Part shown: positions 1-64,000 of the stretch, one piece after another | Numbering within the stretch: position 1 is the first letter of the stretch | How the letters are laid out: every line of letters starts with the position of its first letter | DNA from: an uncultured Gammaproteobacteria bacterium | GTDB taxonomy: Bacteria > Pseudomonadota > Gammaproteobacteria > UBA9214 | DNA length: 64,000 nt | Direction of reading: 5' to 3' | NCBI GenBank assembly: GCA_963748215.1 | Contig: CAVVHS010000009.1 | Location: forward strand, 32,001 to 96,000 | Position numbers and translations under genes: made by a program | Notes under the pieces: model-generated | Databases searched by the model: none | Seen by the model: the letters and a program-made list of their open reading frames with translations, nothing else | What the model was told of the DNA's origin: nothing

Positions 1-84
1 GCGCTGGCCAGGCGCAAACTCGAAATCATGAAGGAAGACGCGGCGCTTAAAGAGCATCTCTACGACGTGTTCGCCGACGAGTAG
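1..84 (+). CDS. 3' end of a small hypothetical protein (partial)
   Basis: Frame 1 is open from the window start (ALARRKLEIMKEDAALKEHLYDVFADE) to TAG at 82-84. Confidence 0.6.
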   Translation, partial: ALARRKLEIMKEDAALKEHLYDVFADE

Positions 85-193
85 GCGGCAGCGGCGCTCA
101 GCATCAATCCGGCTGGCATCGCGCCGGCCGGCCCTTTGAATACATCATACACCGGCAGGTTCGCCTGCGACCCGGCCGGGTTAGAATCGGCAC

Positions 194-580
194 ATGGCCG
201 CCGGAAAACTCACCCTTGCCTGTGATGGCATGATCGGGACAATTCTCTGCACCGCGATACGCGAGTATGCGCATGCCGCCTATCCGCCTGGCGGTTCCGA
301 CTGCGCACAGGTCGCGCGCTATACCTTGCTGGAACTGGCGAATCAGATCGAGGCGGGTAGCATCGGTGCGGGCGGGGTTGTCGAGATCAGCCGGCGCCCG
401 CGCGCCATGATCCGGGCGGCCGTGCAATACCATTTCGATCGCGCCGACGCGGAACACGATGCCGTATCCATGCACCAGCGCGTCCTGTTCGATGAATTAT
501 TGCGCGAAATCCCGGTGAACCGGGCGCGGCTGGAAGCGGCACAGGCCGCCGATCGTGCGTCGCGGCCGGTGGCTACTTGA
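194..580 (+). CDS. hypothetical protein
   Basis: 128-aa ATG ORF with a protein-like helical composition. Confidence 0.65.
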   Translation: MAAGKLTLACDGMIGTILCTAIREYAHAAYPPGGSDCAQVARYTLLELANQIEAGSIGAGGVVEISRRPRAMIRAAVQYHFDRADAEHDAVSMHQRVLFDELLREIPVNRARLEAAQAADRASRPVAT

Positions 581-854
581 TCCACTCCTGCAGTGCGGCA
601 ATGATCTTCTCGGCCTGGTCCTTGCTGGAGATGTTGAATTTCGATTTCTGCTGGTATTCGCCGCCGCGTTTCTGGTAGCGGCGAATCGAGTATTTGTCGG
701 GGCCGTAGGTCTGCTTCGCGCGGTCCCAGTCCTGGTAGCGGAAGATCACCGTGGACCACGCGCCCTTGGTCAGGATCTGCTTGTCCAGCTCCTTGATGGT
801 TTCGATGCCGTCTTCTTCGTACTTGATGGTCAATTCATCTACTGTGGATGCCAT
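573..854 (-). CDS. conserved hypothetical protein
   Basis: 93-aa ORF with typical codon usage and GGAG upstream. Confidence 0.75.
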   Translation of the reverse strand: MASTVDELTIKYEEDGIETIKELDKQILTKGAWSTVIFRYQDWDRAKQTYGPDKYSIRRYQKRGGEYQQKSKFNISSKDQAEKIIAALQEWIK

Positions 855-1069
855 GGTCGCTCCGCTGTGCTGTGTTGCCCGAATGTCCGTTGCCGGTGCA
901 GTGGCCGGTCATCATACGGATTTCTGTCCGGACCGAAAGGCCTGTTAACAAGCGGCTGATTTTTCAGGGTATCATGCAAAGGCAGGCGCCTGTTGCTGCG
1001 TGGATCCGCCCACCGGGTGGTGCCATGGTCGACACGCGCTATGCTTGGCCTGTCAGGTGATTGATCGTT

Positions 1070-2002
1070 ATGTCCAGTCCTCAGGAACAGTTGCACGGTG
1101 CACGGCGCAATGACAAGCCGTTGCCACCGGCCCTGCGTGCGATGCGGTTTCTGTTCGGGCCGATGGGTGCACTGCTGCCCCGGCTGATGGGGCGCTGGGC
1201 CTACACGCTCTGGTTCAGTACCCGCCGTTTTCCGGAATCGGCCGCCGGCAGGCAGGTCACCCTCAATGCCATGCGTGAGACGCTACCCGTCGGAGACATA
1301 CCGGTGGCAGTGTATCGCTGGGGCGCGGGGCCGGTGGTGCTGTTCATCCACGGCTGGTCGGGGCGCGGCAGCCAGGTTGCCGCGTTTGTCGAGCCCTTGC
1401 TGAATGCCGGTTTCCAGGTCATTACCCTGGACGCACCGGGTCACGGTGATACGCCCGGCAAGCAAACCAATATCCTGGAATGTGCCGGCGTACTGCTCGC
1501 GCTGCAACAGCGCTATGGCCCGCTGCATGCGGCTATCACACATTCGTTTGGTGGCATGGTGCTCGCCTATGCCATGAATCACGGCCTGTCGGTGCGGCGG
1601 GTGGTCTGCATCAGCGCCCCCGCGGATGTCGAGTACCTGGTCGAGAGTTTCGCCAGTACGCTGAATATGCACCCGGCCGTGGTCCGGGACCTGCGGCGGC
1701 GGCTCGAGGCGCGTTTCCAGGATGATTTCTGGGAGCGTATTGCCACGGAGAGCAATGCCCGCCGGCTCTCGGCGCCCGCCCTGATCGTACATGACGAACT
1801 CGATACCAGCGTGCCCTGGCAGCAGGGTGAGCGCATCGCCGTGGCCTGGCCGGGTGCGCAGTTCCTGAAAACCCGCGGGCTGGGGCATGGACGTATACTG
1901 CGTGACCGGGAGACGGTCGGGGCGGTAGTGGATTTTATTGCAGACCGGGCCATTCCTGCCCCTCAAGCAGCCCCTGCTGCCGGGGGCAGCAATAGATCGT
2001 AG
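1070..2002 (+). CDS. alpha/beta hydrolase
   Basis: HGWSG, HSFGG nucleophile elbow, HDELD and GLGH motifs. Confidence 0.9.
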   Translation: MSSPQEQLHGARRNDKPLPPALRAMRFLFGPMGALLPRLMGRWAYTLWFSTRRFPESAAGRQVTLNAMRETLPVGDIPVAVYRWGAGPVVLFIHGWSGRGSQVAAFVEPLLNAGFQVITLDAPGHGDTPGKQTNILECAGVLLALQQRYGPLHAAITHSFGGMVLAYAMNHGLSVRRVVCISAPADVEYLVESFASTLNMHPAVVRDLRRRLEARFQDDFWERIATESNARRLSAPALIVHDELDTSVPWQQGERIAVAWPGAQFLKTRGLGHGRILRDRETVGAVVDFIADRAIPAPQAAPAAGGSNRS

Positions 2003-2019
2003 GGTGCGTTTCACGCACC
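1999..2019 (+). repeat. single GTAG-family REP
   Basis: GTAGGGTGCGTTTCACGCACC, which supplies the TAG stop of the hydrolase. Confidence 0.85.
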
Positions 2020-2084
2020 GGGAAGAGGTAGGCAGCGCGAGCTGCCGCAATGTGTTTGTCTGTTTCGCCTGGATGGTATTTGAT

Positions 2085-2564
2085 ATGAAACTCTATCTCG
2101 CGCAACACGGCCTGGCGCTCAGCAAGGAAGAGGACCCGCAACGTCCGTTGAGCGAAGCCGGCCGGCAAGAGGTCGAGTGCCTGGCACGCATGCTGGGTGC
2201 GGCGGGTGTGCGGGTGCAGCGGGTCTGGCACAGCGGCAAGCCGCGCGCGTTGCAGACCGCGCAGTGCCTGGCGCGGCGGGTAATGCCGCGCGGCGAGGTC
2301 GAGCAGCTTGCCGGGCTCGGCCCGAATGACCCGGTGGCCGAATTCATCGCGGATGCCGATGTCTGGCAGGAAGACACGCTGGTGGTCGGGCACCTGCCGT
2401 TCATGGCGCGGCTGGTGTCGTTACTGTTGCTGCATGATGCGCAGGCCGAGCTGGTCGTCTTCCGGCCGGGTTCCGTGCTGTGCCTGGAGCGCATCGATCA
2501 CGACCGCTGGGTGCTGGCCTGGATGCTGCGACCGGAGCTTTGCAGCAAGGGAAGTACGGCATGA
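2085..2564 (+). CDS. sixA: phosphohistidine phosphatase SixA
   Basis: MKLYLAQHG, RPLS, SGKPRALQTA and VGHLP motifs. Confidence 0.85.
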   Translation: MKLYLAQHGLALSKEEDPQRPLSEAGRQEVECLARMLGAAGVRVQRVWHSGKPRALQTAQCLARRVMPRGEVEQLAGLGPNDPVAEFIADADVWQEDTLVVGHLPFMARLVSLLLLHDAQAELVVFRPGSVLCLERIDHDRWVLAWMLRPELCSKGSTA

Positions 2565-2806
2565 GCCTGCGCGGTATCGTACCACCGGACCCCGAGACCG
2601 GCGTTTCGCAGGAGCGCTATGCCGTGATCTTCACGCCGCGCCAGAGCCGCAAGCGCTTCCCGGCCGGTTGCGTGGAAATCTTTGCCAGTATGGAAGCCGC
2701 GCTGGCGGCGGCCGATCCGGATAACAAACGGCATGCCGCGCGCGTGGTAGGTCCTTCGAAATCCTCTGAAGGGCAGTTTATCTACTATCTGCTGGAGTGG
2801 CTGTAG
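2561..2806 (+). CDS. hypothetical protein
   Basis: ATGA overlap with the sixA stop; 81 aa. Confidence 0.7.
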   Translation: MSLRGIVPPDPETGVSQERYAVIFTPRQSRKRFPAGCVEIFASMEAALAAADPDNKRHAARVVGPSKSSEGQFIYYLLEWL

Positions 2807-3323
2807 CCGCCGGTTGCAGCTGTCGCAGGAAATCGAGGTAGGCGGGCTGGTCCCAGCTGCGTCCGCCGAGCGCCTGGTACTGAATCCTGCCCTGCGGGTC
2901 CACCAGGTAGGTCGCGGGCAGGCCGCGTGGTTGCCAGGCTTCCGTTGCCAGTCCGTCGCTGTCCAGCAGCGGCACCAGGTCGGGCGCAACCGCCGCCAGG
3001 AAAGTAAACACCTCGTCCCCGGTCTCGGCCGTGTTGACCAGGACGATCTCCAGGCCGGTTTCGCCAAGCAGCGGCAGCATCTTCTGGATGCTCGGCATTT
3101 CGCGGCGGCAGGGGCCGCACCAGCTGGCCCAGAAATGCACGAAGCGCCAGTGGCCGCGGGTGTCGGCGATGTCATACGGCTCGCCGTCGAGATTGTTCAG
3201 CTGCAGCGCCGGTGCCGGGGTACCGTCAACGCGCATGACGCCTGGGGGGAGATCTGCGGCGAGTGTTGCCTGCGGCATTGCCAGCAAGCACAGGGTGCAG
3301 GCGATGCGTGCAAAGGTATTCAC
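2778..3323 (-). CDS. TlpA-family thiol-disulfide oxidoreductase
   Basis: Signal peptide, FWASWCGPC and GLPATY motifs. Confidence 0.9.
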   Translation of the reverse strand: MNTFARIACTLCLLAMPQATLAADLPPGVMRVDGTPAPALQLNNLDGEPYDIADTRGHWRFVHFWASWCGPCRREMPSIQKMLPLLGETGLEIVLVNTAETGDEVFTFLAAVAPDLVPLLDSDGLATEAWQPRGLPATYLVDPQGRIQYQALGGRSWDQPAYLDFLRQLQPAATATPADSR

Positions 3324-3907
3324 GGATTGTCTGCTCCCTTGCTGCAGCGGATGCTGCCGAAGCCGATGCTGATCGGTTCACCCTGCCGCTCGGCGCCGGT
3401 CGGGAACTTTGTCTCGATGGTCAGTGTGTTCGTGTCACCGGGAAACACCAGGTTGCCGCCGACCGGTTCGTCCGGCTGGAGGTCACGCACCGGTGGCAAC
3501 TGGGTCCAGCCAAAGGTGGAGCGGCTCGCCTGGCGCAGGTCTATTTCATTCCACTGTGCACGCCAGTAGCTGTCATCCAGGCGTGTCAGTGGTTTGCCGT
3601 CGCCGGTGAAACGCCACTGGTCGATGTCCAGCCAGATGACGTCCTTGCTCTTGTTCTTGATATGCACGGTCACGAAACAGGTCTGACGGATGCGATCGAT
3701 GGCCGCGTGCGGAAAACCGCGCGCCTCGTAGAAGGCCGCCATCTGTTCGGGAGAGCGCGGTACCAGCACGACCAGCAGCTCATCGTTCTCGATGTACGGT
3801 CCCTGGAAGGCCCGCTCGACCGTCGCAGCGGATGTCCACGGCAGGGTGCCGGGCAGCAGGGTGGCCAGCGAGGACATCAGGACTACATGTCGCAGGGAAG
3901 TTCGCAT
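3320..3907 (-). CDS. exported hypothetical protein
   Basis: Signal-like N-terminus; overlaps the start of the TlpA gene. Confidence 0.65.
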   Translation of the reverse strand: MRTSLRHVVLMSSLATLLPGTLPWTSAATVERAFQGPYIENDELLVVLVPRSPEQMAAFYEARGFPHAAIDRIRQTCFVTVHIKNKSKDVIWLDIDQWRFTGDGKPLTRLDDSYWRAQWNEIDLRQASRSTFGWTQLPPVRDLQPDEPVGGNLVFPGDTNTLTIETKFPTGAERQGEPISIGFGSIRCSKGADNP

Positions 3908-3978
3908 AGTATTGCAGTATGACCACTGCCGTTGCAGTGCGTTCCGAGTTTGCACAGTTTGCCTGGCAGAGACAAGAC

Positions 3979-4986
3979 ATGCGCAGCCTTATCCTTTGTT
4001 TGCTGTTGACCGTATGGCTGCAGCCCATTCCGCTGCTGGCACAGCCCGGTGCAGTGCGTCCCGTGCATACCTATTCCATCGTGGCGCGCGACCCCGACAC
4101 CGGCGAACTCGGCGTGGCGGTGCAGTCACACTGGTTTTCGGTCGGCACGCTGGTGCCCTGGGCCCGGGCCGGTGTCGGTGCCGTGGCCACGCAGTCCTTT
4201 ATCGACGTGCGCTATGGCATGGAAGGTCTCGACCTGATGGGGAAGGGCAAATCTGCACAACAGGCACTGGACGCCTTGCTGCGTGCCGACCCGACCCCGG
4301 AGGTGCGCCAGGTCGGGATGATCGATGCGCAGGGACGGATCGCCCAGCATACCGGCCGCCAGTGTATCCGGTATGCCGGGCACCTGGCCGGCGATAACTT
4401 CGCGGTGCAGGCCAATCTCATGGCCAGTCCCGGTGTACCCGAGGCCATGGCCGAAGCGTTCCGCGCGGCACACGGTAGTCTCGCGGAGCGCATGCTGGCG
4501 GCGCTGGAAGCGGCACAGGCGAGTGGTGGTGACCTGCGCGGCAAACAATCGGCTGCGCTGCTGGTGGTGCGTGCGCAGGCATCGGAACACCCGTGGCAAG
4601 ATACGCTGGTGGACCTGCATGTCGAGGATCACACCGCGCCGCTGCGCGAGTTGCGACGCCTGTTGACGCTGGACAGCGCCTACGATCACATGAACGAGGG
4701 CGACCATGCGCTGGAACGTAATGACATCGAAGCTGCCCTGGCGCATTATGGCTCGGCAGAAGCGCTGGTGCCCGGCAATGTCGAGATGAGGTTCTGGCAC
4801 GCCATCTCGCTGGTGAATGCGCGGCGGGTCGATGCCGCGCTGCCCGTGTTTGCCGAGGTATTCCGGGTCGACGCCGGCTGGCGTGACCTGGTGCCGCGCC
4901 TGGTCGAGGCGCAACTGCTGGTAGCGGATGCGGCAACGCTGGCACGTATCGAGCGTATGGGTTTGCAAGAGGAGGTGGAGCAATGA
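3979..4986 (+). CDS. DUF1028 (Ntn-hydrolase-like) protein with TPR-like C-terminus
   Basis: HTYSIVARDP..GELGVAVQS, GAVATQS and GGDLRGKQSAA motifs. Confidence 0.85.
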   Translation: MRSLILCLLLTVWLQPIPLLAQPGAVRPVHTYSIVARDPDTGELGVAVQSHWFSVGTLVPWARAGVGAVATQSFIDVRYGMEGLDLMGKGKSAQQALDALLRADPTPEVRQVGMIDAQGRIAQHTGRQCIRYAGHLAGDNFAVQANLMASPGVPEAMAEAFRAAHGSLAERMLAALEAAQASGGDLRGKQSAALLVVRAQASEHPWQDTLVDLHVEDHTAPLRELRRLLTLDSAYDHMNEGDHALERNDIEAALAHYGSAEALVPGNVEMRFWHAISLVNARRVDAALPVFAEVFRVDAGWRDLVPRLVEAQLLVADAATLARIERMGLQEEVEQ

Positions 4987-5483
4987 AAGCGATGCTGAAT
5001 AAATGTCTGGTCATGATGCCGGCCCTGCTGATCGCCGCAGGCGCCTGTGCGGAGGACGTGGTGCCGTCGCGGCTGCTGGGCCTGGACCTGGCGCGCGATA
5101 TCGCGCAGGGTGCGATCGACGCCTGCCGCAAGGACGGTTACCAGGTGTCGGCCGTGGTGACCGACCGCAGCGGCGATGACGTGGTCGTGATGCGCGACGT
5201 GTTCACCAGCAAGTACATGATGCAGCTGGCGCGCAACAAGGCCAATGCCGTGGTGATGTCGGGTCTGGCCTCCGGCGAGGTGCGCGAGAACATGGCGCGT
5301 ATCCGCGACGAACTCAACGAGCTTGACGGCGTGCTGCTCATCGAGGGCGGGTTGCCGATCAGCGTGGCCGGCTCGATGATCGGTGCCGTGGGTGTGAGCG
5401 GTGCGCCCGGCGGCGACAAGGATGCCGCCTGTGCCCGGCGCGGCCTTGAAGCCGTGCAGGAGCGGCTCGACTTCGCGGACTGA
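4983..5483 (+). CDS. GlcG/HbpS-family heme-binding protein
   Basis: VSAVVTDRSG and GGLPI...GAVGVSGAPGGDKDAACA motifs; signal peptide. Confidence 0.85.
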   Translation: MKAMLNKCLVMMPALLIAAGACAEDVVPSRLLGLDLARDIAQGAIDACRKDGYQVSAVVTDRSGDDVVVMRDVFTSKYMMQLARNKANAVVMSGLASGEVRENMARIRDELNELDGVLLIEGGLPISVAGSMIGAVGVSGAPGGDKDAACARRGLEAVQERLDFAD

Positions 5484-5605
5484 GCCGGTGTTGTGCCTGC
5501 GTGCCATGTCCTGCGGCGGGCGGCTGCGGCTCAAGTTCGTGAACCCCGGGACGATTGATCTGCTATAAGCCGGCACGGGGGGTGCCGGAATACAGGGGGA
5601 CGATC

Positions 5606-5821
5606 ATGAGCAGACATAACGCGGTGCCTTGCGACTGCTGTCAAAAGGCCTTTCACCGACACGCAACACTGGCTTATCTTTACTGCGGCCATAACCGGGT
5701 CATTGTATTCCGTGAGCCGGCCGGTCCGGCCAGGTTCGTACCGGTGCAGTCGACCGATGAGGCAATCCGGATCATTCAGCTGCGTGACTCCCCGGGGGTG
5801 CCTGTCGCAAGGACTGCCTGA
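5606..5821 (+). CDS. small Cys/His-rich hypothetical protein
   Basis: AGGGGGA RBS; CDCC...YCGH pattern. Confidence 0.45.
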   Translation: MSRHNAVPCDCCQKAFHRHATLAYLYCGHNRVIVFREPAGPARFVPVQSTDEAIRIIQLRDSPGVPVARTA

Positions 5822-6039
5822 GAGACAAAATCCATGCAGTGTCACAAACGACGGCCATGCGGCCGTCGTTTGCGTTCAGGGGTGTTATCAGGTGTGCCGG
5901 TGTGCTGTGCCTGCGCTGGTGTCCTGTCGGGAGTCGCTGACGGATGACTGTGCGCCGGTATTTGTCCGGCCAGCACGCGGGTGGCTGGATGAAGCATACG
6001 GCGGTGTGTACACTGGCTCTTCCCTGACCAGGAGTGAGT

Positions 6040-6417
6040 ATGGGCGAGCATAATCAGGTGGCCGGGCTGCGCCGTATCTGGAATGCCGGTCTTTATTCTG
6101 CCGCCGGCCTGCGGGCAGCCTGGCGACACGAGGCCGCCTTCCGCCAGGAATTGCTGTTGTGCGTGTTGCTGGTGCCGGCTGCGTTCTGGGTCGGCGGCAA
6201 TGCAACGCAGCGTGCGTTACTGCTCGGCAGCGTTGTGCTGGTCCTGGTCGTCGAGCTGCTCAATTCCGCGGTCGAGGCGACAGTCGATCGCATGGGCGAG
6301 GAGCGGCATCCGCTTGCGGGCCGCGCCAAGGATATGGGTTCTGCAGCGGTATTCATCAGTCTCTGGATGGTGGTGTTGTGCTGGGGGCTGATCATCCACG
6401 AACGCTTCTTCAGCTGA
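6040..6417 (+). CDS. dgkA: diacylglycerol kinase
   Basis: HEAAFRQE, VELLNSAVEATVDR and AKDMGSAAV motifs. Confidence 0.92.
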   Translation: MGEHNQVAGLRRIWNAGLYSAAGLRAAWRHEAAFRQELLLCVLLVPAAFWVGGNATQRALLLGSVVLVLVVELLNSAVEATVDRMGEERHPLAGRAKDMGSAAVFISLWMVVLCWGLIIHERFFS

Positions 6418-6452
6418 CAGCAATAGTCGACGGCCGCCCGCCGTGTCGCCGG

Positions 6453-7487
6453 TCAGTCGATGACCAGTACCAGCTTGCCCGTGGTCTGCCCGGATTCCAG
6501 GGCGCGATGCGCCGCGGCGACGGCGTCGAACGGATATTGAGTCACCGCGGGCAGCCGCAGTTTTCCCATGGCCTGCCATTCCAGGATCTGTTGCACGCCG
6601 CGTTGCAGGGTCGTGCCGTGGTCGAACAGGTAGCTCAGGTTGAAACCGAGTACGCTGCGGTTGTGCGTGGTGAGGTCGAACGGGCTGAAGCGCGGCGTGC
6701 GCAACCAGTCCCAGGCCAGGCGCAGGCGCTTCGGAATTCCCCGCCGTGTCTGCAGCATGCTGTGAAAGCCGTACACCACCAGCTTCCCGGTGGGCGCCAG
6801 GTGGCGGTAGCTGGCGCCGAGGGTGGTTACCCCGTTGGCATCCAGCACGACGTGATAGCCATCGGGCGCCAGGCGTTCCGCCTCGCGCCACAGGTTCTGC
6901 GTGGACTTGTCGATGACAGCGTCCGCGCCAAGCGCGGTGACGGTATCCACCTTGTGCGCGGCCCCCACCACCCCGATTACCCGGCAGCCGGCGAGCTTGC
7001 CCATCTGCACCAGCATGCTGCCGACGCCGCCACCGGCTGAATGCACCAGCAGGGTATCGCCGGCGTGGGGATGGGCAAGTTCGAACAGCGCATACCAGGC
7101 AGTCAACGCGACGGTGGGCAGCGCGGCGGCCTCCGCAAAAACCAGCGTGGCGGGCATGGCAAAAACCTGGTGACGGGGGACGGCGAGTTGCGAGGCATAG
7201 CCGTTGAAACGGGTTACGGCTATGACCGGCGTACCGGGAGAAAGATCGGTGATCGACGTGCCGGCGGCGCGGACCGTGCCCGCGACCTCGAAGCCGGGCG
7301 TGACCGGATAGCCGACATAGTGCCGCGCCGAGGCATACAGACCCATGCGTGTCACGCAATCGGCATAGTTGACGCCGACGGCGCGTACGTCGATCAGGAC
7401 CTCGTCGTCCGCCGCCGTAAGATCCGGGTGCTGCTCGACCACCAGCCGGTCGTAGCCGCCGGGTTTGTGGATGACGATTTTTTTCAT
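6453..7487 (-). CDS. medium-chain dehydrogenase/reductase (VAT-1/quinone oxidoreductase-like)
   Basis: GVNYAD, TPGFEVAG, HSAGGGVG and GKLVL motifs. Confidence 0.88.
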   Translation of the reverse strand: MKKIVIHKPGGYDRLVVEQHPDLTAADDEVLIDVRAVGVNYADCVTRMGLYASARHYVGYPVTPGFEVAGTVRAAGTSITDLSPGTPVIAVTRFNGYASQLAVPRHQVFAMPATLVFAEAAALPTVALTAWYALFELAHPHAGDTLLVHSAGGGVGSMLVQMGKLAGCRVIGVVGAAHKVDTVTALGADAVIDKSTQNLWREAERLAPDGYHVVLDANGVTTLGASYRHLAPTGKLVVYGFHSMLQTRRGIPKRLRLAWDWLRTPRFSPFDLTTHNRSVLGFNLSYLFDHGTTLQRGVQQILEWQAMGKLRLPAVTQYPFDAVAAAHRALESGQTTGKLVLVID

Positions 7488-7563
7488 GCGCCGTGCGTGC
7501 CTTGCATTGCCACCAACCGCCCCGATACTAGCAGGAGTCAAACAGCTTTATCCGGGGCATGAC

Positions 7564-7748
7564 ATGAGCGCAGGAATTATTCTGATTCTCGCCGGTATCC
7601 TGCTGGTGCTGTTTCCGCCGCTGCTGGCGATTATCGTGGCCACGGTGTTGATCATGGCGGGTGCCTCACTGGTCGTCTTGCCTGGTACGAGCGCAAGCTG
7701 CAGCGGCACTACCGGAACCCGACTATCGAATTCTTCTTCAGGCACTGA
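7564..7748 (+). pseudogene. small membrane protein with an apparent 1-bp frameshift near 7677
   Basis: Hydrophobic MSAGIILILAG... frame continues as LAWYERKLQRHYRNPTIEFFFRH* in a shifted frame; possibly a sequencing indel. Confidence 0.5.
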
Positions 7749-7769
7749 TCCTGCCCTTGCGGGCAGGCA

Positions 7770-8399
7770 TCAGGGTGCCTGTTCAGGCTTGCCCCACAGC
7801 TCTTCCAGGTGCTGGTCGCGGCCGCAACCGTAACGGTAGAACTTGTAACGCAGCGGATTCTTCAGGTAGTAATCCTGGTGGTAGTCTTCCGCCGGGTAGA
7901 AGGTGCTGGCCGCGCTGATACCTGTCACGACCGGTTCCTTGAAGGGCTTCAGTTCCTCCAGCGCTGCCCTTGACTGTTCCGCCAGCTGCTTCTGCTCCGG
8001 GCTGTTATAGAAGATCTCGCTGCGGTACTGGTCGCCCCAGTCGCAGAACTGTCCGTCGGACGTGGTCGGGTCGATGTTGTGCCAGAACACGTCCAGCAGT
8101 TGCGCGTAGCTGATCCGTTGCGGGTCATAGACAACCTGTGTCGCCTCGGCATGCCCGGTACCGCCCCGCGACACTTCCTTGTAGGTCGGGTTTTCCGTGT
8201 GGCCGCCGGTATAGCCCGCGGTCGTGGAGATGACACCGTCGAGTTTGTCGAACGGGAGCTCCATGCACCAGAAACAGCCGCCGGCAAAGACCGCCGTCGC
8301 CGTTTCACTATCCTGGGCGGCGGGGGCGGCGAAGGCGGTAACGGTCAGCACGGCCAGCGGTATCGACAGAAGCCAGCGGCGGAGCGGGAATGGTTTCAT
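7770..8399 (-). CDS. msrA: peptide-methionine (S)-S-oxide reductase (exported)
   Basis: FAGGCFWC, GHAE and AEDYHQDY motifs. Confidence 0.95.
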   Translation of the reverse strand: MKPFPLRRWLLSIPLAVLTVTAFAAPAAQDSETATAVFAGGCFWCMELPFDKLDGVISTTAGYTGGHTENPTYKEVSRGGTGHAEATQVVYDPQRISYAQLLDVFWHNIDPTTSDGQFCDWGDQYRSEIFYNSPEQKQLAEQSRAALEELKPFKEPVVTGISAASTFYPAEDYHQDYYLKNPLRYKFYRYGCGRDQHLEELWGKPEQAP

Positions 8400-8504
8400 G
8401 CGAGTGTCCCAGAAAGCGGTGATGGAGTACTGCTAATGGACAGCAGGCCGGTTTAATCGTTTCAATGAATAATATCCTGCGCTATTACAGCGAGTTGCTG
8501 GAAT

Positions 8505-8531
8505 TTAACGACCATGCATCGAAGCCGATAG
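8505..8531 (+). promoter_or_regulatory. candidate sigma-28 promoter
   Basis: TTAA-N15-GCCGATAG, 35 bp upstream of ATG 8567. Confidence 0.55.
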
Positions 8532-8566
8532 CTTAACTGAAGCTATGTAAAACGAGAGGTGCTGCG

Positions 8567-8812
8567 ATGGAAAGTCGTTACCCGAAGCCCGCTGATGTCG
8601 GGATCAGGATACCACCCGCGCTGCAGCAGGAGCGTTTCTGTGCGGGTTTCGAGCATGGCCTGAAGGGCGGTCAGCTGAACCGGATCGAATACATGAAACT
8701 GTCGTTCCGGGAAGGCTTTCGTGCCTCGAGGTTGTACCTGCGCGAGTTGCGCCGCTCACGGGGTATCCTGGAGTTTCCGGCCCGCTGGCGCATCCGCATG
8801 AGCGCTGCATAA
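8567..8812 (+). CDS. hypothetical protein
   Basis: GAGG RBS; 81 aa. Confidence 0.7.
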   Translation: MESRYPKPADVGIRIPPALQQERFCAGFEHGLKGGQLNRIEYMKLSFREGFRASRLYLRELRRSRGILEFPARWRIRMSAA

Positions 8813-9243
8813 CGACTGCGTGTGCCGCTGGCCACCCTGTGCCGGCGGTTGCCGGTGTTGTCGTTTGCGCATGCGGTGGGCGGGGACAGATAACCCCGCG
8901 TGGCATTTTCCTGGTGCGGAAAGCTTCCATTCGGCCCGGGCTGTCTGGCGAGCGAGCGGATCGACAAGGTCCCGCTGCCGCAGCCACGGCGACCACCGTC
9001 TGAAATGCTGCAGCGTGCAATCCTGTGCGGTTAACGGCATGGGACATACGAGCCGGCGGAACGCGACGCAGTGAATCGGGGTGGCACCAGGTTCGTTCCT
9101 GCCGTGCTGAATGAACTGTGTCATCATATCGCGCATGAACACCTGCAACCGGACGAGCCATTTTCACACGAAAGTTTTCTGCCGGCACGAGCCCGGCCTG
9201 TTGCGGCGCGGCATCCATGTCGCAGGGCAGCAGGGGTTGATGG

Positions 9244-10713
9244 GTGTCTGAACGCCGGCAACTGATCGGGCTGCTGCTCGGGCCGGCGCTGCTGCTGGCG
9301 CTGCTGGCCATGCCGCTGCCGGAGGGCATGACACCGGCGGGCCTGCGGGTCGCCGCCGTGGCGGTGCTGATGGCGGTGTGGTGGCTGACCGAGGCCATTC
9401 CGATCCCGGCGACCGCGCTGCTGCCGGTCATGCTGTTTCCCGTGCTGGGCGTGATGAGCGGCGCCGATATCACGCGTGCCTACGGACATCACCTGATCTA
9501 CCTGTTCCTGGGCGGTTTCCTGATCGCGGTGACCATGGAAAAATGGAACCTGCATCACCGGATTGCCCTGCACACGATCCGCCTGGTCGGCACAACGCCG
9601 CAGCGTATCGTGCTCGGTTTCATGCTGGCCACGGCGTTCCTGTCGATGTGGATCAGCAATACCGCCACCACCATGATGATGGTCACGATCGCCGTCGCTG
9701 TCCTGCACGAGGTGGAAAGCCGGATCGAGCATGCGCCGGGCGAGCTGCGCTTCGGGACTGCGCTGATGCTGGGTATCGGCTATTCCGCCTCCATTGGCGG
9801 TGTCGCGACGCTGATCGGCACACCACCCAACGCCATTTTTGCGGGTGTGGTGGAGCGTACCTACGGCTACACCATCAGCTTCGTCGAGTGGATGGCGTTT
9901 GGCCTGCCGCTTTCGCTGGTCATGCTGGCCGTCACCTGGTTCTACCTGACCCGCGCGGTGTTCCGCAGCGAAACCGGGCCGTTACCGGGCGGTCGCGCCT
10001 TCATCCACGACCAGCTGGAACGGCTGGGTCCCATGTCGCGCCAGGAAAAGCAGGTGGCTGCGGTATTCCTTGCCGTTGCCGTGTTGTGGGTACTGCGCGG
10101 CATCTACCAGCCAGCTGCGCTGCAGCAGGTGGAGGATTCCACCATCGCCATCGCCGGGGCGCTGTTGCTGTTCATGATACCGGTCGACCTGAAACGGGGT
10201 GAGTTTCTGCTCGACTGGAAGACCGCGGTGACCATTCCCTGGGACATCATTATCCTGTTCGGTGGCGGCTTTGCGCTGGCGCAGGGTTTCATTGACTCGG
10301 GACTGACGACGTGGCTGGCGGACCGGCTGGTCGTGCTGCAGGGCATCGACCTGTGGCTGGTGATCGCGAGCGTGGCGCTGCTGGTTATCTTCCTGACCGA
10401 GGTGACCTCCAACACTGCTACCGCCTCGTTGCTGCTGCCCGTCATGGGGGCGCTGGCGGCGGCCATCGAGGTGCATCCCTTCGGGGTGATGGTGGCGGCG
10501 GTGGTGGCAGCCTCGTTCGCCTTCATGCTGCCGGTCGCCACGCCACCGAATGCCATCGTCTTCAGCAGTCGCTATGTGACGATCCTGCAGATGGCAAAGG
10601 CGGGTTTCTGGCTGAACCTGCTGGGCGTGATACTGATTACGGCGTTCGTCTATTTCGTGCTGCCGCGCGTCTGGGGCATCGAGCTGGATACCTGGTCAGG
10701 GGCTATACGTTGA
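9244..10713 (+). CDS. SLC13/DASS-family Na+-coupled anion (dicarboxylate/sulfate) symporter
   Basis: SMWISNTAT, IGTPPN, TEVTSNTA and PVATPPN motifs. Confidence 0.93.
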   Translation: MSERRQLIGLLLGPALLLALLAMPLPEGMTPAGLRVAAVAVLMAVWWLTEAIPIPATALLPVMLFPVLGVMSGADITRAYGHHLIYLFLGGFLIAVTMEKWNLHHRIALHTIRLVGTTPQRIVLGFMLATAFLSMWISNTATTMMMVTIAVAVLHEVESRIEHAPGELRFGTALMLGIGYSASIGGVATLIGTPPNAIFAGVVERTYGYTISFVEWMAFGLPLSLVMLAVTWFYLTRAVFRSETGPLPGGRAFIHDQLERLGPMSRQEKQVAAVFLAVAVLWVLRGIYQPAALQQVEDSTIAIAGALLLFMIPVDLKRGEFLLDWKTAVTIPWDIIILFGGGFALAQGFIDSGLTTWLADRLVVLQGIDLWLVIASVALLVIFLTEVTSNTATASLLLPVMGALAAAIEVHPFGVMVAAVVAASFAFMLPVATPPNAIVFSSRYVTILQMAKAGFWLNLLGVILITAFVYFVLPRVWGIELDTWSGAIR

Positions 10714-11128
10714 CCTTGGCCAGTACGTGTACGTGGAAGCAGATCTGCTCCAGGAATGCCTGGGTGTCGCGCGCACCGGCGGCGATGTTCATGCGCACCC
10801 GGCCGTCGGAGTGGTCCAGTTCCCCGGCCGCACCGAAAATCTGCCAGCCGGCAAAGCTGGCCACGCCGTCCGTGCGATTGCCGGCCAGGGCGGCGGAGGC
10901 CAGTATATTGATGACCTGTTCATCATTCTCGACGTCGTACTTCCGGCCGATGTCGAAACAGACGATCTCCAGCGACCAGCGCGGGTGGGGCAGGCCGCCG
11001 CAGAGCTCGACCTCGGCCATGCCACTGTGGATGAACAGGCGGTTGGCGCCACCGGGTCCGCTGACGTGAACTTCCATGTCCTGCATGTTTGTCAGGCGCT
11101 TGGGTGTGATGATGTTGGAATAGTCCAT
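10703..11128 (-). CDS. hypothetical protein
   Basis: 141-aa ATG ORF with GGAG RBS. Confidence 0.7.
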   Translation of the reverse strand: MDYSNIITPKRLTNMQDMEVHVSGPGGANRLFIHSGMAEVELCGGLPHPRWSLEIVCFDIGRKYDVENDEQVINILASAALAGNRTDGVASFAGWQIFGAAGELDHSDGRVRMNIAAGARDTQAFLEQICFHVHVLAKVNV

Positions 11129-11223
11129 GCCACTTCTCCGCTGATCGGATTGTCATTCTGGACTCTTATTGGACGATACTTGACTGAATAAGGCAAGTGC
11201 ACCGGCGGGCCGGTGCGGGCGGT

Positions 11224-11559
11224 TCAGGGCTCCGGCTTGCGCCCCGGCGGGTGCAGCGGGAAGGGCATGACCGTGCCGGCCGTGGTCGCACCCTCGATGA
11301 TCCTGTTGCTGCCCTCGCGCTCGACCTCGTCGATGCGTATCACGGACTGCAGCGGAATGTAGGTGCGCTTAACGCCCCGGAACTCGGACTTCAGCCGTTC
11401 CTCGGCAGGATCGACCACGACCGAGCTGCGCTCGCCGAAGATGATGCCCTCGACCTCGACGAAGGCATACATGCTGCCCTGCTCGACGTTGTGCGCGTGC
11501 AGTTCGTAGATGCTGCCCTGGTTGTAAAAGGAGATGCGGTAGATCTTCTGGTCTTTCAT
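11224..11559 (-). CDS. DUF1820-family protein
   Basis: IYRISFYNQGSIYE...VVDPAEERLKSEFRGVKRTYIP. Confidence 0.85.
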   Translation of the reverse strand: MKDQKIYRISFYNQGSIYELHAHNVEQGSMYAFVEVEGIIFGERSSVVVDPAEERLKSEFRGVKRTYIPLQSVIRIDEVEREGSNRIIEGATTAGTVMPFPLHPPGRKPEP

Positions 11560-11577
11560 CAGATGTCAGGCGACCTG

Positions 11578-11835
11578 TTATTTCCCGACCAGGTGATCGA
11601 GCTTGTCATCCATGTGCATCTCGGTCAGTTCCGTGAAGCCGCCGATGCAAACACCGTCGATGACAATCTGCGGCACACTGCGCGCACCGTTGGTGACGAC
11701 CGAGAATTCGCGCCGGGCCGACATATCCGAATCGATCATCGCCTCGTCATAGGAGATGTTCCACTTGGTCAGCAACTGCTTGGCCTTGTCGCAAAACGGG
11801 CAGCTGGCGGTACTGTAGATCTTGACTCGTGCCAT
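11578..11835 (-). CDS. grxC: glutaredoxin (GrxC-like)
   Basis: CPFC, SVPQI and IGGF motifs. Confidence 0.85.
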   Translation of the reverse strand: MARVKIYSTASCPFCDKAKQLLTKWNISYDEAMIDSDMSARREFSVVTNGARSVPQIVIDGVCIGGFTELTEMHMDDKLDHLVGK

Positions 11836-11922
11836 ATGTCAGGGTTCGAAGTGGTTCGTCAAACAGCCGGGATTATACAGGATTCGCGATATGCAGCAGG
11901 GCATCCCGGCGCGTGGCGGCGG

Positions 11923-12444
11923 TCAGCGCTCATCCAGGCTGCGCGCCCGGACCAGTTCGACCAGCCGTGCACTGTCGTTAGCGAGCCGCTGCCATTCAGT
12001 ATCGATTTCGAGTCGGGCCAGCGCCGCGGTGGGCATCAGCTTGCCGTCTTCCGGGCGCGGCACGCTATCACCCAGCAGGTCGGCCAGCAGGTCTTCGAGG
12101 CCCGGGTTGTGTCCGACCAGCATGGCCGTGTGTATGCCGGGCGGCAACTGCCTGAGCACGGCAAGCAGTGTCGGGCTGCTCGCCAGGTAGACACGGTCAT
12201 CCCGCGCGATCTGTTCCGGCGGGATGTCCAGCGCCTTACAGACCAGGGTTGCCGTGCGCAGGGTCCTGGCCGCCGGTGAGGCGATGATTATCCCGGGCCG
12301 CAGACCCTGTTCGGCCAGCCATTGCCCGATGCGCTTGCTGTTGCGCGTGCCGCGCCTGGCCAGCGGCCGTCTGAAATCGTCCGCCGCCCCGGCCTCCCAG
12401 TCGGACTTGCCATGTCGCAGCAGCAGCAGGGTGCGTGTCGTCAT
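11923..12444 (-). CDS. SixA-like histidine phosphatase
   Basis: LLRHGKS, RPLARRG, SPAART and VGHNP motifs. Confidence 0.9.
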   Translation of the reverse strand: MTTRTLLLLRHGKSDWEAGAADDFRRPLARRGTRNSKRIGQWLAEQGLRPGIIIASPAARTLRTATLVCKALDIPPEQIARDDRVYLASSPTLLAVLRQLPPGIHTAMLVGHNPGLEDLLADLLGDSVPRPEDGKLMPTAALARLEIDTEWQRLANDSARLVELVRARSLDER

Positions 12445-12509
12445 AGGCTCAACGGGCAGCGGGGTGGCGCGTGGGTGACGGGCAGCTACGACGGCACTGA
12501 CTGGAGGGT

Positions 12510-12790
12510 TCAGGTGTCGGCGAGCTTCTCGAGCAGGGTCGTTTGTGCACTGGTCGGATCATCATTGCCGGGTAGCAGTCGATGGTAGCTGCCGTCCGGC
12601 TGCAGCGTCCAGGCCTGGGTATTGTCGGCCAGTAGATGGCCACTCATTCAGTATGCGCGATCTGGGCTGCCCGTCAAGAATCGGGAAGGCGATCTCGATC
12701 CGCTGGAACAGGTAGCGTTCCATCAGGTTGGCGCTTGCGTAATAGAGCCGGACATCCCCCGCGTTTCCGATCGTCGTAATCCATGCACGA
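12510..12790 (-). pseudogene. ppk1: C-terminal remnant of polyphosphate kinase 1
   Basis: GNAGDVRLYYASANLMERYLFQRIEIAFPI, then a frameshift to LADNTQAWTLQPDGSYHR...SAQTTLLEKLADT*; the N-terminal majority is absent. Confidence 0.75.
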
Positions 12791-12867
12791 TGGAGCGAGG
12801 CGTGAATCATGAACAAGGCTACCGGCTGTCATGCTGGATGGCCACGGAAGCACACGGAAACACGGAT

Positions 12868-12915
12868 GTAGGGTGCGTTTTACGCACCAGGAACGGTGCA
12901 CGGAGTGCACCCTAC
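12868..12915. repeat. GTAG REP inverted doublet
   Basis: GTAGGGTGCGTTTTACGCACC-AGGAAC-GGTGCACGGAGTGCACCCTAC. Confidence 0.9.
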
Positions 12916-13101
12916 ATCCCTGTCGATCCGGCAGCTAGCCGAAATCCGAAGCCACCGGGTTTGGCCGATGGAGTATATGGCTGGCAGGATTGTGCGTCGG
13001 CGTGGGGGGCATGCTTGTCCCGGTACCGTCACAGCCTGCCGCCGAGCGCCAGTTTGTGACGGAATCCAGACAATAAACGTCGTAAATTTGACGTTTATTG
13101 T

Positions 13102-13326
13102 CTATTGCAGGGTGGCCAGCTTGTCGAACAGCTGTTTGCCAATCAGGTGCATCAATTCCTGCATGGTCAGGCTGCCAGGTACTTCTTTCACATTGGAAAA
13201 CCAGATGTTTTCGACCTGGCCGTTGTCTTCTGCCGTCTGTTCCGTGACCAGCGGGAGCCCAATGAAAATACCCTGTTTGCCATCATCCAGGCCTACTGTA
13301 ATCAATTGAAGTTCCAGTGTTTTCAT
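13102..13326 (-). CDS. hypothetical protein
   Basis: AAGGAG RBS before MKTLELQ...; 74 aa. Confidence 0.65.
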   Translation of the reverse strand: MKTLELQLITVGLDDGKQGIFIGLPLVTEQTAEDNGQVENIWFSNVKEVPGSLTMQELMHLIGKQLFDKLATLQ

Positions 13327-13428
13327 GTCGAGATCTCCTTGTGATCCTGCAACCGCCGGCAGGCCGGGTTTTTCAGGGGATACGACATTAACCATGCATT
13401 TCACATGCCATTAGGCCGGTGGTGCCGT

Positions 13429-15129
13429 TCAGTCCGCGCCATTGCCGGAGAACAGCCGCCATATGGCGCCGCTGGGGCGGTCGCGGCCGGTACAGATGAA
13501 ATTGAGCGCATGATCGTTATTTGCGGTCCAGAGCATATGGGTTTCAGCGTGACGACGCCCGCAGAACAGCAGCTCGTCACCGGGGTGCAGAGGGGTGTCT
13601 TCCTCCGGCAACAACAGTTCGCTCTGGTCGGCGCGCTTCAGGTACAGCGGCACACAGGGCAGTCGCTGGGCGACTTCGCGCGGGTCCGTGACGAGATGGC
13701 ACAAGGTGACCTTCAGGTCCTTGCTGATGGCTTCCTGCAATGCGGGCGTGTCCTGGTCCGAGATCTTCAGTGTCCAGGTTTCCGGTGCCTGGTCGGTCAG
13801 GATGCCGGCCACGCGACTCACCAGTACGTTTGCCCATTGCTCGTTCTGTGTCCTGGCCAGGCGCAGAAAACTGGTCAGCAGGGGGTTGGTGATCAGGTCG
13901 AGGATGCGGCGGCCGATAATTGCGCCGGACTTCATGATCAGATCGATGTTTGCAGCAGCGAAAATTCCGTCATTGTTGCTCAGGTTCTGGCGCGCCACGG
14001 TGAACAGGTTTTTGTTCATATCGCGCGCGGTCATGATGATGGACAGGTTGTTGGCATCGTCATCGGTGCCGGCAATCACGCCCTCGGCATGCTCGATGCC
14101 GGCCTCGTACAGGGTGATGGCCTCGGTGCCGCGACCCTCGATGGTGCCTTCCGGCGCCGCAGTGGTCTTGACATCCAGCTCGACGATGACAGTACGTATG
14201 CCCTTGAAGGACAGGCTTTTCTGCACGGCCTTGCCGAAGCGGCCAAAGCCGCACACGACCCAGGTTCCGCGCGGTGGTGCGACGAACTCGCGCAGCGGTG
14301 CCTCCTGTATGCTGGTCATCCATTCATAGACCAGGAACATGCTGGGTGACTGGAACATCATGGCAAAGCGCTCGGCAAAGGCATCGAACGGATTGATGAT
14401 GTAATCGGTGCCGAACGAAGCCATGTTGGCCTGTTCGTCATGGGTATCGGCGCGGCAGATGACCTGCTGCTCCGGGGCGAGCAGCTTGCTGCTGATGGCC
14501 ACGGTCAGGTTGACGTGATCGTTGCCGGTCAGAGCGATGACCCCGGCACATTCCGGCTTGTCCAGCCCGGCCGCCAGCAGCGACGAGGAGTCGGCCACGT
14601 CGGCACACAACGCCGGGATATCAACCGGGTAATTCTCCAGACCCAGGGACTGCACGCGGTCTTCGTCGCGATCGATGACCACGCTGAGGATGTGATCCGC
14701 GGCCAGTTCGCGCACCACCAGCTGTCCGGCATCACCCATGCCGCAGACCAGGTAAAAGGACTCCTTGATCTTTTTCACTGAACGGGTAAAGGTGGCATAG
14801 GCCAGCACGCGTTTAAAGGCCGGGTCCTGCAACACCGCGAACAGCGAGCCGATCGCATACAGCCAGGAGATGACGGTCAGGTACATGGCGAGGCTGGTCC
14901 ACAGCCGTTGCGAGTCGGTGAACGGGTACGGAACCTCGCCGAAGCCGATGGTGGTACCCATGTAGCTGACGAAATAGAAGGCATGAAACAGGGTCATGCG
15001 CCAGGGATTGCCCTGGTCGTCGACGCCGGGTATCAGCACCAGACCTGTGATCGAGATGGTATAGGCCAGGATCACCACGATCAGCGGCAGCCGCATGCGA
15101 CGCAGCATCAGGTAGATGATGTTCTGCAT
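13429..15129 (-). CDS. potassium channel protein with two RCK/TrkA-N domains
   Basis: Pore motif TTIGFGE; CGMGDAG and CGFGRFG Rossmann motifs. Confidence 0.9.
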   Translation of the reverse strand: MQNIIYLMLRRMRLPLIVVILAYTISITGLVLIPGVDDQGNPWRMTLFHAFYFVSYMGTTIGFGEVPYPFTDSQRLWTSLAMYLTVISWLYAIGSLFAVLQDPAFKRVLAYATFTRSVKKIKESFYLVCGMGDAGQLVVRELAADHILSVVIDRDEDRVQSLGLENYPVDIPALCADVADSSSLLAAGLDKPECAGVIALTGNDHVNLTVAISSKLLAPEQQVICRADTHDEQANMASFGTDYIINPFDAFAERFAMMFQSPSMFLVYEWMTSIQEAPLREFVAPPRGTWVVCGFGRFGKAVQKSLSFKGIRTVIVELDVKTTAAPEGTIEGRGTEAITLYEAGIEHAEGVIAGTDDDANNLSIIMTARDMNKNLFTVARQNLSNNDGIFAAANIDLIMKSGAIIGRRILDLITNPLLTSFLRLARTQNEQWANVLVSRVAGILTDQAPETWTLKISDQDTPALQEAISKDLKVTLCHLVTDPREVAQRLPCVPLYLKRADQSELLLPEEDTPLHPGDELLFCGRRHAETHMLWTANNDHALNFICTGRDRPSGAIWRLFSGNGAD

Positions 15130-15131
15130 GG

Positions 15132-15515
15132 CTAGCGGCGGAACATGACCGTTTCGGTGACGAGGATGACGACCGAGGTGATATTGGCAAGCAGCGCGCC
15201 GCCCGACAGCGAGACGATACTGGACATGACCATGGGCGTCAGGCCGGCGCCGGTGCCATGTTCCGAGATGGTCCAGACGATGGTGGCGGCAATCAGTTGC
15301 AGGTCGGCGACCAGGCTGGTGGCCAGCAGCACGGCACCGATGTGGGCGCGATCGCCGAATTTCATGATGGTGGCGATCAGGCTGACGACCAGCGCCGCGT
15401 ACAGTTCGTAGACGTTGTGGTGGTTCGGGTCATCGAGGTCGCCAATGAAGAAACCGAAATTCAGTGTCAGTGACAGGACAATGAAGAATGCGAATACGAC
15501 TTTCTCCAGATTCAT
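15132..15515 (-). CDS. DUF6394-like membrane protein
   Basis: MNLEKVVFAFFIVLSLTLNFGFF; four TM segments; directly upstream of the K+ channel gene. Confidence 0.75.
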   Translation of the reverse strand: MNLEKVVFAFFIVLSLTLNFGFFIGDLDDPNHHNVYELYAALVVSLIATIMKFGDRAHIGAVLLATSLVADLQLIAATIVWTISEHGTGAGLTPMVMSSIVSLSGGALLANITSVVILVTETVMFRR

Positions 15516-15669
15516 GGACGACTCCTCGGTAGTTGTTCTGGGTAGGGTTGCGGGATTGCCTGCCCGGTCGGCGCGTCTGGTCAGGATAGCAAATCGTCCC
15601 GGCCTGATGTTACATCGGCGATGTGCCCGGCAGATTGAAAATTAACGGTCCGCGTTCGACAATGGGACG

Positions 15670-16623
15670 ATGGTGACCGGCGATATCGAAGAGGCGTTGC
15701 TGCGCCTCCTGCGGGCGCGGGTGGGCAAGACCCACCTGCGCCAGCGGCTGGGCCTGGAGAGAACCCACCTGCGCAGGGTGTTCGGGCAGGGCAGGACCTT
15801 TTTCCACATCGAGAACCTGTACATCCTGCGCTCGTTCATTCGCAATTCCCTGCGCGTGTCGCTGCTGCATGGCCGGGCCCGGCGCAATGCGCGCCGCATC
15901 GAACTGCGGCATAACGACATCGGCATACCCGGCTTGCCCGGGGCGTTCGAGAATTACACCATCCTGCAGCTTTCTGACCTGCACCTGGACGTCGCGCCGG
16001 ACATGCCGCACGTGCTTTGCGAGGCGGTACACCAGCTGGAATATGACCTCTGCGTGCTGACCGGTGACTACCGGGCGGAAACCTGGGGCCCCTATGATGA
16101 CGCGCTGGCCGGGTTGCGGCAGGTCAGGGCGCAGCTGGGCGGTACGGTGTACGGCATCCTCGGCAACCACGATTCCATCTGCATGCTGCCGGCGATGGAG
16201 GACATGGGTATCCGCGTCCTGCTGAATGAGCAGGTCACCATCGAACGCGATGGCGAGTGCCTGTACCTGTCCGGTATCGATGATCCGCACTTCTATCGTG
16301 CCGACAACCTGGAAAAGGCGGCCGACGACATACCGGACGGCGCCGTTTCGATCCTGCTGGCACATTCGCCGGAGATCTATCGCCATGCGGCACACGCGGA
16401 CTTCAACGTGATGCTCTGTGGCCACACCCATGGCGGCCAGATCTGCCTGCCCGGCGGCATACCCGTCATGTCCAATGCAGGCTGCCCGCGCAGCTATTGC
16501 GCCGGCGCCTGGCAGTATCAGGGCATGACAGGCTATACCTCGGCCGGGTCCGGTGTGTGCGTGGTGGATGTCCGCCTGAACTGCCCACCCGAGATCACCC
16601 TGCATCACCTGCATCGCGCCTGA
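15670..16623 (+). CDS. metallophosphoesterase
   Basis: DLH, GD, GNHD and GHTHGGQ motifs. Confidence 0.92.
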   Translation: MVTGDIEEALLRLLRARVGKTHLRQRLGLERTHLRRVFGQGRTFFHIENLYILRSFIRNSLRVSLLHGRARRNARRIELRHNDIGIPGLPGAFENYTILQLSDLHLDVAPDMPHVLCEAVHQLEYDLCVLTGDYRAETWGPYDDALAGLRQVRAQLGGTVYGILGNHDSICMLPAMEDMGIRVLLNEQVTIERDGECLYLSGIDDPHFYRADNLEKAADDIPDGAVSILLAHSPEIYRHAAHADFNVMLCGHTHGGQICLPGGIPVMSNAGCPRSYCAGAWQYQGMTGYTSAGSGVCVVDVRLNCPPEITLHHLHRA

Positions 16624-17087
16624 CCGGGGTCGATGAGGCTGGACAACATCAGGTCCAGGATGAAAAACGCCGTCGCCGCCACCACGATCTCCACAACGCC
16701 CGCCCCGGTCAGCGGCTGCAGTACCAGCAAGGGCAGCAGTGACTCGGGCAGCTGGTCCAGTCCCGGGCTGGCGCAACTGGACGAAAAGCCCAGCCGGCGC
16801 TTGACGAAACTGGAGCCGCAATCGCCGAGCATGGCCAGGCCACTGAACAGCGCACCGTATTGCCAGCTGAATCCGAGTACGGTGGCGGCGAGGCCGGTTG
16901 CCAGCAGGGAAGCGAGCACGCCGCGCATGGTCTTGGCGTCCCCAAGCAGGCGCCGCCCGTCCCTGCAGACATGGCCGCCGTCCAGCGGTGCCCTCCAGCG
17001 GTCGCGCAACAGCAGACCTGCCAGTACCGGGGTGCCATTGGCGATCAGCAGCAACAGTAAGAGTTCGATGGCCAGCTGTGTGTTCAT
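16605..17087 (-). CDS. CDP-archaeol synthase (CarS/DUF46)-like membrane protein
   Basis: ANGTPV, PLDGG, DGRRLLGDAKTMRG, GDCGSSFVKRRLG and LDQL motifs. Confidence 0.8.
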   Translation of the reverse strand: MNTQLAIELLLLLLIANGTPVLAGLLLRDRWRAPLDGGHVCRDGRRLLGDAKTMRGVLASLLATGLAATVLGFSWQYGALFSGLAMLGDCGSSFVKRRLGFSSSCASPGLDQLPESLLPLLVLQPLTGAGVVEIVVAATAFFILDLMLSSLIDPGQARCR

Positions 17088-17179
17088 GCCGCAAGGGATG
17101 CTTTGATCTGGGTGGTATTCGAAGGGTAACGGGACAAGGCGGATCATGCGACCCGTCAGGCGCTAAAAAACCGGCGCGG

Positions 17180-17209
17180 AAAAAAAGAAACCCGCCACGA
17201 GGGCGGGTT
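17180..17209 (-). terminator. intrinsic terminator
   Basis: AACCCGCC/GGCGGGTT stem followed by a T-run on the minus strand. Confidence 0.65.
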
Positions 17210-17230
17210 GTAATGGAGGTTGGTGTCGGG

Positions 17231-17425
17231 CTAACACTCAAATATCAAATGCTGCATATCAACTAGGTATTGTCGCTGCTGTTCGACCCAAGAAAGGGAG
17301 TCGGGATCATCAGCGGCAGCACGTTGCACTTCATCGATCCGGCGCGCCGCCTCTTCGAGGCGTAGTGCCTGTTCCATCCTGTCCAGGCGTGATAACTCGT
17401 CGACATCGAAGGTAATGTTTTTCAA
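17231..17425 (-). CDS. small hypothetical protein
   Basis: AGGAG RBS, TTG start (alternative ATG at 17506), downstream terminator. Confidence 0.55.
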   Translation of the reverse strand: MKNITFDVDELSRLDRMEQALRLEEAARRIDEVQRAAADDPDSLSWVEQQRQYLVDMQHLIFEC

Positions 17426-17797
17426 GGTATCGCTCCTGCAACATGACCTGATCAATGAATGAATATGATTACGCCCGCTGGGCCGAAGACTGTCAACCAC
17501 AATCATTTGGCGTTAATTTGGGCATTGCCGAGGGGCCGAATGTAGGGGTCTGATAATGCTTGTATATCGGAATCGGGTAATGTTGGTATATTCAGAACCT
17601 AGCTGAAAATATTTTCCCCTCCCCGTCATTCATTGCGCAACACATTGTTAAATATAGTAATAATATTTTTCTATCGGGAGTGGAGTCGCGCTCGACAGCG
17701 GGTTATGGGAAGTGTTTTCCAGCTTAGTGCGATAAGCTCATGTTAACGATGACGAAAAAAATCCTGCTCATAAAAAGGGATATTTTAATATTCAGTC

Positions 17798-17825
17798 TTG
17801 CTTATTAAGCAAACTCTTATATACT
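17798..17825 (+). promoter_or_regulatory. candidate sigma-70 promoter overlapped by palindrome TTGCTTA-T-TAAGCAA
   Basis: TTGCTT-N16-TATACT. Confidence 0.45.
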
Positions 17826-17926
17826 GTTGCCGTGCCCGCTCAGGCGAGCCTGGCAAGCATGCCGGGTGGCGGTGACAGCCGCCGGGTGCGGGCGGTTCCC
17901 GATGTGACGAATGTGCCCGAGACAGG

Positions 17927-18760
17927 ATGAAACTTATGAAGCGATTGTTACTGGGTGTGCTATTCCCCCTGCTGGCCATGACGGCCCTGAGTGCGCGTGC
18001 CGAGGTGGTCGTGCTGGTGCACGGTTACCTGAGCGGTGCGGGCTACTGGGACGAGAGCGGGGTGACCACGGTGATGCAGCAGAACGGCTGGAAACGCGCC
18101 GGCGTCTACATCGCCGGACCGGGTGGTATGGGGTTTGTTCCCGCCCCTGGCATGCAGGCCGCGAACAAATTCTACGCCGTCGATCTGCCGTCCGAGGCGC
18201 CGGTGCTGGTGCAGGTTTACCAGCTGCACGAGATCCTGACTGCCATCGCGCAACGGCATGGACAGGAACCTGTCGTGCTGGTCGGCCATTCGGCCGGTGG
18301 TGTGGTTGCCCGCACCGCGCTGGTGCGTGGCGATAGCCATAACGTCAAGGCGCTGATCACCATCGCCAGCCCGCATCTCGGTACCTGGCGCGCCGAACAG
18401 GCGCTGGATGCGACCGACATCCCGTTCCCGTTTTCGCTGGTGACGGATTTCTTCGGTGGCGACCTCTACGACACGGCCATGCGCTCGCGCAGCCTGTACG
18501 TCGACCTGGTGCGTCCCTACCCGGGCAGCCTGCTGTTCTGGCTGAACAGCCAGCCGCACCCGGACATCAAGTATGTCTCGATTGTGCGGGCCGAGACCGA
18601 GGCGGGCTGGGGCGACTACGTGGTTCCGTCCTACAGTCAGGATATGAACAATGTGCCGGCCCTGCACGGCCGTTCCTCGCTGCTCACCATCCCGGCCAAC
18701 CACGGCCTGGCGCCGCAGGACGGTACACTCATCGTCAAGTTGCTGGCCGATCTCGGCTAG
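17927..18760 (+). CDS. exported lipase/esterase (alpha/beta hydrolase)
   Basis: Signal peptide, VHGY, GHSAGG and ITIASPHLG motifs. Confidence 0.88.
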   Translation: MKLMKRLLLGVLFPLLAMTALSARAEVVVLVHGYLSGAGYWDESGVTTVMQQNGWKRAGVYIAGPGGMGFVPAPGMQAANKFYAVDLPSEAPVLVQVYQLHEILTAIAQRHGQEPVVLVGHSAGGVVARTALVRGDSHNVKALITIASPHLGTWRAEQALDATDIPFPFSLVTDFFGGDLYDTAMRSRSLYVDLVRPYPGSLLFWLNSQPHPDIKYVSIVRAETEAGWGDYVVPSYSQDMNNVPALHGRSSLLTIPANHGLAPQDGTLIVKLLADLG

Positions 18761-18917
18761 CCCGGGCGCGCCCTTTCCCCGGCCGTCCACCGGCCAGTTC
18801 TGACAAGTATCTGAATTTATTCGGCACGGCTGTCTCGTCCCCGGGCGGGGCAGCCGTTGCTGTTGCCACACTCGCCGGCATGGCCATTCCGACATCGGCC
18901 GGGTTCACCTAAGCCGT

Positions 18918-18944
18918 TCAAGTTGTGGAATTTTCCGCCGCTAC
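18918..18944 (+). promoter_or_regulatory. candidate sigma-28 promoter of the kinase-gspE-gspF operon
   Basis: TCAAG-N14-GCCGCTAC. Confidence 0.6.
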
Positions 18945-18979
18945 AGGGCAGTGCAACAGATTCCTCGTCGGAGATAAGC

Positions 18980-20839
18980 ATGCCGCTCAACAGGATTGTG
19001 AGTGCGTGGAGAAAAGAACGCCTGGGGCTGACGATGATTGTCGCCTCACTCGCGGTAATTACCATTACCGTGCTGCTGCTGTTCCTGCATCAGCAGCGGG
19101 AGGAGCAGGCCCATGTGCGCGAGCAGGGCACGAACCTGGTCCGTATCCTGTCCCGCATTCCCTATGAGCAGTTCGTACCGGTGCCGGGCAAGGCCGGCAT
19201 CCTGTCCGTCCTGCAACAAACCCAGAACACCTCGGCACTGGCCTATCTTGCGATTGTGGACAGCGCGGGCCGTCATGTGGAGGAAATCGCCGGCAGTGGC
19301 GTGATCATCCCGTCTGCGCCAATTTCGACGGATCCCACCGGCTGGGTCGGGCAACGCATGCTGACGATGCCCGCCGGCGGACGCGAGGTTACGGAATTTC
19401 ATGCGCCGCTGTTCGACGGCGGGCAGATGGCCGGCTATGTGCGACTCGGCTATCTCAGGCCCGGCTTCGGCCTGAGCACCGATCAGGTCGCGTTTGTCGC
19501 GACCTTCGCCCTGCCGATCTTCCTGCTGACGCCGCTGTTCTACTTCCTGGTCAGACGGGAAGTCCGCCCCCTGCAGCAGGTCAGCAGCCGGCTCGATCGG
19601 CTGATGGACCAGGGCAGCCTCACCGGCAAGGTGGAACTCGCCGTGAGCGATGAACTGCAGGACTTCATGGGACGTTTCAACCGGTTCGTCGACGGTGCGC
19701 AGCAACGCATCGGTGAACTGGAGGCAGACCGCTCGCGGCTGGTAACCTCGTCGAAGCTACTGTCCTACAAGCGGTCCCGCATCGAATCCGTGCTGCAGTC
19801 GTTCCCGGATGCGGTCATGGTGCTGGATGAAAGCGGTAGCGTGAGCCTGGCCAATGCCAGGATCGGGCAGGTGATGGGCGTTCCGCACGAGGATATCCTC
19901 GGCAAGCGACCGGCGGAATGGTGCAAGGACCCCGATATTATCGCGTTCCTGTCCGGCCAGGGCGGCCGGCGCGGTCATGGCTATCATAGCGATGCGTTTG
20001 AATTCCAGCCGGCTTCCCTGTCGGGCAGGACTTATTCCATATCCCCCTATCCGCTGTTCTCGCCGCGTGACACCTCCGAACTCCTCGGCACGCTGGTGGT
20101 GTTTCGCGATATCACTGCCGAGAAGATGGCAAAAAACAGCAGCGGCGAGTTTGTTGCCCATGTGTCCCATGAACTGAAGACGCCACTGAATGTGCTGGCC
20201 ATGTACAGCGAAATGCTGCAGGGCGAGGAGGGCAACCAGGAACAGTTTCGCATCGAGGCGGCCAACGTGATCCACGACGAGGTTGAACGGCTGACCCTGC
20301 TGATCAACAACATCCTCAGCATCACCAAGATCGAGACCGGCAGCATCAGCATCGAGCGCAAGCGTGTCAAGCTCAGGGATCTGCTGCAGGATGCCTTCGC
20401 TGCCTGCGCGCGCAGCGGTCAGGACAAACATCTGGATTTCCAGCTCGATTTGCCGAAAGAACTCAGCCCGGTGGCGCTGGACAAGGACCTGGTGCGCATT
20501 GCCATAAACAACCTGTTGACCAATGCCATCAAGTACAGCAATGAAAATGGCGTGGTCAGGATGTCCGTCGAGGAGACCGACATGGCCGTGCGGATTTCCG
20601 TCAGCGATGAAGGTATCGGAATTCCACTCGAAGAGCAGGAAAAGATTTTCGAAAAATTCTATCGCTCCCATAGCGAAGAGGTGTCCGGCAGGAGCGGCCA
20701 TGGCCTGGGCCTGTCACTGGCGCGCGAGATTGTCCAGCTGCACCACGGGACGCTGACTGTCAACAGCACGCCCGGCAAGGGATCGGAATTTATCGTTGAG
20801 TTCAACAAGGAGGCCGGCCTTCTGAGGCAGGCGGTGTGA
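18980..20839 (+). CDS. membrane PAS sensor histidine kinase
   Basis: Two TM segments, PAS, HVSHELKTPL H-box, NAIKYS, DEGIG and GLGL motifs. Confidence 0.93.
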   Translation: MPLNRIVSAWRKERLGLTMIVASLAVITITVLLLFLHQQREEQAHVREQGTNLVRILSRIPYEQFVPVPGKAGILSVLQQTQNTSALAYLAIVDSAGRHVEEIAGSGVIIPSAPISTDPTGWVGQRMLTMPAGGREVTEFHAPLFDGGQMAGYVRLGYLRPGFGLSTDQVAFVATFALPIFLLTPLFYFLVRREVRPLQQVSSRLDRLMDQGSLTGKVELAVSDELQDFMGRFNRFVDGAQQRIGELEADRSRLVTSSKLLSYKRSRIESVLQSFPDAVMVLDESGSVSLANARIGQVMGVPHEDILGKRPAEWCKDPDIIAFLSGQGGRRGHGYHSDAFEFQPASLSGRTYSISPYPLFSPRDTSELLGTLVVFRDITAEKMAKNSSGEFVAHVSHELKTPLNVLAMYSEMLQGEEGNQEQFRIEAANVIHDEVERLTLLINNILSITKIETGSISIERKRVKLRDLLQDAFAACARSGQDKHLDFQLDLPKELSPVALDKDLVRIAINNLLTNAIKYSNENGVVRMSVEETDMAVRISVSDEGIGIPLEEQEKIFEKFYRSHSEEVSGRSGHGLGLSLAREIVQLHHGTLTVNSTPGKGSEFIVEFNKEAGLLRQAV

Positions 20840-21246
20840 GCATGAAAAGGATTTTGATTGTCGACGATGAGCCACATGTCATCCGGGTGATGCGGCTGGC
20901 ACTGGAAAATGCCGGCTATAGTGTCGAGGAGGCCGGTAATGGACAGCAGGCGCTGGAAAAGATACGCAGCAATCCGCCTGATCTCCTCATCAGCGATATC
21001 GACATGCCGCGTATGACCGGCAAGGAGCTGTGCAGCAGGATCACGGAGGAGATGCCCGATCGAAAATTCGGTATCTACATCCTGACCGCACGTGCGGAGG
21101 ATGAGCACCGCTCCTGGTCAAGGGCCATGGGCAACCTCGATTTCCTGGAGAAACCGGTCAGTATCCGCAGGCTGCTTGGCCGGCTGGAAGAATTCTTCAT
21201 TAGCAACAGCTTCAGCGGAGAGCGGCAATGTCATCCGAGCCGCTGA
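20836..21246 (+). CDS. single-domain response regulator
   Basis: ILIVDDE, DIDMP, LTA and KP motifs. Confidence 0.92.
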   Translation: MSMKRILIVDDEPHVIRVMRLALENAGYSVEEAGNGQQALEKIRSNPPDLLISDIDMPRMTGKELCSRITEEMPDRKFGIYILTARAEDEHRSWSRAMGNLDFLEKPVSIRRLLGRLEEFFISNSFSGERQCHPSR

Positions 21247-23435
21247 ACGACATCAACTTCGCACGCTACTTCCAGCTGTTGCGGCAATTGATGCCGCGCG
21301 GCATGGACTTCTATGTCTGCAGCCTGTCCGGTGCGGTGCTGGCGGCGGACGCGGGCAACATGGCGCCGGTGGCGCCTTCCAGCGTGAAGGTCGACAGGGC
21401 AATGAAGCAGTTGTCGGTCGGGAATGAATCGCGTCTTGCGGCCGATAAGGGCAGTGACACTATTACCTATGTGATGGATATCCATACATCCGCCGGCGAA
21501 ACGGCCGCGGTGCTTGTCGCCACCGGCCCTGTGGGCGGCGATCCCGGTGCTACGGACCTCGATCATGCCGTGGACGTGGCGTTCATGTCCGTGGTCGAGT
21601 GTATCGAAAAGGAATACCGGCTGACTGTCGAGCTGAATGCCATGGCGCAGGAACTGGCCGGGCGTTACGAGGAAATCAACCTGATGTACGACACCTCGGA
21701 TGCCAATACCAGCATCGAGGATGAGGACATCACGCTGAAGCAGTTGATAGAGAACTACGTCGAATACCTCGATGTGGACATGGTGGCCATAGTCTATCCG
21801 CAGCAGGAGCGTATCCTGTGTGCGCTGGGGAGCCGCGATCCGATCCCTGCGCCCTATGAAATCATACGACGGCTGAGCCGTGACTATTTGCCGCAGGCGC
21901 GGGCGCATGGCAGCTGCCTGCTGATCAACGATATCACCGACCGCCGACGAGATGATCTGTCACTGGAAATGCCCTACAAAATACTCTCCTGTCCCGTCTA
22001 CAACGTTCGCGATGAAATTGACGGGATCCTGATCTGCCTCAACCATATATACCGTGCCGACTTTTACAACAGCGACCGGAGCCTGCTCAAGGTCATGGCC
22101 AAAAAGGTAGCGAAAATCACGCAGACCAACTACGACGCGCTGACCGGGCTGATGAACCAGCTTGCCTTTGAGAGTGTCCTGCAGCGGGCGCTCGACCAGT
22201 CACGTGATGAAGGCGTCTTTCACTGCCTGCTGAATATCGATATTGATCGCCTGCAGGTGGTGAACGAAAGTCTCGGCAGGTCGGCAGGGGATCATGTCAT
22301 CAAGAGTGTTGGCGAGATGCTGCGCCACAAGCTTCGCGGCACGGATTCTGTGAGTTACCTGGGCGAGGGGCGCTATGGTGTGCTGCTCGAAAGCTGCGGT
22401 ATCGAGCAGGGTATGCAGGTGTCGCAGACATTGCGCGAGCAGGTGAAAGAAGGCGGTCTGTCCTGGGACGGGATGGTGCTCGATCTTTCGGTATCCATTG
22501 GCATAACCGTCGTCGAGCCTCACATCCACAAGATTGAGCAGGTGATGGAGGCGGCGGAGCTGGCGCGTGAGGCGGCCAAGGAACTGGGCAATGGCCAGCT
22601 TCAGGTGTTCCGCCAGAATGACCAGGACCTGGTGATGCGCAAACACAATATGCAATACGCGACCACTATCCAGAAGGCGCTGCGTGAGAACCGCTTCCGG
22701 CTCTATTGCCAGACGATCCGGCCAGTGGCGGAAAGCCGTGAAGAGTACCATTTCGAGGTGCTGCTGCGGCTGATCGGCGAGGATGGTGCCGTCATGAGTC
22801 CGGTTGCGTTCCTGCAACCCGCAGAACAGTACAACCTGATGCCGGCCATAGATCGCTGGGTTATCGACGCGACCTTTTCCGCCCTGGCAACGGCCGGCAT
22901 TGCCGGCAAGCCCGGGCAGGGGACAGTGTCCATCAACCTGTCGGGACAGTCACTTACCGATGTTGCTCTGGCGGATTATATCAAGGACAAGTTGCACCAG
23001 TACGGTCTCGCTCCGGACTGTATCTGTTTCGAGGTGACCGAGACGGCGGCCATCGGCAACAAGACGGCTGCACTCAGGATTATCGAGCAACTGAAGAAGC
23101 TGGGATGCCACTTTTCCCTGGATGATTTCGGTACCGGTCTGAGTACGTTCAGTTACCTGAAGGAGCTGCCGGTTGACTATGTGAAAATAGACGGCTCGTT
23201 TGTGCGGAAGATTCTGGAAGACAAGGTGTCGCATGCCATGGTGGCGTCTATCAACCAGATTGGCCATGTCATGGGCTTGCGCACCGTTGCCGAGTTTGTC
23301 GAGAGCGAGGCACTCGCAGAGCGCCTGGCGCTGATGGGGCTGGATTATCTGCAGGGCTACGCCATCGATGAACCGCAGCCGCTGACGGACTACCTGTCCG
23401 GTCTGGCCGGTGCGCGGTCTGTACGGGCCGGATAG
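21228..23435 (+). CDS. GAF-GGDEF(degenerate)-EAL protein, probable c-di-GMP phosphodiesterase
   Basis: DALTGL, degenerate GEGRY, intact EVLLR, DDFGTG and QGY. Confidence 0.9.
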   Translation: MSSEPLNDINFARYFQLLRQLMPRGMDFYVCSLSGAVLAADAGNMAPVAPSSVKVDRAMKQLSVGNESRLAADKGSDTITYVMDIHTSAGETAAVLVATGPVGGDPGATDLDHAVDVAFMSVVECIEKEYRLTVELNAMAQELAGRYEEINLMYDTSDANTSIEDEDITLKQLIENYVEYLDVDMVAIVYPQQERILCALGSRDPIPAPYEIIRRLSRDYLPQARAHGSCLLINDITDRRRDDLSLEMPYKILSCPVYNVRDEIDGILICLNHIYRADFYNSDRSLLKVMAKKVAKITQTNYDALTGLMNQLAFESVLQRALDQSRDEGVFHCLLNIDIDRLQVVNESLGRSAGDHVIKSVGEMLRHKLRGTDSVSYLGEGRYGVLLESCGIEQGMQVSQTLREQVKEGGLSWDGMVLDLSVSIGITVVEPHIHKIEQVMEAAELAREAAKELGNGQLQVFRQNDQDLVMRKHNMQYATTIQKALRENRFRLYCQTIRPVAESREEYHFEVLLRLIGEDGAVMSPVAFLQPAEQYNLMPAIDRWVIDATFSALATAGIAGKPGQGTVSINLSGQSLTDVALADYIKDKLHQYGLAPDCICFEVTETAAIGNKTAALRIIEQLKKLGCHFSLDDFGTGLSTFSYLKELPVDYVKIDGSFVRKILEDKVSHAMVASINQIGHVMGLRTVAEFVESEALAERLALMGLDYLQGYAIDEPQPLTDYLSGLAGARSVRAG

Positions 23436-23523
23436 GCATTGGTACCGGGGTGCGCGTCGTGTCTATCCTGCAACTGATGCTCCTGTCCTGCATTGATACC
23501 CGCCTGCCGGGACGACTGCTGCG

Positions 23524-25569
23524 ATGAGTGCTTCGCCTGAATACATGGCCAACGAGGTGCTGCGCACGCGCGTGGGTGTGATGACACACCTGGCGCCGCG
23601 TACGGCACTGGTCAGCATGGCGGAAATACAGGGGCTTGTCAGTGCAGCCTCCGATTGCCTGCAGGCAGGCGACACCCAGCTGGTAGTGGACCTGGGTTCG
23701 GTCCGGCTGCTCAACAGTGCGGCACTCGAGGCACTGGTGGACATCCAGGAACAGGCGGTGCGACTGGGTGGCTGGCTGAAGCTGGCGCATGCGAACAGCC
23801 TGATCAAGGACATTCTGCAACTCACTACCTTTTCAGACTTCATCACCCTGATGGACGCAGAGTTGCCGCCGTGGCAGCCCGCGGCAGGCCGTCCGAAACG
23901 TCTTGGTGACATCCTGCTGGCCCGCGGACTGCTGACTGAAGAGCGTATAGACGAGGCGCTCGAGCTGCAGAAGCGTAGCTCCCGGCGCATGGGGCAGATT
24001 ATTATCGACAAGGGCTGGGTGACCGAGCAGGACATGCTGAGTGCGCTGGGTGAACAACTGCAGGTTCCCTATGTGCGCCTGCGTGCCGGTATCTACGACC
24101 CGGAAATAATCGGTAGCATCGACAAGCGGGTTGCAAAGCGCCTGCAGGTGCTGCCGCTGCAAAGGCTGCGTCGTGTGCTCTATCTCGCCACCTCCGATCC
24201 ACAGGCCATGCCGGTGTTCGATGAAATCGAAAAACTCACCGGCTGCCGTGTCAGGCCGGTGATCGCCCGGCGTGAGGAGATTATCAACACCTTCAACGAT
24301 GCCTATGCGGGCAATGTCGATACCATTGAGCTGGTGGGCGATATCGATGAAGACTTTTCCATTGTCGAGAACATCGTCCGTGATGACTACGCCACCATCG
24401 ACGAAATGGCGGACGGCAGCCCGATCATCAACCTGGTCAACTCGCTGGTGCAGCGCGCGATCCGCGATGGTGCCAGTGACATCCATATCGAACCATCACG
24501 CCACAGGACACGAATACGCTGCCGTATCGACGGTGTGCTGTACGAGGTCACCACGCTCGGCGCCGAGTATCACCCGTCGATCGTATCGCGTCTCAAGGTG
24601 ATGGCGAATCTCGATATCGCCGAACGTCGCATGCCGCAGGACGGCCGCATCCAGGTTCACACGCAGGGGCGTGCGGTCGACCTGCGCTTCAGCTCGCTGC
24701 CCGGTCTGTTCGGTGAAAAGGTCGTGCTGCGGGTGCTGGACAAGAACCAGGCGCTGCTCGATGTGAACAAACTGGGTATGAGTGAGAATAATCTGAAAAC
24801 CTTCAAGTCGCTGCTGGACAGCAGCCATGGCCTCATCCTGGTAACCGGTCCGACCGGCAGCGGCAAGACCACCTCGCTGTACGCGGCGCTGAATTATCTC
24901 AACAGCATGGAAAAGAACATCGTGACCATCGAGGATCCGGTGGAATACCAGATCGAGATCGTCAACCAGAACGAAGTGCACGAACATATCGGCCTGACCT
25001 TCTCGACCATCCTCAGGCACACCCTGCGCCAGGATCCCGATATCGTCATGGTGGGCGAGATTCGCGATCGCGAGACCGCCGAGATTGCCGTGCAGGCCGC
25101 ACTGACCGGCCATCTCGTGCTGTCGACACTGCACACCAACCACGCCATCGGCGCGATTACGCGCATGATCGACATGGATGTGGAGCCCTATCTGCTGTCG
25201 TCCGCGCTGATCGGTGTGGTCGCGCAGCGCCTGGTGCGCACCATCTGCCCGGCCTGCAAGACCACTTATGTCGCCGGACCCGATCTCGTGAAGCAGTTCG
25301 GCTGGGAGGGTGAGCAGCAGGTGAAGCTGGCGCGCGGGCGCGGCTGCACGGAATGCTACGACTCCGGCTATCGCGGGCGCATGGGCATCCACGAGGTGCT
25401 CGACAGCGACGAGGCGTTGCAGCGCCTGATTACAGCCAACGCCAGCCGTGAGGAACTGACTGCCTACCTGAGGAAGCGCCACATCAGGACACTGTTCCAT
25501 GACGGAATGGACCATGTGCGCAGCGGGGAAACCACGATCGAGGAGGTTTCGCGTGTTATCAATATCTAG
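23524..25569 (+). CDS. GspE/PilB-family assembly ATPase with N-terminal STAS and MshEN domains
   Basis: VVDLGSVRLLNSAAL (STAS), RLGDILLARGLL...ALELQ (MshEN), GPTGSGKT, LRQDPD, CxxC pairs. Confidence 0.93.
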   Translation: MSASPEYMANEVLRTRVGVMTHLAPRTALVSMAEIQGLVSAASDCLQAGDTQLVVDLGSVRLLNSAALEALVDIQEQAVRLGGWLKLAHANSLIKDILQLTTFSDFITLMDAELPPWQPAAGRPKRLGDILLARGLLTEERIDEALELQKRSSRRMGQIIIDKGWVTEQDMLSALGEQLQVPYVRLRAGIYDPEIIGSIDKRVAKRLQVLPLQRLRRVLYLATSDPQAMPVFDEIEKLTGCRVRPVIARREEIINTFNDAYAGNVDTIELVGDIDEDFSIVENIVRDDYATIDEMADGSPIINLVNSLVQRAIRDGASDIHIEPSRHRTRIRCRIDGVLYEVTTLGAEYHPSIVSRLKVMANLDIAERRMPQDGRIQVHTQGRAVDLRFSSLPGLFGEKVVLRVLDKNQALLDVNKLGMSENNLKTFKSLLDSSHGLILVTGPTGSGKTTSLYAALNYLNSMEKNIVTIEDPVEYQIEIVNQNEVHEHIGLTFSTILRHTLRQDPDIVMVGEIRDRETAEIAVQAALTGHLVLSTLHTNHAIGAITRMIDMDVEPYLLSSALIGVVAQRLVRTICPACKTTYVAGPDLVKQFGWEGEQQVKLARGRGCTECYDSGYRGRMGIHEVLDSDEALQRLITANASREELTAYLRKRHIRTLFHDGMDHVRSGETTIEEVSRVINI

Positions 25570-25595
25570 GGAAACTCTGATTTATTCAATGGCAT

Positions 25596-25682
25596 CGTCA
25601 TTGCGAGCGCAGCGAAGCAATCTCTCCATAATGCTGACAATACCCTGGAGATTGCTTCGTCACCCTGTTCCTCGCAATGACG
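25596..25682. repeat. CGTC-type palindromic repeat doublet
   Basis: CGTCATTGCGAGCGCAGCGAAGCAATCT ... AGATTGCTTCG...CTCGCAATGACG in inverted orientation. Confidence 0.8.
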
Positions 25683-25713
25683 GATTAACCGAGGCTTCCC
25701 GGGGAGGCAGTTA

Positions 25714-26838
25714 ATGCCGCTTGAAGTTGCCGCCACGCGCCGGGTCGAGGCCGGCAAGGTACCCGCCAAATCCGCTCCCCGCGCAAGGCGCCACCGGCGT
25801 GTGAAGCCTGGCGTGCGCGAGCGTATGTTCTTTACCGAGCAGCTGTCGCTGCTGCTGGAAACCGGCACACCACTGCATGCCTCCCTGAAGGCGCTGGGCA
25901 AACAGGTCGAAAATCCGGCCATGGCGGACATTATCGCCGGCCTGCAGGAACACATCACCACCGGCAAGTCATTTTCCTGGGCGCTGGCGCAGTACCCCGA
26001 CCTGTTCCCGGGCACCTACGTGAAGCTGGTCAGCGCCGCGGAGGAAGGCGGATTTCTCGACACCGTGCTGCTGGAACTGATGAAGATGGACGAAAAGCGC
26101 GAGGAGCTGCGCAGTACCGTACTGTCGGCGCTGTCCTATCCGGGCTTCCTGATCGCGTTCTCGATCTTCGTGGTCATCTTCGTGCTGGTGGCGGTATTCC
26201 CGAAGTTCGCCACCATGTTTGCCAGCATTGCGGACAAGCTGCCGGTCACCACCATCGTGCTCATGCACGCGAGTCACATCCTGATCGACTACTGGATGCC
26301 GATCCTGGCTGCGATGGTCGGTACCATTGCCGGTGCCGTCTGGTGGCTACGGACGCCGGCCGGCAGTGCGGCGCTGGACAGTTTCAAGATGCGGGTATTC
26401 GGCCTGCGCGATATCTTCATCCAGATCTACCTGATCCAGTCCATGCGCGTGCTGGGCCTGTCACTGGCGAACGGCGTCAGCGTGCCGGATGCCCTGGTCT
26501 CCTGCCGCGAGGTGGTCTCGAACAGGGTATTCCAGCGGTTCCTGGTGGGTATCGAGGGCCGGGTCCGGGAGGGTGGCGGGTTCGCGGCGGCCTTCCAGCA
26601 AGAGGCCTTTATCCCCCCGCTGGTGCGCCAGATGGTGACGACCGGCGAGGAGACCGGCAATCTGCCCCGGGTGCTGAGCCGCGTCGCCGACTACTACGAA
26701 CGCGAGCTGCAGAAGAAACTCGCCGCCTTTTCGCGCATGGTGGAGCCGGTCATGCTGATCGTGATGGGCGCCGTCGTCGGACTGATCGTCAGCTCGCTGA
26801 TCCTGCCCATCTTCAAACTGTCGCAGGCGGTGCACTGA
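25714..26838 (+). CDS. GspF/PilC-family platform protein
   Basis: FTEQLSLLLETG, ALSYP, GEETGNL and VEPVML motifs. Confidence 0.93.
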   Translation: MPLEVAATRRVEAGKVPAKSAPRARRHRRVKPGVRERMFFTEQLSLLLETGTPLHASLKALGKQVENPAMADIIAGLQEHITTGKSFSWALAQYPDLFPGTYVKLVSAAEEGGFLDTVLLELMKMDEKREELRSTVLSALSYPGFLIAFSIFVVIFVLVAVFPKFATMFASIADKLPVTTIVLMHASHILIDYWMPILAAMVGTIAGAVWWLRTPAGSAALDSFKMRVFGLRDIFIQIYLIQSMRVLGLSLANGVSVPDALVSCREVVSNRVFQRFLVGIEGRVREGGGFAAAFQQEAFIPPLVRQMVTTGEETGNLPRVLSRVADYYERELQKKLAAFSRMVEPVMLIVMGAVVGLIVSSLILPIFKLSQAVH

Positions 26839-26847
26839 AGCGTGGAT

Positions 26848-27053
26848 GGTGCGTGGAACGCACCCTACAGTTTGCCACGGTGTGTCTGGCTGCGTAGGGT
26901 GCACTCCGTGCACCATGATCGTTACCCCAGCCGGTGCGTGAAACGCACCCTACGGATTATTGCGATGCCGCCTGATTGGGTAGGGGCACTCCGTGCACCA
27001 TGAATCCCCGCTCCTTGGCCGTTACGGCTGTTGGTGCGTAAAACGCACCCTAC
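26848..27053. repeat. GTAG REP cluster (5 units)
   Basis: Alternating GGTGCGTGGAACGCACCCTAC and GTAGGGTGCACTCCGTGCACC variants. Confidence 0.9.
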
Positions 27054-27094
27054 GAATGCTCAATAAAACAGTGCTGCGCGGTGCCTGGCCTACC

Positions 27095-27122
27095 CGTCAT
27101 TCCGGCGCAAGCCGGAATCCAG
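27095..27122 (+). repeat. single CGTC-type palindrome
   Basis: CGTCATTCCGGCGCAAGCCGGAATCCAG. Confidence 0.7.
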
Positions 27123-27124
27123 AC

Positions 27125-27832
27125 TCAGAACTTGCGTCGGCGTGCCACGCCAATCAAACCCAGCAGGCCGGAACCGAACAGCCAAACGGCGGCAGGGACG
27201 GGTACCGTTGTAATACTCAGCGTTGGCGCGTAATCGCCCGGATTACCTATTTGGGGATTACCAGACGATTCCTTGCTGCTGAATGCGTGGTTACTCGTTG
27301 AGACATTTGCTTGTGTGAGAATGAAGGTGATCAACCCATCGGTATCGTTGTTAATGAAGTCAACAAAAGTGCTGTTACTAAAACTAATGACATTATTACC
27401 TGTATAGCTGATCAAATCCGAGAATAACAGAGTCGTTGATGCGAGATCGATCGAATTTGTCAGTTTTCCTGGTGCGTTACTCCAGTCGATTGTGTCTTCT
27501 GACCAATTGGGTGAGACTGAATCATTCAGCCCATAGATATCTAACCCCAACGAACTAGTTGAGTTATAGCCAAAGAGCTCCAATGAAACCGCGGAAGCGG
27601 GATCTCCGATTGACTGAAAGGCCGTGATATCAAATCCAATGTATGAGTAGATGCTGTAATTGCCACTTGTGAAGGGTGCAAGTTGTGTAATTGCCCCTCC
27701 GAGCGGATCGGTAATGTTGTTGTGAATATTGGCATCATTATTCGTCTGGAAATCGATGGTGACGGCATTAGCGTCAAGTACATACGTGGCAAGACAAGCC
27801 AGCACAACGCCAGCAAGGCGTGATAGCATCAT
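27125..27832 (-). CDS. VPLPA-CTERM (PEP-CTERM-like) sorted surface protein with DNRLRE/CBM96-like domain; low GC
   Basis: Signal peptide; YIGFDI, WSEDTIDWSNAP, FSSKE...PTLSI; C-terminal VPVPAAVWLFGSGLLGLIGVARRRK. Confidence 0.85.
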   Translation of the reverse strand: MMLSRLAGVVLACLATYVLDANAVTIDFQTNNDANIHNNITDPLGGAITQLAPFTSGNYSIYSYIGFDITAFQSIGDPASAVSLELFGYNSTSSLGLDIYGLNDSVSPNWSEDTIDWSNAPGKLTNSIDLASTTLLFSDLISYTGNNVISFSNSTFVDFINNDTDGLITFILTQANVSTSNHAFSSKESSGNPQIGNPGDYAPTLSITTVPVPAAVWLFGSGLLGLIGVARRRKF

Positions 27833-27933
27833 GATGAATCCTCCGTAATCTTGTTTTTTATTGCCGGCCGTTATTTTTTGTAACCGGTTGCGCGCAGGGT
27901 ACACCCATCGACAGGGACCATCAAGCCTGTCCC

Positions 27934-28086
27934 GGTGCGTGGAACGCACCCTACGACACCCCGCGCTGTGTCTGACCGAGTAGGGTGCACTTTGTGCACC
28001 GTCATCGGTGCCCCTGTCGGTGCGTAGAACGCACCCTACGGATTATTGCAGCGCTGTCTGATTGGGTAGGGTGCATTCCATGCACC
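27934..28086. repeat. GTAG REP cluster (4 units) upstream of the RAYT
   Basis: Units at 27934, 27980, 28019 and 28066. Confidence 0.9.
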
Positions 28087-28131
28087 ATGATTGCTGCTCA
28101 CTAACACGAGGACTCATGGCAGGGCGCAATC

Positions 28132-28683
28132 ATGCCGAATTACCGGCGTACCATTGCTCCGGGCGGCACCTTCTTCTTCACGGTTGTCTCCTGGCGGCGC
28201 CGGCCCGTCCTGTGCAATTCTGACATTCGCGCCTCCCTGCGCGCAGCGCTCACGAGCGTCAGGTCAATACACCCTGTCACGGTCGAGGCCATGGTGCTGC
28301 TGCCGGACCATTTGCATTGTATCTGGACATTGCCTGAAGGGGACGCCGATTTCGCCGTGCGTTGGGCAATGATCAAGCGATTGGTAACGCATGATTGCGG
28401 CAGGCGTTACCCTGCATTCGCGAATATTTCCGCGTCCCGCAAGGCGCGGAAAGAGGGCGTTATCTGGCAGCGACGCTACTGGGAGCACCAGGTGCGTGAC
28501 CGGCTGGATCTGATCCGCTGCCTTGATTATCTGCACTGGAATCCGGTCAGGCACGGCTATGTCGGGGCTGTGATCGACTGGCCGTGGTCCAGTTTTCACC
28601 GCTACATGAGGCAGGGACATTACCCGGTGGATTGGGGCGGGCCAGGTGCGATTACCAGAGGAACGGAAGACTTCGGTGAATAG
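28132..28683 (+). CDS. rayT: REP-associated tyrosine transposase (RAYT, Y1 HUH)
   Basis: MPNYRR..PGGTFFFTV, PDHLHCIW (HUH), WQRRYWEH and YLHWNPV; flanked by REPs. Confidence 0.93.
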   Translation: MPNYRRTIAPGGTFFFTVVSWRRRPVLCNSDIRASLRAALTSVRSIHPVTVEAMVLLPDHLHCIWTLPEGDADFAVRWAMIKRLVTHDCGRRYPAFANISASRKARKEGVIWQRRYWEHQVRDRLDLIRCLDYLHWNPVRHGYVGAVIDWPWSSFHRYMRQGHYPVDWGGPGAITRGTEDFGE

Positions 28684-28693
28684 ACCGTGTCAT

Positions 28694-29152
28694 GGTGCGT
28701 AAAACGCACCCTACGGTGTCGCGGTGTATCTAACCGGGTAGGGTGCACTTCGTGCACCGTGATCGGTGCCCCTGTCGGTGCGTAAAACGCACCCTACGCC
28801 CATGGATCATCCCCGCTGCGTAGAACGCACCCTGCGGATTCTCGCATATTGGGTAGGGTGCACTCCGTGCACCGTGATCGGTGCCCCTGTCGGTGCGTAA
28901 AACGCACCCTACGCCCATGGATCATCCCCGCTGCGTTGAACATGCCCTGCGGATTCTGCTATTGGGTAGGGTGCACTCCGTGCACCGTGATCGGTGCCCC
29001 TGTCGGTGCGTGGAACGCACCCTACGCCCATGGATCATTCCCGCTGCGTGGAACGCTCCCTGCGGATTCTGCTATTGGGTAGGGTGCACTCCGTGCACCG
29101 TGAATCCCGCGCCATGCCCGGAGCCTGGATCGCTGCGTGGAGCGCGCCCTGC
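28694..29152. repeat. tandem REP (BIME-like) array with 113-115-bp period
   Basis: GTAG heads at 28738, 28853, 28966 and 29079. Confidence 0.9.
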
Positions 29153-29258
29153 ATCTAACCCACTAATATAAAAGTATTAATTCCGCCTGCCCGGGGCGCC
29201 GGGTAGCGCTGCAGCACCAGCCGGGAAAACACCCAACCCTGTTGATTCCCTCAAAAAG

Positions 29259-29285
29259 TAAAGCCCCCGTAAAAAAAGCCGATAA
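29259..29285 (+). promoter_or_regulatory. consensus sigma-28 promoter of the major pilin gene
   Basis: Exact TAAA-N15-GCCGATAA. Confidence 0.8.
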
Positions 29286-29328
29286 CCCGTTCGCAGTCTG
29301 AACAAATACCGGTTCTCAGGAGACAACC

Positions 29329-29913
29329 ATGACACGAATCAAACATCCAGCCGGCAAGGAAGCCGGTTTTACGCTGGTCGAACTGCTGATCGTCGCCATC
29401 ATCCTGGCCATCCTGGCCGCGATTGTGGTGCCGCAGTTCGCCTCTTCCACGGACGATGCCGAGGCCTCGGCCTTGCGCTCAAACCTGGCCGGTATCCGCA
29501 GCGCGATCGATCTGTATTACCAGCAGCATGGCAGCACCTTTCCGGGTGCGGTGGCCGCAACCGGCGGTACCTGTACCGGTGGTACGGCGGGCGCCGGCCT
29601 GATTGATACCGGGACTGCATTTGAAGAGCAGCTGAAATACTATTCCAACGCCGCGGGCCAGACCTGCAGTATCAGGGACGTACCGGCCGGCGGTGTCGTG
29701 GAATTCCCGTTCGGTCCGTACATCAAGGGTGATGTGCCGGCCAACCCGGTGACCGGTATCGCTACCATCGCCATCGAAACCACCGGCAACCTGGCCATGA
29801 CTGCCCCGGCCGCTACCTCGCAGGGCTGGCGCTACGACACTACCTCCGGCAAGTTCATCGCGGACGATTCGGTGGGTGTCGACTCGAACGGTACGGTCTT
29901 CGATACCTACTGA
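29329..29913 (+). CDS. probable major pilin/pseudopilin (GspG-like)
   Basis: AGGAG RBS; AG|FTLVELLIV; PFGPYI..PANP. Confidence 0.88.
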   Translation: MTRIKHPAGKEAGFTLVELLIVAIILAILAAIVVPQFASSTDDAEASALRSNLAGIRSAIDLYYQQHGSTFPGAVAATGGTCTGGTAGAGLIDTGTAFEEQLKYYSNAAGQTCSIRDVPAGGVVEFPFGPYIKGDVPANPVTGIATIAIETTGNLAMTAPAATSQGWRYDTTSGKFIADDSVGVDSNGTVFDTY

Positions 29914-29951
29914 TAACAAAACAGTGCTGACACCGGGACAGAGTCAGACTG

Positions 29952-30506
29952 ATGCGGGCGTTGCGTAGTCATGGCGTAACCCTTGTAGAACTCCTGGTGG
30001 TCGTCTCGATATTGGGGGTTGTCGCACTTGCGGCAATCCCCGATTTTCGTTCTGCAGACCCCCTGCGGCTGGACCTGGCGGCGCAGGAAATCGCGGAGGC
30101 GATTCGTTTTGCACGCAGCGAATCATTACGCACCGGCATGATCCACGGTGTCCAGATCAGCCAGGACACCCAGCGGGTGGTGGTCTACAGGGCGGACCTG
30201 ACGACGACACCGGTCGGCATGGTGTCCATCCTCTACCATCCGGTGGCGAAGCAGCCGTTCGACTTCGACGTGGCTGCGCGTCCGACCACCGCCGGTGTCA
30301 GCATCACCAATGCGCAGGATCCCTTTCTCTACGCAGCGGGACGGCGCAAGAACCTGCTGTTCGATGCGGCAGGCGTGCCGATCTGGATCGTTAATGCCAC
30401 AGCCACGACCTACGTATTGCAGGACGGGCTGGTTGAACTGGCTTACGGCAGTGGCAAGCGGGTTGTCCAGATTGCGCCGATTACCGGCCGGGTGACGGTG
30501 CAATGA
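29952..30506 (+). CDS. GspH/FimT-like minor pilin
   Basis: HG|VTLVELLVV; IRFARSES; ITGRV C-terminus. Confidence 0.85.
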   Translation: MRALRSHGVTLVELLVVVSILGVVALAAIPDFRSADPLRLDLAAQEIAEAIRFARSESLRTGMIHGVQISQDTQRVVVYRADLTTTPVGMVSILYHPVAKQPFDFDVAARPTTAGVSITNAQDPFLYAAGRRKNLLFDAAGVPIWIVNATATTYVLQDGLVELAYGSGKRVVQIAPITGRVTVQ

Positions 30507-30576
30507 CCGCGTCAATGCGCCTATCACTGTCAGCATGTTCCAAATGATTATTTGCCGAGTTTGCAAGGAGACCGCT

Positions 30577-30876
30577 ATGCACATACCTACAGTCCTGATG
30601 TGGAGTATCACCCTCTTGACCGCCGTGGTCGGCATGGTCTTTCTGTTCTTTCCGGACCGGATCGCGCGACTGGAGGCGTGGCTGAATGCGCCCTGGGGTA
30701 ACCGTGAAGTGGCCTCGCTGCGTTTCGGGCTGCCTGCAGAACAGACCATTGAACAGGTCCTGAACCGCAATATCCTGGCGACACCGCTGGTCTGGGACGG
30801 CTGGCTGCGGCGGCACCCGCGGCCGGTCGGAGCCGTGCTGTGCCTGGTGGCCGCATTGCTCTGGTGGCAGATGTAG
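30577..30876 (+). CDS. two-TM hypothetical membrane protein
   Basis: AAGGAG RBS; hydrophobic N- and C-terminal segments. Confidence 0.7.
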   Translation: MHIPTVLMWSITLLTAVVGMVFLFFPDRIARLEAWLNAPWGNREVASLRFGLPAEQTIEQVLNRNILATPLVWDGWLRRHPRPVGAVLCLVAALLWWQM

Positions 30877-30886
30877 TGCAACCGGT

Positions 30887-31711
30887 ATGCTGCGCGGGGT
30901 AACAGACAGGGTGCATGGAATACACCCTGCCCGGCGTACGGGTAGGGTGCACTTCGTGCACCATGACACGGTGCGTGAAACGTACCCTATGGATTCCACC
31001 TCTGCGGTGGGATCGTCGAGTAGGGTGCACTCCGTGCACCGTTGTATGGTGCGTGAAACGCACCCTATGGATTCCACCTCTGCGGTGGGATCGTCGGGTA
31101 GGGTGCACTCCGTGCCCCATTGCACGGTGCGTGAAACGCACCCTACACAATCTGCCACTGCGGTGGAATCTTCGGGTAGGGTGCACTCCGTGCACCGTTG
31201 TATGGTGCGTGAAACGCACCCTGCGGATTCTGCCTCTGCGGTGGGATCGTCGAGTAGGGTGCACTCCGTGCACCGTTGCGCACCGTGGATCAGGCGCATG
31301 GCCGGTCTGAGCTACATCGAGGTCCTGATCGCCACGGCCCTGATCGCCATCACCCTGGTACCGGCCATCGAGGCCCTGACGCCCGCCCTGCAGGGTGCGG
31401 CCATCCATGAATCAAGCACTGTCCAGCAGTTCCACCTGGCCGCCCGGCTGGAAGCGCTGCTGGCCGAACCGTTCGCGGCACTGGACGCGGAGGCCGTGGC
31501 CATCAACAACCCGAACGTGGCCAGCACCGTCTATTCGGATACGGTCGGCGCAACCAATCGCCGCCTGGTCTACCTGTCACGCTACGACGCCGACAATGCC
31601 GATGGCGACAATGACTTTTTCACCGGCACGGACGCGGGCCTGATCTGGATAAGGGTCGAACTCACAGGGACGGCGCGGGCCATCGAAGGCCTGACCAGTG
31701 CCTATGAATAG
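30887..31711 (+). CDS. GspI/PilV-like minor pilin with in-frame REP array in the leader (alternative start 31298)
   Basis: AG|LSYIEVLIA at 31307; frame open from ATG 30887 through the REPs. Confidence 0.75.
   Translation: MLRGVTDRVHGIHPARRTGRVHFVHHDTVRETYPMDSTSAVGSSSRVHSVHRCMVRETHPMDSTSAVGSSGRVHSVPHCTVRETHPTQSATAVESSGRVHSVHRCMVRETHPADSASAVGSSSRVHSVHRCAPWIRRMAGLSYIEVLIATALIAITLVPAIEALTPALQGAAIHESSTVQQFHLAARLEALLAEPFAALDAEAVAINNPNVASTVYSDTVGATNRRLVYLSRYDADNADGDNDFFTGTDAGLIWIRVELTGTARAIEGLTSAYE
30910..31274. repeat. REP array with 78-bp period
   Basis: GTAG heads at 30942, 31020, 31098, 31176 and 31254. Confidence 0.95.
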
Positions 31712-31722
31712 GACGGATCATC

Positions 31723-33336
31723 ATGCGGTGCGTGAAACGCACCCTACGGATTCGGGGCGCGGTGGGGAAACGTCGCGTAACACGGTGCGTGAACGCACCT
31801 ACCCATTCTGCATCCGCACTGGAATCGTTGGGCAGGGTGCACTCCGTGCACCATTGCGCGGTGCGTAAAACGCACCCTGCGGAATCTGCCGCCGCGCTGG
31901 AATCATCGGGTAGGGTGCACTCCGTGCACCATGGCGCGGTGCGTAAAACGCACCCTACGGATTCTGCCTCCGCGGTGGAATCATCAGGTAGGGTGCACTC
32001 CGTGCACCATGACGCGGTGCGTGAAACGCACCCTGCGGAGTCTGCCTCCGCGGTGGAATCATCGGGTAGGGTGCACTCCGTGCACCATGGCGCGGTGCGT
32101 AACACGCACCCTGCGGATTCTGCCTCCGCACCGGGATCGTCGGGTAGGGTGCACTCCGTGCACCATTGCACGGTGCGTGAAACGCACCCTACGGATTCTG
32201 CCTCTGCGCTGGAACCATCGGGTAGGGTGCACTCCGTGCCCCGTGACATGGTGCGTGAAACGCACCCTACGGATTCTGCCTCCGCGGTGGGATCGTCGCG
32301 TAGGGTGCACTCCGTGCACCATTTCCGGTGCGTAAAACGCACCCTACGACCCATGCACCACCGCGATCGTCAATCCGGCTTCACCCTGCTCGAGCTGCTG
32401 ATCGCCCTGGCGCTCAGCGCCATCCTGTTTGCCGGGCTCGGCGGCATCGTCGGCCAGGCCATGGATACGCAGGACGCCGTTGAGACCGGCAACGACCTCA
32501 CCCAACAGGCACGCTTCGCCATGGAGCAGATGGTGCGGATGGTCGGGCACACGCGCCTGCTGCTGCTGCCGATGGCGGACAAAACAGTCACCACATTCGT
32601 CGAGAACATCCGCGAGCAGACCATCCCGGCGTCAACGCCACCCACCGGCAGCATCTACGCCACCGCCGTGCTGGCGGTGACCCTGCCGGCCACTTCTGAT
32701 CTGGACGGCAACGGCATCCCCGATGCCGACAACGACGGCGACGGCCGGATCGACGAGGACCTGCCGGCCGATGTCGATAATGACGGCAAGCCCGGCATCC
32801 GCGGTATCGATGATGACGGCAACGGCGTCACCGATTATTTTCTTTCACCAGCAGCCGACGATGATGAAAGCGGAGATTTGGCCCAGAACGAGGATCGTAT
32901 CAACGGGCTGGATGACGACGGCGACGGCATCGTCGACGAAGACCCCGGGGCGGACAACAACGGCGATGGCTGTCCGGGGACCTGCGCGGTGGACGACGAC
33001 GCGGACGGCGCCCTGGACGAGGGGGCCGCGGCAGACGACGACGAGGACGGCGTCAGCGACGAGGACTGGTACGACCCGGTGGTGTTCTACCTGTCCGGTG
33101 GCAACCTGATGCAGCGCACGCCGGTGCCGTGGGATGAAAATGCCAGCGGGACAGTCACCGGACAGGATTACGTTGAACAGGTCATTGCCGAGCACGTCAC
33201 GCGCTTGCGGGTGGAACGCATTCCGCAGGGAGCCGGTCGCGCCCAGCTCGTCGATCTGACGCTGGTGCTGACAGATCCGCAGACGGGCGAGACGGTGAGT
33301 CTGAACACCCGTGTACGGGTCGGGGGTGCGTTGTGA
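31723..33336 (+). CDS. GspJ/PilW-like minor pilin with Asp-rich DxDxDG repeats and in-frame REP leader (alternative starts 31704 or 32353)
   Basis: SG|FTLLELLIA at 32380; DNDGDGRIDED-type repeats. Confidence 0.8.
   Translation: MRCVKRTLRIRGAVGKRRVTRCVNAPTHSASALESLGRVHSVHHCAVRKTHPAESAAALESSGRVHSVHHGAVRKTHPTDSASAVESSGRVHSVHHDAVRETHPAESASAVESSGRVHSVHHGAVRNTHPADSASAPGSSGRVHSVHHCTVRETHPTDSASALEPSGRVHSVPRDMVRETHPTDSASAVGSSRRVHSVHHFRCVKRTLRPMHHRDRQSGFTLLELLIALALSAILFAGLGGIVGQAMDTQDAVETGNDLTQQARFAMEQMVRMVGHTRLLLLPMADKTVTTFVENIREQTIPASTPPTGSIYATAVLAVTLPATSDLDGNGIPDADNDGDGRIDEDLPADVDNDGKPGIRGIDDDGNGVTDYFLSPAADDDESGDLAQNEDRINGLDDDGDGIVDEDPGADNNGDGCPGTCAVDDDADGALDEGAAADDDEDGVSDEDWYDPVVFYLSGGNLMQRTPVPWDENASGTVTGQDYVEQVIAEHVTRLRVERIPQGAGRAQLVDLTLVLTDPQTGETVSLNTRVRVGGAL
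31727..32347. repeat. REP array with 78-bp period
   Basis: Heads at 31832, 31910, 31988, 32066, 32144, 32222 and 32300. Confidence 0.95.
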
Positions 33337-36300
33337 GCCGTACGACGCCCATACATCGCACGGTGCGTGAAACGCACCCTACGCATTCTGCCGCTGCGGT
33401 GGAATCATCGGGTAGGGTGCACTCCGTGCACCATGGCCCGGTGCGTGAAACGCACCCTACGCATTCTGCCGCTGCGGTGGAATCATCGGGTAGGGTGCAC
33501 TCCGTGCACCATGACGCGGTGCGTAAAACGCACCCTACGGATCCTGCCGCTGCGGTGGAATCATCGGGTAGGGTGCACTCCGTGCACCATGACACGGTGC
33601 GTGAAACGCACCCTACGCATTCTGTCACTGCGGTGGAATCATCGGGTAGGGTGCACGCCGTGCACCGTTCCCGGTGCGTAAAACGCACCCTACGAACCCA
33701 GCGCGGCTTCATCCTGCTGCCGGTGGTGCTGGCCATCGTGCTCATCGCCACCATCGCCTTCCTGCTCAACAACCAGAGCGCCATCAATGTCGACAGCGCG
33801 GCGGGCGAGGCGCAGGCCCGGCAGGCGGACGCGATCGCCGCGGCCGGCCTGGCGCATGCCACCTGGGGTGCGCAGCACAGCGGCTGTGCCGGCGACATGG
33901 CCATGACGACAGTGCCGTTCGGCCAGGGCAGCTACGCCGCCACGGTGGATGCCGGTGGTGTGACAGCCACGCAGTACACCTTCACCCCGGACCGTGATGG
34001 CATCATCGAAGAGGGACACACCGATCACAACCATTCCGGCGACGACCTGATCAAGGTCAAGAATAAGCCGGGCGACACCATGCATGCGCTGTATCACTAT
34101 GACCTGTCGTCCATCCCGACCGACCGGAAGGTGGTGACGGCCACGGCCTGGTTTTACGTGGACACCGTGGATGACAAGGGCGCGGTGACAGTGCATCGGG
34201 TGACCGCCGACTGGACGGAGGCCGCTCTTACCTGGGACGCCGTCGGCGGTAAATTCGAGAGCCGGGTATACGGCAGCTTTCCGCCGCAGCCAGCAAAGGA
34301 CGTATGGGTGTCGGTCAACGTCACCGCGCTTGCCCAGAACTGGGTCAGTAACCCGGGCAGCAACTACGGCTTCCTGCTGAACGCGAGCTCCGACAATTTG
34401 GAGTCGAAATACACCAGCCGCGAGTACGGCACCGCCAGCCTGCGGCCCTACTTGGAGGTCACCACGGCCGACGCCGCGGTCTCGCCGGTAAATATCAGCG
34501 CTACCGGCACGCTCACCGGCAATCCCAGCCCGGCCAACGACATCTCACGTACCCTGACCCGAACAGCGGTACCGGCCTACCAGTCAGCTTCAAATCTTGT
34601 CCTGCAGCCCGACGCCGCAGCGGGCGAGGACGCGTATATCTGGCAGTGGGCAAAGAACAGCAACTACGGCACTGCCGATGAAACCTGGGTCGCTTCGACC
34701 CCGCCGGCAAACAACACGGCACTTGCCCTTTTCAGGTTTGATATGGCTGCGCTTCCGCCGGGCGCGAAGATCCTGGACGCCAGCCTGTCGTTGCATCACA
34801 GGGATGGCAACGACCCGGATGTGCCGGTGACGGCACACCGGATTACACGAGGCTGGGAAGAGGATTCTGTTACCTGGAACAACTACAAGACCGGTAACCC
34901 CTGGAGCACGGCCGGTGGCGATTTTGATGCGGCGGTAGTGGCGACCACGAACGTGGGTCCCGGCAATAATACCCGTTACGAGTGGGACATTACGAGCCTG
35001 GTGCAGGGCTGGATCAATGGCATTTATACGAATGAGGGTGTTGCGCTGCGTACAGTAGAACCGGGCATTTACGGCGAACGCTTTGATACCAGCGACCATG
35101 CCGACCCTGCCCGCCGCCCACGTCTGAGTATCACCTATGCCTGCGAATGCGGCAATCCCTGCCTGGCCCCGCAGGGCATGGGAACGGTGGCGATGGTGGT
35201 GATCAACCCGACGACGCTGGTCCCGGCGGATGCCTACAAGAAGGCACTGTTCGAATCCTGGGGCTACACGGTGAACGTCATCGGCGAGAATGCCAACGCG
35301 GCGGCCTACGATGACCGCTGCCGCCAGCAATGACGTCTTCTACATCTCGGAGACGGTCAATTCAAATCAGGTGGGCACCCGGATCAAGGACGTGCCCATC
35401 GGTGTGGTCAGCGAGGACGGGGATTACAACAGTCGGTCTCGGTCTTGCCACCGGCTCGGGGCACACCGCCGGGTCGGCGCTCAATGTCACCGACACCAGC
35501 CACTACATCACCGCCGTCTTCCCGGCCGGCCCGCTGGATATCTATTCGGCGGCCATGGAACAGCTCACGGTGTCGGGGACCGCGGCGCCGGGCCTGCAGA
35601 CACTGGCCGACACCGGCGGGGCCGGTTCGCTGGTGGTGCTGGCCAAGGGTGCAGGCATGGCCGGCGGCGGTACTGCCGCCGGCCGGCGCGTGATGCTGCC
35701 GCTGGGGCGCGTGGGCAAGTTCAACTGGGACTACCTCAACGGCAACGGCCGGCTGATCGTGCAGCGCGCGCTGCAGTGGGGCACGGGCAATACCGGTGCG
35801 CCACCGCAGAACCTGCTGCTGGTGGTCGTCAATCCGGGCAGTCTTACCGTGCAGGAAGCCGCCAAGAAAACATTGTTCGAATCCTGGGGTTATGCGGTCT
35901 CCCTGATCGACGAGGCCGACAGCCAGGCTGTGTTCGATACGGCGGTGGCCGCCAGTGACGTGGTGTATATCACCGAGGATGTCTCTTCGAGCACGGTTGG
36001 CACCAAGCTGGTCAGCGCACCGATCGGCGTGGTCACCGAGGAGGACAACCTGTCCGATGAATTCGGTCTCTCCGCCAGCATTGCCTGGGAGACTGGCACA
36101 CAGGTCGAGATTAACGACAACACGCACTACATCACCGCACCCTTCCCGACCGGCCTGCTGACTGTTATGACCAGTACCGAGTCACTGGCCTATGTAACCG
36201 GTGCCCTGTCACCCGATCTGGGAAAACTGGCGAGTTCCGCATCCGGGTTTGGGGTTGTGACACTCGAGGCCGGTGCCGCGACCTATACCGGCGGCAGCGC

Positions 36301-38233
36301 GGCCGGTCGACGCGTGCAACTGCCCTGGGGCGGTGACAATTTTAATCTCAGCCATCTCAATACCGACGGCAGGACCATTCTGCAGCGCGCCCTCGAGTGG
36401 GGTACCGGTGCCGGTGTTGCTGCCACGCAGACGATTCTGTTCGTGGTGCCGGATGCGACGGCACTCACAGCACAGGACGCAACGAAGAAGACGCTGATGG
36501 AATCCTGGGGATTCAGCGTGGCATTGATCACGGCTGCCGACACTCAGGCAAACTTCGATGCCGCCGTGGCCAGCGCGGATGTGGCCTATATCTCAGAAGA
36601 GGTCACTTCGAGTGTCGTTGGAACCAAGCTAAGGGATGCCACCATCGGCGTGGTGAGTGAGGAGACGGCCTTGACAGACGAGTTCGGGATAGCGGGTGTG
36701 CGGACCGGCTATACCGGGACTGACATCGAGGTCGTCAACACCACGCATTACATTACCTCGGTATTTGCCAGTGGGCCGCGGACCATTGCATCGTCAGCCA
36801 CGTCACTCAACCGGCTGACGGGATCGCTCGCGCCTGGCCTGGACGCGCTTGCGGAAACCACTGGAGATCCGGAACTGGCCACCCTTGAAACAGGTGGCCT
36901 GCTGTATGACAGTGGCACGGCCGCCGGGCGCCGCGTGCAGCTACCGTGGGGGGGTGACGCCTTCGACATCAACCTGTTGACTGCCGATGGCCAGACCCTG
37001 ATGCGGCGCGCCATCCAGTGGGGTGCGGGCGCGGGCGGCGTTGCCACCATGCCGATCGCGCACTGGAAATTCGACGAAGGCACCGGCCCGACCGCCTTTG
37101 ACTCCGTGGGCGGCAACGATGCCACCCTGAATGGCAACCCAGCCTGGACGACGGGCACGTTCGGTGACGCCCTCGACTTCGATGGGAGTGGCGACTACGT
37201 CACGACGGATAATAATTTCACCCCGCCACCAATTGGTACCGTCACGTTCTGGATGCAGGTGTCCGGCTCACCCGCCTCGCTCGGGCGCATTCTTGGTCTC
37301 CACGATACCTGGGAAATACGACACGTTACGACCGGCACGGCCGACGGTATACCCTATGGTCTGGTCTTCGACCTGGGCCTCAGTGGCGTCAACACTGAAT
37401 TCGTCACGACCACGACCATCGACACGCCCGGGCAGTGGTATCACATCGCCGCGTCGTACGACACGACCAACGATGCCTATGCCGTCTATATTGACGGTGT
37501 GCCGCACAAGAGCGGGACCTATCCGTCCACCTTGTCGGTACCGGCCGCTAATCCATTGTCACTTGGCACCCGCACCGGTTCGAGCAACTACTTCGATGGA
37601 ATACTGGATGACGTGCGCATCTACGACAAGTTCCTGTCTGCTGCAGAAATCGCTGACCTGGCAGCCGGCGGTGGTGGTGGCGGTGGTGGCGGTGGCAGTC
37701 CGACCATCGTCGAGGTGCGGGTCGCCACCGGTAATGACGATGCCGAGGAACGGGTCAGCAATGGTAATGTCAATCTCACCAGTTCCGACCTCGAACTCAT
37801 CGCGGATGGCGCCAATGCCCAGCTTGTTGGGATGCGCTTTACCGGTGTCGCCGTACCCAATGGTGCAACCATCACCAATGCCTGGATTCAGTTCCAGGTC
37901 GACGAGACCAACACGGGTGCGACGAACGTCAATATTCAGGGTGAAACGAGCGACAGTGCGCTGCAGTTTACAACGGTTAATTCCAACATTTCCTCACGCG
38001 GCAGGACCACGGCCTCGATCCCTTGGGCGCCAGTTTCCTGGACGACCGTGGGTGAGGCGGGCCCCGACCAGCAGACGCCGGATATCAGTGCGGCGATTCA
38101 GGAAATCGTCAGCCGTCCAGGCTGGGCCAGCGGCAATGACATGGTGATAATCCTCACCGGTAGCGGGGAACGCACGGCGGAGGCCTACAATGGCGACGCC
38201 GCGGGCGCACCGCTGCTGCACATCGAGTATTAG
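33333..38233 (+). CDS. giant GspK/PilX-like modular pilin/adhesin (about 1630 aa), interrupted by two +1 frameshifts near 35313 and 35432
   Basis: RG|FILLPVVL at 33708; two DNRLRE/CBM96-like domains; three ~200-aa repeats; LamG-like domain (AHWKFDE, WYHIAASYD, FDGILDDVRIY); repeat homology continues across ORFs 33333, 35290 and 35330. Confidence 0.75.
33362..33693. repeat. REP array with 78-bp period
   Basis: Heads at 33412, 33490, 33568 and 33646. Confidence 0.95.
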
Positions 38234-38247
38234 GGCAACGGGATTAA

Positions 38248-38447
38248 CGGGGTTGACCTCCTCAACATCCTGATACGGCAGCATTACGCGGACGGCAGCA
38301 TTACGGGGTCGGACCTTCCCAATATCCTGACGCAGCATTACGGGGTCGGACCTTCCCAATATCCTGATAAGTAATCACTTAACGCGATGGAACGCCTGAT
38401 TTCTCAGCTTAGAGCGTACTTTTCGGGTAGCTTTTAGGGCGAATAAG
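38248..38447. repeat. tandem GGGGTCGGACC-type element ends plus ~105-bp direct repeat of 39254-39358
   Basis: CGGGGTCGGACCTTCCCAATATCCTGA at 38304 and 38341, degenerate copy at 38248. Confidence 0.8.
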
Positions 38448-38473
38448 AATTCGGTGCGTCTGGTGCGTCTATC

Positions 38474-38538
38474 GGTGCGTAGAACGCACCCTACGGTGGT
38501 GCGGTGTATCGGGTTGGGTAGGGTGCACTTTGTGCACC
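38474..38538. repeat. GTAG REP pair
   Basis: GGTGCGTAGAACGCACCCTAC ... GTAGGGTGCACTTTGTGCACC. Confidence 0.88.
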
Positions 38539-38649
38539 GTGAGACCTGTTCAGGTAGCAACGTGTTCTGGCTGTTTGTCGTCTTGCAGGATTCCCGAATT
38601 CAGCCTGGTTTTTCTGCGTACGGGAACGGCGACTCTCAGCCGGGGATGA

Positions 38650-38916
38650 TCACTGGTTATGTAACTTTTCCTGCAGCCACACCTTGATCAGTGATTGATA
38701 GGGCACGTCGCGTGCATTTGCCGCGGCCTTGATCGAGTCCAGCAGATGCTGGGGGAGACGAAGGGAAATTGTTTTGGTCGTCGGCTTCAGATTGGGCATG
38801 ACAACCGATTGCGCCTTATCCCAGTCGAGATACTCAGAGGAATCGTGCTGTTCCCAGAATTTCCGTTCTTCGTCTTCGCTGGCGAATTTCGGTACGGATT
38901 TAAGTCGCTTTTTCAT
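38650..38916 (-). CDS. BrnA/CopG-like antitoxin
   Basis: PKFASEDEERKFWEQHDS and TISLRLP...PYQSLIK (ribbon-helix-helix). Confidence 0.88.
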   Translation of the reverse strand: MKKRLKSVPKFASEDEERKFWEQHDSSEYLDWDKAQSVVMPNLKPTTKTISLRLPQHLLDSIKAAANARDVPYQSLIKVWLQEKLHNQ

Positions 38917-39199
38917 AAATGTCACGCTCCTTTCGATGCATAGCCCTGGCCGAGATTACCCGGATCTTTTCCCCTTCATGGCGCACAGTGAACGTTATAT
39001 GCAGCAGCCGGGAGTCATCGGTTTTACCCAGAGCGTGGAAGCGCGGCTCCTGGTTGCTGTGTCCGGCATCGTCAAGCACCAGTAACGGGGCATTGAAGAA
39101 AACCTGTTCCGCTTCCGCCATGCAAACGCCGTGCTTCTCGTTTTTTCGGGTGTTTCCCTCGTCCCAGTCAAAGCCCGTGATCTTCGTCCAATCGATCAT
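38900..39199 (-). CDS. BrnT-family toxin
   Basis: FDWDEGN..KNEKHGV, EPRF and IRVISAR motifs. Confidence 0.92.
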   Translation of the reverse strand: MIDWTKITGFDWDEGNTRKNEKHGVCMAEAEQVFFNAPLLVLDDAGHSNQEPRFHALGKTDDSRLLHITFTVRHEGEKIRVISARAMHRKERDIYEKAT

Positions 39200-39253
39200 C
39201 GACGTATATTATCAACATATACATATTGGGGCAAGCCGCCAATGCGGCGGGGT

Positions 39254-40185
39254 GGGGTCGGACCTTTCTAATATACTGATAAGTAAACGGATAAGGCGAA
39301 AGATCGCCACTTTTCTCGGCTTAGAGCGTACTTTTCAGGCACTTTTAGGGCGAATAAGTGCTCGGTTCCTCCCGCAAGAATAATAAATCTGTTTCTCCCT
39401 CAATCCTCCGCCCCGGATGACAGCGCTTCAGTTCGCGCCCAATCGCATCCAGGTAGTCGCGCTGTCCCACGGCGATACTCATGGTCCACGCCGGGTCGCG
39501 CTCCAGATTGCCCTTCGCAAGCGCCAGTTCCACCCACGTGCGCAGTCCGTCGCGCAAACTGTCCGCATCGACAAAACCCAGTAATGCGGAAAGTGCTGCC
39601 ACATCGATGCAGCGATAGCGTTTCGGCAACGACTGAATTTCGTTGTATCCCGCATGCGCCCAGTCCGCAGGATGTTCGACTGCGCGCGCCCGGACCATGT
39701 TCAGGTCGATGTAGACCATACACCGCGCCAGATGCCCATCCGATTGCACGGCGGTTGCATGGTAGCGATCTTCCCAGTAGGCGCCTTTGCGGGACTTCCG
39801 GCGATTGAACTGTTGTGCCACCCGTCCGGCAATCAACTGCATGCTGCGCGCGATCTCTCCGTGCCCCCTGTCCTTGACCAGCAAATGGACATGGTTCGAC
39901 GTCACGACATAATTCAGCACGCACAGGTCAAAGCGCCTGCGTGCCTGATACAGCCAGTACACCCAGGCACGACGATCCTTCGCAAACTTGAGCAGGAACT
40001 GTTGTTTGTGACAGCGATGCGTGATGTGCCAGACATGACCTGGCAGAAAATACCGATGTGCACGGGGCATCGACTTCCTCCTTGAAGCTACGTTTTCGAG
40101 CCTGAAAACGACGTTTAAGGCCCATACCATAGCCAAATATGAACACTTATTGCTTGAGGATCAGTCTGATAAAGAGGTCCGACCC
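39254..40185 (-). mobile_element. Y1 HUH transposase element bounded by imperfect inverted ends
   Basis: GGGTCGGACCT at 39255 and its reverse complement at 40175-40185; second motif pair at 39320-39340 and 40100-40119. Confidence 0.65.
39345..40070 (-). CDS. Y1 (IS200/RAYT-superfamily) HUH transposase
   Basis: MPRAHR..PG..WHITHRC, SNHVHLLV, WEDRY and YIDLNMVRA motifs. Confidence 0.9.
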   Translation of the reverse strand: MPRAHRYFLPGHVWHITHRCHKQQFLLKFAKDRRAWVYWLYQARRRFDLCVLNYVVTSNHVHLLVKDRGHGEIARSMQLIAGRVAQQFNRRKSRKGAYWEDRYHATAVQSDGHLARCMVYIDLNMVRARAVEHPADWAHAGYNEIQSLPKRYRCIDVAALSALLGFVDADSLRDGLRTWVELALAKGNLERDPAWTMSIAVGQRDYLDAIGRELKRCHPGRRIEGETDLLFLREEPSTYSP

Positions 40186-40228
40186 TGTCCCGACTGTCCC
40201 ACGATGCCGGGAATCCTGTGGACGACAG

Positions 40229-40255
40229 TCAAGGGCTTGCCCGCACGGCCGAAAA
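40229..40255 (+). promoter_or_regulatory. candidate sigma-28 promoter of the HDOD gene
   Basis: TCAAG-N14-GCCGAAAA. Confidence 0.6.
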
Positions 40256-40276
40256 AGAGGAAAGGGAGATTGTCTG

Positions 40277-41173
40277 ATGGACCAGCCGACCAATTGCCTC
40301 TGGGAACGAGTCATCGCGGACGCGCAGCTGCTGACGCTGCCGGCCGTCTATCTGCGCCTGAAGGAGGTGCTGGACGATCCCGATTATGCCGTCTCCGATG
40401 TCGAGGGTGCCATCAGCTCGGACCCTGCCATCGCCACGCGCCTGCTGCGCCAGGCCAACAGCCCCTATTTTGGTTTTGCCTCGAAGATCGAAACCATCTC
40501 GCGCGCCGTCGGTTTGCTCGGTTCACAGCAGGTTCACGACCTGGTCCTGGCTACCTCGGTGGCGCAGACCTTTTCCGGTATTTCCATCGAGGTGATGGAC
40601 ATGCACGCCTTCTGGACACGCAGCGTCTACTGCGCGGCGGCCGCGCGCCTTTTGGCGGTGAACTGCAACATACTCGATAGCGAGCGGTTGTTCGTCGCCG
40701 GCCTGCTGCGGGATATCGGGCACCTGGTCATGTACCAGTCGATTCCGGACGAAGCAAAGGCGGCCTTGCTGCGTGCCCGGGAGGATGGCCGCTCATTGTA
40801 CGAGGTGGAGCGCGAGGTGGTCGGCTTCGATTATGCGCAACTGGGCGGAGCGTTGTTGCAACAGTGGGGACTACCCAAGGGCCTGTGGGAGCCGGTGCAG
40901 GTGCAAGTTACGCCCGAGCAGGCAACCGAATATTCACTGGAGGCCTCGATTGTGCATCTCGCCGGGGTGCTCAGCGATGTGGGTCAGACCGAGGATGACG
41001 AGCGCGACGCCTTCGTGCAGCTGGTGCATCCGTCCGTCTGGGAGTCCACCGGCCTGACGCGCGAGCAGTGCGCGGCGATCCAGGACGAGGTCGAAAGCCA
41101 GCTCGATGGTGTGATGTACCTGATCTTTCCCGGCTCCAAGACCGTGCATGCCGGTTCGCGGCTCGCGATGTAA
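40277..41173 (+). CDS. HDOD-domain protein
   Basis: LLTLP, DPAIATRLLRQANS, AGLLRDIG and WGLP motifs. Confidence 0.9.
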   Translation: MDQPTNCLWERVIADAQLLTLPAVYLRLKEVLDDPDYAVSDVEGAISSDPAIATRLLRQANSPYFGFASKIETISRAVGLLGSQQVHDLVLATSVAQTFSGISIEVMDMHAFWTRSVYCAAAARLLAVNCNILDSERLFVAGLLRDIGHLVMYQSIPDEAKAALLRAREDGRSLYEVEREVVGFDYAQLGGALLQQWGLPKGLWEPVQVQVTPEQATEYSLEASIVHLAGVLSDVGQTEDDERDAFVQLVHPSVWESTGLTREQCAAIQDEVESQLDGVMYLIFPGSKTVHAGSRLAM

Positions 41174-41182
41174 CAGCCTGTC

Positions 41183-41459
41183 GGTGCGTGGAACGCACCC
41201 TACGTTACTGTCAGCCTGGGTAGGGTGCGCTCGGTGCACCGTGAATCCTGCGACATGCCCGAGGTATATCGGTGCGTAAAACGCACCCTACGGTGACGGG
41301 GGTATTTCCAGTGCGTAAAACGCACCCTACGGTGCCGGGCATTGTCTGCCTGGGTAGGGTGTACTTGGTGCACCGTGATTCCTGTGCCATGCCCGGTTTA
41401 TATCGGTGCGTAAAACGCACCCTACGTTCCGGGAATTTCTCTGCGTAAACCCACCCTGC
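41183..41459. repeat. GTAG REP cluster
   Basis: About seven units with irregular spacing. Confidence 0.9.
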
Positions 41460-41490
41460 GATCGATGAAATGGGTCGACCCTGTCACATA

Positions 41491-41517
41491 TCAAGAATAC
41501 CGCTATAGGGCCGCTAA
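41491..41517 (+). promoter_or_regulatory. candidate sigma-28 promoter of the diguanylate cyclase gene
   Basis: TCAAG-N14-GCCGCTAA. Confidence 0.6.
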
Positions 41518-41577
41518 CAGGCTGAGGACAGGCGTATCAATCACCGCACCCGGTGCGTAACAAGACGAAAAACTAGC

Positions 41578-42747
41578 ATGATCAATGAATTACGGGATGC
41601 ATGGCGGGCCTCCGGCTTCAGTTCCGGGGAGGTGGCGCTGTTTGCGCGCAGTGCGATGCTGGAAGAGACCCGGCGCGGCCTGGTGCTGATGGGTATCGTG
41701 TTGCTGTGTATCTTCAGCGCCAGTGCGCTGCTGTTTTACCAATTCGGATTCGCGCACTCCACCGTCTATACCACTGGCCTGCTGGCCTTGCTGTCCGCCC
41801 ACATCATGGTATCGGCACGCGCCGCGCGCGATGCCAGCGCACTGTATATGCTTGGCACCACCCTGTTGATGATCAGCGGCACGGCGTTCGTGTTGCTGGC
41901 GCACAAGACCGGTGATTTCAACCAGGTGCTGTTTGCCAGTGTAGCGCTGCTGTTCATGGTGGCACCGCTGGTGCCGTGGGGCCTGCGCGAGGCCTTGCTG
42001 GTCACCGTGCTGATTTATCTTACCTTTACCGTTTCCACACTGACGTCCTACGAACGCTTTGACAGTAAATCGCTGTGGTCGCTGCAGTTCATCATGCTAA
42101 GCGCCGGCCTGATCAGTTTATTGCTGGTGATGCGCAACACGACCATTCGCAAGGCCGACCTGCAGACGCGTTTCGACCTGGAGCAGACCAACCGCAAAAT
42201 ACTGCACCTGTCCAACAAGGACCCGCTGACCGGTGCATGGAACCGGCGATTCCTGAAGAACGTGTTCGAGGCGAAGACGCAGGCATGGCATGCCGATGGC
42301 AAGGATTTTCATTTCGCCTATCTCGACCTGGACAATTTCAAGCCTATCAATGATAACTGCGGGCATGATTTTGGTGACGAGGTGCTGCGTTGCGTCAGCC
42401 AACACTTCACCGCGGCCCTGGGTGATGATGGTTACCTGGTGCGCATGGGTGGCGATGAGTTTGCCCTGTTGTACACCAGCGATGACCCCGAGCAGCAGAT
42501 TACCAACTGCCTGCAAAAAATCCGGGCGGCTATCCGCTCGCCGGGCCAGTGCAAGTCGATGGCCATCGGTATGAGCGTCGGGCTGGCCAGCGTGCCGGTG
42601 GGGGTCGAGCTCTCGCAGGAGGCCATCTACCGGGAGGCCGATGAGGCTCTGTACAGCGCCAAGGCGCGCAAGGGGCAGTACCGGGACACGGCAAATGTTG
42701 TCAGCCGTGTGCTGGATGGGTCTGAACGGTCACAAACCGTCGCCTGA
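41578..42747 (+). CDS. membrane diguanylate cyclase
   Basis: Multiple TM segments; DPLTG, DLDNFK, RMGGDEF and ADEALY motifs. Confidence 0.92.
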   Translation: MINELRDAWRASGFSSGEVALFARSAMLEETRRGLVLMGIVLLCIFSASALLFYQFGFAHSTVYTTGLLALLSAHIMVSARAARDASALYMLGTTLLMISGTAFVLLAHKTGDFNQVLFASVALLFMVAPLVPWGLREALLVTVLIYLTFTVSTLTSYERFDSKSLWSLQFIMLSAGLISLLLVMRNTTIRKADLQTRFDLEQTNRKILHLSNKDPLTGAWNRRFLKNVFEAKTQAWHADGKDFHFAYLDLDNFKPINDNCGHDFGDEVLRCVSQHFTAALGDDGYLVRMGGDEFALLYTSDDPEQQITNCLQKIRAAIRSPGQCKSMAIGMSVGLASVPVGVELSQEAIYREADEALYSAKARKGQYRDTANVVSRVLDGSERSQTVA

Positions 42748-42754
42748 GTCCTGT

Positions 42755-43012
42755 AGTGCGTAGAACGCACCCTGCGTCCTGGCCGTGTCGCAAACACGCC
42801 CCCGGATCCAGGTAGGGTGCACTCCGTGTACCGTTTTGTGGTGCGTAGAACGCACCCTACGGTTCCGTTTTGCGGTGCGTGGAACGCATCCTGGATCCGG
42901 GTCGGGGTGCATGGCATCTCCGGTTCCGGGTAGGGTGCACTCCGTGCACCGTTTTGCGGTGCGTAAAACGCACCCTACGGTTCCGTTTTTCGGTGCGTGG
43001 AACGCACCCTGC
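42755..43012. repeat. GTAG REP cluster
   Basis: About seven units with irregular spacing. Confidence 0.88.
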
Positions 43013-43085
43013 GGTTTCGTTTTACGATGTGCAGAGCGTACCCGGCATCGGCACGTCACACCTCACGCCCGCCCCTCGGCCCAGC

Positions 43086-43112
43086 TCAAGAATAGAGCTG
43101 TTCGGCCGATCA
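43086..43112 (+). promoter_or_regulatory. candidate sigma-28 promoter of the pilMNOP-secretin operon
   Basis: TCAAG-N14-GCCGATCA. Confidence 0.65.
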
Positions 43113-43183
43113 TGTGTCAATAGAAATTTTATTCAAGACAGAGACCTACGATGAACTTTCGGGGTTCAGGGGAAGCTCGCTGA

Positions 43184-44320
43184 ATGGGCGCACTGGCTGC
43201 AGTCCTGCAACGTTTTCAACCGGGCGCCAATGCCAGGCGCATCGGCTGCATCGGTATGGAGTGCGCGCTGAATGCCGTGCACCTGGTGCAGCTGGCCGCA
43301 GACAGTCAGGGCGCGATCACCGTGCATGCCATGGCCTCGCAGCCCTACCCCTGCACGCGTGACGAGCTGTTCGCCTCGCCACGGCAATTCCGTGCGCTGG
43401 TGCGTACGGCGCTGGCACAGGGCAATTTCCGCGGACGCGCTATCGTTACCACCCTGCCATCCTCCGATGTGAACATCATGCCGGTCTCGTACCACGTCGC
43501 CGAGGGCGGGACGGATGATGCGGCGTTACTGGGTGTGATGGCGGAACGACTGGACGGTGACTTGAGCAACTATGTGATCGATTATCTCCCGGTACGTTCG
43601 GAACGCGGTATGGAAGAGCGCCAGGCGATTGTGGCCGTTGCGCAGCGCGATTTCGTCATCAACTATCTCGAGCTGCTGCGCAAGAGCGGGCTGGAGACCC
43701 GGCACCTGGAGATCGGGCCATCGGCCATACGCCGGCTGGTCAGTGCGATGGGGACGCAAGGCGAGCACCACAACGTGCTGGCAATCAATTTCGGACGCGA
43801 GTCGAGTTTCCTGACCGTGATTTCCGGCGCGCGATTGCTGTTCGACCAGGAGATACCGTTCGGCGAGAATCGACTGCTGAACCTGGTTGCCACGACACTG
43901 GAGCTCCCGGTCGAGTCTGTAAGTCAGCTGATTGCCGCGAACAGCCTGGATCCCTGGGTGAAGGACCGGCGCAGCCTGCGCGAGGGTATGGACCGGGAAG
44001 CATCGCTCACGCTGCAGGAAATCGTAAAGCCTGAGTTTCTCAAGCTGGTCGAGGAAATCAACCGCACATTGATCTACGCTGCCTCGCAAACGCGAGGCGA
44101 GTCGGTGACCCGCATCTACCTGCTTGGCAGCCTGGCGCGCTGGCAGGGTGCCGATGCCTTGCTGCACAAGCTGGTGAACCTGGATGTAGAGACGATCCCG
44201 GACCCGTTCCGGGTGTTTTGCAAGACAGCAGAGTCGCCGTCACCGGCGACGGTCGCACCGTCACCGGAGATTGCGGTGGCCACCGGCCTGGCCATGAACG
44301 GGCTGACCGAACATGACTGA
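43184..44320 (+). CDS. PilM-like pilus assembly protein
   Basis: Actin-like pattern (IGME, INFG, IYLLGS, AVATGLA); first gene of the operon. Confidence 0.82.
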   Translation: MGALAAVLQRFQPGANARRIGCIGMECALNAVHLVQLAADSQGAITVHAMASQPYPCTRDELFASPRQFRALVRTALAQGNFRGRAIVTTLPSSDVNIMPVSYHVAEGGTDDAALLGVMAERLDGDLSNYVIDYLPVRSERGMEERQAIVAVAQRDFVINYLELLRKSGLETRHLEIGPSAIRRLVSAMGTQGEHHNVLAINFGRESSFLTVISGARLLFDQEIPFGENRLLNLVATTLELPVESVSQLIAANSLDPWVKDRRSLREGMDREASLTLQEIVKPEFLKLVEEINRTLIYAASQTRGESVTRIYLLGSLARWQGADALLHKLVNLDVETIPDPFRVFCKTAESPSPATVAPSPEIAVATGLAMNGLTEHD

Positions 44321-44963
44321 AATCGATCTCATACCGACGGACTACCGCAACCGCGTCTGGCTGCAGGGCAGGGCACGCCAGGTTGTCAGCGTGGTCGTAG
44401 TGCTGCTGGTTGTACTGTTGCTTGCCATGACGACCATGCATTACCTGTCCGGCAAGACGAATGCCCGGATCGCGGAACTGCAGGCGCAGCAGGCCATTAC
44501 GGCCCAGCAGCGCGAACAGCTGACCCAGCTGGACGGCAATCGCGCCGAGCTGGAAAGCCGGCTTGCCCTGCTGGGTGGTCTGCGCGGTGGCGCGGCGGCA
44601 TCGGCTATGTTCGTCGCCATTGACCGTGCCATGGTCGAGGGTGATGTCTGGTTCAAGGGCTGGGAGTTCAACCGCGCCGGCAGTGTGGTCGAGCGCAGGC
44701 AGGAGGCCACCAGCAACGGTTATTTCATTGTCATGCCGGCTGCCAACGGCACCGAGAGCACCGAGGCCTGGAAGATCGAGACCCACATGAAGATCCGCGG
44801 CCAGGCAAAGGATCATTCCGCGCTGTCCGGTTTTGTCAGGCGCCTCTACCAGCAGCCGGAGATCCTGGATGTGCGGATTCTCAACACCGCGGTGGCTGCC
44901 AATAGCCGCTTCGTCGATTTCAACCTGGCGGTCACCGTCAATGGTCGCGAGGCGGGCAGCTGA
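44313..44963 (+). CDS. PilN-like protein
   Basis: EIDLIP N-terminal motif, TM segment, coiled coil. Confidence 0.82.
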   Translation: MTEIDLIPTDYRNRVWLQGRARQVVSVVVVLLVVLLLAMTTMHYLSGKTNARIAELQAQQAITAQQREQLTQLDGNRAELESRLALLGGLRGGAAASAMFVAIDRAMVEGDVWFKGWEFNRAGSVVERRQEATSNGYFIVMPAANGTESTEAWKIETHMKIRGQAKDHSALSGFVRRLYQQPEILDVRILNTAVAANSRFVDFNLAVTVNGREAGS

Positions 44964-45526
44964 TGCACCCGCTCCTGATCAATACGCCGCCACGTACCGT
45001 TATCCTGGTGATGGTATCCATGGCACTGCTGGCGATGGCCGCACTGGCGAGCTATGTCGTCTGGCCGGAATACAAGGACTACCGCAAGTCGCTCACCAGC
45101 CTGCGGCTGCTGGAAAATGTTGCCGCCAGGGGCGATACGCTCGAGCGTGAGATGGCCGATCTGCAGGGGCGGGTGGAGTCGCTGAATCACCAGTTGCACG
45201 GCGATATGGTCAATCTTCCCAGAAACCAGATGGAGTCGTTCATCATCGGTCGCCTGCAGGGTATCTCGTGGCGCAATCATGTCGAACTGCTGAGTGTGAC
45301 GCCCGGCATGGGTGGCAGGGTGCAGGTATTCGAGGAAGTGCTCTTCAACGTCCGGGTATCGGGGGATTACTTCGATCTGTACCAGTGGCTCAAGGACATG
45401 CGCGAGGAGCTCGGTTATGTGGTCGTCAAGCAGTTCAATATCACTCCCGGAGCTACCGCAGGCCAGGCAGAGGGGCTGACCGCCACTTTCACCATCGTGT
45501 CCTACCGGGAGGCGGAAAATGCCTAG
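44963..45526 (+). CDS. PilO-like protein
   Basis: TM segment, coiled coil, VSGDYFDL; operon position. Confidence 0.8.
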   Translation: MHPLLINTPPRTVILVMVSMALLAMAALASYVVWPEYKDYRKSLTSLRLLENVAARGDTLEREMADLQGRVESLNHQLHGDMVNLPRNQMESFIIGRLQGISWRNHVELLSVTPGMGGRVQVFEEVLFNVRVSGDYFDLYQWLKDMREELGYVVVKQFNITPGATAGQAEGLTATFTIVSYREAENA

Positions 45527-45893
45527 GGGCATGGCCTGTATCCTGTTGCTGGCCGTGTCACTGCTGCAAGCAGTCGCGCAGGCGGCGGACGGGGCCGGGC
45601 CGTTGCGCATCAATCCCTTTGTGCAGCCCGAGGTCGTTGCGGATGTGGCAAGCACCGCGGTGTCCAGCGTAGAAGATTCCATGGTATTGCGCGGGATCAT
45701 GCTGGCCGGGGAACAGTCGCTGGCAAATATCGGCGGCAAGATCGTCGGTATAGGCCAGGAGATCAATGGCTACCGGCTGATTGCCGTGAATGAAAGTAAC
45801 GTGGTGCTCGATCGGGATGGAACACGCAGGGAACTCGGGGTCAGCAAACAGGATGGAAACGAATACGATGAGCGGCGTACAGGCAGAAGGTAA
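45519..45893 (+). CDS. PilP/GspC-like small exported protein
   Basis: RINPF and LRGIML...ANIGG...GQEINGY; position before the secretin. Confidence 0.6.
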   Translation: MPRGMACILLLAVSLLQAVAQAADGAGPLRINPFVQPEVVADVASTAVSSVEDSMVLRGIMLAGEQSLANIGGKIVGIGQEINGYRLIAVNESNVVLDRDGTRRELGVSKQDGNEYDERRTGRR

Positions 45894-47250
45894 TTATTGG
45901 CGCGCTGCAATGCTGCTGCTAACAGCGGCATTGCTGTTGCTGCTGTTGACCAGGCCGCTGTACGGCGCGGAGACCGGGATTGTGCATGACGGCAAGATCA
46001 CCCTGACCTTGCGCAAGGTCGAGATTGCAGAGGTCATGGAGATGCTGTCGCGCGCGGCGCGCGTGAATATCCTGCTGTCCGATGACGTGAACGGGGAGAT
46101 CTCCGTCAATCTCTATGATGTCGGGATCAACGAGGCCATTCACTCGATTGCCAGCTCCGCCGGCTACGGTGTGGAACGCCGCGGCGGCAGTTATTTTATA
46201 GTGGAGCGTGACCAGGCGGGCAAGTCCGAGCCCGGTGGCCCGACCGAGGTGCGCACTTTCAAGGTGCAGTACTCCGACCCCGAGCTTGTCGCCGGCATCC
46301 TGAAGAATCACCTGTCCAGCTATGGTCAGGTGACCACGCTGCCGGAACGCCGCCTGCTGATCGTGGAAGACACGCCGCACTTCCTCGGGCGCATCCAGAA
46401 GCTGCTGAAAGAGATCGACCGTCAGCCGCGCCAGATCCTGATCGAGGCCAAGATACTCGAGGTGTCGCTGACCGATTCGGAATCCTACGGCCTGGACTGG
46501 GTGAAAATCTTCGAGTCCGGCGACGCGGCAATCGGCACCCAGGGGCTGGGCAGTCCCGGTTCTCCAGGCCTGTTCTTCAACTACATCACGCCGGATGTGG
46601 AAGTGTTCCTGGATGCATTGCGGACACGTGGCCGCACCCGCACCCTGTCGACCCCGAAGCTGCTGGCGCTGGAAGACCAGGAGGCGGAAACCATCATCGG
46701 CAACCGGCTTGGCTACAACGTGACCACCACCATCGACAACGTGACCACCACCTCGGTCGAGTTCCTCGAATCCGGTGTGATCATGAAGGTCAAGCCGTCG
46801 GTAGACGGTGAAGGTCGCATCTTCCTGGAAATCCATCCCGAGGTGAGTACCGGTGATGTACTGAACGGCCTGCCCAGCCAGTCGACCGCCGAGGTCACCA
46901 CGTCCATGCTGGTGGAGAGCGGTCAGACGGTCTTCATCGGCGGGTTGATTACGCGCAACCAGGGCAAGACCCGCGAGGGTATACCGATCCTGGGTGATAT
47001 CCCCGGCATCGGCAGTCTGTTCTCGAACAAGCTGATCACCAGCCAGAACACCGAGCTGGTGGTGCTGGTGACGCCCTACCTCATCGACAATGACAAGGTG
47101 CCGCTGGACGGCGGCAATGCTGCGAATGTGGCAGCGGTGGCGGAACAGCTCGAGGTGCAACCGCGCGATATCGATCGCGTGCTGGAAAAGATGGGTTACT
47201 TCGAGGACACCTTCGAGGCTGCAGGTACTGAGTCGGATTTCAATTTCTGA
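45868..47250 (+). CDS. secretin (PilQ/GspD family)
   Basis: QILIEAKILEV, LSTPKL, SGQTVFIGGL, IPILGDIPGIGSLF and VTPY motifs. Confidence 0.93.
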   Translation: MSGVQAEGNYWRAAMLLLTAALLLLLLTRPLYGAETGIVHDGKITLTLRKVEIAEVMEMLSRAARVNILLSDDVNGEISVNLYDVGINEAIHSIASSAGYGVERRGGSYFIVERDQAGKSEPGGPTEVRTFKVQYSDPELVAGILKNHLSSYGQVTTLPERRLLIVEDTPHFLGRIQKLLKEIDRQPRQILIEAKILEVSLTDSESYGLDWVKIFESGDAAIGTQGLGSPGSPGLFFNYITPDVEVFLDALRTRGRTRTLSTPKLLALEDQEAETIIGNRLGYNVTTTIDNVTTTSVEFLESGVIMKVKPSVDGEGRIFLEIHPEVSTGDVLNGLPSQSTAEVTTSMLVESGQTVFIGGLITRNQGKTREGIPILGDIPGIGSLFSNKLITSQNTELVVLVTPYLIDNDKVPLDGGNAANVAAVAEQLEVQPRDIDRVLEKMGYFEDTFEAAGTESDFNF

Positions 47251-47347
47251 TACACCGTGCGCTGTGCACGTCGGCAGGCCGGCTTGCCGTGTGGTGGCGG
47301 CAGGGTGATAGTACAAACCGCGGCCTGGCTGCTAAGATGCAGCTTGT

Positions 47348-48127
47348 GTGGAACAACAGGGGGCGGCGGGACTCGTGATCCGGTTTGTCGGCATCGTTAT
47401 CTGGCGCATCGTCTGCTGGCTTGAACTCGCCCTGTTCACGCTGGTGATGTACCTGCTGTCCTGGCTGCCCGGTACGCTGCTCAAGGGGTTTTATTTCCCG
47501 CTGTTCAGGTTCTGGGCGCGCAGCTTCGTGCGGGCGCTCGGCGTCGACCTGCGGGTACACCAGAAATACACCAGCCAGGGCCTGCCGCAGCAGTACATCC
47601 TGATTGCCAACCATCCCTCCGCATTCGAGGATGTCGGCATACCGGCCGTGTTTCCCGTTCATTCGCTGGCCAAGATCGAGGTGAAGGACTGGTGGCTGGT
47701 CGGGCGCATCAGTGCCGCGGCGGGCTCACTGTACGTACAGCGCGAGTCGAAGGAGTCGCGCAATGCCGCAGCCGAGGAGATCGACCGCGAGTTGGCCGCC
47801 GGTAAAAACATCGCGCTGTATCCCGAGGGCGGTTGCAAGGGTCGGCGTATTTTCGACACGTTCCGCTACGGTGCCTTCGACATCTCGCTGCGCACCGGCA
47901 TACCCATCCTGCCGGTGTTTCTGCACTACGATTCGCAGGACGATTTCGAGTGGCGCGCTCCGCAGACCCTGCTGCACAAGATCTGGCATATGAGCATCAC
48001 CCGCAACCATCGCGTCAATTTCTACGTCTACGACGCCTTCGATCCCCGGCAGTTCTCAGACAAAGAGTCGTATGCCGCCTATGCACACGGCAAATTCCTG
48101 GAGTGGCAGGCCCGCTATCTCGACTGA
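47348..48127 (+). CDS. lysophospholipid acyltransferase (PlsC family)
   Basis: NHPSAFED (HX4D) and YPEG motifs. Confidence 0.88.
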   Translation: MEQQGAAGLVIRFVGIVIWRIVCWLELALFTLVMYLLSWLPGTLLKGFYFPLFRFWARSFVRALGVDLRVHQKYTSQGLPQQYILIANHPSAFEDVGIPAVFPVHSLAKIEVKDWWLVGRISAAAGSLYVQRESKESRNAAAEEIDRELAAGKNIALYPEGGCKGRRIFDTFRYGAFDISLRTGIPILPVFLHYDSQDDFEWRAPQTLLHKIWHMSITRNHRVNFYVYDAFDPRQFSDKESYAAYAHGKFLEWQARYLD

Positions 48128-48271
48128 GCCGGTCCCGCACCCCTGGCCGGTATCGACAAGATCGATACCATCTGCCGTGCGAAGCCCGTCTACCAGTGGT
48201 AGCCGGGATGCCGCCACAGCGTCTCGTACATCCGTTATCCGTCGAGTGCGCTGTGCGCACCGGAAGACCAG

Positions 48272-49498
48272 TTAGCCGAGATATTTCCGCAGGGTATCGA
48301 ACAGCAGCAGACCGAACACCAGCACCGTGCCCAGCAGGACCAGGTTCGTGGCGGGACCGTTGGAGAGCCTGCCCAGCCAGGCGCGGCGGTTGTTCATGAC
48401 CAGCAGCAGTACGCCCAGCAGGGGCATGAAGAACGCGCCGGCAACGGCGTAGACCAGCACCAGCCACACGGGTTTGCCCGCCAGCATCAGGATCATCGGT
48501 GGGACGGCGATGTACAACAGGTAGCCGCGGTAGGCGTGTGAGTGCGTACTGACGGCGCGGGGTTGTTTGTCACGCCAGTGGTATTGCTCCACGAAATCGG
48601 CAAACAGGTAGGGCACGCCCTGCCAGACGCCCAGCATGGAGCTGAATACCGCGCTCCAGAAACCGACCAGGAAGCACCACTTGCCGAACGGGCCGACTAT
48701 CTCTTCCAGTCGTGCCGCGATGGCCAGCGCCATCTCCGGCCCGGTGACGGTGTCGGGGTGCACTCCGGCGGAAATAATAATGACGGCAACGCCGAACAGG
48801 CCGGTCAGGGTGTAGGCAACGGCCAGGTCACGGCGAGAACGCACCAGGTCATCAGGCGTCGTCCAGTTCCGTTCGCGTATCCAGTAGCCATAACAGAGCA
48901 GGGTGACGCTGCCGCCTACGCCGCCGATCACACCGATGATAAACAGTATCGATCCTTGCGGTATCGAGGGTATCAGCAAGCCGCTTGCGATGCCGGCCAG
49001 GTCCGGCGCGACCCAGGCAGCACATACCAGTACCACCAGCATCATGACGGCCATGAACAGTTTCATGAGCGGCTCGAGCAGCCGATAGCTGCCGGTCAGC
49101 ACCAGCACGGCGGCCAGCAGGGAATGCACTATGCCCCAGTTTGCCACGGACAGGCCGGGATACAGGGCGTGAGCAGCCAGCCCGGTTGCGGCGATCAGTG
49201 CACCTGCGACCACGAATGTCCACAGCAGCAGGTAGATGAAAAAATAGAGGGAGACGAATTTCGGCAGTCGCTGGATCCAGCCTTCCAGCAGCGTCGTGCC
49301 GGTGGCGAGTTGCCAGCGAGCCAGCCCCTCGTTCATGGTGAATTTCATGATGGCGCCGAGGATCGCCGCCCAGAGAATCGTGGTACCGAATTTTGCGCCG
49401 GCAACCGAGGCGACCACCAGGTCGCCGGCGCCGAGGCCGGTCGCTGCGATGACGAGGCCGGGGCCGATGTCCCGCAGCCTGGAGCTGGTCTTTTTCAT
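48272..49498 (-). CDS. Nramp-family divalent metal transporter-like protein
   Basis: IGPGLVIAATGLGAGD; about 11 TM segments. Confidence 0.85.
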   Translation of the reverse strand: MKKTSSRLRDIGPGLVIAATGLGAGDLVVASVAGAKFGTTILWAAILGAIMKFTMNEGLARWQLATGTTLLEGWIQRLPKFVSLYFFIYLLLWTFVVAGALIAATGLAAHALYPGLSVANWGIVHSLLAAVLVLTGSYRLLEPLMKLFMAVMMLVVLVCAAWVAPDLAGIASGLLIPSIPQGSILFIIGVIGGVGGSVTLLCYGYWIRERNWTTPDDLVRSRRDLAVAYTLTGLFGVAVIIISAGVHPDTVTGPEMALAIAARLEEIVGPFGKWCFLVGFWSAVFSSMLGVWQGVPYLFADFVEQYHWRDKQPRAVSTHSHAYRGYLLYIAVPPMILMLAGKPVWLVLVYAVAGAFFMPLLGVLLLVMNNRRAWLGRLSNGPATNLVLLGTVLVFGLLLFDTLRKYLG

Positions 49499-49589
49499 GA
49501 TGTCCCGTTTCGGCAGATTTTCCGGCAGCCGTGATAAAGTAGCCCGGTGAAGCCGTTATGTTAACGGATTGCCGGTCGATCAAGAGCCG

Positions 49590-51935
49590 ATGAAGCTGCG
49601 CACCCAGATATCCCTCTACCTGTTCCTGTTCGGGCTGATCCCGTTGCTGGTGGCATTCGTGATCAACGTGCCGCTGATCTTCGATCGCATCGAGGCACTT
49701 TATCACAAGGCGCACCTGCAGAATCTGCGCGCTGAATTCAGCGATCTCGACCAGCACCTGGCCCGCCGTCACGAAATGGTCCGCCTGCTGGCGAAGATGC
49801 CGGAGCCGGGTATGCTGCTGTCAAGTGACGTGCGGCAAACGACGCAGGAACTGAATACCGCGCGTAAGGGCTATATCAACTGGGTGAACCAGGTACTGAT
49901 TGACCAGTTCGACGTATCCCAGGTCCTGTTTCTCGACGAGGCGGACAAGCCCATCTTCTGGCTGGATCGCAACCTCAAGAGCGGGCGGCTGGAGAGCAGG
50001 ACCGGCGATTATCCCGCAGTGAACAACCGGATGCTGGTGGCCGGCCGCGAAGTAGCGCCAGGCGTGGTGCTGAATGGCCCGATCATCTTCAACCGCACCG
50101 CGGGCCCGGTACTGCCGGAACGTTTCATGCAAATGAGCCTGGTCAGTCCTGTGGTCATACCGTTGCTGTCCGACGATGCCGGCACGCTTGAAGAGCAGCG
50201 CGGGACGGTCGTCGTCTATATCGATCTTGGTGGCCTCGCGAGCGCCTACCGCGGCAACTACTGGGTGCTGAGTGACGGGCAATACCTGCCGTCGCCCAAT
50301 GGGGAAAACCGGCCGACCACGGCGTTCGAGGATTTCCCGGGATTGCAGGCGCTGTTCGACAAGGACGAACTCGCGCTGTGGGAGTTCGGCAACCAGCAGG
50401 TGCTCTGGGTGCCGCTGTTCGAGACCGAGGACGCCGGCACCCTGTGGGTCGGGCGCAGCGTCGATCCCTCGCCGCTGGCAAAATTGCAACGTGCCGTCGA
50501 ACTGCGCATCGCCTATATCGCCATCGGACTGCTGATCGTGGTATTCATCGTCGCGCGCCTGATCGCGGTCAAGACAGAGCGCCTGGGCCGTGAACTGACC
50601 GACGGCATATCGCGCGTACTCGAGCGCAACGAGGAAGTCGGGTTTTCCTGGCGCCAGCCGCAGGAGCTGAACGAACTGGGCAACAACCTGACGCAGCTCG
50701 CCTCCACGCACGCGGCGAACACCCGCGCGATGGACAGTTATGCGCGGGAACTGGAGGAGTCGAACCGCTACAAGTCCGAATTTCTTGCCAATGTCAGTCA
50801 CGAGTTGCGCACGCCGCTGAATTCAATCCTGCTGCTGTCCAAGATGCTGGCCGAAGGCGACGTGCGTCAGCAGCTCACCGCCGAGCAGGTGCACCAGGCA
50901 AGGGTCATTCACAATGCCGGCACGGACCTGAAGGCGCTGATCGACAACATCCTCGACCTGTCGCGTATCGAGGCGCGTCACATGACGCTGATTACCGAGC
51001 CGGTCAGCCTGCGGTCGGTTATCGACAGCGTGCTCGAGCTGATGAAACCGCAGCTGGACGAAAAGCGTCTCCAGCTGGTCACGGAGTTTGATGCGCAGGC
51101 ACCCGCCTCGATAAACACCGATGGTGAAAAGCTGCGCCAGATCCTGATCAATTTTCTGTCCAACGCCGTGAAATTCACCGCGCAGGGCACGGTTACGGTG
51201 CGCCTGGCGCAGGGTCCGGAACACGACGGGGTGCGCTACCCGGTCTGTATCAGCGTTACCGATACCGGCATCGGGATCGCCGCAGACAAGCTGGAGCTGG
51301 TATTCGAGGCCTTCAGGCAGGCCGACGGCTCGACCAGCCGGCGCTTCGGCGGCACCGGCCTGGGTCTGGCTATCAGCCGCGAACTGGCCTGGCTGATGGG
51401 TGGCGACATCCTCGTGGAAAGTACGCCCGGCAGCGGTACCACTTTCAGTCTGCTGTTGCCGCTCGAGTTGCCGGCAACGCCGCGGCTGTCCAGTCAGGGG
51501 AAAATGGCCGGCAACAGTGACTCAAGGGAGTCTGTGCAGTCGATTCCCCCGGCCGATTACGGCGGTGCCCGCATCCTGCTGGTTGACGATGATGTACGCA
51601 ATCTGCTGGCGCTGACGCCGGTACTGGAACGATGGGGGCTGGAGGTGATGGCGGCAGGTGATGGCCCCGAGGCGCTGGAAACGCTGGCGACGGACGGAGA
51701 ATTCAGCCTGGTCTTTATGGATATAATGATGCCGGGTATGGATGGGTACGAAACCATCAGGCGGATCAGGCAGCAGGAGCGGTTTGCGGATATACCGGTG
51801 ATCGCGCTGACAGCCAGGTCCACTAAAGAGGACGGGCACCAGTGCCAGGAGGCGGGCGCAAGTGACTGCATCGTCAAGCCGGTCGATCTGAAAATCCTGA
51901 AGAACATGCTGGACAAGTACCTGCCCGGCGGCTGA
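49590..51935 (+). CDS. hybrid sensor histidine kinase/response regulator
   Basis: FLANVSHELRTPL, NAVKFT, GGTGLGL and C-terminal REC domain. Confidence 0.93.
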   Translation: MKLRTQISLYLFLFGLIPLLVAFVINVPLIFDRIEALYHKAHLQNLRAEFSDLDQHLARRHEMVRLLAKMPEPGMLLSSDVRQTTQELNTARKGYINWVNQVLIDQFDVSQVLFLDEADKPIFWLDRNLKSGRLESRTGDYPAVNNRMLVAGREVAPGVVLNGPIIFNRTAGPVLPERFMQMSLVSPVVIPLLSDDAGTLEEQRGTVVVYIDLGGLASAYRGNYWVLSDGQYLPSPNGENRPTTAFEDFPGLQALFDKDELALWEFGNQQVLWVPLFETEDAGTLWVGRSVDPSPLAKLQRAVELRIAYIAIGLLIVVFIVARLIAVKTERLGRELTDGISRVLERNEEVGFSWRQPQELNELGNNLTQLASTHAANTRAMDSYARELEESNRYKSEFLANVSHELRTPLNSILLLSKMLAEGDVRQQLTAEQVHQARVIHNAGTDLKALIDNILDLSRIEARHMTLITEPVSLRSVIDSVLELMKPQLDEKRLQLVTEFDAQAPASINTDGEKLRQILINFLSNAVKFTAQGTVTVRLAQGPEHDGVRYPVCISVTDTGIGIAADKLELVFEAFRQADGSTSRRFGGTGLGLAISRELAWLMGGDILVESTPGSGTTFSLLLPLELPATPRLSSQGKMAGNSDSRESVQSIPPADYGGARILLVDDDVRNLLALTPVLERWGLEVMAAGDGPEALETLATDGEFSLVFMDIMMPGMDGYETIRRIRQQERFADIPVIALTARSTKEDGHQCQEAGASDCIVKPVDLKILKNMLDKYLPGG

Positions 51936-51959
51936 ACGAATATTACTGCGAGGAAACGG

Positions 51960-52811
51960 ATGACAGACAGGAACCGTTATGCTGACTTCAGGATTCTGAT
52001 TGTCGATGACAATGAGAACAACCTGTTTGCGCTGCGTTCCCTGATAGCCAGGCACATGGACGTCGAGGTGCTCGAGGCGGGCTCCGGGCAGGCAGCGCTC
52101 GATATCGCGCTCAGCAACCCGCGCATCGACCTCATCGTGCTCGATGTGCAGATGCCGGAAATGGACGGCTTCCAGACTGCGTCCATGCTGAAGGTACGGC
52201 AGAAGACGCGTGATATCCCGATCATCTTTCTCACTGCAGCCTACAAGACAGACGAGTTCCAGCAGAAGGGCTACGATGTCGGCGCCGCCGACTACCTGCT
52301 CAAGCCGATCGATGATAACCAGCTGATCAACAAGATCAGCACCTATCTGCGCCTGATCGAGAAAGAGCGGGAGCTCAACACCCGGCTGGAAGCGCTCGTG
52401 GCGGAGCGCACCCGCGAACTCGATCTCGCCAAGACCTATCTCGAGAAAATTATCAGCAACATGGGTGAGGCCCTGCTGGTGCTGGAGCCGGGCGGACACA
52501 TTACCGCCGTCAATCCAACTGCCTGCCGGCTGCTGGGCTACCCGGAGGAAGACCTGATCGGCATGTCTATCGGCGACGTTTTCGAGGAGGAGGAAACCGA
52601 GCAGGCCAATGCCTTCATGGGTACCTGGCTGGAGGCGCTGATCCGTACCGGCACCATCAGCAGTATCGAGGCAAGCTTCGTGGCCAGTGACCAGAGGCGC
52701 GTGCCGATCCTGTTCTCGAGAACTGCAATCAAGGACGATTCAGGTAAAATTACCGACATCATCTGCATTGCAAAAGACATGACGGGGTATACTCGCGCCG
52801 CGAGCAGCTGA
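51960..52811 (+). CDS. response regulator with PAS domain
   Basis: ILIVDD and DVQMP motifs; C-terminal PAS. Confidence 0.9.
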   Translation: MTDRNRYADFRILIVDDNENNLFALRSLIARHMDVEVLEAGSGQAALDIALSNPRIDLIVLDVQMPEMDGFQTASMLKVRQKTRDIPIIFLTAAYKTDEFQQKGYDVGAADYLLKPIDDNQLINKISTYLRLIEKERELNTRLEALVAERTRELDLAKTYLEKIISNMGEALLVLEPGGHITAVNPTACRLLGYPEEDLIGMSIGDVFEEEETEQANAFMGTWLEALIRTGTISSIEASFVASDQRRVPILFSRTAIKDDSGKITDIICIAKDMTGYTRAASS

Positions 52812-52899
52812 AGAAGACATTGACGGGATTTGACCGGATGCGGCTTGCAACCGGTCCCGCAGCGCGTACACTTTGCAGCCTGTATTACAGGAGTTTTCG

Positions 52900-53229
52900 A
52901 TGGAAGAGTCTGAAAATAAGTTGCCGGAAGAGGATATCGTGCTGACGGCCGAGGCCCTCAAGGCAATGGGCCACCCCCTGCGCTGGAAGATTCTGTGTAC
53001 GCTGGGTAACAAGGAAATGTCAGTAGGCGAAATTGTGGAGAAAATCGGTACCTCGCAAAGCAACGTTTCGCAGCACCTGGATCAGCTGCGCAACAAGAAC
53101 ATCGTCCGTTCGCGGCGTGACGCCAACCGCATCTATTATTCGGTCAGTAACGAGAAACTGCTGGATCTGATCAGCACCATGCGTGGTGTATTGTGCCAGA
53201 CGAATCTGACTGATACCCCGCCGGCGTAG
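52900..53229 (+). CDS. ArsR-family repressor of BigR/SqrR type
   Basis: LKAMGHPLRWKILC, SQSNVSQHL and C-terminal VLC. Confidence 0.88.
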   Translation: MEESENKLPEEDIVLTAEALKAMGHPLRWKILCTLGNKEMSVGEIVEKIGTSQSNVSQHLDQLRNKNIVRSRRDANRIYYSVSNEKLLDLISTMRGVLCQTNLTDTPPA

Positions 53230-53350
53230 CGCCTGGCACCACGATCGATGGCCCGACCGGCCTGCGTGATAAATACCGACAACAGGTCATTGCAACAGAC
53301 GGCCGCGATGCCGTGGTCTCAATGTAAACCTGTCAAATTCCGGATGGCAT

Positions 53351-53387
53351 AAAAAAACGGGGGTGGCTCTTGCGAGCCACCCCCGTT
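53351..53387 (-). terminator. intrinsic terminator of the sgp gene
   Basis: 14-bp stem AACGGGGGTGGCTC/GAGCCACCCCCGTT with a T-run on the minus strand. Confidence 0.85.
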
Positions 53388-53413
53388 CTGCTTTGCTGGT
53401 CTGTCAGACCGAC

Positions 53414-53758
53414 TTACTTGGCAGCCGGAGCAGCAGCCGGGGCAACCGGAGCGACCGGGGCGTAACCATAAGGCGCGCCACCGTAAGGGGCACCGCCGTA
53501 AGGGGCGCCGTAAGGGGCATATCCGTAAGGGCCGTAACCGCTGTTGTAGCTATTGTAGCCGCGGCCATAACCACGACCACTGCCGTGACCGCTGAAGTTC
53601 ATGTTGAAGCCGCCGTCGAAGTCGCCGTCGCCCCAACCGTCACCGTAGCCGTCGTTGTAGCCGTTGTTGCCGAAAGGACCCCAACCACCCCATGCAGAAG
53701 CGGCGGTGGAAGCGATTGCCAGCGTAGCGGCAGTAATCACGGTTGCGATAGTTTTCAT
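53414..53758 (-). CDS. sulfur globule envelope protein (SgpA/B-like)
   Basis: Signal peptide ending ASA|W; [17 protein letters not shown]; Gly/Tyr/Pro repeats; AGGAG RBS. Confidence 0.85.
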
Positions 53759-53832
53759 ATTGTTTCTCCTGGAAAAATTCTCATTAAAGTGTGTTGAAAG
53801 ATTGTTTGTCTGCGAGGACGGAGAAGATAATA

Positions 53833-53846
53833 TAAGCATATGCTTA
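53833..53846. promoter_or_regulatory. perfect palindrome upstream of sgp (candidate operator)
   Basis: TAAGCATATGCTTA in an AT-rich intergenic region. Confidence 0.5.
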
Positions 53847-54090
53847 AATAAGCAAGCACTAATTTAAATGAAATTTGAAATTCCCGAGGGAAACCGACTA
53901 ATTATTCGCATTAACAACGACATATATAATTTGTTACTGACGGACCACCATAAAAAAGACTGATTTTTGACGCAAAAGCAGGTATTTTCAGAATGGATGA
54001 AGACAAAAATCAGCCGGCAGCACTGCCCTTGGGCTGGCGAGGTATTCGGAAGAGGCGTCGCCCGGACTGATGCGGGCGCATATCAGAGAC

Positions 54091-54510
54091 ATGGATAACA
54101 AGTCACGTTTGTTGCTTTCGATCATCGAACTGGGGGGCTATCCGAATTTCACGCCACTGTATGAGTCGCTCGGCTACAGGGTGGTTACGGAGACACGCAT
54201 GCGCAAGGCAATCGGCTTCCTGAAGCAGCATACGCCCGATGTCATCGTGGCCGAGTTCAACTTTCAGTCGGATTTTCGCGATCGTTCCAGCAGTCTCGAG
54301 TCGCTGCTCGCCGTCGTCCAGCGCCTGTCCGATACGCAGGTGATCGTATTTTACGAACAGGAGTTTGCGCTGCAATTTGCAAAGCTGTGCGCACGCTTGC
54401 CGGTCCATTTCGGGCTTGCTTTTCCTGTCGAGGAGGCGCAGTTGCGCAGCGTGCTTGAAGGGATTGGGGGAGGGGCTGGCGATATCGGGTCGCGGGCCGG
54501 ACAGCATTGA
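54091..54510 (+). CDS. receiver-like hypothetical protein
   Basis: RKAI..LKQHTPDVIVAEF resembles a degenerate REC fold. Confidence 0.7.
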   Translation: MDNKSRLLLSIIELGGYPNFTPLYESLGYRVVTETRMRKAIGFLKQHTPDVIVAEFNFQSDFRDRSSSLESLLAVVQRLSDTQVIVFYEQEFALQFAKLCARLPVHFGLAFPVEEAQLRSVLEGIGGGAGDIGSRAGQH

Positions 54511-54615
54511 TTGTGATTGCAGGCCGTGTTTCACGGCGCCGGGTATGATATTGATATTAAATTAATTCGAAACAGACCAGTTTCCAGGAGAGTACCAGTG
54601 ATTAAACAACCATTA

Positions 54616-55287
54616 ATGAACAGAATATCGGGTTTGCTCGCTGTCAGCGCGCTGCTGTTCATGTCAGCCGGGTTGTCCGCCGCTGACCTGCGGGTACGTG
54701 TGTTTGAGCGGGGCGCCAACGTGCCATTGCCTGGTGTTGCGGTATGCCTGGGTACCAGCGCGAGGCTGGACCAGTTCGGTGCAACCAGGACCGATGCCAA
54801 GGGCTATGCTGTGTTCGAATCCGTGCCTGGCGCCCGCTTGATGGTAACGGCGTCGATGGCGGGATTCATGTCAGAGCAGGAAACGCTGGTTACCTCCAGC
54901 ACCAGCAGGATGCTCGTACTGTCATTGTCGGCTGGCGGTGGCGGAACGCGTTGCATACCCGACGATGCGGAAACCAGCCAGTCCATGGCGGGTTTGCAGA
55001 TCATTCGCTTTGTCCTCAATAAGGGGGCGGCTGTTGCGACCAGCCGTGGCGTGACGCTCGATGGTGCTGTTTCCGGTGCGCCGACCCAGTACCGGGCGAG
55101 CGAGCAGGCGGATTTCGGCGATGCCGAATGGCTGGATTACAAGGCTTCACCCGGTTTCATGCTCAGCTCCGGCGAGGGTAAGAAGACTGTTTATTACCAG
55201 GTGCGCAGGCACTCGACACTGGGCGGCGCAGTCCTGGAGACCGTATCACCGACATCGATCGACAGCATCATTCTTCAGGGTCACTGA
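54616..55287 (+). CDS. exported protein with carboxypeptidase-regulatory-like domain
   Basis: Signal peptide; PLPGVAV...RTDAKG. Confidence 0.7.
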   Translation: MNRISGLLAVSALLFMSAGLSAADLRVRVFERGANVPLPGVAVCLGTSARLDQFGATRTDAKGYAVFESVPGARLMVTASMAGFMSEQETLVTSSTSRMLVLSLSAGGGGTRCIPDDAETSQSMAGLQIIRFVLNKGAAVATSRGVTLDGAVSGAPTQYRASEQADFGDAEWLDYKASPGFMLSSGEGKKTVYYQVRRHSTLGGAVLETVSPTSIDSIILQGH

Positions 55288-55320
55288 ATCGGCGGCCGCT
55301 TGCGGCCGGGCGGAAACCTG

Positions 55321-55788
55321 TCAGTTATCCTCGTGCCTGTGCGGGTGTTTTTTCCGGCCCTCGAATTTCACGATGCCCTGCACGATGACGTCGAAGGGCA
55401 GATCCTCGAGGCTACCATGGCGCTGCAAGGCGTTATCGATGGTGGTGATGATGTCATCGACACCGGCCTGATCCTTTTTTTCGGGATAAACAAGCCCCTG
55501 CAAGCCGAGCAAGCCGCCGGTCTGAACCCGGATCTCCTTGGCGTGCGGTAGCGGACCCTGGACAGTCGTCAGGTGCAGGGCAAACCGTGCATTATTGCGC
55601 ATGAGCTGCAGCAGTACCGAGCACAGTGCATTGCCCGCAGCGGATTTGCAGGCGATGCCTTCGCGATCTGCAAGATGAAAGCGGTGAGACTTGCTGCAAG
55701 TGCAGCGCCGTGAGTTGATGGATTTTTCGAACACGCAGCGTCGTTCATTGACGGTGTTGTAGGTATCCTTGTATTCCTTTTCTTCCAT
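55321..55788 (-). CDS. conserved Cys-containing hypothetical protein
   Basis: 155 aa; CVFEKSI and LPHAK motifs. Confidence 0.75.
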   Translation of the reverse strand: MEEKEYKDTYNTVNERRCVFEKSINSRRCTCSKSHRFHLADREGIACKSAAGNALCSVLLQLMRNNARFALHLTTVQGPLPHAKEIRVQTGGLLGLQGLVYPEKKDQAGVDDIITTIDNALQRHGSLEDLPFDVIVQGIVKFEGRKKHPHRHEDN

Positions 55789-55809
55789 ACCGCGAGACTC
55801 GTTGTGCGA

Positions 55810-56049
55810 CTATTTTTCCCATTCCCTGGCGATGGGTTCATCCCTGTGTTCAATCAGACTCTTTTCCGCTTCGGGCTGGTCGGCGGCAAAGATGATCTTG
55901 TAGATCTGGTTGTCTGCCAGGGGAGCTTCCGCACGTAGTCGCTTCACTTCTGTTTTGGCAGTTTTGAAACTGTCGTATTCGCTGACATGCTCGAGTGATT
56001 TTGAATTATTCGATTCCTGGGTAGTGACGATGTAAATGTAGTAAGGCAT
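55810..56049 (-). CDS. hypothetical protein
   Basis: 79 aa; GGAG RBS. Confidence 0.7.
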   Translation of the reverse strand: MPYYIYIVTTQESNNSKSLEHVSEYDSFKTAKTEVKRLRAEAPLADNQIYKIIFAADQPEAEKSLIEHRDEPIAREWEK

Positions 56050-56107
56050 GTGCGGCTCCCTGAACGGTATATTGCCACCGGATTATAGCAGTACGTGTCG
56101 GGCGGTA

Positions 56108-56485
56108 TTATTCCTGCCCGGCACCGAATTCGTGCCGGCCGGTATGCAGTCGCTTGTATTGTCTTACCATGATGATGGTTTTCATCAGGGCGGGCATGTC
56201 GATATTCTTCAGTCCCAGGCCGATGACGATCCGGCGCCGGATGTCGCCTGTCCTGGCGATATCGATAAATTGCCGTTGCACCGCTGGTTTGTTTTCCTGT
56301 GCCTGGCGTGCGTTGTAGCAGGTCAGGGTCATGACAGTAGCATCCCATATTACCTCTGCACTCTTAAACGTTCCCAGGAAGCGAATCCTTGCGCAATCGT
56401 TCGAAGGTGTGTTGCTGTAGATGAAATCCTGACCGCTGTGGGCGAGCGCGGACCTGAATTCCGCGATCGTGACCGGTTCATGCAT
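56108..56485 (-). CDS. hypothetical protein
   Basis: 125 aa; overlaps the upstream gene. Confidence 0.7.
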   Translation of the reverse strand: MHEPVTIAEFRSALAHSGQDFIYSNTPSNDCARIRFLGTFKSAEVIWDATVMTLTCYNARQAQENKPAVQRQFIDIARTGDIRRRIVIGLGLKNIDMPALMKTIIMVRQYKRLHTGRHEFGAGQE

Positions 56486-56774
56486 CGAGCAACACCGCTA
56501 CAACCCGGACATTTCTCATGATGATACAACCGGTACGCCGGTCGATACCGTTGTCGCTGTAGTCAAAGGTATAGGTACGTTGCAGGACAGGCCCCTCGCT
56601 GCGAGACCAGGCCGGTCTGAGAGACTGCAGTGCTGCGGTACCATCCAGGAACTGTACGTCCTGTTTTCGGCAGGTGTCTATGGCGGTAGCTATCGCCTTG
56701 TCACGGCTGCTTTGGCTGATGTGCCAGAGCCAGACTAATGCGAGCAAGGCCAGGATTACGCTCAGGGTGTACAT
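56478..56774 (-). CDS. DUF3301-like protein
   Basis: N-terminal TM; C...VQFLDGT; YTFDYS..G..RRTG. Confidence 0.8.
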   Translation of the reverse strand: MYTLSVILALLALVWLWHISQSSRDKAIATAIDTCRKQDVQFLDGTAALQSLRPAWSRSEGPVLQRTYTFDYSDNGIDRRTGCIIMRNVRVVAVLLDA

Positions 56775-56913
56775 GGCAAACCGGGCATGGAGGATGCAAC
56801 GAGAATACAGTGTTGTCCGGAGGAAGAACAGCGAGCCTGCGCGCCGTTCGACGCCGGTACGCAGGGAAACGTTGCAATGCGTGCCGTCCGCGGTCTTGCG
56901 GGCAATCGCGGGT

Positions 56914-57645
56914 TCAGGCCCTGACCGAAAGGAACGTGCCGGAGCGCTCGTGAAAGCGCAAGGTCAGAAACTCCACGCCTGCTATAAACAGTTCGCCGGT
57001 CATGCCGCGGTTGCAGAATGTTACGCGGCCGGTTGCCGTCAGCGCCGCGCAGCTGATGCGGATTACCTGGTTTTCGTGCAGCGGCAGGATGCTTTGCAGC
57101 TGCATGCCGTTCGGGGACAGGTCGCGAACCATGCCGGGCTGGCCATCTCCTTCGGTTGTCAGGTGGATGGTTACGGCCTCGCGGTGACAGATGCGCTCGA
57201 TGGCGCGCTTTGAAGTATCGGCAAGTCGCAAGGCATTGGCGACTTCCAGCGGGGCGTTGCAGCCCGCGCAATTTCCAGGGCCGGCATAGCTGGATGCGGC
57301 GGGTTTTGGCGTCCTGCAGAACGGGCAGCAGGATGGATCTGCCACGAAGTGGCTGTCGAACGGATGGCCGGCAGCAGCTGCGGGTTCGCTCCCGTGGCGG
57401 GGTTTCGCGGATTTCCTGATTTTGCCGCGATCACCGGAATATTCCCTGTCGTAGGCGCGGCGCCTGCCCGGATCGGAGAGCACCTGGTAGGCCTCGTTAA
57501 GCAGACTGGCGTTCCACTCGTCACCGCCCAGGTCAGGATGCATCCTGAGTTTTTGCATCTGGGTGCGGTAGCTGGCCTTGATAATGGCCACCGGCGCATC
57601 CGGCTGGATATGCAGAATGCGATAGTAGTTGCGGCGATTTTCCAT
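56914..57645 (-). CDS. DnaJ-domain protein with Cys cluster and C-terminal PilZ domain
   Basis: NYYRIL, HPD and EAYQVLSDP; CPFC/CAGC; KRAIER...DLSPNG. Confidence 0.88.
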   Translation of the reverse strand: MENRRNYYRILHIQPDAPVAIIKASYRTQMQKLRMHPDLGGDEWNASLLNEAYQVLSDPGRRRAYDREYSGDRGKIRKSAKPRHGSEPAAAAGHPFDSHFVADPSCCPFCRTPKPAASSYAGPGNCAGCNAPLEVANALRLADTSKRAIERICHREAVTIHLTTEGDGQPGMVRDLSPNGMQLQSILPLHENQVIRISCAALTATGRVTFCNRGMTGELFIAGVEFLTLRFHERSGTFLSVRA

Positions 57646-57942
57646 AGGCTGCTGATCCTCTCCGGCAATCGGTACCGGGGCTGTCCGACAACTATCGTGC
57701 GCCTGCGAACTTTATTGAACCGGGGCTGGCTGCCCGACGCGGGTCAGCGGCGAATTGTGGCCGCCAAAAAATTGGCCTATATTTTGCGCAGTGAGCGTGT
57801 TTTGTGTCAGGCGACGTGCAACGGAAGTTGTTGGCATGTCTGGCTGATCTCATGTAACCATATGTAATACATATTAAATAATACTGACTGGTACCGACGC
57901 ACGGACCGTGCCAGGTATTCTGGCGGACATGACGTAATTGAC

Positions 57943-57969
57943 TAAAGAATCCCCGTCTCGTGACGTTAA
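57943..57969 (+). promoter_or_regulatory. sigma-28 promoter of fliC
   Basis: TAAA-N15-GACGTTAA. Confidence 0.65.
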
Positions 57970-58081
57970 ACCAGTCGGAGGCGGTGAATATCACACGGTA
58001 GTGATATATCCGCCAAATACAAACTGGGTCCAGGGAAGGGCACCAAAACCAGTTCTTGCCTGGACAATAAGGAGATTCACC

Positions 58082-58891
58082 ATGGCACTTTCCGTCAATA
58101 CCAACGTCATGTCGCTGTCTGCGCAGCGCAACCTGTCGCGCACCCAGACCGGTCTGGCGACTTCTATCGAACGGCTGTCCTCCGGTCTGCGTGTCAACAG
58201 CGCCAAGGATGACGCTGCCGGTCTGGCTATTGCCACCCGTATCGATGCCCAGGTGCGTGGCCTGAACGTGGCCGTGCGCAACGCAGGTGATGCGATTTCC
58301 CTGGCCCAGACGGCTGAAGGCGGTCTTAGCGAAATCACCAACATGCTGCAGCGCATGCGTGAGCTGTCAGTGCAGTCGGCCAACTCCACCAACAGCACGA
58401 GTGACCGCGCCAATCTGGATGCTGAATACCAGGCGCTGAACACGGAAATCACCCGCCAGGTCGGTGCGACCAGCTTCAACGGTATCGCCATCATCGGTAC
58501 CGGTGCCGGTGCCCAGGACTTCCAGGTTGGCGCCAATGCCAATGAGACCATCACGGTGACCACGGCTGACATGTCTGCGGCCGCTGCCGGTGGTGACATC
58601 ACGACTGCCGCCAATGCCACTACGGCGCTTGGTGCGATCGACACGGCGATGGACCTGGTGACCACCAACCGCGCGTTGTACGGTGCGACCCAGAACCGCT
58701 TCCAGTCGGTTATCAATAACCTGCAGGTGGCAGCCGAGAACCAGTCCGCGGCGAAGAGCCGCATCATGGACGCCGATTTTGCGATGGAAACGGCGAACCT
58801 GACGCGACTGCAGATTCTGCAGCAGGCCGGTACGGCGATGGTGGCCCAGGCCAACCAGGTGCCGCAGACAGTTCTCTCGCTGTTGCAGTAA
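58082..58891 (+). CDS. fliC: flagellin (269 aa)
   Basis: MALSVNTN, RLSSGLRVNSAKDDAAG and SRIMDADFA motifs. Confidence 0.97.
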   Translation: MALSVNTNVMSLSAQRNLSRTQTGLATSIERLSSGLRVNSAKDDAAGLAIATRIDAQVRGLNVAVRNAGDAISLAQTAEGGLSEITNMLQRMRELSVQSANSTNSTSDRANLDAEYQALNTEITRQVGATSFNGIAIIGTGAGAQDFQVGANANETITVTTADMSAAAAGGDITTAANATTALGAIDTAMDLVTTNRALYGATQNRFQSVINNLQVAAENQSAAKSRIMDADFAMETANLTRLQILQQAGTAMVAQANQVPQTVLSLLQ

Positions 58892-58900
58892 CGGGGTTAA

Positions 58901-58942
58901 GGGAGCTGCCGGGAAGGGACGCCCGGCAGCCCCCACCTTTTT
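58901..58942 (+). terminator. intrinsic terminator after fliC
   Basis: GCTGCCGGG/CCCGGCAGC stem followed by a T-run. Confidence 0.7.
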
Positions 58943-58949
58943 ATAGCAG

Positions 58950-59336
58950 GTGATTGATATGAATGATCCTATTTCACGGCTGATGCCGCATGTAGACACA
59001 GGTGTTGCTTCCCGTTCATTCAATGCCCCCCTGCAACCGGTACAGATAACTGCCGTCAGCAAGACGGAAGGCAACGGCACCCGGGAGGCGGGCGCGGACA
59101 ACGATGGCAAGTTGCAGGAGCGGCTTGCGAAAGTGGCCGAGCACCTGAACGGCCGCATGCAGGAGTTGCAGCGCAGCCTGCGATTCAGCGTGGACGATGA
59201 CAGCGGGCGCGTCGTCGTAAAGGTTATGGATAAAAACACGGACGAGGTGATCAGGCAGATACCGTCCGAGCAAATGCTCGCCATGATGAAACACATCAAT
59301 GATGTCGATGGCCTGATTTTCGATGACAGGGCCTGA
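58950..59336 (+). CDS. flaG: flagellar protein FlaG
   Basis: LRFSVDDDSGRVVVKV.D..T.EVIRQIPSE. Confidence 0.92.
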   Translation: MIDMNDPISRLMPHVDTGVASRSFNAPLQPVQITAVSKTEGNGTREAGADNDGKLQERLAKVAEHLNGRMQELQRSLRFSVDDDSGRVVVKVMDKNTDEVIRQIPSEQMLAMMKHINDVDGLIFDDRA

Positions 59337-59374
59337 CCGCAAGCGCGGCTATACACTTACGTGAGACACGAATC

Positions 59375-60742
59375 ATGTTAACAGCTGCGGGAATCGGTTC
59401 AGGCCTGGATGTCGACTCCATCGTCAGCCAGCTGATGGCGCTCGAGAGGCGGCCGCTGGTTTCCCTGCAAGAAAAGAAAACCGATATCGATGCGCGCATC
59501 AGTGCCTACGGCAACCTGAAGAGCGCACTTTCCACATTCCAGACTACCATGAAAGATCTCAGCACGCCGTCCGCGCTGAAGGTGTTCACGGCGACCTCCG
59601 GCGACGATGGGGTGTTTACCGCCTCTGCGACCAATACGGCCGCCGCCTCGACCTACCAGGTCGAGGTCGTGCGCATGGCAGAGCGGCACAAATTTGCCTC
59701 TGATGAGATGTCTGACACCGCCACCATTGGTGGCAGGCGAAGCAATGATGCATTGCTTATTCAGGTGGGTACTGATCCGGCAGATACCCTGACCGTGGAT
59801 CTGAGTGCCGCAATGACACTCGGTGGAATCAGGGACGCGATCAATGTCGATCCGGCTAACCCGGGTGTCACTGCAAGTATCATTTTCGGCAACAACGGCA
59901 ACCAGAAGCTGGTGCTGACGGCGGACGACAGCGGTGCGGCAAACGCCCTCACGCTCTCCTATTCGGGCAGGGTGAGGGCAAATGATTTCGGCTTTCAGGA
60001 AATCAACAATATTGGCGGCAATACTGCCTTGCTGGATGCAGAAGTCAGTGTGGACGGCTACGCCGTAACGCGTGGAAACAACAGCATCGACGACATTATC
60101 CAGGGCGTGACCCTGGACCTGCATAATGCGGCGCTCGGCACTGCCTTCACGCTGGACATCGAGCGAGATGTCACCGCGGTGGCCGATTCGGTGCAGGCAT
60201 TCGCCGATGCCTACAATGAAATACTGTCCACGATCCAGACCCTGCGCGACGGCGAGCTTGCCACGGACAGTGCGCTGTTCTCGGTCGAACGCGGTTTGCG
60301 TGGCGTGATGAATGCACCGGCCTCGGGTCTGCCGAGCGGCCTGAGCTACCTGGGTGAGATCGGTTTGACCTTTTCCCGGGAAGGCTTGCTCACGGTGGAT
60401 GCGGCCGACGTTGAAAGCGCGCTGACCAACGATTTCAATGCGGTGTCCGAGTTGTTTTCGACAGCCGGCCAGGGTTTCGCCAGCCGGCTGGATACACTGG
60501 TCGATGGCTGGCTTGACATCGATGGCCTGATCAAGGGACGTACCGACGGGCTTGACAGCAGCAAGCGTCTGCTGGATACGCGCGAGGCATCGCTCGAATA
60601 TCGCATGACCCAGATCGAGGCGGGACTTTATGCACAGTTCGCGCAGCTGGATACACTGCTGGGGAGTTTGCAGGTAACCAGTGATTACCTGTCCCAGCAA
60701 TTGCAGATGCTACCGAACTTTAATAATTCCGGTAGCCGTTAA
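59375..60742 (+). CDS. fliD: flagellar filament cap protein
   Basis: GIGSGLD..SIV.QLM..ER N-terminus; QFAQLD C-terminus. Confidence 0.95.
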   Translation: MLTAAGIGSGLDVDSIVSQLMALERRPLVSLQEKKTDIDARISAYGNLKSALSTFQTTMKDLSTPSALKVFTATSGDDGVFTASATNTAAASTYQVEVVRMAERHKFASDEMSDTATIGGRRSNDALLIQVGTDPADTLTVDLSAAMTLGGIRDAINVDPANPGVTASIIFGNNGNQKLVLTADDSGAANALTLSYSGRVRANDFGFQEINNIGGNTALLDAEVSVDGYAVTRGNNSIDDIIQGVTLDLHNAALGTAFTLDIERDVTAVADSVQAFADAYNEILSTIQTLRDGELATDSALFSVERGLRGVMNAPASGLPSGLSYLGEIGLTFSREGLLTVDAADVESALTNDFNAVSELFSTAGQGFASRLDTLVDGWLDIDGLIKGRTDGLDSSKRLLDTREASLEYRMTQIEAGLYAQFAQLDTLLGSLQVTSDYLSQQLQMLPNFNNSGSR

Positions 60743-60764
60743 CCGGGCGCGTGGCGACAGAATC

Positions 60765-60780
60765 TGGCATTGAAAATGCA
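60765..60780 (+). promoter_or_regulatory. candidate sigma-54 promoter of fliS
   Basis: TGGCATTGAAAATGCA (GG-N10-GC). Confidence 0.6.
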
Positions 60781-60873
60781 TATTGCTCCGGTGACCGGTA
60801 CGACCCGGGGTAAGCGGCAAGAATGTACTCTCAGGCAACGAAACTAATCGACAATTCAAGGGAACGAGTCACT

Positions 60874-61308
60874 ATGAAGAATCCGGCAGAGCAGGGCGGT
60901 GTTGGCCAGTATGCGGCGGTTGGTACCCAGACCGGCGTTACCGAGGCGTCGCCACATCGACTGATCCAGATGCTGCTCGACGGAGCGCTGGACAAGATTG
61001 CCAAGGCCAAGGGTGCCATGCGGCGCAAGCAGATTGAAGAAAAGGGCAGCAATATCACCAGTGCCGGTTCCATTGTGCTCGGCCTGCGCAGCAGCCTCGA
61101 TATGGATGCCGGCGGGGAACTGGCGGCCAGTCTGGACAACCTGTATGACTATATGTTCCGCCGCCTGATGGACGCACACGTCAATAACGAAGAGGCGGCG
61201 CTGGACGAGGTTGCTAGCCTGTTGCGAGAAATCAAGCAGGGCTGGGATGCCATTCCCCAGGAAACCATCGGTGGCGGGGAAATGGTCAAATCGATGGTGG
61301 GGACCTGA
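60874..61308 (+). CDS. fliS: flagellin chaperone
   Basis: ASPHRLIQMLLDGA, LDNLYDYM and IKQGW motifs. Confidence 0.95.
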   Translation: MKNPAEQGGVGQYAAVGTQTGVTEASPHRLIQMLLDGALDKIAKAKGAMRRKQIEEKGSNITSAGSIVLGLRSSLDMDAGGELAASLDNLYDYMFRRLMDAHVNNEEAALDEVASLLREIKQGWDAIPQETIGGGEMVKSMVGT

Positions 61309-61322
61309 GCGGGCTGGCGGTC

Positions 61323-61640
61323 ATGAATGCCACCGTGCGGCAACAGCTTGCCGGGTTGCTCGAACTCGCGGAATGCATGCAGGCCCGGGCCGCGGCCAGT
61401 GACTGGGATGAGGTTGCGCGACTCCGGGATCGATTCCAGCAGTGTGTCGAGGCATTGTTTGCGGGACAGGTCAGCCATGAGGAGGCGCTGGCCTTGAGTG
61501 ATGTCGTCGGGCGTGTCAGTGCAATCAACAATGACATCATCTCACTGTGCCGGGACGCGCGCGACGCACAGGGCCGCGATCTGGAAAACCTCAAGCAGGG
61601 CCGCCGCGCAATCAGCAGTTATTCTTCCAACACCGGTTAA
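61323..61640 (+). CDS. fliT: flagellar protein FliT
   Basis: Position after fliS; DWDEV and GRRAISSY patterns. Confidence 0.75.
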   Translation: MNATVRQQLAGLLELAECMQARAAASDWDEVARLRDRFQQCVEALFAGQVSHEEALALSDVVGRVSAINNDIISLCRDARDAQGRDLENLKQGRRAISSYSSNTG

Positions 61641-61655
61641 GACAACACCGGCCGT

Positions 61656-62135
61656 TCAGCGTAGCGGTTCCGGACCGGTTTCGCGGGACCAGACCAGCCA
61701 GCCGATATTCTTGAACTTCGCGATCGACAGCGCGCCGCGTTTCGCGCGGTTGCTGTTTTCAGACCCGGCGATGGCATCGCCGAGTTCCTCGCGCGAGGCC
61801 TCGTAGATCTCGCTTGCCTCGTAGTCTTCGTCCAGGATGACCAGCAACAAGGTGTCCCATTCGCCCTGGGCGTTGATCTGTCCAAGCCGTGCACCGCTCT
61901 TGCTGTCCTGTGACATGACGCGCGACTTGATCTGGACCCGCTGTCCCTCGCGGTTGCCGGTGCCGATGGCGTCGACCCCGGCGGTACCCGGTTCGCAGAG
62001 CGTCAGGCCGAGCAGGCGTGCGGCGTCATGGCGGGCGATCTCGCCGGATACCGGGAGCGCCTGGCCGGTGGAGCGCCGGTATTCGGCCGCGAGGCGACGC
62101 GTTTCGCTGATCAATTTGTCAATTGAATAGACCAA
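61656..62135 (-). CDS. conserved hypothetical protein, possible PD-(D/E)xK-like fold
   Basis: SGEIA, GVDAIG and RVQIKSR patterns; AGG/TTG start. Confidence 0.7.
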   Translation of the reverse strand: MVYSIDKLISETRRLAAEYRRSTGQALPVSGEIARHDAARLLGLTLCEPGTAGVDAIGTGNREGQRVQIKSRVMSQDSKSGARLGQINAQGEWDTLLLVILDEDYEASEIYEASREELGDAIAGSENSNRAKRGALSIAKFKNIGWLVWSRETGPEPLR

Positions 62136-62431
62136 GGAATACCCGCTGACTTAGTGCATTGATGTTGCACGCTTTATTCTACAGTCCGGTGGCAGACCCC
62201 GATCGCCGTGCCGCCTGTATGGCGATGCATCTTACCCTGAAATCCATCGGCTCGTGCCATGCGGGGTGGAATTTTACCGGCTGGCGTCGCCGGCGCGATG
62301 GCCCCGTTCAACCGTGTAGTGTCAGTAAAATGGCTAACAGCCCATCCAAGCCCTTGTTTCGCGAGAGAATAAAATGACGCTCCGGTGGGTTGGCTTTCAT
62401 AACTAATTGTAAAATAACAACTACAAGTTTA

Positions 62432-62447
62432 TGGCACGCAATCTGCA
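62432..62447 (+). promoter_or_regulatory. sigma-54 promoter
   Basis: TGGCACGCAATCTGCA (GG-N10-GC). Confidence 0.75.
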
Positions 62448-62606
62448 TATTTCCTGATCGAAGTTCCGGTGGCCGTTACTGGCCACACGCTGAAAGGATT
62501 TGGCGGCCCGTTCTACCGTAGTGAAAGGCGGTAACAGCGGGTTAGGAAATGATGACGCGACGGGTGCTGTCATGCCGTTGCGGATTCACCAGGACATGGA
62601 GGTCGA

Positions 62607-63626
62607 ATGATGGATGAGCCTGTGCAACAGGTCGCTGAAAATGAACTGATCGCCGAGGACCGGCGCTCGGTCGAGCTGGTGGCGCTGGCACGCCGTGTCG
62701 CCGGTTCTGAAGTGACCGTGATGATCACGGGCGAATCCGGCACGGGCAAGGAAGTGCTTGCCCGTTTCATTCACCGGAACTCCTCCCGCAAGGATGCTCC
62801 CTTTCTCGCCATCAACTGCGCGGCCATTCCCGAGAATATGCTCGAGGCCGTACTGTTCGGTTACGAAAAGGGGGCCTTCACCGGCGCCTACCACGCCCAT
62901 CCCGGCAAGTTCGAACAGGCCCAGGGTGGCACGCTGCTCCTCGATGAAATCTCCGAGATGGATCTCGGCCTGCAGGCAAAACTGCTGCGGGTGTTACAGG
63001 AAAAAGAGGTGGAGCGTCTGGGCGGGCGGGAAACCATCCCGCTCGATGTGCGTGTGCTGGCCGCTACCAACCGGAAACTGCGTGATGCTGTAACACAAGG
63101 CAGTTTCCGGCAGGACCTGTATTACCGTCTCAATGTATTCCCGCTCAACCTGCCGGCACTGCGTGACCGTCCGGGCGACATCCTGCCGCTCGCGCGCAAG
63201 CTGGTACAGCGCTATCAGACCGGGGCAACCGCCCCGGCGTTTGCGCCGGCGGCGGAACGCAAACTGCAGGCCTGGCACTGGCCCGGCAATGTGCGCGAAT
63301 TGGAAAACGTTGTACAGCGTGCATTGATCCTGCGTAGCGGTGATTGCATCGAGGTGGTGGATGTCAGCCTTGACGAGGTCGGACCGGAAATGATTTCCAC
63401 GGGGGCACAGGGATGTGTCGCGGCAACGTCGGAGAAAGTGCTGGAGCAGGACCTGAAGGTGAAGGAGCGGGAGTTGATAATCCGGGCACTGGAAGCCGGC
63501 AACGGCAGCCGCAAGGATGCGGCTGCTCGCCTGGGTATCAGTCCGCGTACGCTCAGGTACAAGATCGCGCGCCTGCGCGATGCCGGGCTGGACGTGGCGT
63601 CGCGGACGGGCATGAGAACAGCCTGA
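62607..63626 (+). CDS. FleR/FlrC-like sigma-54 activator lacking a receiver domain
   Basis: [21 protein letters not shown] and C-terminal ISPRTLRYK; AAA+ domain starts about 12 aa after the Met. Confidence 0.88.
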
Positions 63627-63669
63627 TGTGACGGTAATTGATTTAAATGTGCAAATACGGAGGTGAAGC

Positions 63670-63999
63670 ATGAGCGATATGGGTATCAGCCAGGTGCTGG
63701 ACCAGATGCGCGCCATGTCGGCGCTGGCCCAGCGCGACCCGGTTGCGGAAAGCGGCAATGCAGCGGCAACCGGGCGGCCGGATTTTGCCGGTCTGCTGAA
63801 GGAATCCGTGAACAGTGTCAACGAGACACAGCAGGCTGCAGGCAAACTGCAAGCTGCCTTCGAGGCCGAGGATCCAAACGTCGACGTGGCCCAGGTCATG
63901 GTCGCGATGCAGAAATCGAGCCTGTCGTTCCAGGCGATGGCGACGGTGCGCAACAAGCTGGTCGCGGCATATCAGGAAATCATGAGTATGCCGGTCTAG
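63670..63999 (+). CDS. fliE: flagellar hook-basal body protein
   Basis: VMVAMQKSSLSFQ and VRNKLVAAYQEIMSMPV motifs. Confidence 0.96.
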   Translation: MSDMGISQVLDQMRAMSALAQRDPVAESGNAAATGRPDFAGLLKESVNSVNETQQAAGKLQAAFEAEDPNVDVAQVMVAMQKSSLSFQAMATVRNKLVAAYQEIMSMPV

Positions 64000-64000
64000 A

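Follow-up and report, generated by a model that had tools for sequence, protein, structure and literature searches.

Analysis of a 64,000-nucleotide stretch of DNA from an uncultured Gammaproteobacteria bacterium (the window) identified three tandem REP arrays within three consecutive minor prepilin genes, each array lying between a start codon beside the preceding stop codon and the G-1 cleavage site. The best reading of the locus, held here with moderate confidence, is that the arrays are translated, giving predicted leaders of up to 140, 219 and 125 aa for genes 1, 2 and 3, respectively. The array of gene 3, where the reading is strongest, is likely to be translated, and that of gene 1 is probably translated, with somewhat less assurance; for gene 2, where the reading is weakest, the two possibilities are evenly balanced. 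This reading is drawn from the openness of the gene frame, the stop-to-cleavage phase kept together with an overlapping start, and the rule that closed junctions carry an ATG of their own.

Anatomy of the Arrays

The TRF analysis of the window showed three tandem arrays of a REP doublet with a period of 78 bp and without indels, all on the + strand: array 1 at 30942-31279 (78 bp × 4.3, 86% matches), array 2 at 31783-32348 (78 bp × 7.3, 87% matches) and array 3 at 33359-33694 (78 bp × 4.3, 93% matches). The first REP-B of array 2 was already present at 31727, 5' of the TRF span. Within the 78-bp unit, REP-A (a GTAG head and hairpin) is followed at 28 nt by REP-B, an inverted A-like copy, and the next REP-A stands 50 nt further on. 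The GTAG head of REP-A precedes a 7-bp stem with a 3-nt loop, the 5' GTAG and short imperfect palindrome of a GTAG-REP. The RNA fold of the arrays was very strong (-215 kcal/mol, z -5.9), with REP-A paired to REP-B.

The consensus unit translated as GRVHSVHHGTVRETHPTDSASAVESS. Across arrays 1-3, a total of 15 REP-A heads were identified, and all of them shared one codon phase. The gene frame was free of stop codons throughout arrays 1-3, which were spanned by ORFs at 30887-31711, 31723-33336 and 33333-35333, and a REP search of the locus returned no matches in the mature parts of genes 1-3. The TRF, ORF and REP search results confirmed the arrangement described in an earlier note on this DNA, namely three in-frame arrays, each reaching from a start beside the previous stop up to the G-1 site. 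The openness inside the arrays is partly a property of the unit and not independent evidence, because two of the three forward frames of the consensus unit lack stops and repetition every 78 bp preserves any frame. The informative features are the divisibility of the period by 3, the way the arrays are phased with the gene, and flanks that are also open.

The substitutions among units were distributed 36/18/21 over the three codon positions, with no third-position excess, and the leader peptide sequence is therefore not under visible selection. A sequence-specific functional leader peptide was dropped as a candidate on this distribution, which likewise gave no support to the earlier suggestion that His/Ser/Arg-rich peptides are released. 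Stop-creating substitutions made up about 5-6 of the 234 possible; none was seen among 75 substitutions in 12 whole units in either open frame (F1, F2), a test without power. The similarity between units was slightly higher within arrays (0.894) than between them (0.862), values that would fit a shared origin and local growth and that carry no date. The earlier suggestion of a RAYT-tunable device was also left without support. The whole-unit copy differences between species fit slippage or unequal crossing-over as well as any action of the RAYT.

The Pilin Operon

The genes of the locus all lie on the + strand. A major pilin or pseudopilin-like gene (29329..29913) was matched by Pfam N_methyl and has a 13-aa leader, MTRIKHPAGKEAG, followed by FTLVELL. 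Next is gH (29952..30506), assigned by family match to a GspH/FimT-like minor pilin, which has a separate start and a leader of 8 aa, and then g0 (30535..30876), which encodes a small hydrophobic protein of 113 aa with no family match that is not a pilin. The candidate leader of gene 1, defined by motif and ORF, is 140 aa from ATG 30887 to G-1 (30887..31306), with the mature part from 31307 (LSYIEVLIATALIA); the rival start at ATG 31298 (31298..31711) would give the 3-aa leader MAG. The candidate leader of gene 2, defined by the ORF, is 219 aa from ATG 31723 (31723..32379), with AGGAcGGA 5' of the ATG, and the rival start at ATG 32353 (32353..33336) would give the 9-aa leader MHHRDRQSG before a mature part from 32380 (FTLLELL). 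In gene 3, a candidate leader of 125 aa begins at GTG 33333 (33333..33707), which overlaps the g2 stop as GTGA and has GGGGGT on its 5' side, and the mature part (33708..35333), beginning FILLPVVLAIV, contains CBM96/DNRLRE domains. Overlapping the g3 stop is the gene of a LamG-domain protein of 967 aa (35330..38233), identified by ORF and domain match.

Among genes 1-3, Pfam N_methyl was matched by gene 2 only (8.8e-9), and gene 1 reached just E 0.66. The cleavage-site motifs are G/LSYIE in gene 1, G/FTLLE in gene 2 and QRG/FILLP in gene 3 (the slash marking the cleavage site), the last without Glu5. Genes 1 and 3 were called prepilins on motif, hydrophobic stretch and operon position. Coming after a GspH-like gene, genes 1-3 would, by order and motifs, resemble GspI/J/K; a missing Glu5 is a trait of GspK/PilX-type pilins. 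The genome contains a single prepilin peptidase match (PF01478, 97.6 bits, G000:C9:256595-256924). Of its 25 N_methyl matches, REPs were present in the upstream open frame only for gene 2 of the pilin operon; the other N_methyl proteins have short leaders with a start nearby. The long candidate leaders are basic (pI about 11) and rich in His/Ser/Val/Arg.

The REP Family and Its RAYT Gene

The REPs of the arrays belong to a genome-wide GTAG-REP family, with 436 matches at up to 3 mismatches in 434 distinct places, forming 137 clusters on all 9 contigs. The spacing of REP-A and REP-B is 27-28 nt genome-wide, and the inverted doublets are able to form a long hairpin. A RAYT (REP-associated tyrosine transposase) gene is located 2 kb upstream of the arrays (28132..28683, +; NCBIfam NF047646 at 174.6 bits, the cut-off being 80; weak Pfam Y1_Tnp match), and four further Y1_Tnp matches were identified in the genome. 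The RAYT gene is flanked on both sides by the same REPs as in the arrays: a cluster of the order B, A, B, A on its 5' side (27934..28086, +), found by REP search, and a cluster between the RAYT and major pilin genes (28694..29099, +) with a period of ~113 bp and stops in all six frames.

The chance openness of the arrays was checked against the 19 REP clusters of at least 300 bp in the genome. A stop-free frame was present only in the three arrays of the pilin genes; the other 16 clusters were open in 0/96 frames. As regards the extragenic location usual for REPs, the other long clusters have stops in all frames, and these three, with genes called at the locus, lie inside long ORFs and are probably coding on the comparative evidence.

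Junctions in Related Loci

The gene junctions were surveyed in 38 related loci, a long junction being one of at least 100 nt. The counts omit six loci that repeat stretches already included; they also lack seven junctions, of which six yielded no cleavage motif and one had a negative gap, and junctions were skipped where the tblastn match began past query residue 45. Most of the genomes compared are metagenome bins, in which repeats can be misassembled. Because the genomes all share ancestry, the p-values make the evidence look stronger than it is.

In minor-pilin junctions under 100 nt (n = 68), the cleavage site stood a median of 32 nt from the preceding stop, and the gene frame was open in 67/68. 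The stop of gH was ATGA or GTGA in 29/29, and that of g2 was ATGA, GTGA or TTGA in 29/34. Where relatives have no REPs, adjacent genes share ATGA or GTGA overlaps and intergenic space is absent; the leader-coding stretch is therefore the sole possible site for an insert.

The phase of the junctions was conserved across very different lengths. The gH-to-g1 distance was 2 mod 3 in 28/28 loci (16 distinct lengths, 14-170 nt) and the g2-to-g3 distance in 25/29 (18 distinct lengths, 11-371 nt, the window having 371), while the phases of the control junction, gMaj-to-gH, were split 8/8/9. When only gH-to-g1 and g2-to-g3 junctions of at least 60 nt were counted, 21/24 were in phase (binomial 6e-8, a p that the relatedness of the loci overstates). 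In junctions of at least 100 nt, the gene frame was stop-free in 25/32, compared with 6/64 for the other forward frames (Fisher 1.8e-11, among related genomes); for the REP-bearing junctions of this length, the values were 17/23 and 4/46. An own ATG with a short leader, bounded at 5-15 aa, was present in all seven closed junctions and in only 4/25 open ones (p about 1e-4).

The earlier note had named, among the findings that would count against it, stops or frameshifts in orthologous arrays while the pilus remains functional. Stops were present in six REP-bearing junctions of relatives, each of which uses its own downstream ATG, so that REPs are tolerated untranslated in pilin junctions too. 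Its broader proposal, in which the cleaved leader tolerates the arrival of REPs in an operon without spacers, gained comparative support from the survey.

The closest relative has the 78-bp unit in frame at all three junctions, in fewer copies, with predicted leaders that reach 65, 69 and about 70 aa, at a dS of 0.3-0.5 from this genome. Compared with this relative, the genome described here has indels of -1 and -11 nt where array 3 ends on its 3' side; the last REP-B is thereby read in another frame, but the gene frame is restored. The mature parts are under purifying selection, with dN/dS of 0.26 for gene 1 (against G049) and 0.11-0.17 for gene 2. Further, independent in-frame insertions were noted elsewhere. 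One relative has REPs with a period of 63 bp (21 aa) 5' of g3, and G018 has a non-REP 33-nt repeat 5' of g1. A metagenome g2 orthologue of 410 aa, the single match to residues 1-215 of the gene 2 leader among database proteins of 295-940 aa, has its own REP leader with a 26-aa period and a different spacer.

Start Codons and Alternative Explanations

An alternative explanation, unlikely but of appreciable probability, is that the arrays are untranslated intercistronic REP/BIME elements of the mRNA, acting in stability, attenuation or processing, and that translation begins at ATG 31298, ATG 32353 and GTG 33660 with leaders of 3, 9 and 16 aa. The open frames would then be a by-product of the stop-poor unit, which is open in two forward frames and whose length is divisible by 3 by chance, and the strong RNA structure, the six closed REP-bearing junctions with their own ATG and the REP-borne GTG found 9-14 codons 5' of G-1 in many lineages would all be in keeping with it. 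In the part of Di Nocera et al. 2013 (PMC3733652) drawn on here, REPs lying at ORF 5' ends were also, for the most part, judged to be probably non-coding.

The start codons bear on this explanation differently in each gene. It is best placed at gene 2, where ATG 32353 gives a canonical, basic leader of textbook length, although this ATG has no Shine-Dalgarno sequence and stands 5 nt after a hairpin. The upstream ATG 31723 has AGGAcGGA as a start signal but is itself array-derived, and the junction length of 668 is 2 mod 3, out of the usual phase when compared with the genus-typical 1. At gene 1, ATG 30887 has no clear Shine-Dalgarno sequence; an ATG ~10-11 nt past the g0 stop is nevertheless conserved in this genome, G049 and G018, and in frame in the closest relative. 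The 3-aa, uncharged MAG from ATG 31298 also contrasts with the 9-35 aa leaders of REP-free orthologues. At gene 3, no ATG was found in the leader stretch examined and no start codon was present 3' of the last REP-A, the start closest to G-1 being GTG 33660 in the stem of that REP-A; the upstream GTG 33333 has GGGGGT as a start signal. The absence of translation would, moreover, leave unexplained the conserved phase, the excess of open gene frames in long junctions, the open 5' flanks and the own ATG in every closed junction. On this evidence, together with the compensating indels, the earlier claim of in-frame translation of the arrays within the precursor was strengthened for genes 1 and 3, and stands more weakly for gene 2 with its own ATG 32353.

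A second, very unlikely alternative keeps the coupled starts and lets ribosomes read through the arrays, melting the hairpins and avoiding polarity, with the long-leader products inefficient and the working pilins made mainly from internal in-frame starts in or after the last REP. In-frame GTG and ATG codons are numerous inside the arrays and could yield shorter leaders, and AGGG sits 8 nt 5' of the second GTG of REP-A. This second GTG has become ATG in some relatives (RVHSMHH), and ATG 32353 aligns by eye, in the leader translations, with a GTG in the 3' arm of the closest relative's REP-A. Such internal starts are inseparable from full-length leaders by sequence alone; coupling by itself, however, needs no shared frame between the upstream ORF and the pilin.

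Decay of the operon in this lineage, with REP invasion reflecting relaxed selection and the open frames transient, is extremely improbable: the closest relative has what looks like a mid-gene frameshift in g2 (perhaps an assembly error) and a broken g3 alignment, but all three mature parts are full length and without stops in this genome, a pseudogene reading was rejected on the dN/dS of 0.11-0.26 for g1 and g2 against the closest relative, and in both species the arrays have kept their frame at all three junctions at the dS given above.

Proposed Course of Events

Under translation of the arrays, the reading preferred here, REP doublets of the GTAG type, from the REP/RAYT family native to this genome, would have entered the leader-coding stretch of three minor prepilin genes, and the arrays would then have grown in place by whole 78-bp units. 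Each minor pilin gene starts overlapping or abutting the preceding stop, with no untranslated spacer, and an insert would survive only if it kept the frame or if the gene had or gained its own downstream start; in this genome the frame is kept. Translation from GTG 33333 and ATG 30887, and probably also from ATG 31723, would carry ribosomes across the arrays and yield precursors whose basic cytoplasmic leaders reach at most 125, 140 and 219 aa, respectively. The single prepilin peptidase is predicted to remove these long leaders at the conserved G-1. The starts used, the cleavage and a working pilus are all inferred. It is also conceivable, if quite unlikely, that a class III leader nearly unconstrained in length and sequence serves, in tightly coupled pilin operons, as a landing and growth zone for REPINs, and has reached 125-219 aa in this lineage. 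The array copy number, changing by whole in-frame units, would then govern both the speed and the amount in which each tip minor pilin is made and processed, as a quickly mutable, heritable dial on pilus initiation.

If the arrays are translated, the prepilin peptidase and the membrane-insertion route would accept leaders 5-8 times as long as any given in the portion of Berry & Pelicic 2015 used here, which would alter the search for and annotation of pilin genes. REPs, which are by definition extragenic, would then be able to last as coding sequence across a dS of 0.3-0.5, held only to a simple rule of frame, and mobile repeats in operons without spacers would have an evolutionary refuge in a signal segment that is cleaved off. 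If they are not translated, the locus represents a REP/BIME invasion of an operon that is ordinary in kind, though of unusual density. The two-regime rule, by which a junction is either in frame or has its own ATG, offers a practical test for similar cases.

Comparison with Known Systems

Literature searches returned, among the matches listed, no report of prepilin leaders longer than 30 aa and nothing relevant on REPINs as in-frame tandem repeats in signal peptides; the search for REPs linked with prepilins returned nothing relevant, only one unrelated review.

GTAG-type REPs and REPINs reportedly occur with RAYT transposases. The elements described here share with them the GTAG head, the short imperfect palindrome, hundreds of copies, the inverted doublets and a REP-flanked RAYT gene.

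The locus shares with class III signal peptides a Gly at -1, a hydrophobic stretch, Glu5 (in g1 and g2), a basic, hydrophilic, cytoplasmic leader and one prepilin peptidase. It differs in leader length. The leaders of type IV pilins are 6-26 aa, and those of type IVb about 15-30 aa, in the text of Berry & Pelicic 2015 available for comparison, whereas use of the upstream starts would give 125-219 aa here and 50-70 aa in related species.

REPs inside ORFs were described, within the sections of PMC3733652 considered, as mostly dimers encoding 20-30 aa, with clusters of 43-82 aa, many of them N-terminal. Compared with that part of the record, the arrays here have 4-7 tandem doublets encoding roughly 110-190 aa, occur in three consecutive genes and are confined to the cleaved segment. 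The N-terminal REPs covered there were mostly judged probably non-coding, whereas the conserved frame and phase of the present arrays argue for coding.

Rickettsia palindromic elements (RPE), as presented in the source material available in part, are palindromes lying in frame in functional ORFs, including N-terminal decorations expressed in vivo. The likeness, palindromic repeats inside ORFs and in frame, is an analogy only. RPEs are an unrelated repeat family of single insertions that stay in the mature protein, and not tandem arrays in a removable signal segment.

As with REP2, a repeat is joined in frame to the beginning of a gene, and several of the lineages compared here have, as the start codon closest to G-1 on its 5' side, a GTG or ATG that belongs to a REP. 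REP2 is, however, a longer and different element that bears a promoter and has no link to a RAYT, and the phase at these junctions points to an older overlapping start and not to one that the repeat brought in. The BIMEs of E. coli and of Stenotrophomonas (SMAG) resemble the arrays in their regular spacing, alternating orientation, position within operons and strong RNA hairpins. Classic BIMEs are untranslated, in keeping with the 16 other long clusters of this genome, which are stopped in all frames, whereas the three arrays in the prepilin genes are open.

Gene order and repeat arrays

The type IV filament locus spans 18.8 to 45 kb of the window, and its early genes encode a sensor kinase, a GGDEF-EAL protein, an MshEN/T2SSE ATPase and a T2SSF platform protein. 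The pilin operon includes a major pilin-like gene (29329-29913, +), a GspH-like gene (gH; 29952-30506, +), a gene for a small membrane protein (g0; 30535-30876, +), which lies between gH and g1, and then the minor prepilin genes g1, g2 and g3 and the gene for a LamG protein, with HDOD, GGDEF and PilM genes farther on. The assembly ATPase bears STAS and MshEN domains (among 23524-25569 and 21228-23435), with the GGDEF-EAL protein upstream and the HDOD and GGDEF genes later; this gene company suggests c-di-GMP control of the pilus. A CBM96-domain ORF (27125-27949, −), flanked by two REP clusters, lies just 5' of the gene for a REP-associated tyrosine transposase (RAYT), and CBM96 is also present in g3 (33333-35333, +). 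The mature part of g2 is Asp-rich at 32700-33070, with repeated DxDxDG-like motifs (TRF rows at 32985-33064) that presumably resemble calcium-binding repeats. No family match was found for this Asp-rich stretch.

TRF analysis identified a REP array with a period of 78 bp and no indels ahead of g1 (30942-31279), g2 (31783-32348) and g3 (33359-33694). The unit is a REP doublet comprised of REP-A, with a GTAG head and a 7-bp stem, and an inverted, A-like REP-B 28 nt on; the next REP-A follows REP-B after 50 nt. An ORF on the + strand runs through each array to the cleavage site: 30887-31711 reaches G↓LSYIE with a longest leader (the segment ahead of G-1) of 140 aa, 31723-33336 reaches G↓FTLLE with 219 aa, and 33333-35333 reaches QRG↓FILLP with 125 aa. 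Translated in the gene frame, the unit reads GRVHSVHHGTVRETHPTDSASAVESS in all three arrays alike. No REPs were identified in the mature parts of g1, g2 or g3. The description of the arrays in the earlier note was correct in all particulars checked. The predicted RNA fold of array 3 (−215 kcal/mol, z −5.9) pairs A with B.

The REP family in the genome

REPs occupy 434 distinct places in the genome; these form 137 clusters and are spread over all nine contigs. The array periods are many, from 68 to about 250 bp, and within this genome the 78-bp unit is confined to the pilin operon. The RAYT gene (28132-28683, +; NF047646, 174.6 bits) has REP clusters of the same family on both flanks. A second, weaker Y1_Tnp ORF (39345-40136, −; 68 bits vs the RAYT model cut-off of 80) follows the pilin genes closely, near REP clusters at 38474-38538 and 41183-41425. 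Apart from a clear extragenic location, the pilin-operon repeats show every defining feature of GTAG REPs/REPINs.

Between the RAYT and major pilin genes, in the expected place of the operon promoter, lies a further REP array (28736-29103; period about 113 bp, 3.2 copies) with stops in all six frames. The 64 REP matches listed for the 16 kb at 26848-43012, a stretch that takes in the RAYT gene, the pilin operon and the genes beyond it, are uniform in orientation (A+ or B+), the sole exception being 28066, which also scores as B−.

Open frame within the arrays

Of the genome's 19 REP clusters of at least 300 bp, the three pilin arrays are the only ones with a stop-free frame (0/96 frames open in the other 16); in clusters of 150-300 bp, 21/204 frames are open. 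Because two forward frames of the consensus 78-mer are free of stops and its period preserves any frame, the informative features are the period, the phasing of array and gene, and the flanks. The stop-avoidance test was powerless inside the arrays, and the substitutions among array units showed no third-position excess (36/18/21 by codon position). The arrays by themselves do not decide whether the open frame exceeds chance.

Minor pilin junctions across relatives

We compared 38 operon loci: the window, 10 stretches of the same genus and 27 non-duplicate loci from other uncultured Gammaproteobacteria. For each minor-pilin junction, we measured how far the cleavage site lies from the end of the upstream stop and counted stops in the three forward frames. 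Six duplicate loci and seven junctions (no motif, or a negative gap) were left out, and 100 junctions were kept.

The 68 junctions shorter than 100 nt have a median distance of 32 nt, and 67 of them are open. ATGA or GTGA forms the gH stop in 29/29 loci, and ATGA, GTGA or TTGA the g2 stop in 29/34, so that each start overlaps the preceding stop and the few intervening codons form the leader. REP-free relatives are without a spacer between minor pilin genes. All 28 gH-to-g1 distances are 2 mod 3 (16 distinct lengths, 14 to 170 nt), as are 25 of the 29 g2-to-g3 distances (18 distinct lengths, 11 to 371 nt, the latter being the window's). As a control, the major pilin-to-gH junction, a true intergenic spacer, showed phases of 8/8/9 and an open gene frame in 11/25 loci. 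Taking the gH-to-g1 and g2-to-g3 junctions of at least 60 nt together, 21/24 are in phase (p = 6 × 10−8, which overstates the case because the loci are related).

At junctions of at least 100 nt, 25/32 gene frames are stop-free vs 6/64 other forward frames (p = 1.8 × 10−11, overstated because the genomes are related); for the 23 of these that bear REP heads, the values are 17/23 vs 4/46. A start of their own, an ATG whose leader falls within the bound of 5-15 aa, was present in 7/7 closed (stop-containing) junctions vs 4/25 open ones (p about 10−4, again overstated by the relatedness of the genomes), which indicates two ways to bear an insert: to stay in frame, or to have an own start below it.

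Between relatives, the inserts vary in sequence and orientation as well as in number and period. A REP period of 63 bp precedes g3 in one relative, and a metagenome orthologue has a 26-aa REP period whose spacer differs. In relative G018 (locus L025), the g1 leader contains a non-REP, 33-nt tandem repeat, in frame and in three copies (11 aa, APECPRDGIGL), downstream of the ATG that follows g0 and ahead of the cleavage site. Two g1 junctions are open and without REP heads (143 nt in G002, locus L026; 170 nt in locus L057). The possible leaders are at least 31 aa and up to about 58 aa, respectively; if they are that long, long leaders in this family would be independent of REPs. In G015, the operon is present twice (L023, L024): one copy has a g0-like gene between g2 and g3, and the other has a 282-nt g2-to-g3 spacer with REP heads and stops, and a g3 with its own ATG.

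The closest relative (G049, locus L019) shares 84-90% identity with the window in g1 and g2. All three of its junctions contain the same 78-bp unit, again in frame but in fewer copies, with leaders of up to 65, 69 and about 70 aa. The dN/dS values between the two genomes (g1, 0.26; g2, 0.11-0.17) and a dS of 0.3-0.5 indicate that the genes are under purifying selection and that the arrays are old. At the 3' end of array 3, the window differs from this relative by −1 and −11 nt indels, whereby its last REP-B reads RCVKRTLR, not AVRETHPT, and the frame is restored before QRG↓F. In this relative, g2 seems to be frameshifted by +1 midway, where a T/C-rich run lies, and the g3 alignment is broken, which may reflect an assembly error or real decay.

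Candidate starts and proposed translation of the arrays

The main rival explanation is that the arrays are untranslated and downstream starts are used. The case for translation through an array is strongest at g3, given its ancestral GTGA start, ancestral phase, open frame, lack of an ATG and compensated indel pair. GTG 33333 overlaps the g2 stop and is preceded by GGGGGT; no ATG was found in the g3 leader stretch examined, and GTG 33660 lies within the 3' arm of a REP-A stem.

For g1, the upstream neighbour is g0 and not gH, so the 28/28 phase rule is not directly applicable. The g0-to-g1 junctions are open in 5/5 cases (143-430 nt) and the ATG after g0 is conserved: an ATG stands about 10-11 nt past the g0 stop in the window and in its closest relative, with GVT(D/N)R encoded next, and in G018 this position likewise holds an ATG. 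ATG 30887 is without a clear Shine-Dalgarno sequence, and ATG 31298 would yield a 3-residue leader (MAG), where REP-free g1 orthologues have leaders of 9-35 aa.

For g2, the evidence for a translated array is mixed. Its frame stays open through 224 codons; against this, the junction is out of the genus-typical phase, there is an in-frame stop five codons above ATG 31723, which itself belongs to a partial repeat unit, and a canonical ATG with a 9-aa leader lies directly below the array. ATG 31723 is preceded by AGGAcGGA; ATG 32353 is without a Shine-Dalgarno sequence, 5 nt past a hairpin. A mixed arrangement, in which read-through serves coupling and the working protein comes from internal starts, is not separable by sequence.

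We infer that the arrays are translated, that the leaders are cleaved and that the pilus works. From coupled starts, the arrays would be translated as long basic leaders (pI about 11), which would remain cytoplasmic, with the hydrophobic helix inserted in the usual prepilin manner, the topology outlined in a review (Berry & Pelicic 2015). The sole prepilin peptidase of the genome would then cleave at G-1. We found no support for three further ideas: copy-number setting by the RAYT, regulation through leader length, and a use for the released leader peptide.

Comparison with known systems

Our searches found no literature linking REPs with prepilin leaders. Class III leaders are given as 6-26 aa in the same review (Berry & Pelicic 2015). 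Intragenic GTAG REPs, often N-terminal and encoding up to 43-82 aa, are catalogued in Di Nocera et al. 2013 (PMC3733652), where most N-terminal ones are deemed probably non-coding, and the Rickettsia RPEs are the classic in-frame palindromes. Intragenic GTAG REPs and in-frame palindromes are therefore already known as a kind; the novelty here lies in where the repeats sit, a class III leader that is cleaved off; in their scale, with tandem arrays in three genes in a row; and in comparative evidence for a kept frame.

Follow-up and report, generated by a model that had tools for sequence, protein, structure and literature searches.

A class III leader of a tip-pilin gene as a candidate sink for REP DNA in an uncultured gammaproteobacterium

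In the 64,000-nt stretch of gammaproteobacterial DNA analyzed here (the window), a PilX-like gene carries a REP array between a start codon shared with its orthologs and the predicted cleavage site G|F. Both the 48-nt doublet and the 78-nt unit of this array are multiples of three, and the frame from start to G|F is kept. On the sequence evidence, we lean toward the reading that this gene, a tip pilin, has a class III leader serving as a sink in which REP DNA is tolerated, having been acquired by frame-preserving insertion and tandem growth, with translation and processing of the leader being putative.

The gene cluster and the predicted leader

The PilX-like gene follows a PilV-like and a PilW-like gene in a plus-strand cluster for a type IV filament. 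Major pilin-like and FimT/GspH-like prepilin genes (29329..30506) have short, ordinary, array-free leaders and provide an internal contrast. In the PilV/PilI-like gene (30887..31711), a REP array of nine halves (30942-31274) lies 5′ of G|L at 31307, and in the PilW/PilJ-like gene (31723..33336; Pfam N_methyl match), an array of 15 halves (31727-32347) lies 5′ of G|F (F codon 32380). Three consecutive tip-pilin ORFs thus hold co-oriented, same-frame 78-nt arrays 5′ of the cleavage site. The mature PilX/PilK-like modular minor pilin (33708..38233) consists of two DNRLRE/CBM96 domains, repeats, and LamG, and its gene is split by two +1 frameshifts. Nearby, a REP-associated tyrosine transposase (RAYT) gene (28132..28683, plus strand; NF047646, E = 1e-51, 174.6 bits against a cut-off of 80) has REP halves of these A and B types on both sides, at 27934-28086 and 28694-29152. 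By sequence features, the RAYT-flanking and pilin repeats alike are GTAG-type REPs/REPINs; their cleavage or mobilisation by the RAYT is putative. No prepilin peptidase was found among the 74 ORFs scanned within the window, no Rfam match in 26800-34000, no sigma-70-like promoter in 29000-34000, and no match in a plasmid comparison.

The predicted class III leader (33333..33707, plus strand) spans 125 codons, or 375 nt in frame, compared with a median of 9 aa in homologs. It is hydrophilic, with a highest 15-residue hydropathy of 0.17 versus 3.25 in the helix, and AlphaFold2 predicts no secondary structure before residue 128 (pLDDT mostly < 50 there) and a helix at 128-182. The G|F site and the hydrophobic α1-N stretch follow at 33705..33770 (Gly codon 33705, Phe codon 33708). 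The Gly preceding the site is nearly invariant in homolog alignment A2, and the residue at +5 is Pro, as in 52 of the 59 PilX-like homologs, whereas Glu occupies this position in 112/117 PilW-like homologs. With a hydrophilic, Gly-ended leader and a long hydrophobic helix, the product is a predicted type IV prepilin of class III, cleavage being putative. By profile and fold, assignment to PilX_N/GspK is tentative: neither was matched in Pfam or NCBIfam searches, an Atlas rank 3 cluster has PilX_N in 13% of its members, and two homologs carry the JGI name PilX. Fold searches returned only generic helices, and no pilin was matched in the PDB by fold or by sequence, which says nothing against a pilin fold.

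The start codon and the terminal repeat

A Shine–Dalgarno-like run precedes GTG 33333 (33322..33335 together, plus strand), and this codon (33333-33335) overlaps the TGA (33334-33336) of the upstream PilW-like ORF, as the first-pass annotation had stated, with an overlap of 4 nt. Among 17 in-frame GTGs, it shows the strongest anti-SD pairing (−9.9 kcal/mol), and its surroundings are predicted to be mostly paired (0.19 unpaired). A start at offset −1 from the PilW stop, in frame with G|F, is present in 10/10 GTDB loci, with leaders of 5-51 aa, and is the sole in-frame start in seven of the ten; at one in three, the chance of such conservation is 1.7e-5 with the loci treated as independent. The window gene keeps this frame despite 339 extra nt. 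Judged from these orthologs, GTG 33333 is the orthologous start, upstream of the array, and is probably translationally coupled to the PilW-like stop. Since it overlaps that stop, the PilW/PilX junction has no intergenic space; coupling at the PilV-to-PilW junction is inconstant, with a stop–start gap of 178 nt in L006.

Downstream of the array, no start is available. In-frame ATG, GTG, and TTG are absent after GTG 33660 up to 33708, as are the near-cognates CTG, ATT, ATC, ATA, and ACG, which bears out and extends the earlier claim that none lies between the last REP and the F codon at 33708; the nearest alternative GTGs, 33651 and 33660, do fall within a REP half (33646-33666). Any processed product would therefore contain REP-coded residues, and with the G|F site fixed and the overlapping start conserved, REPs are unavoidable in the PilX-like leader. 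The same annotation went too far in concluding that the gene cannot start outside the array: GTG 33333 lies outside it, 29 nt before the first REP (33362), and the exclusion applies to starts 3′ of the array. In both upstream pilin genes and in L003, an ATG is present 3′ of the repeat; the candidate starts are 30887 (140-aa leader) and 31298 (3-aa leader) for the PilV-like gene, and 31723 (219-aa leader) and 32353 (9-aa leader) for the PilW-like gene. Starts at the spacer ATGs 33433, 33511, and 33589 were rejected: they belong to the second open frame, closed by a stop at 33679-33681, and no canonical slippery heptamer was seen by eye.

The array itself (33362..33693, plus strand) consists of nine GTAG-tagged halves, A and B, with a period of 78 nt, or 26 codons. 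The tag stands beside a short, imperfectly palindromic stretch with a hairpin fold (doublets, z −4.4 to −5.7), and 66 such halves occur in the window in 11 clusters, inverted doublets included. At its end is a doublet of 48 nt, or 16 codons (33646..33693), formed by halves 33646-33666 and 33673-33693, in which the A-to-B spacer is 6 nt (33667-33672), compared with 7 nt in the three preceding units. The leader frame here reads RCVKRTLR-TQRG|F, just as first described. A like switch had been noted at 32321-32347; the 6-nt spacer is indeed found at 32321-32326, although in that gene the REP is succeeded by an ATG (32353). The REP doublet folds far better than shuffled sequence (z −4.4, with 0/200 shuffles as good). 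Only one frame of the 48-nt doublet is open in this orientation, which forces the basic peptide. A sequencing error in the spacer is ruled out by the same terminal doublet peptide in homologs P0178 and P0001 and in the non-pilin protein P0194; the spacer also recurs at 12889-12894, within a lone copy of the doublet on the minus strand (12868..12915) outside annotated genes. This doublet, 48 nt long with the 6-nt spacer, represents an ordinary subtype.

That the arrays are open is uninformative. In each of the pilin arrays, two plus-strand frames out of three are open by default, and stop codons are found in 0/13 array units when 0.77 are expected from the observed unit variation, a stop-avoidance test without power. 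This weighs against the sink reading, for the in-frame state of a single gene is roughly a one-in-three event. The 29-nt linker is confined, within the window, to the three pilin arrays. Enrichment within the window varies with the criterion chosen: arrays are found in 3/5 prepilins versus 0/38 other genes (p = 0.0008), and any REP half in the longest ORF 5′ of the domain in 3/5 versus 2/38 (p = 0.0075), whereas 1/5 prepilins versus 0/38 other window genes lack a downstream start (p = 0.12), with the three arrays not being independent of one another.

REP-type peptides in homolog leaders

Taking leader boundaries as gene-caller starts in protein records without DNA context, REP-type peptides occur in 24/117 PilW-like leaders, compared with 0.42 expected from shuffles, and in 6-7 of 59 PilX-like leaders (seven matches, one probably false), compared with 0.085 expected. 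In the mature parts, none was found in 37,135 PilW-like or 67,885 PilX-like residues. REPs at protein N-termini are in many cases extragenic copies that have been mis-annotated (PMC3733652); in 9 of the 24 REP-bearing PilW-like leaders, no M, V, or L stands between the last motif found and the Gly, and a downstream standard start is therefore impossible there too. The REP-leader trait requires 17 changes on a 118-row FastTree tree, and 13 are forced by starred branches in a quick tree. Leaders of 36-90 aa with shared native ends form a series (P0034, P0048, P0033, P0031, and P0032), and in L003 the corresponding place is taken by another palindrome (z −4.3), also in frame. Despite 93% identity, P0058 and P0043 have unrelated leaders, whereas a leader tail is common to P0058 and P0074 (70%), and P0178 is a mosaic, with 92-100% identity over the first 80 compared residues and 22-67% thereafter. 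No array of this REP family was present among the first 15 GTDB loci. A REP-only search of 1.84 billion representatives gave only six matches (the window's own protein, a short repeat ORF, and repeats that look unrelated), which does not inform on whether REP peptides prefer pilins. Similar repeats in many related leaders suggest that these leaders tolerate the repeat as a landing site and do not depend on it as signals.

Competing readings and significance

The reading frame of the PilX-like gene is not continuous: two +1 frameshifts fall near 35311 and 35436, where intact homologs of 1,000-1,600 aa align across three successive frames, and these indicate either a pseudogene or an assembly error. 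A codon HMM recovered 35318 and 35430, with noise (20 and 32 calls, gene junctions and shadow frames accounting for many) that makes it unfit for measuring an error rate. The gene could thus be dead, the array having accumulated in, or inactivated, a tip pilin that is no longer made, with the frame match arising by chance. Homologs continuous at these positions, an array that is open regardless, and a PilW-like ATG at 31704, which matches the L005 start in offset and is out of frame by one, speak for such decay. It is nevertheless unlikely, as identity to P0121 is 69% and 72% on either side of the breaks, the 930-aa downstream part is stop-free, other cluster genes have no frame break against six loci, and REP-type leaders occur in the long intact homologs P0122, P0146, and P0147. 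Two insertions 125 nt apart would resemble a local consensus error, and even a truncated 666-aa product would retain the pilin domain and both DNRLRE domains. A start within the array is quite improbable. Translation from a REP-encoded ribosome site (GTG 33660, 33582, 33504, or 33426) would give a leader of 16 aa, inside the known range, or another short leader, mostly REP-coded, and leave most of the array untranslated; an SD-like run (−7.0 kcal/mol) precedes a GTG in each A half, and gene callers picked such starts in the gene's own protein record (P0171, at 33582) and in P0001. These GTGs sit in the REP hairpin stem (0.23-0.33 unpaired), however, and GTG 33333 upstream has the better SD, conservation, and a preserved frame.

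The first-pass annotation proposed that REP sequence was co-opted to provide the positive charge in the class III signal; on this reading, the terminal REP would be needed there. The last 12 leader residues do carry a net charge of +5, the maximum of 114 windows (median 0), and this maximum coincides with the terminal doublet. K-9 and R-8 are fully REP-coded, R-12 by two of three nt, and R-5 by one of three, so that the REP would supply most of the positive charge by the helix if the protein is expressed and processed; R-2 is native, being carried, like Arg3, by non-REP flanks. Also in keeping with co-option, native Arg3 has been pushed more than 100 residues away, P0178 ends TQTG|F after the same doublet with all K/R of its 25 annotated leader residues in the doublet-derived stretch, and a different repeat-like basic peptide precedes AQTG in P0173. 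A net charge ≤0 is found in 0/6 REP-bearing versus 9/53 motif-free PilX-like leaders, a difference that is not significant. Yet the doublet, which occurs outside genes as well, has no other open reading, the PilV-like array ends without it, and the proposed comparison with REP-free homologs lends no support to a selected function: 32/36 short motif-free PilX-like leaders have their own K/R, net charge over the last 12 residues is alike in REP-bearing and motif-free leaders (PilX-like, 2.2 vs. 1.5, p = 0.20; PilW-like, 1.25 vs. 1.6, p = 0.26), and 6/24 REP-bearing PilW-like leaders are at ≤0. Co-option is accordingly the least probable of the readings. Only slightly less remote is that the arrays have been domesticated as homology or RAYT-cut blocks for frame-safe deletion, duplication, and swapping of leaders and tip-pilin modules, the peptidase removing a scar of 125-219 aa and the repeat providing the only membrane-proximal positive charge in some orthologs; this is compatible with the data because the linker is restricted to the three arrays, leaders and mature parts are discordant, and P0178 is a mosaic.

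Under the favored reading, that of a tolerated sink, the neighboring RAYT would have spread REPs into a native leader of ~36 nt, which tandem duplication then enlarged, with only frame-preserving, stop-free configurations persisting. Ribosomes would re-initiate at GTG 33333 to make the 125-aa hydrophilic leader, which would stay cytoplasmic and be removed by prepilin peptidase at G|F with no change to the mature pilin. Next to the helix, the basic patch would be the forced doublet reading, which fits the positive-inside rule and is possibly helpful. Across the family, the same process may have taken place repeatedly and have involved at least two kinds of repeat. Besides the frameshifts, several observations weigh against this reading: the predicted pairing around GTG 33333, the frequent mis-annotation of N-terminal REPs, the ATG 3′ of the repeat in L003 and in both upstream genes, the inconstant PilV-to-PilW coupling, and the lack of such an array in the first 15 GTDB loci.

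In-frame palindromic repeats inside ORFs are known from intragenic GTAG/CGTC REPs and Rickettsia RPE, which occur singly, as dimers, or in clusters that encode 43-82 aa, and are in some cases N-terminal, RPE-1-decorated proteins being reported as expressed (PMC3733652, PMC3184786). The present case differs in its cleavable class III leader, with ~110 aa REP-coded and a G|F site so placed that no downstream start is available; a search of the PMC3733652 supplement gave no pilin, pilus, methylation, or fimbrial entries. As in described RAYT/REPIN systems, a RAYT accompanies inverted GTAG REPs, hairpin doublets, and tandem near-identical units, but those clusters are extragenic as described, whereas the three arrays here lie within pilin ORFs (PMC3116915). 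With the tip-capping PilK/PilX/GspK and modular pilins, the gene shares a class III signal, the lack of Glu5, and the last place in a FimT-PilV-PilW-PilX-like run (PMC10191384); it differs in its large C-terminal DNRLRE/CBM96 and LamG modules and far longer predicted leader. Class III leaders are length-variable, cytoplasmic, and cleaved (PMC10191384), and the peptidase accepts varied lengths, such as 15-30 aa in T4b prepilins, 18 aa in Streptococcus sanguinis PilE, and the 10- and 29-aa isoforms that alternative starts give in Geobacter PilA (PMC4832360, PMC6201914). In the parts of these sources drawn on, leaders are at most ~30 aa and are not described as repeat-derived, compared with the 125 aa predicted here and 140 and 219 aa in the neighbors if their upstream starts are used.

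The REP-bearing leader demonstrates no new signal mechanism. N-terminal in-frame REPs are usually dismissed as annotation errors, and pilin predictors restricted to the first residues would miss such genes. If translated, this leader would be a natural test of the length accepted by prepilin peptidase and SRP targeting (125 vs. ~30 aa), and it points to cleavable leaders as a refuge for selfish repeats in tightly coupled operons.

REP arrays in the filament cluster

The region encodes a type IV filament cluster comprising a PilB-like ATPase, PilC, a major pilin, a FimT/GspH-like pilin and three more pilin-like genes, followed later by PilM and a secretin. The PilB/GspE-like ATPase carries an N-terminal STAS domain (23524-23850) that is kept in related loci. 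The window contains 66 REP halves in 11 clusters. Three pilin-like ORFs each carry an array ahead of a predicted prepilin peptidase site (G|F or G|L): the PilV-like ORF at 30887 (9 halves), the PilW-like ORF at 31723 (15 halves) and the PilX/PilK-like ORF at 33333 (9 halves). These arrays are read mainly in the same frame, and no other occurrence of their 29-nt linker was found in the window. The same REP halves occur on both flanks of a REP-associated tyrosine transposase (RAYT) gene at 28132-28683 (NF047646, E 1e-51). Together with a PEP-CTERM/CBM96 gene, the RAYT and its REPs (26848-29152) separate pilC from the major pilin gene, the two adjoining in related loci. A 113-aa membrane-protein-like ORF (30535-30876), with no Pfam match and no tblastn match in the related loci L001-L015, lies between the FimT-like and PilV-like genes, and a BrnT/CopG toxin-antitoxin pair with a second Y1 transposase (NF047646, 68 bits, under the cut-off) lies just 3′ of the pilin genes (38650-40136). 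A hydrolase ORF (1061-2002) takes its TAG stop from the GTAG of a lone REP half (1999-2019).

The name PilX/PilK-like was chosen because the product has Pro at +5, as do 52/59 homologs, with DNRLRE/CBM96 and LamG modules after the pilin start, and because of gene order and weak database leads; fold searches were uninformative for this name. The core of the PilW-like protein (32680-33080) consists of Asp-rich DxDxDG repeats, highly conserved among homologs, which we take to resemble calcium-binding sequences.

Start codon and leader of the PilX-like gene

All coordinates in the first-pass annotation are correct: GTG 33333 shares bases with the TGA that closes the upstream ORF, 33693 is the final base of the last REP half, and the G and F of the predicted cleavage site lie at 33705 and 33708. 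After GTG 33660, neither ATG, GTG or TTG nor a common near-cognate start occurs in frame before F. The proposal that the gene cannot start outside the array therefore stands for downstream starts, but GTG 33333 is itself outside, 29 nt upstream. A GTDB scan retrieved at least 21 related loci, and the PilW-PilX junction is readable in 10 of those listed, the rest having no PilX match or ending too early. An ATG/GTG in frame with G|F is present at all 10 junctions, at offset -1 relative to the PilW stop, and is the sole in-frame start at seven, with leaders of 5-51 aa. GTG 33333 is the window's counterpart of this start, at an equal offset, and has the strongest Shine-Dalgarno (SD) pairing (-9.9 kcal/mol) among 17 in-frame GTGs, which together place the array within a predicted 125-codon leader, hydrophilic and without predicted structure. 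Positions 33355-33693 amount to 339 nt, and the flanks of 22 and 14 nt make 12 codons, near the 9-aa median leader of motif-free homologs.

Between the last A and B halves the spacer measures 6 nt, vs 7 nt in preceding units, and the spacer at 32321-32326 is of this shorter kind too. The resulting doublet of 48 nt preserves the reading frame, as does the 78-nt unit, likewise a multiple of three, and has a single stop-free phase in this orientation, so that a peptide ending RCVKRTLR is forced. The same doublet stands alone at 12868-12915, and its peptide recurs in the homologous proteins P0001 and P0178 and in a non-pilin ORF (P0194); it is thus an ordinary subtype, neither an error nor a bespoke switch.

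Repeats in the leaders of homologs

With starts chosen by gene callers in proteins without DNA context, and for pilins only, a search with five REP-translation motifs was positive in 24/117 PilW-like leaders among the matches listed (120 of 1,449, 3 without a site) and in 7/59 PilX-like leaders (67 proteins, the window's own and four weak or partial matches dropped, 8 without a site), P0176 being probably false. Shuffling predicts 0.42 and 0.085, respectively, and no motif occurs in 37,135 PilW-like or 67,885 PilX-like mature residues. Nine of the 24 positive PilW-like leaders have no M, V or L past the last motif found. On a tree of 118 rows, the trait requires 17 changes (shuffled mean 23; 0/500 as low) and is thus clustered but repeatedly gained or lost. 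Five further PilX-like leaders contain other repeat-like peptides, presumably of known repeat families.

The window-type array is absent from all of the first 15 loci. In L003, the stretch from the coupled start to the G|Y of a PilX-like gene contains an in-frame GTC-type palindrome (10964-11116), with an ATG behind it; this palindrome differs from the window REP and looks like the repeats at L003:1-198 and 18316-18429. Candidate remnants of REP halves in PilW- and PilV-like leaders (L001:164-232 and L002:9416-9491) fold no better than shuffles (z 0.6 and 0.8). Among homologs, leaders do not follow the relationships of the mature sequences (P0058, P0043 and P0074), and the agreement of P0178 with the window extends for about 98 residues before breaking off; these patterns suggest recombination in the pilin cluster.

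Proposed origin of the predicted long leader

Class III leaders are described as cleavable, cytoplasmic and of variable length (PMC10191384), and leaders of 15-30 aa are known (PMC4832360, PMC6201914). The position, frame and module lengths of the array are plain, and we lean towards an account in which REPs would have entered such a leader, frame-preserving forms would have been retained and lengthened, and initiation at 33333 would yield a long leader that is cut off at G|F. RAYT activity, translation from 33333 and cleavage at G|F are what we infer.

That the gene is dead seems unlikely. Two +1 frameshifts, each of a single base and spaced by 125 nt, interrupt it (within 35290-35440), as in a pseudogene or through a local assembly error; the intervening 41 residues share 95% identity with P0127. 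Since other cluster genes show no frame breaks against six loci and no decay was found on either side, a local assembly error or very recent event is probably the cause. A start inside a REP, giving a short REP-coded leader, is slightly less likely still. Beyond the frameshifts, several points weaken the favoured account. Two frames of these arrays are open by default, which leaves their openness without weight as evidence; the local RNA around GTG 33333 is predicted to be mostly paired, and in the PilV- and PilW-like genes an ATG follows the array, where SD pairing is weak (-3.1 and +1.0). In the PilW-like array, the first unit (31704-31831) is degenerate: its linker is altered and its A half largely gone, and the loss of two bases from short runs in B puts ATG 31704, which overlaps the PilV-like stop and is the counterpart of the start in locus L005, out of frame by one, and ATG 31723 is in frame.

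Co-option of the REP as a required, positively charged signal, the weak part of the first-pass annotation, is improbable, although the REP within the leader is real. The doublet is indeed the charge maximum of the leader (+5), beside the helix, but Arg-2 is not REP-coded. The annotated leader of P0178 (TQTG) has no basic residues beyond doublet-derived ones. REP-free leaders have their own K/R (32/36 short motif-free PilX-like and 42/45 short motif-free PilW-like), and REP-bearing and motif-free leaders show no difference in net charge over their last 12 residues (p 0.20 and 0.26). Co-option of the basic residues is possible from the sequences, which give no indication of it.

Intragenic REPs, including clusters of 43-82 aa (PMC3733652), RPEs within genes (PMC3184786) and tandem REPIN clusters (PMC3116915) are known, and N-terminal REPs have been suspected of mis-annotation (PMC3733652, where a search of four supplementary files found no entry for pilins). 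REPs in prepilin leaders are not touched in the available portions of PMC12075869 and bioRxiv 2020.03.09.984088, and no paper on them was found in a literature search mostly outside subscription papers and without bioRxiv supplements. The point of interest is that repeats recur in class III leaders.
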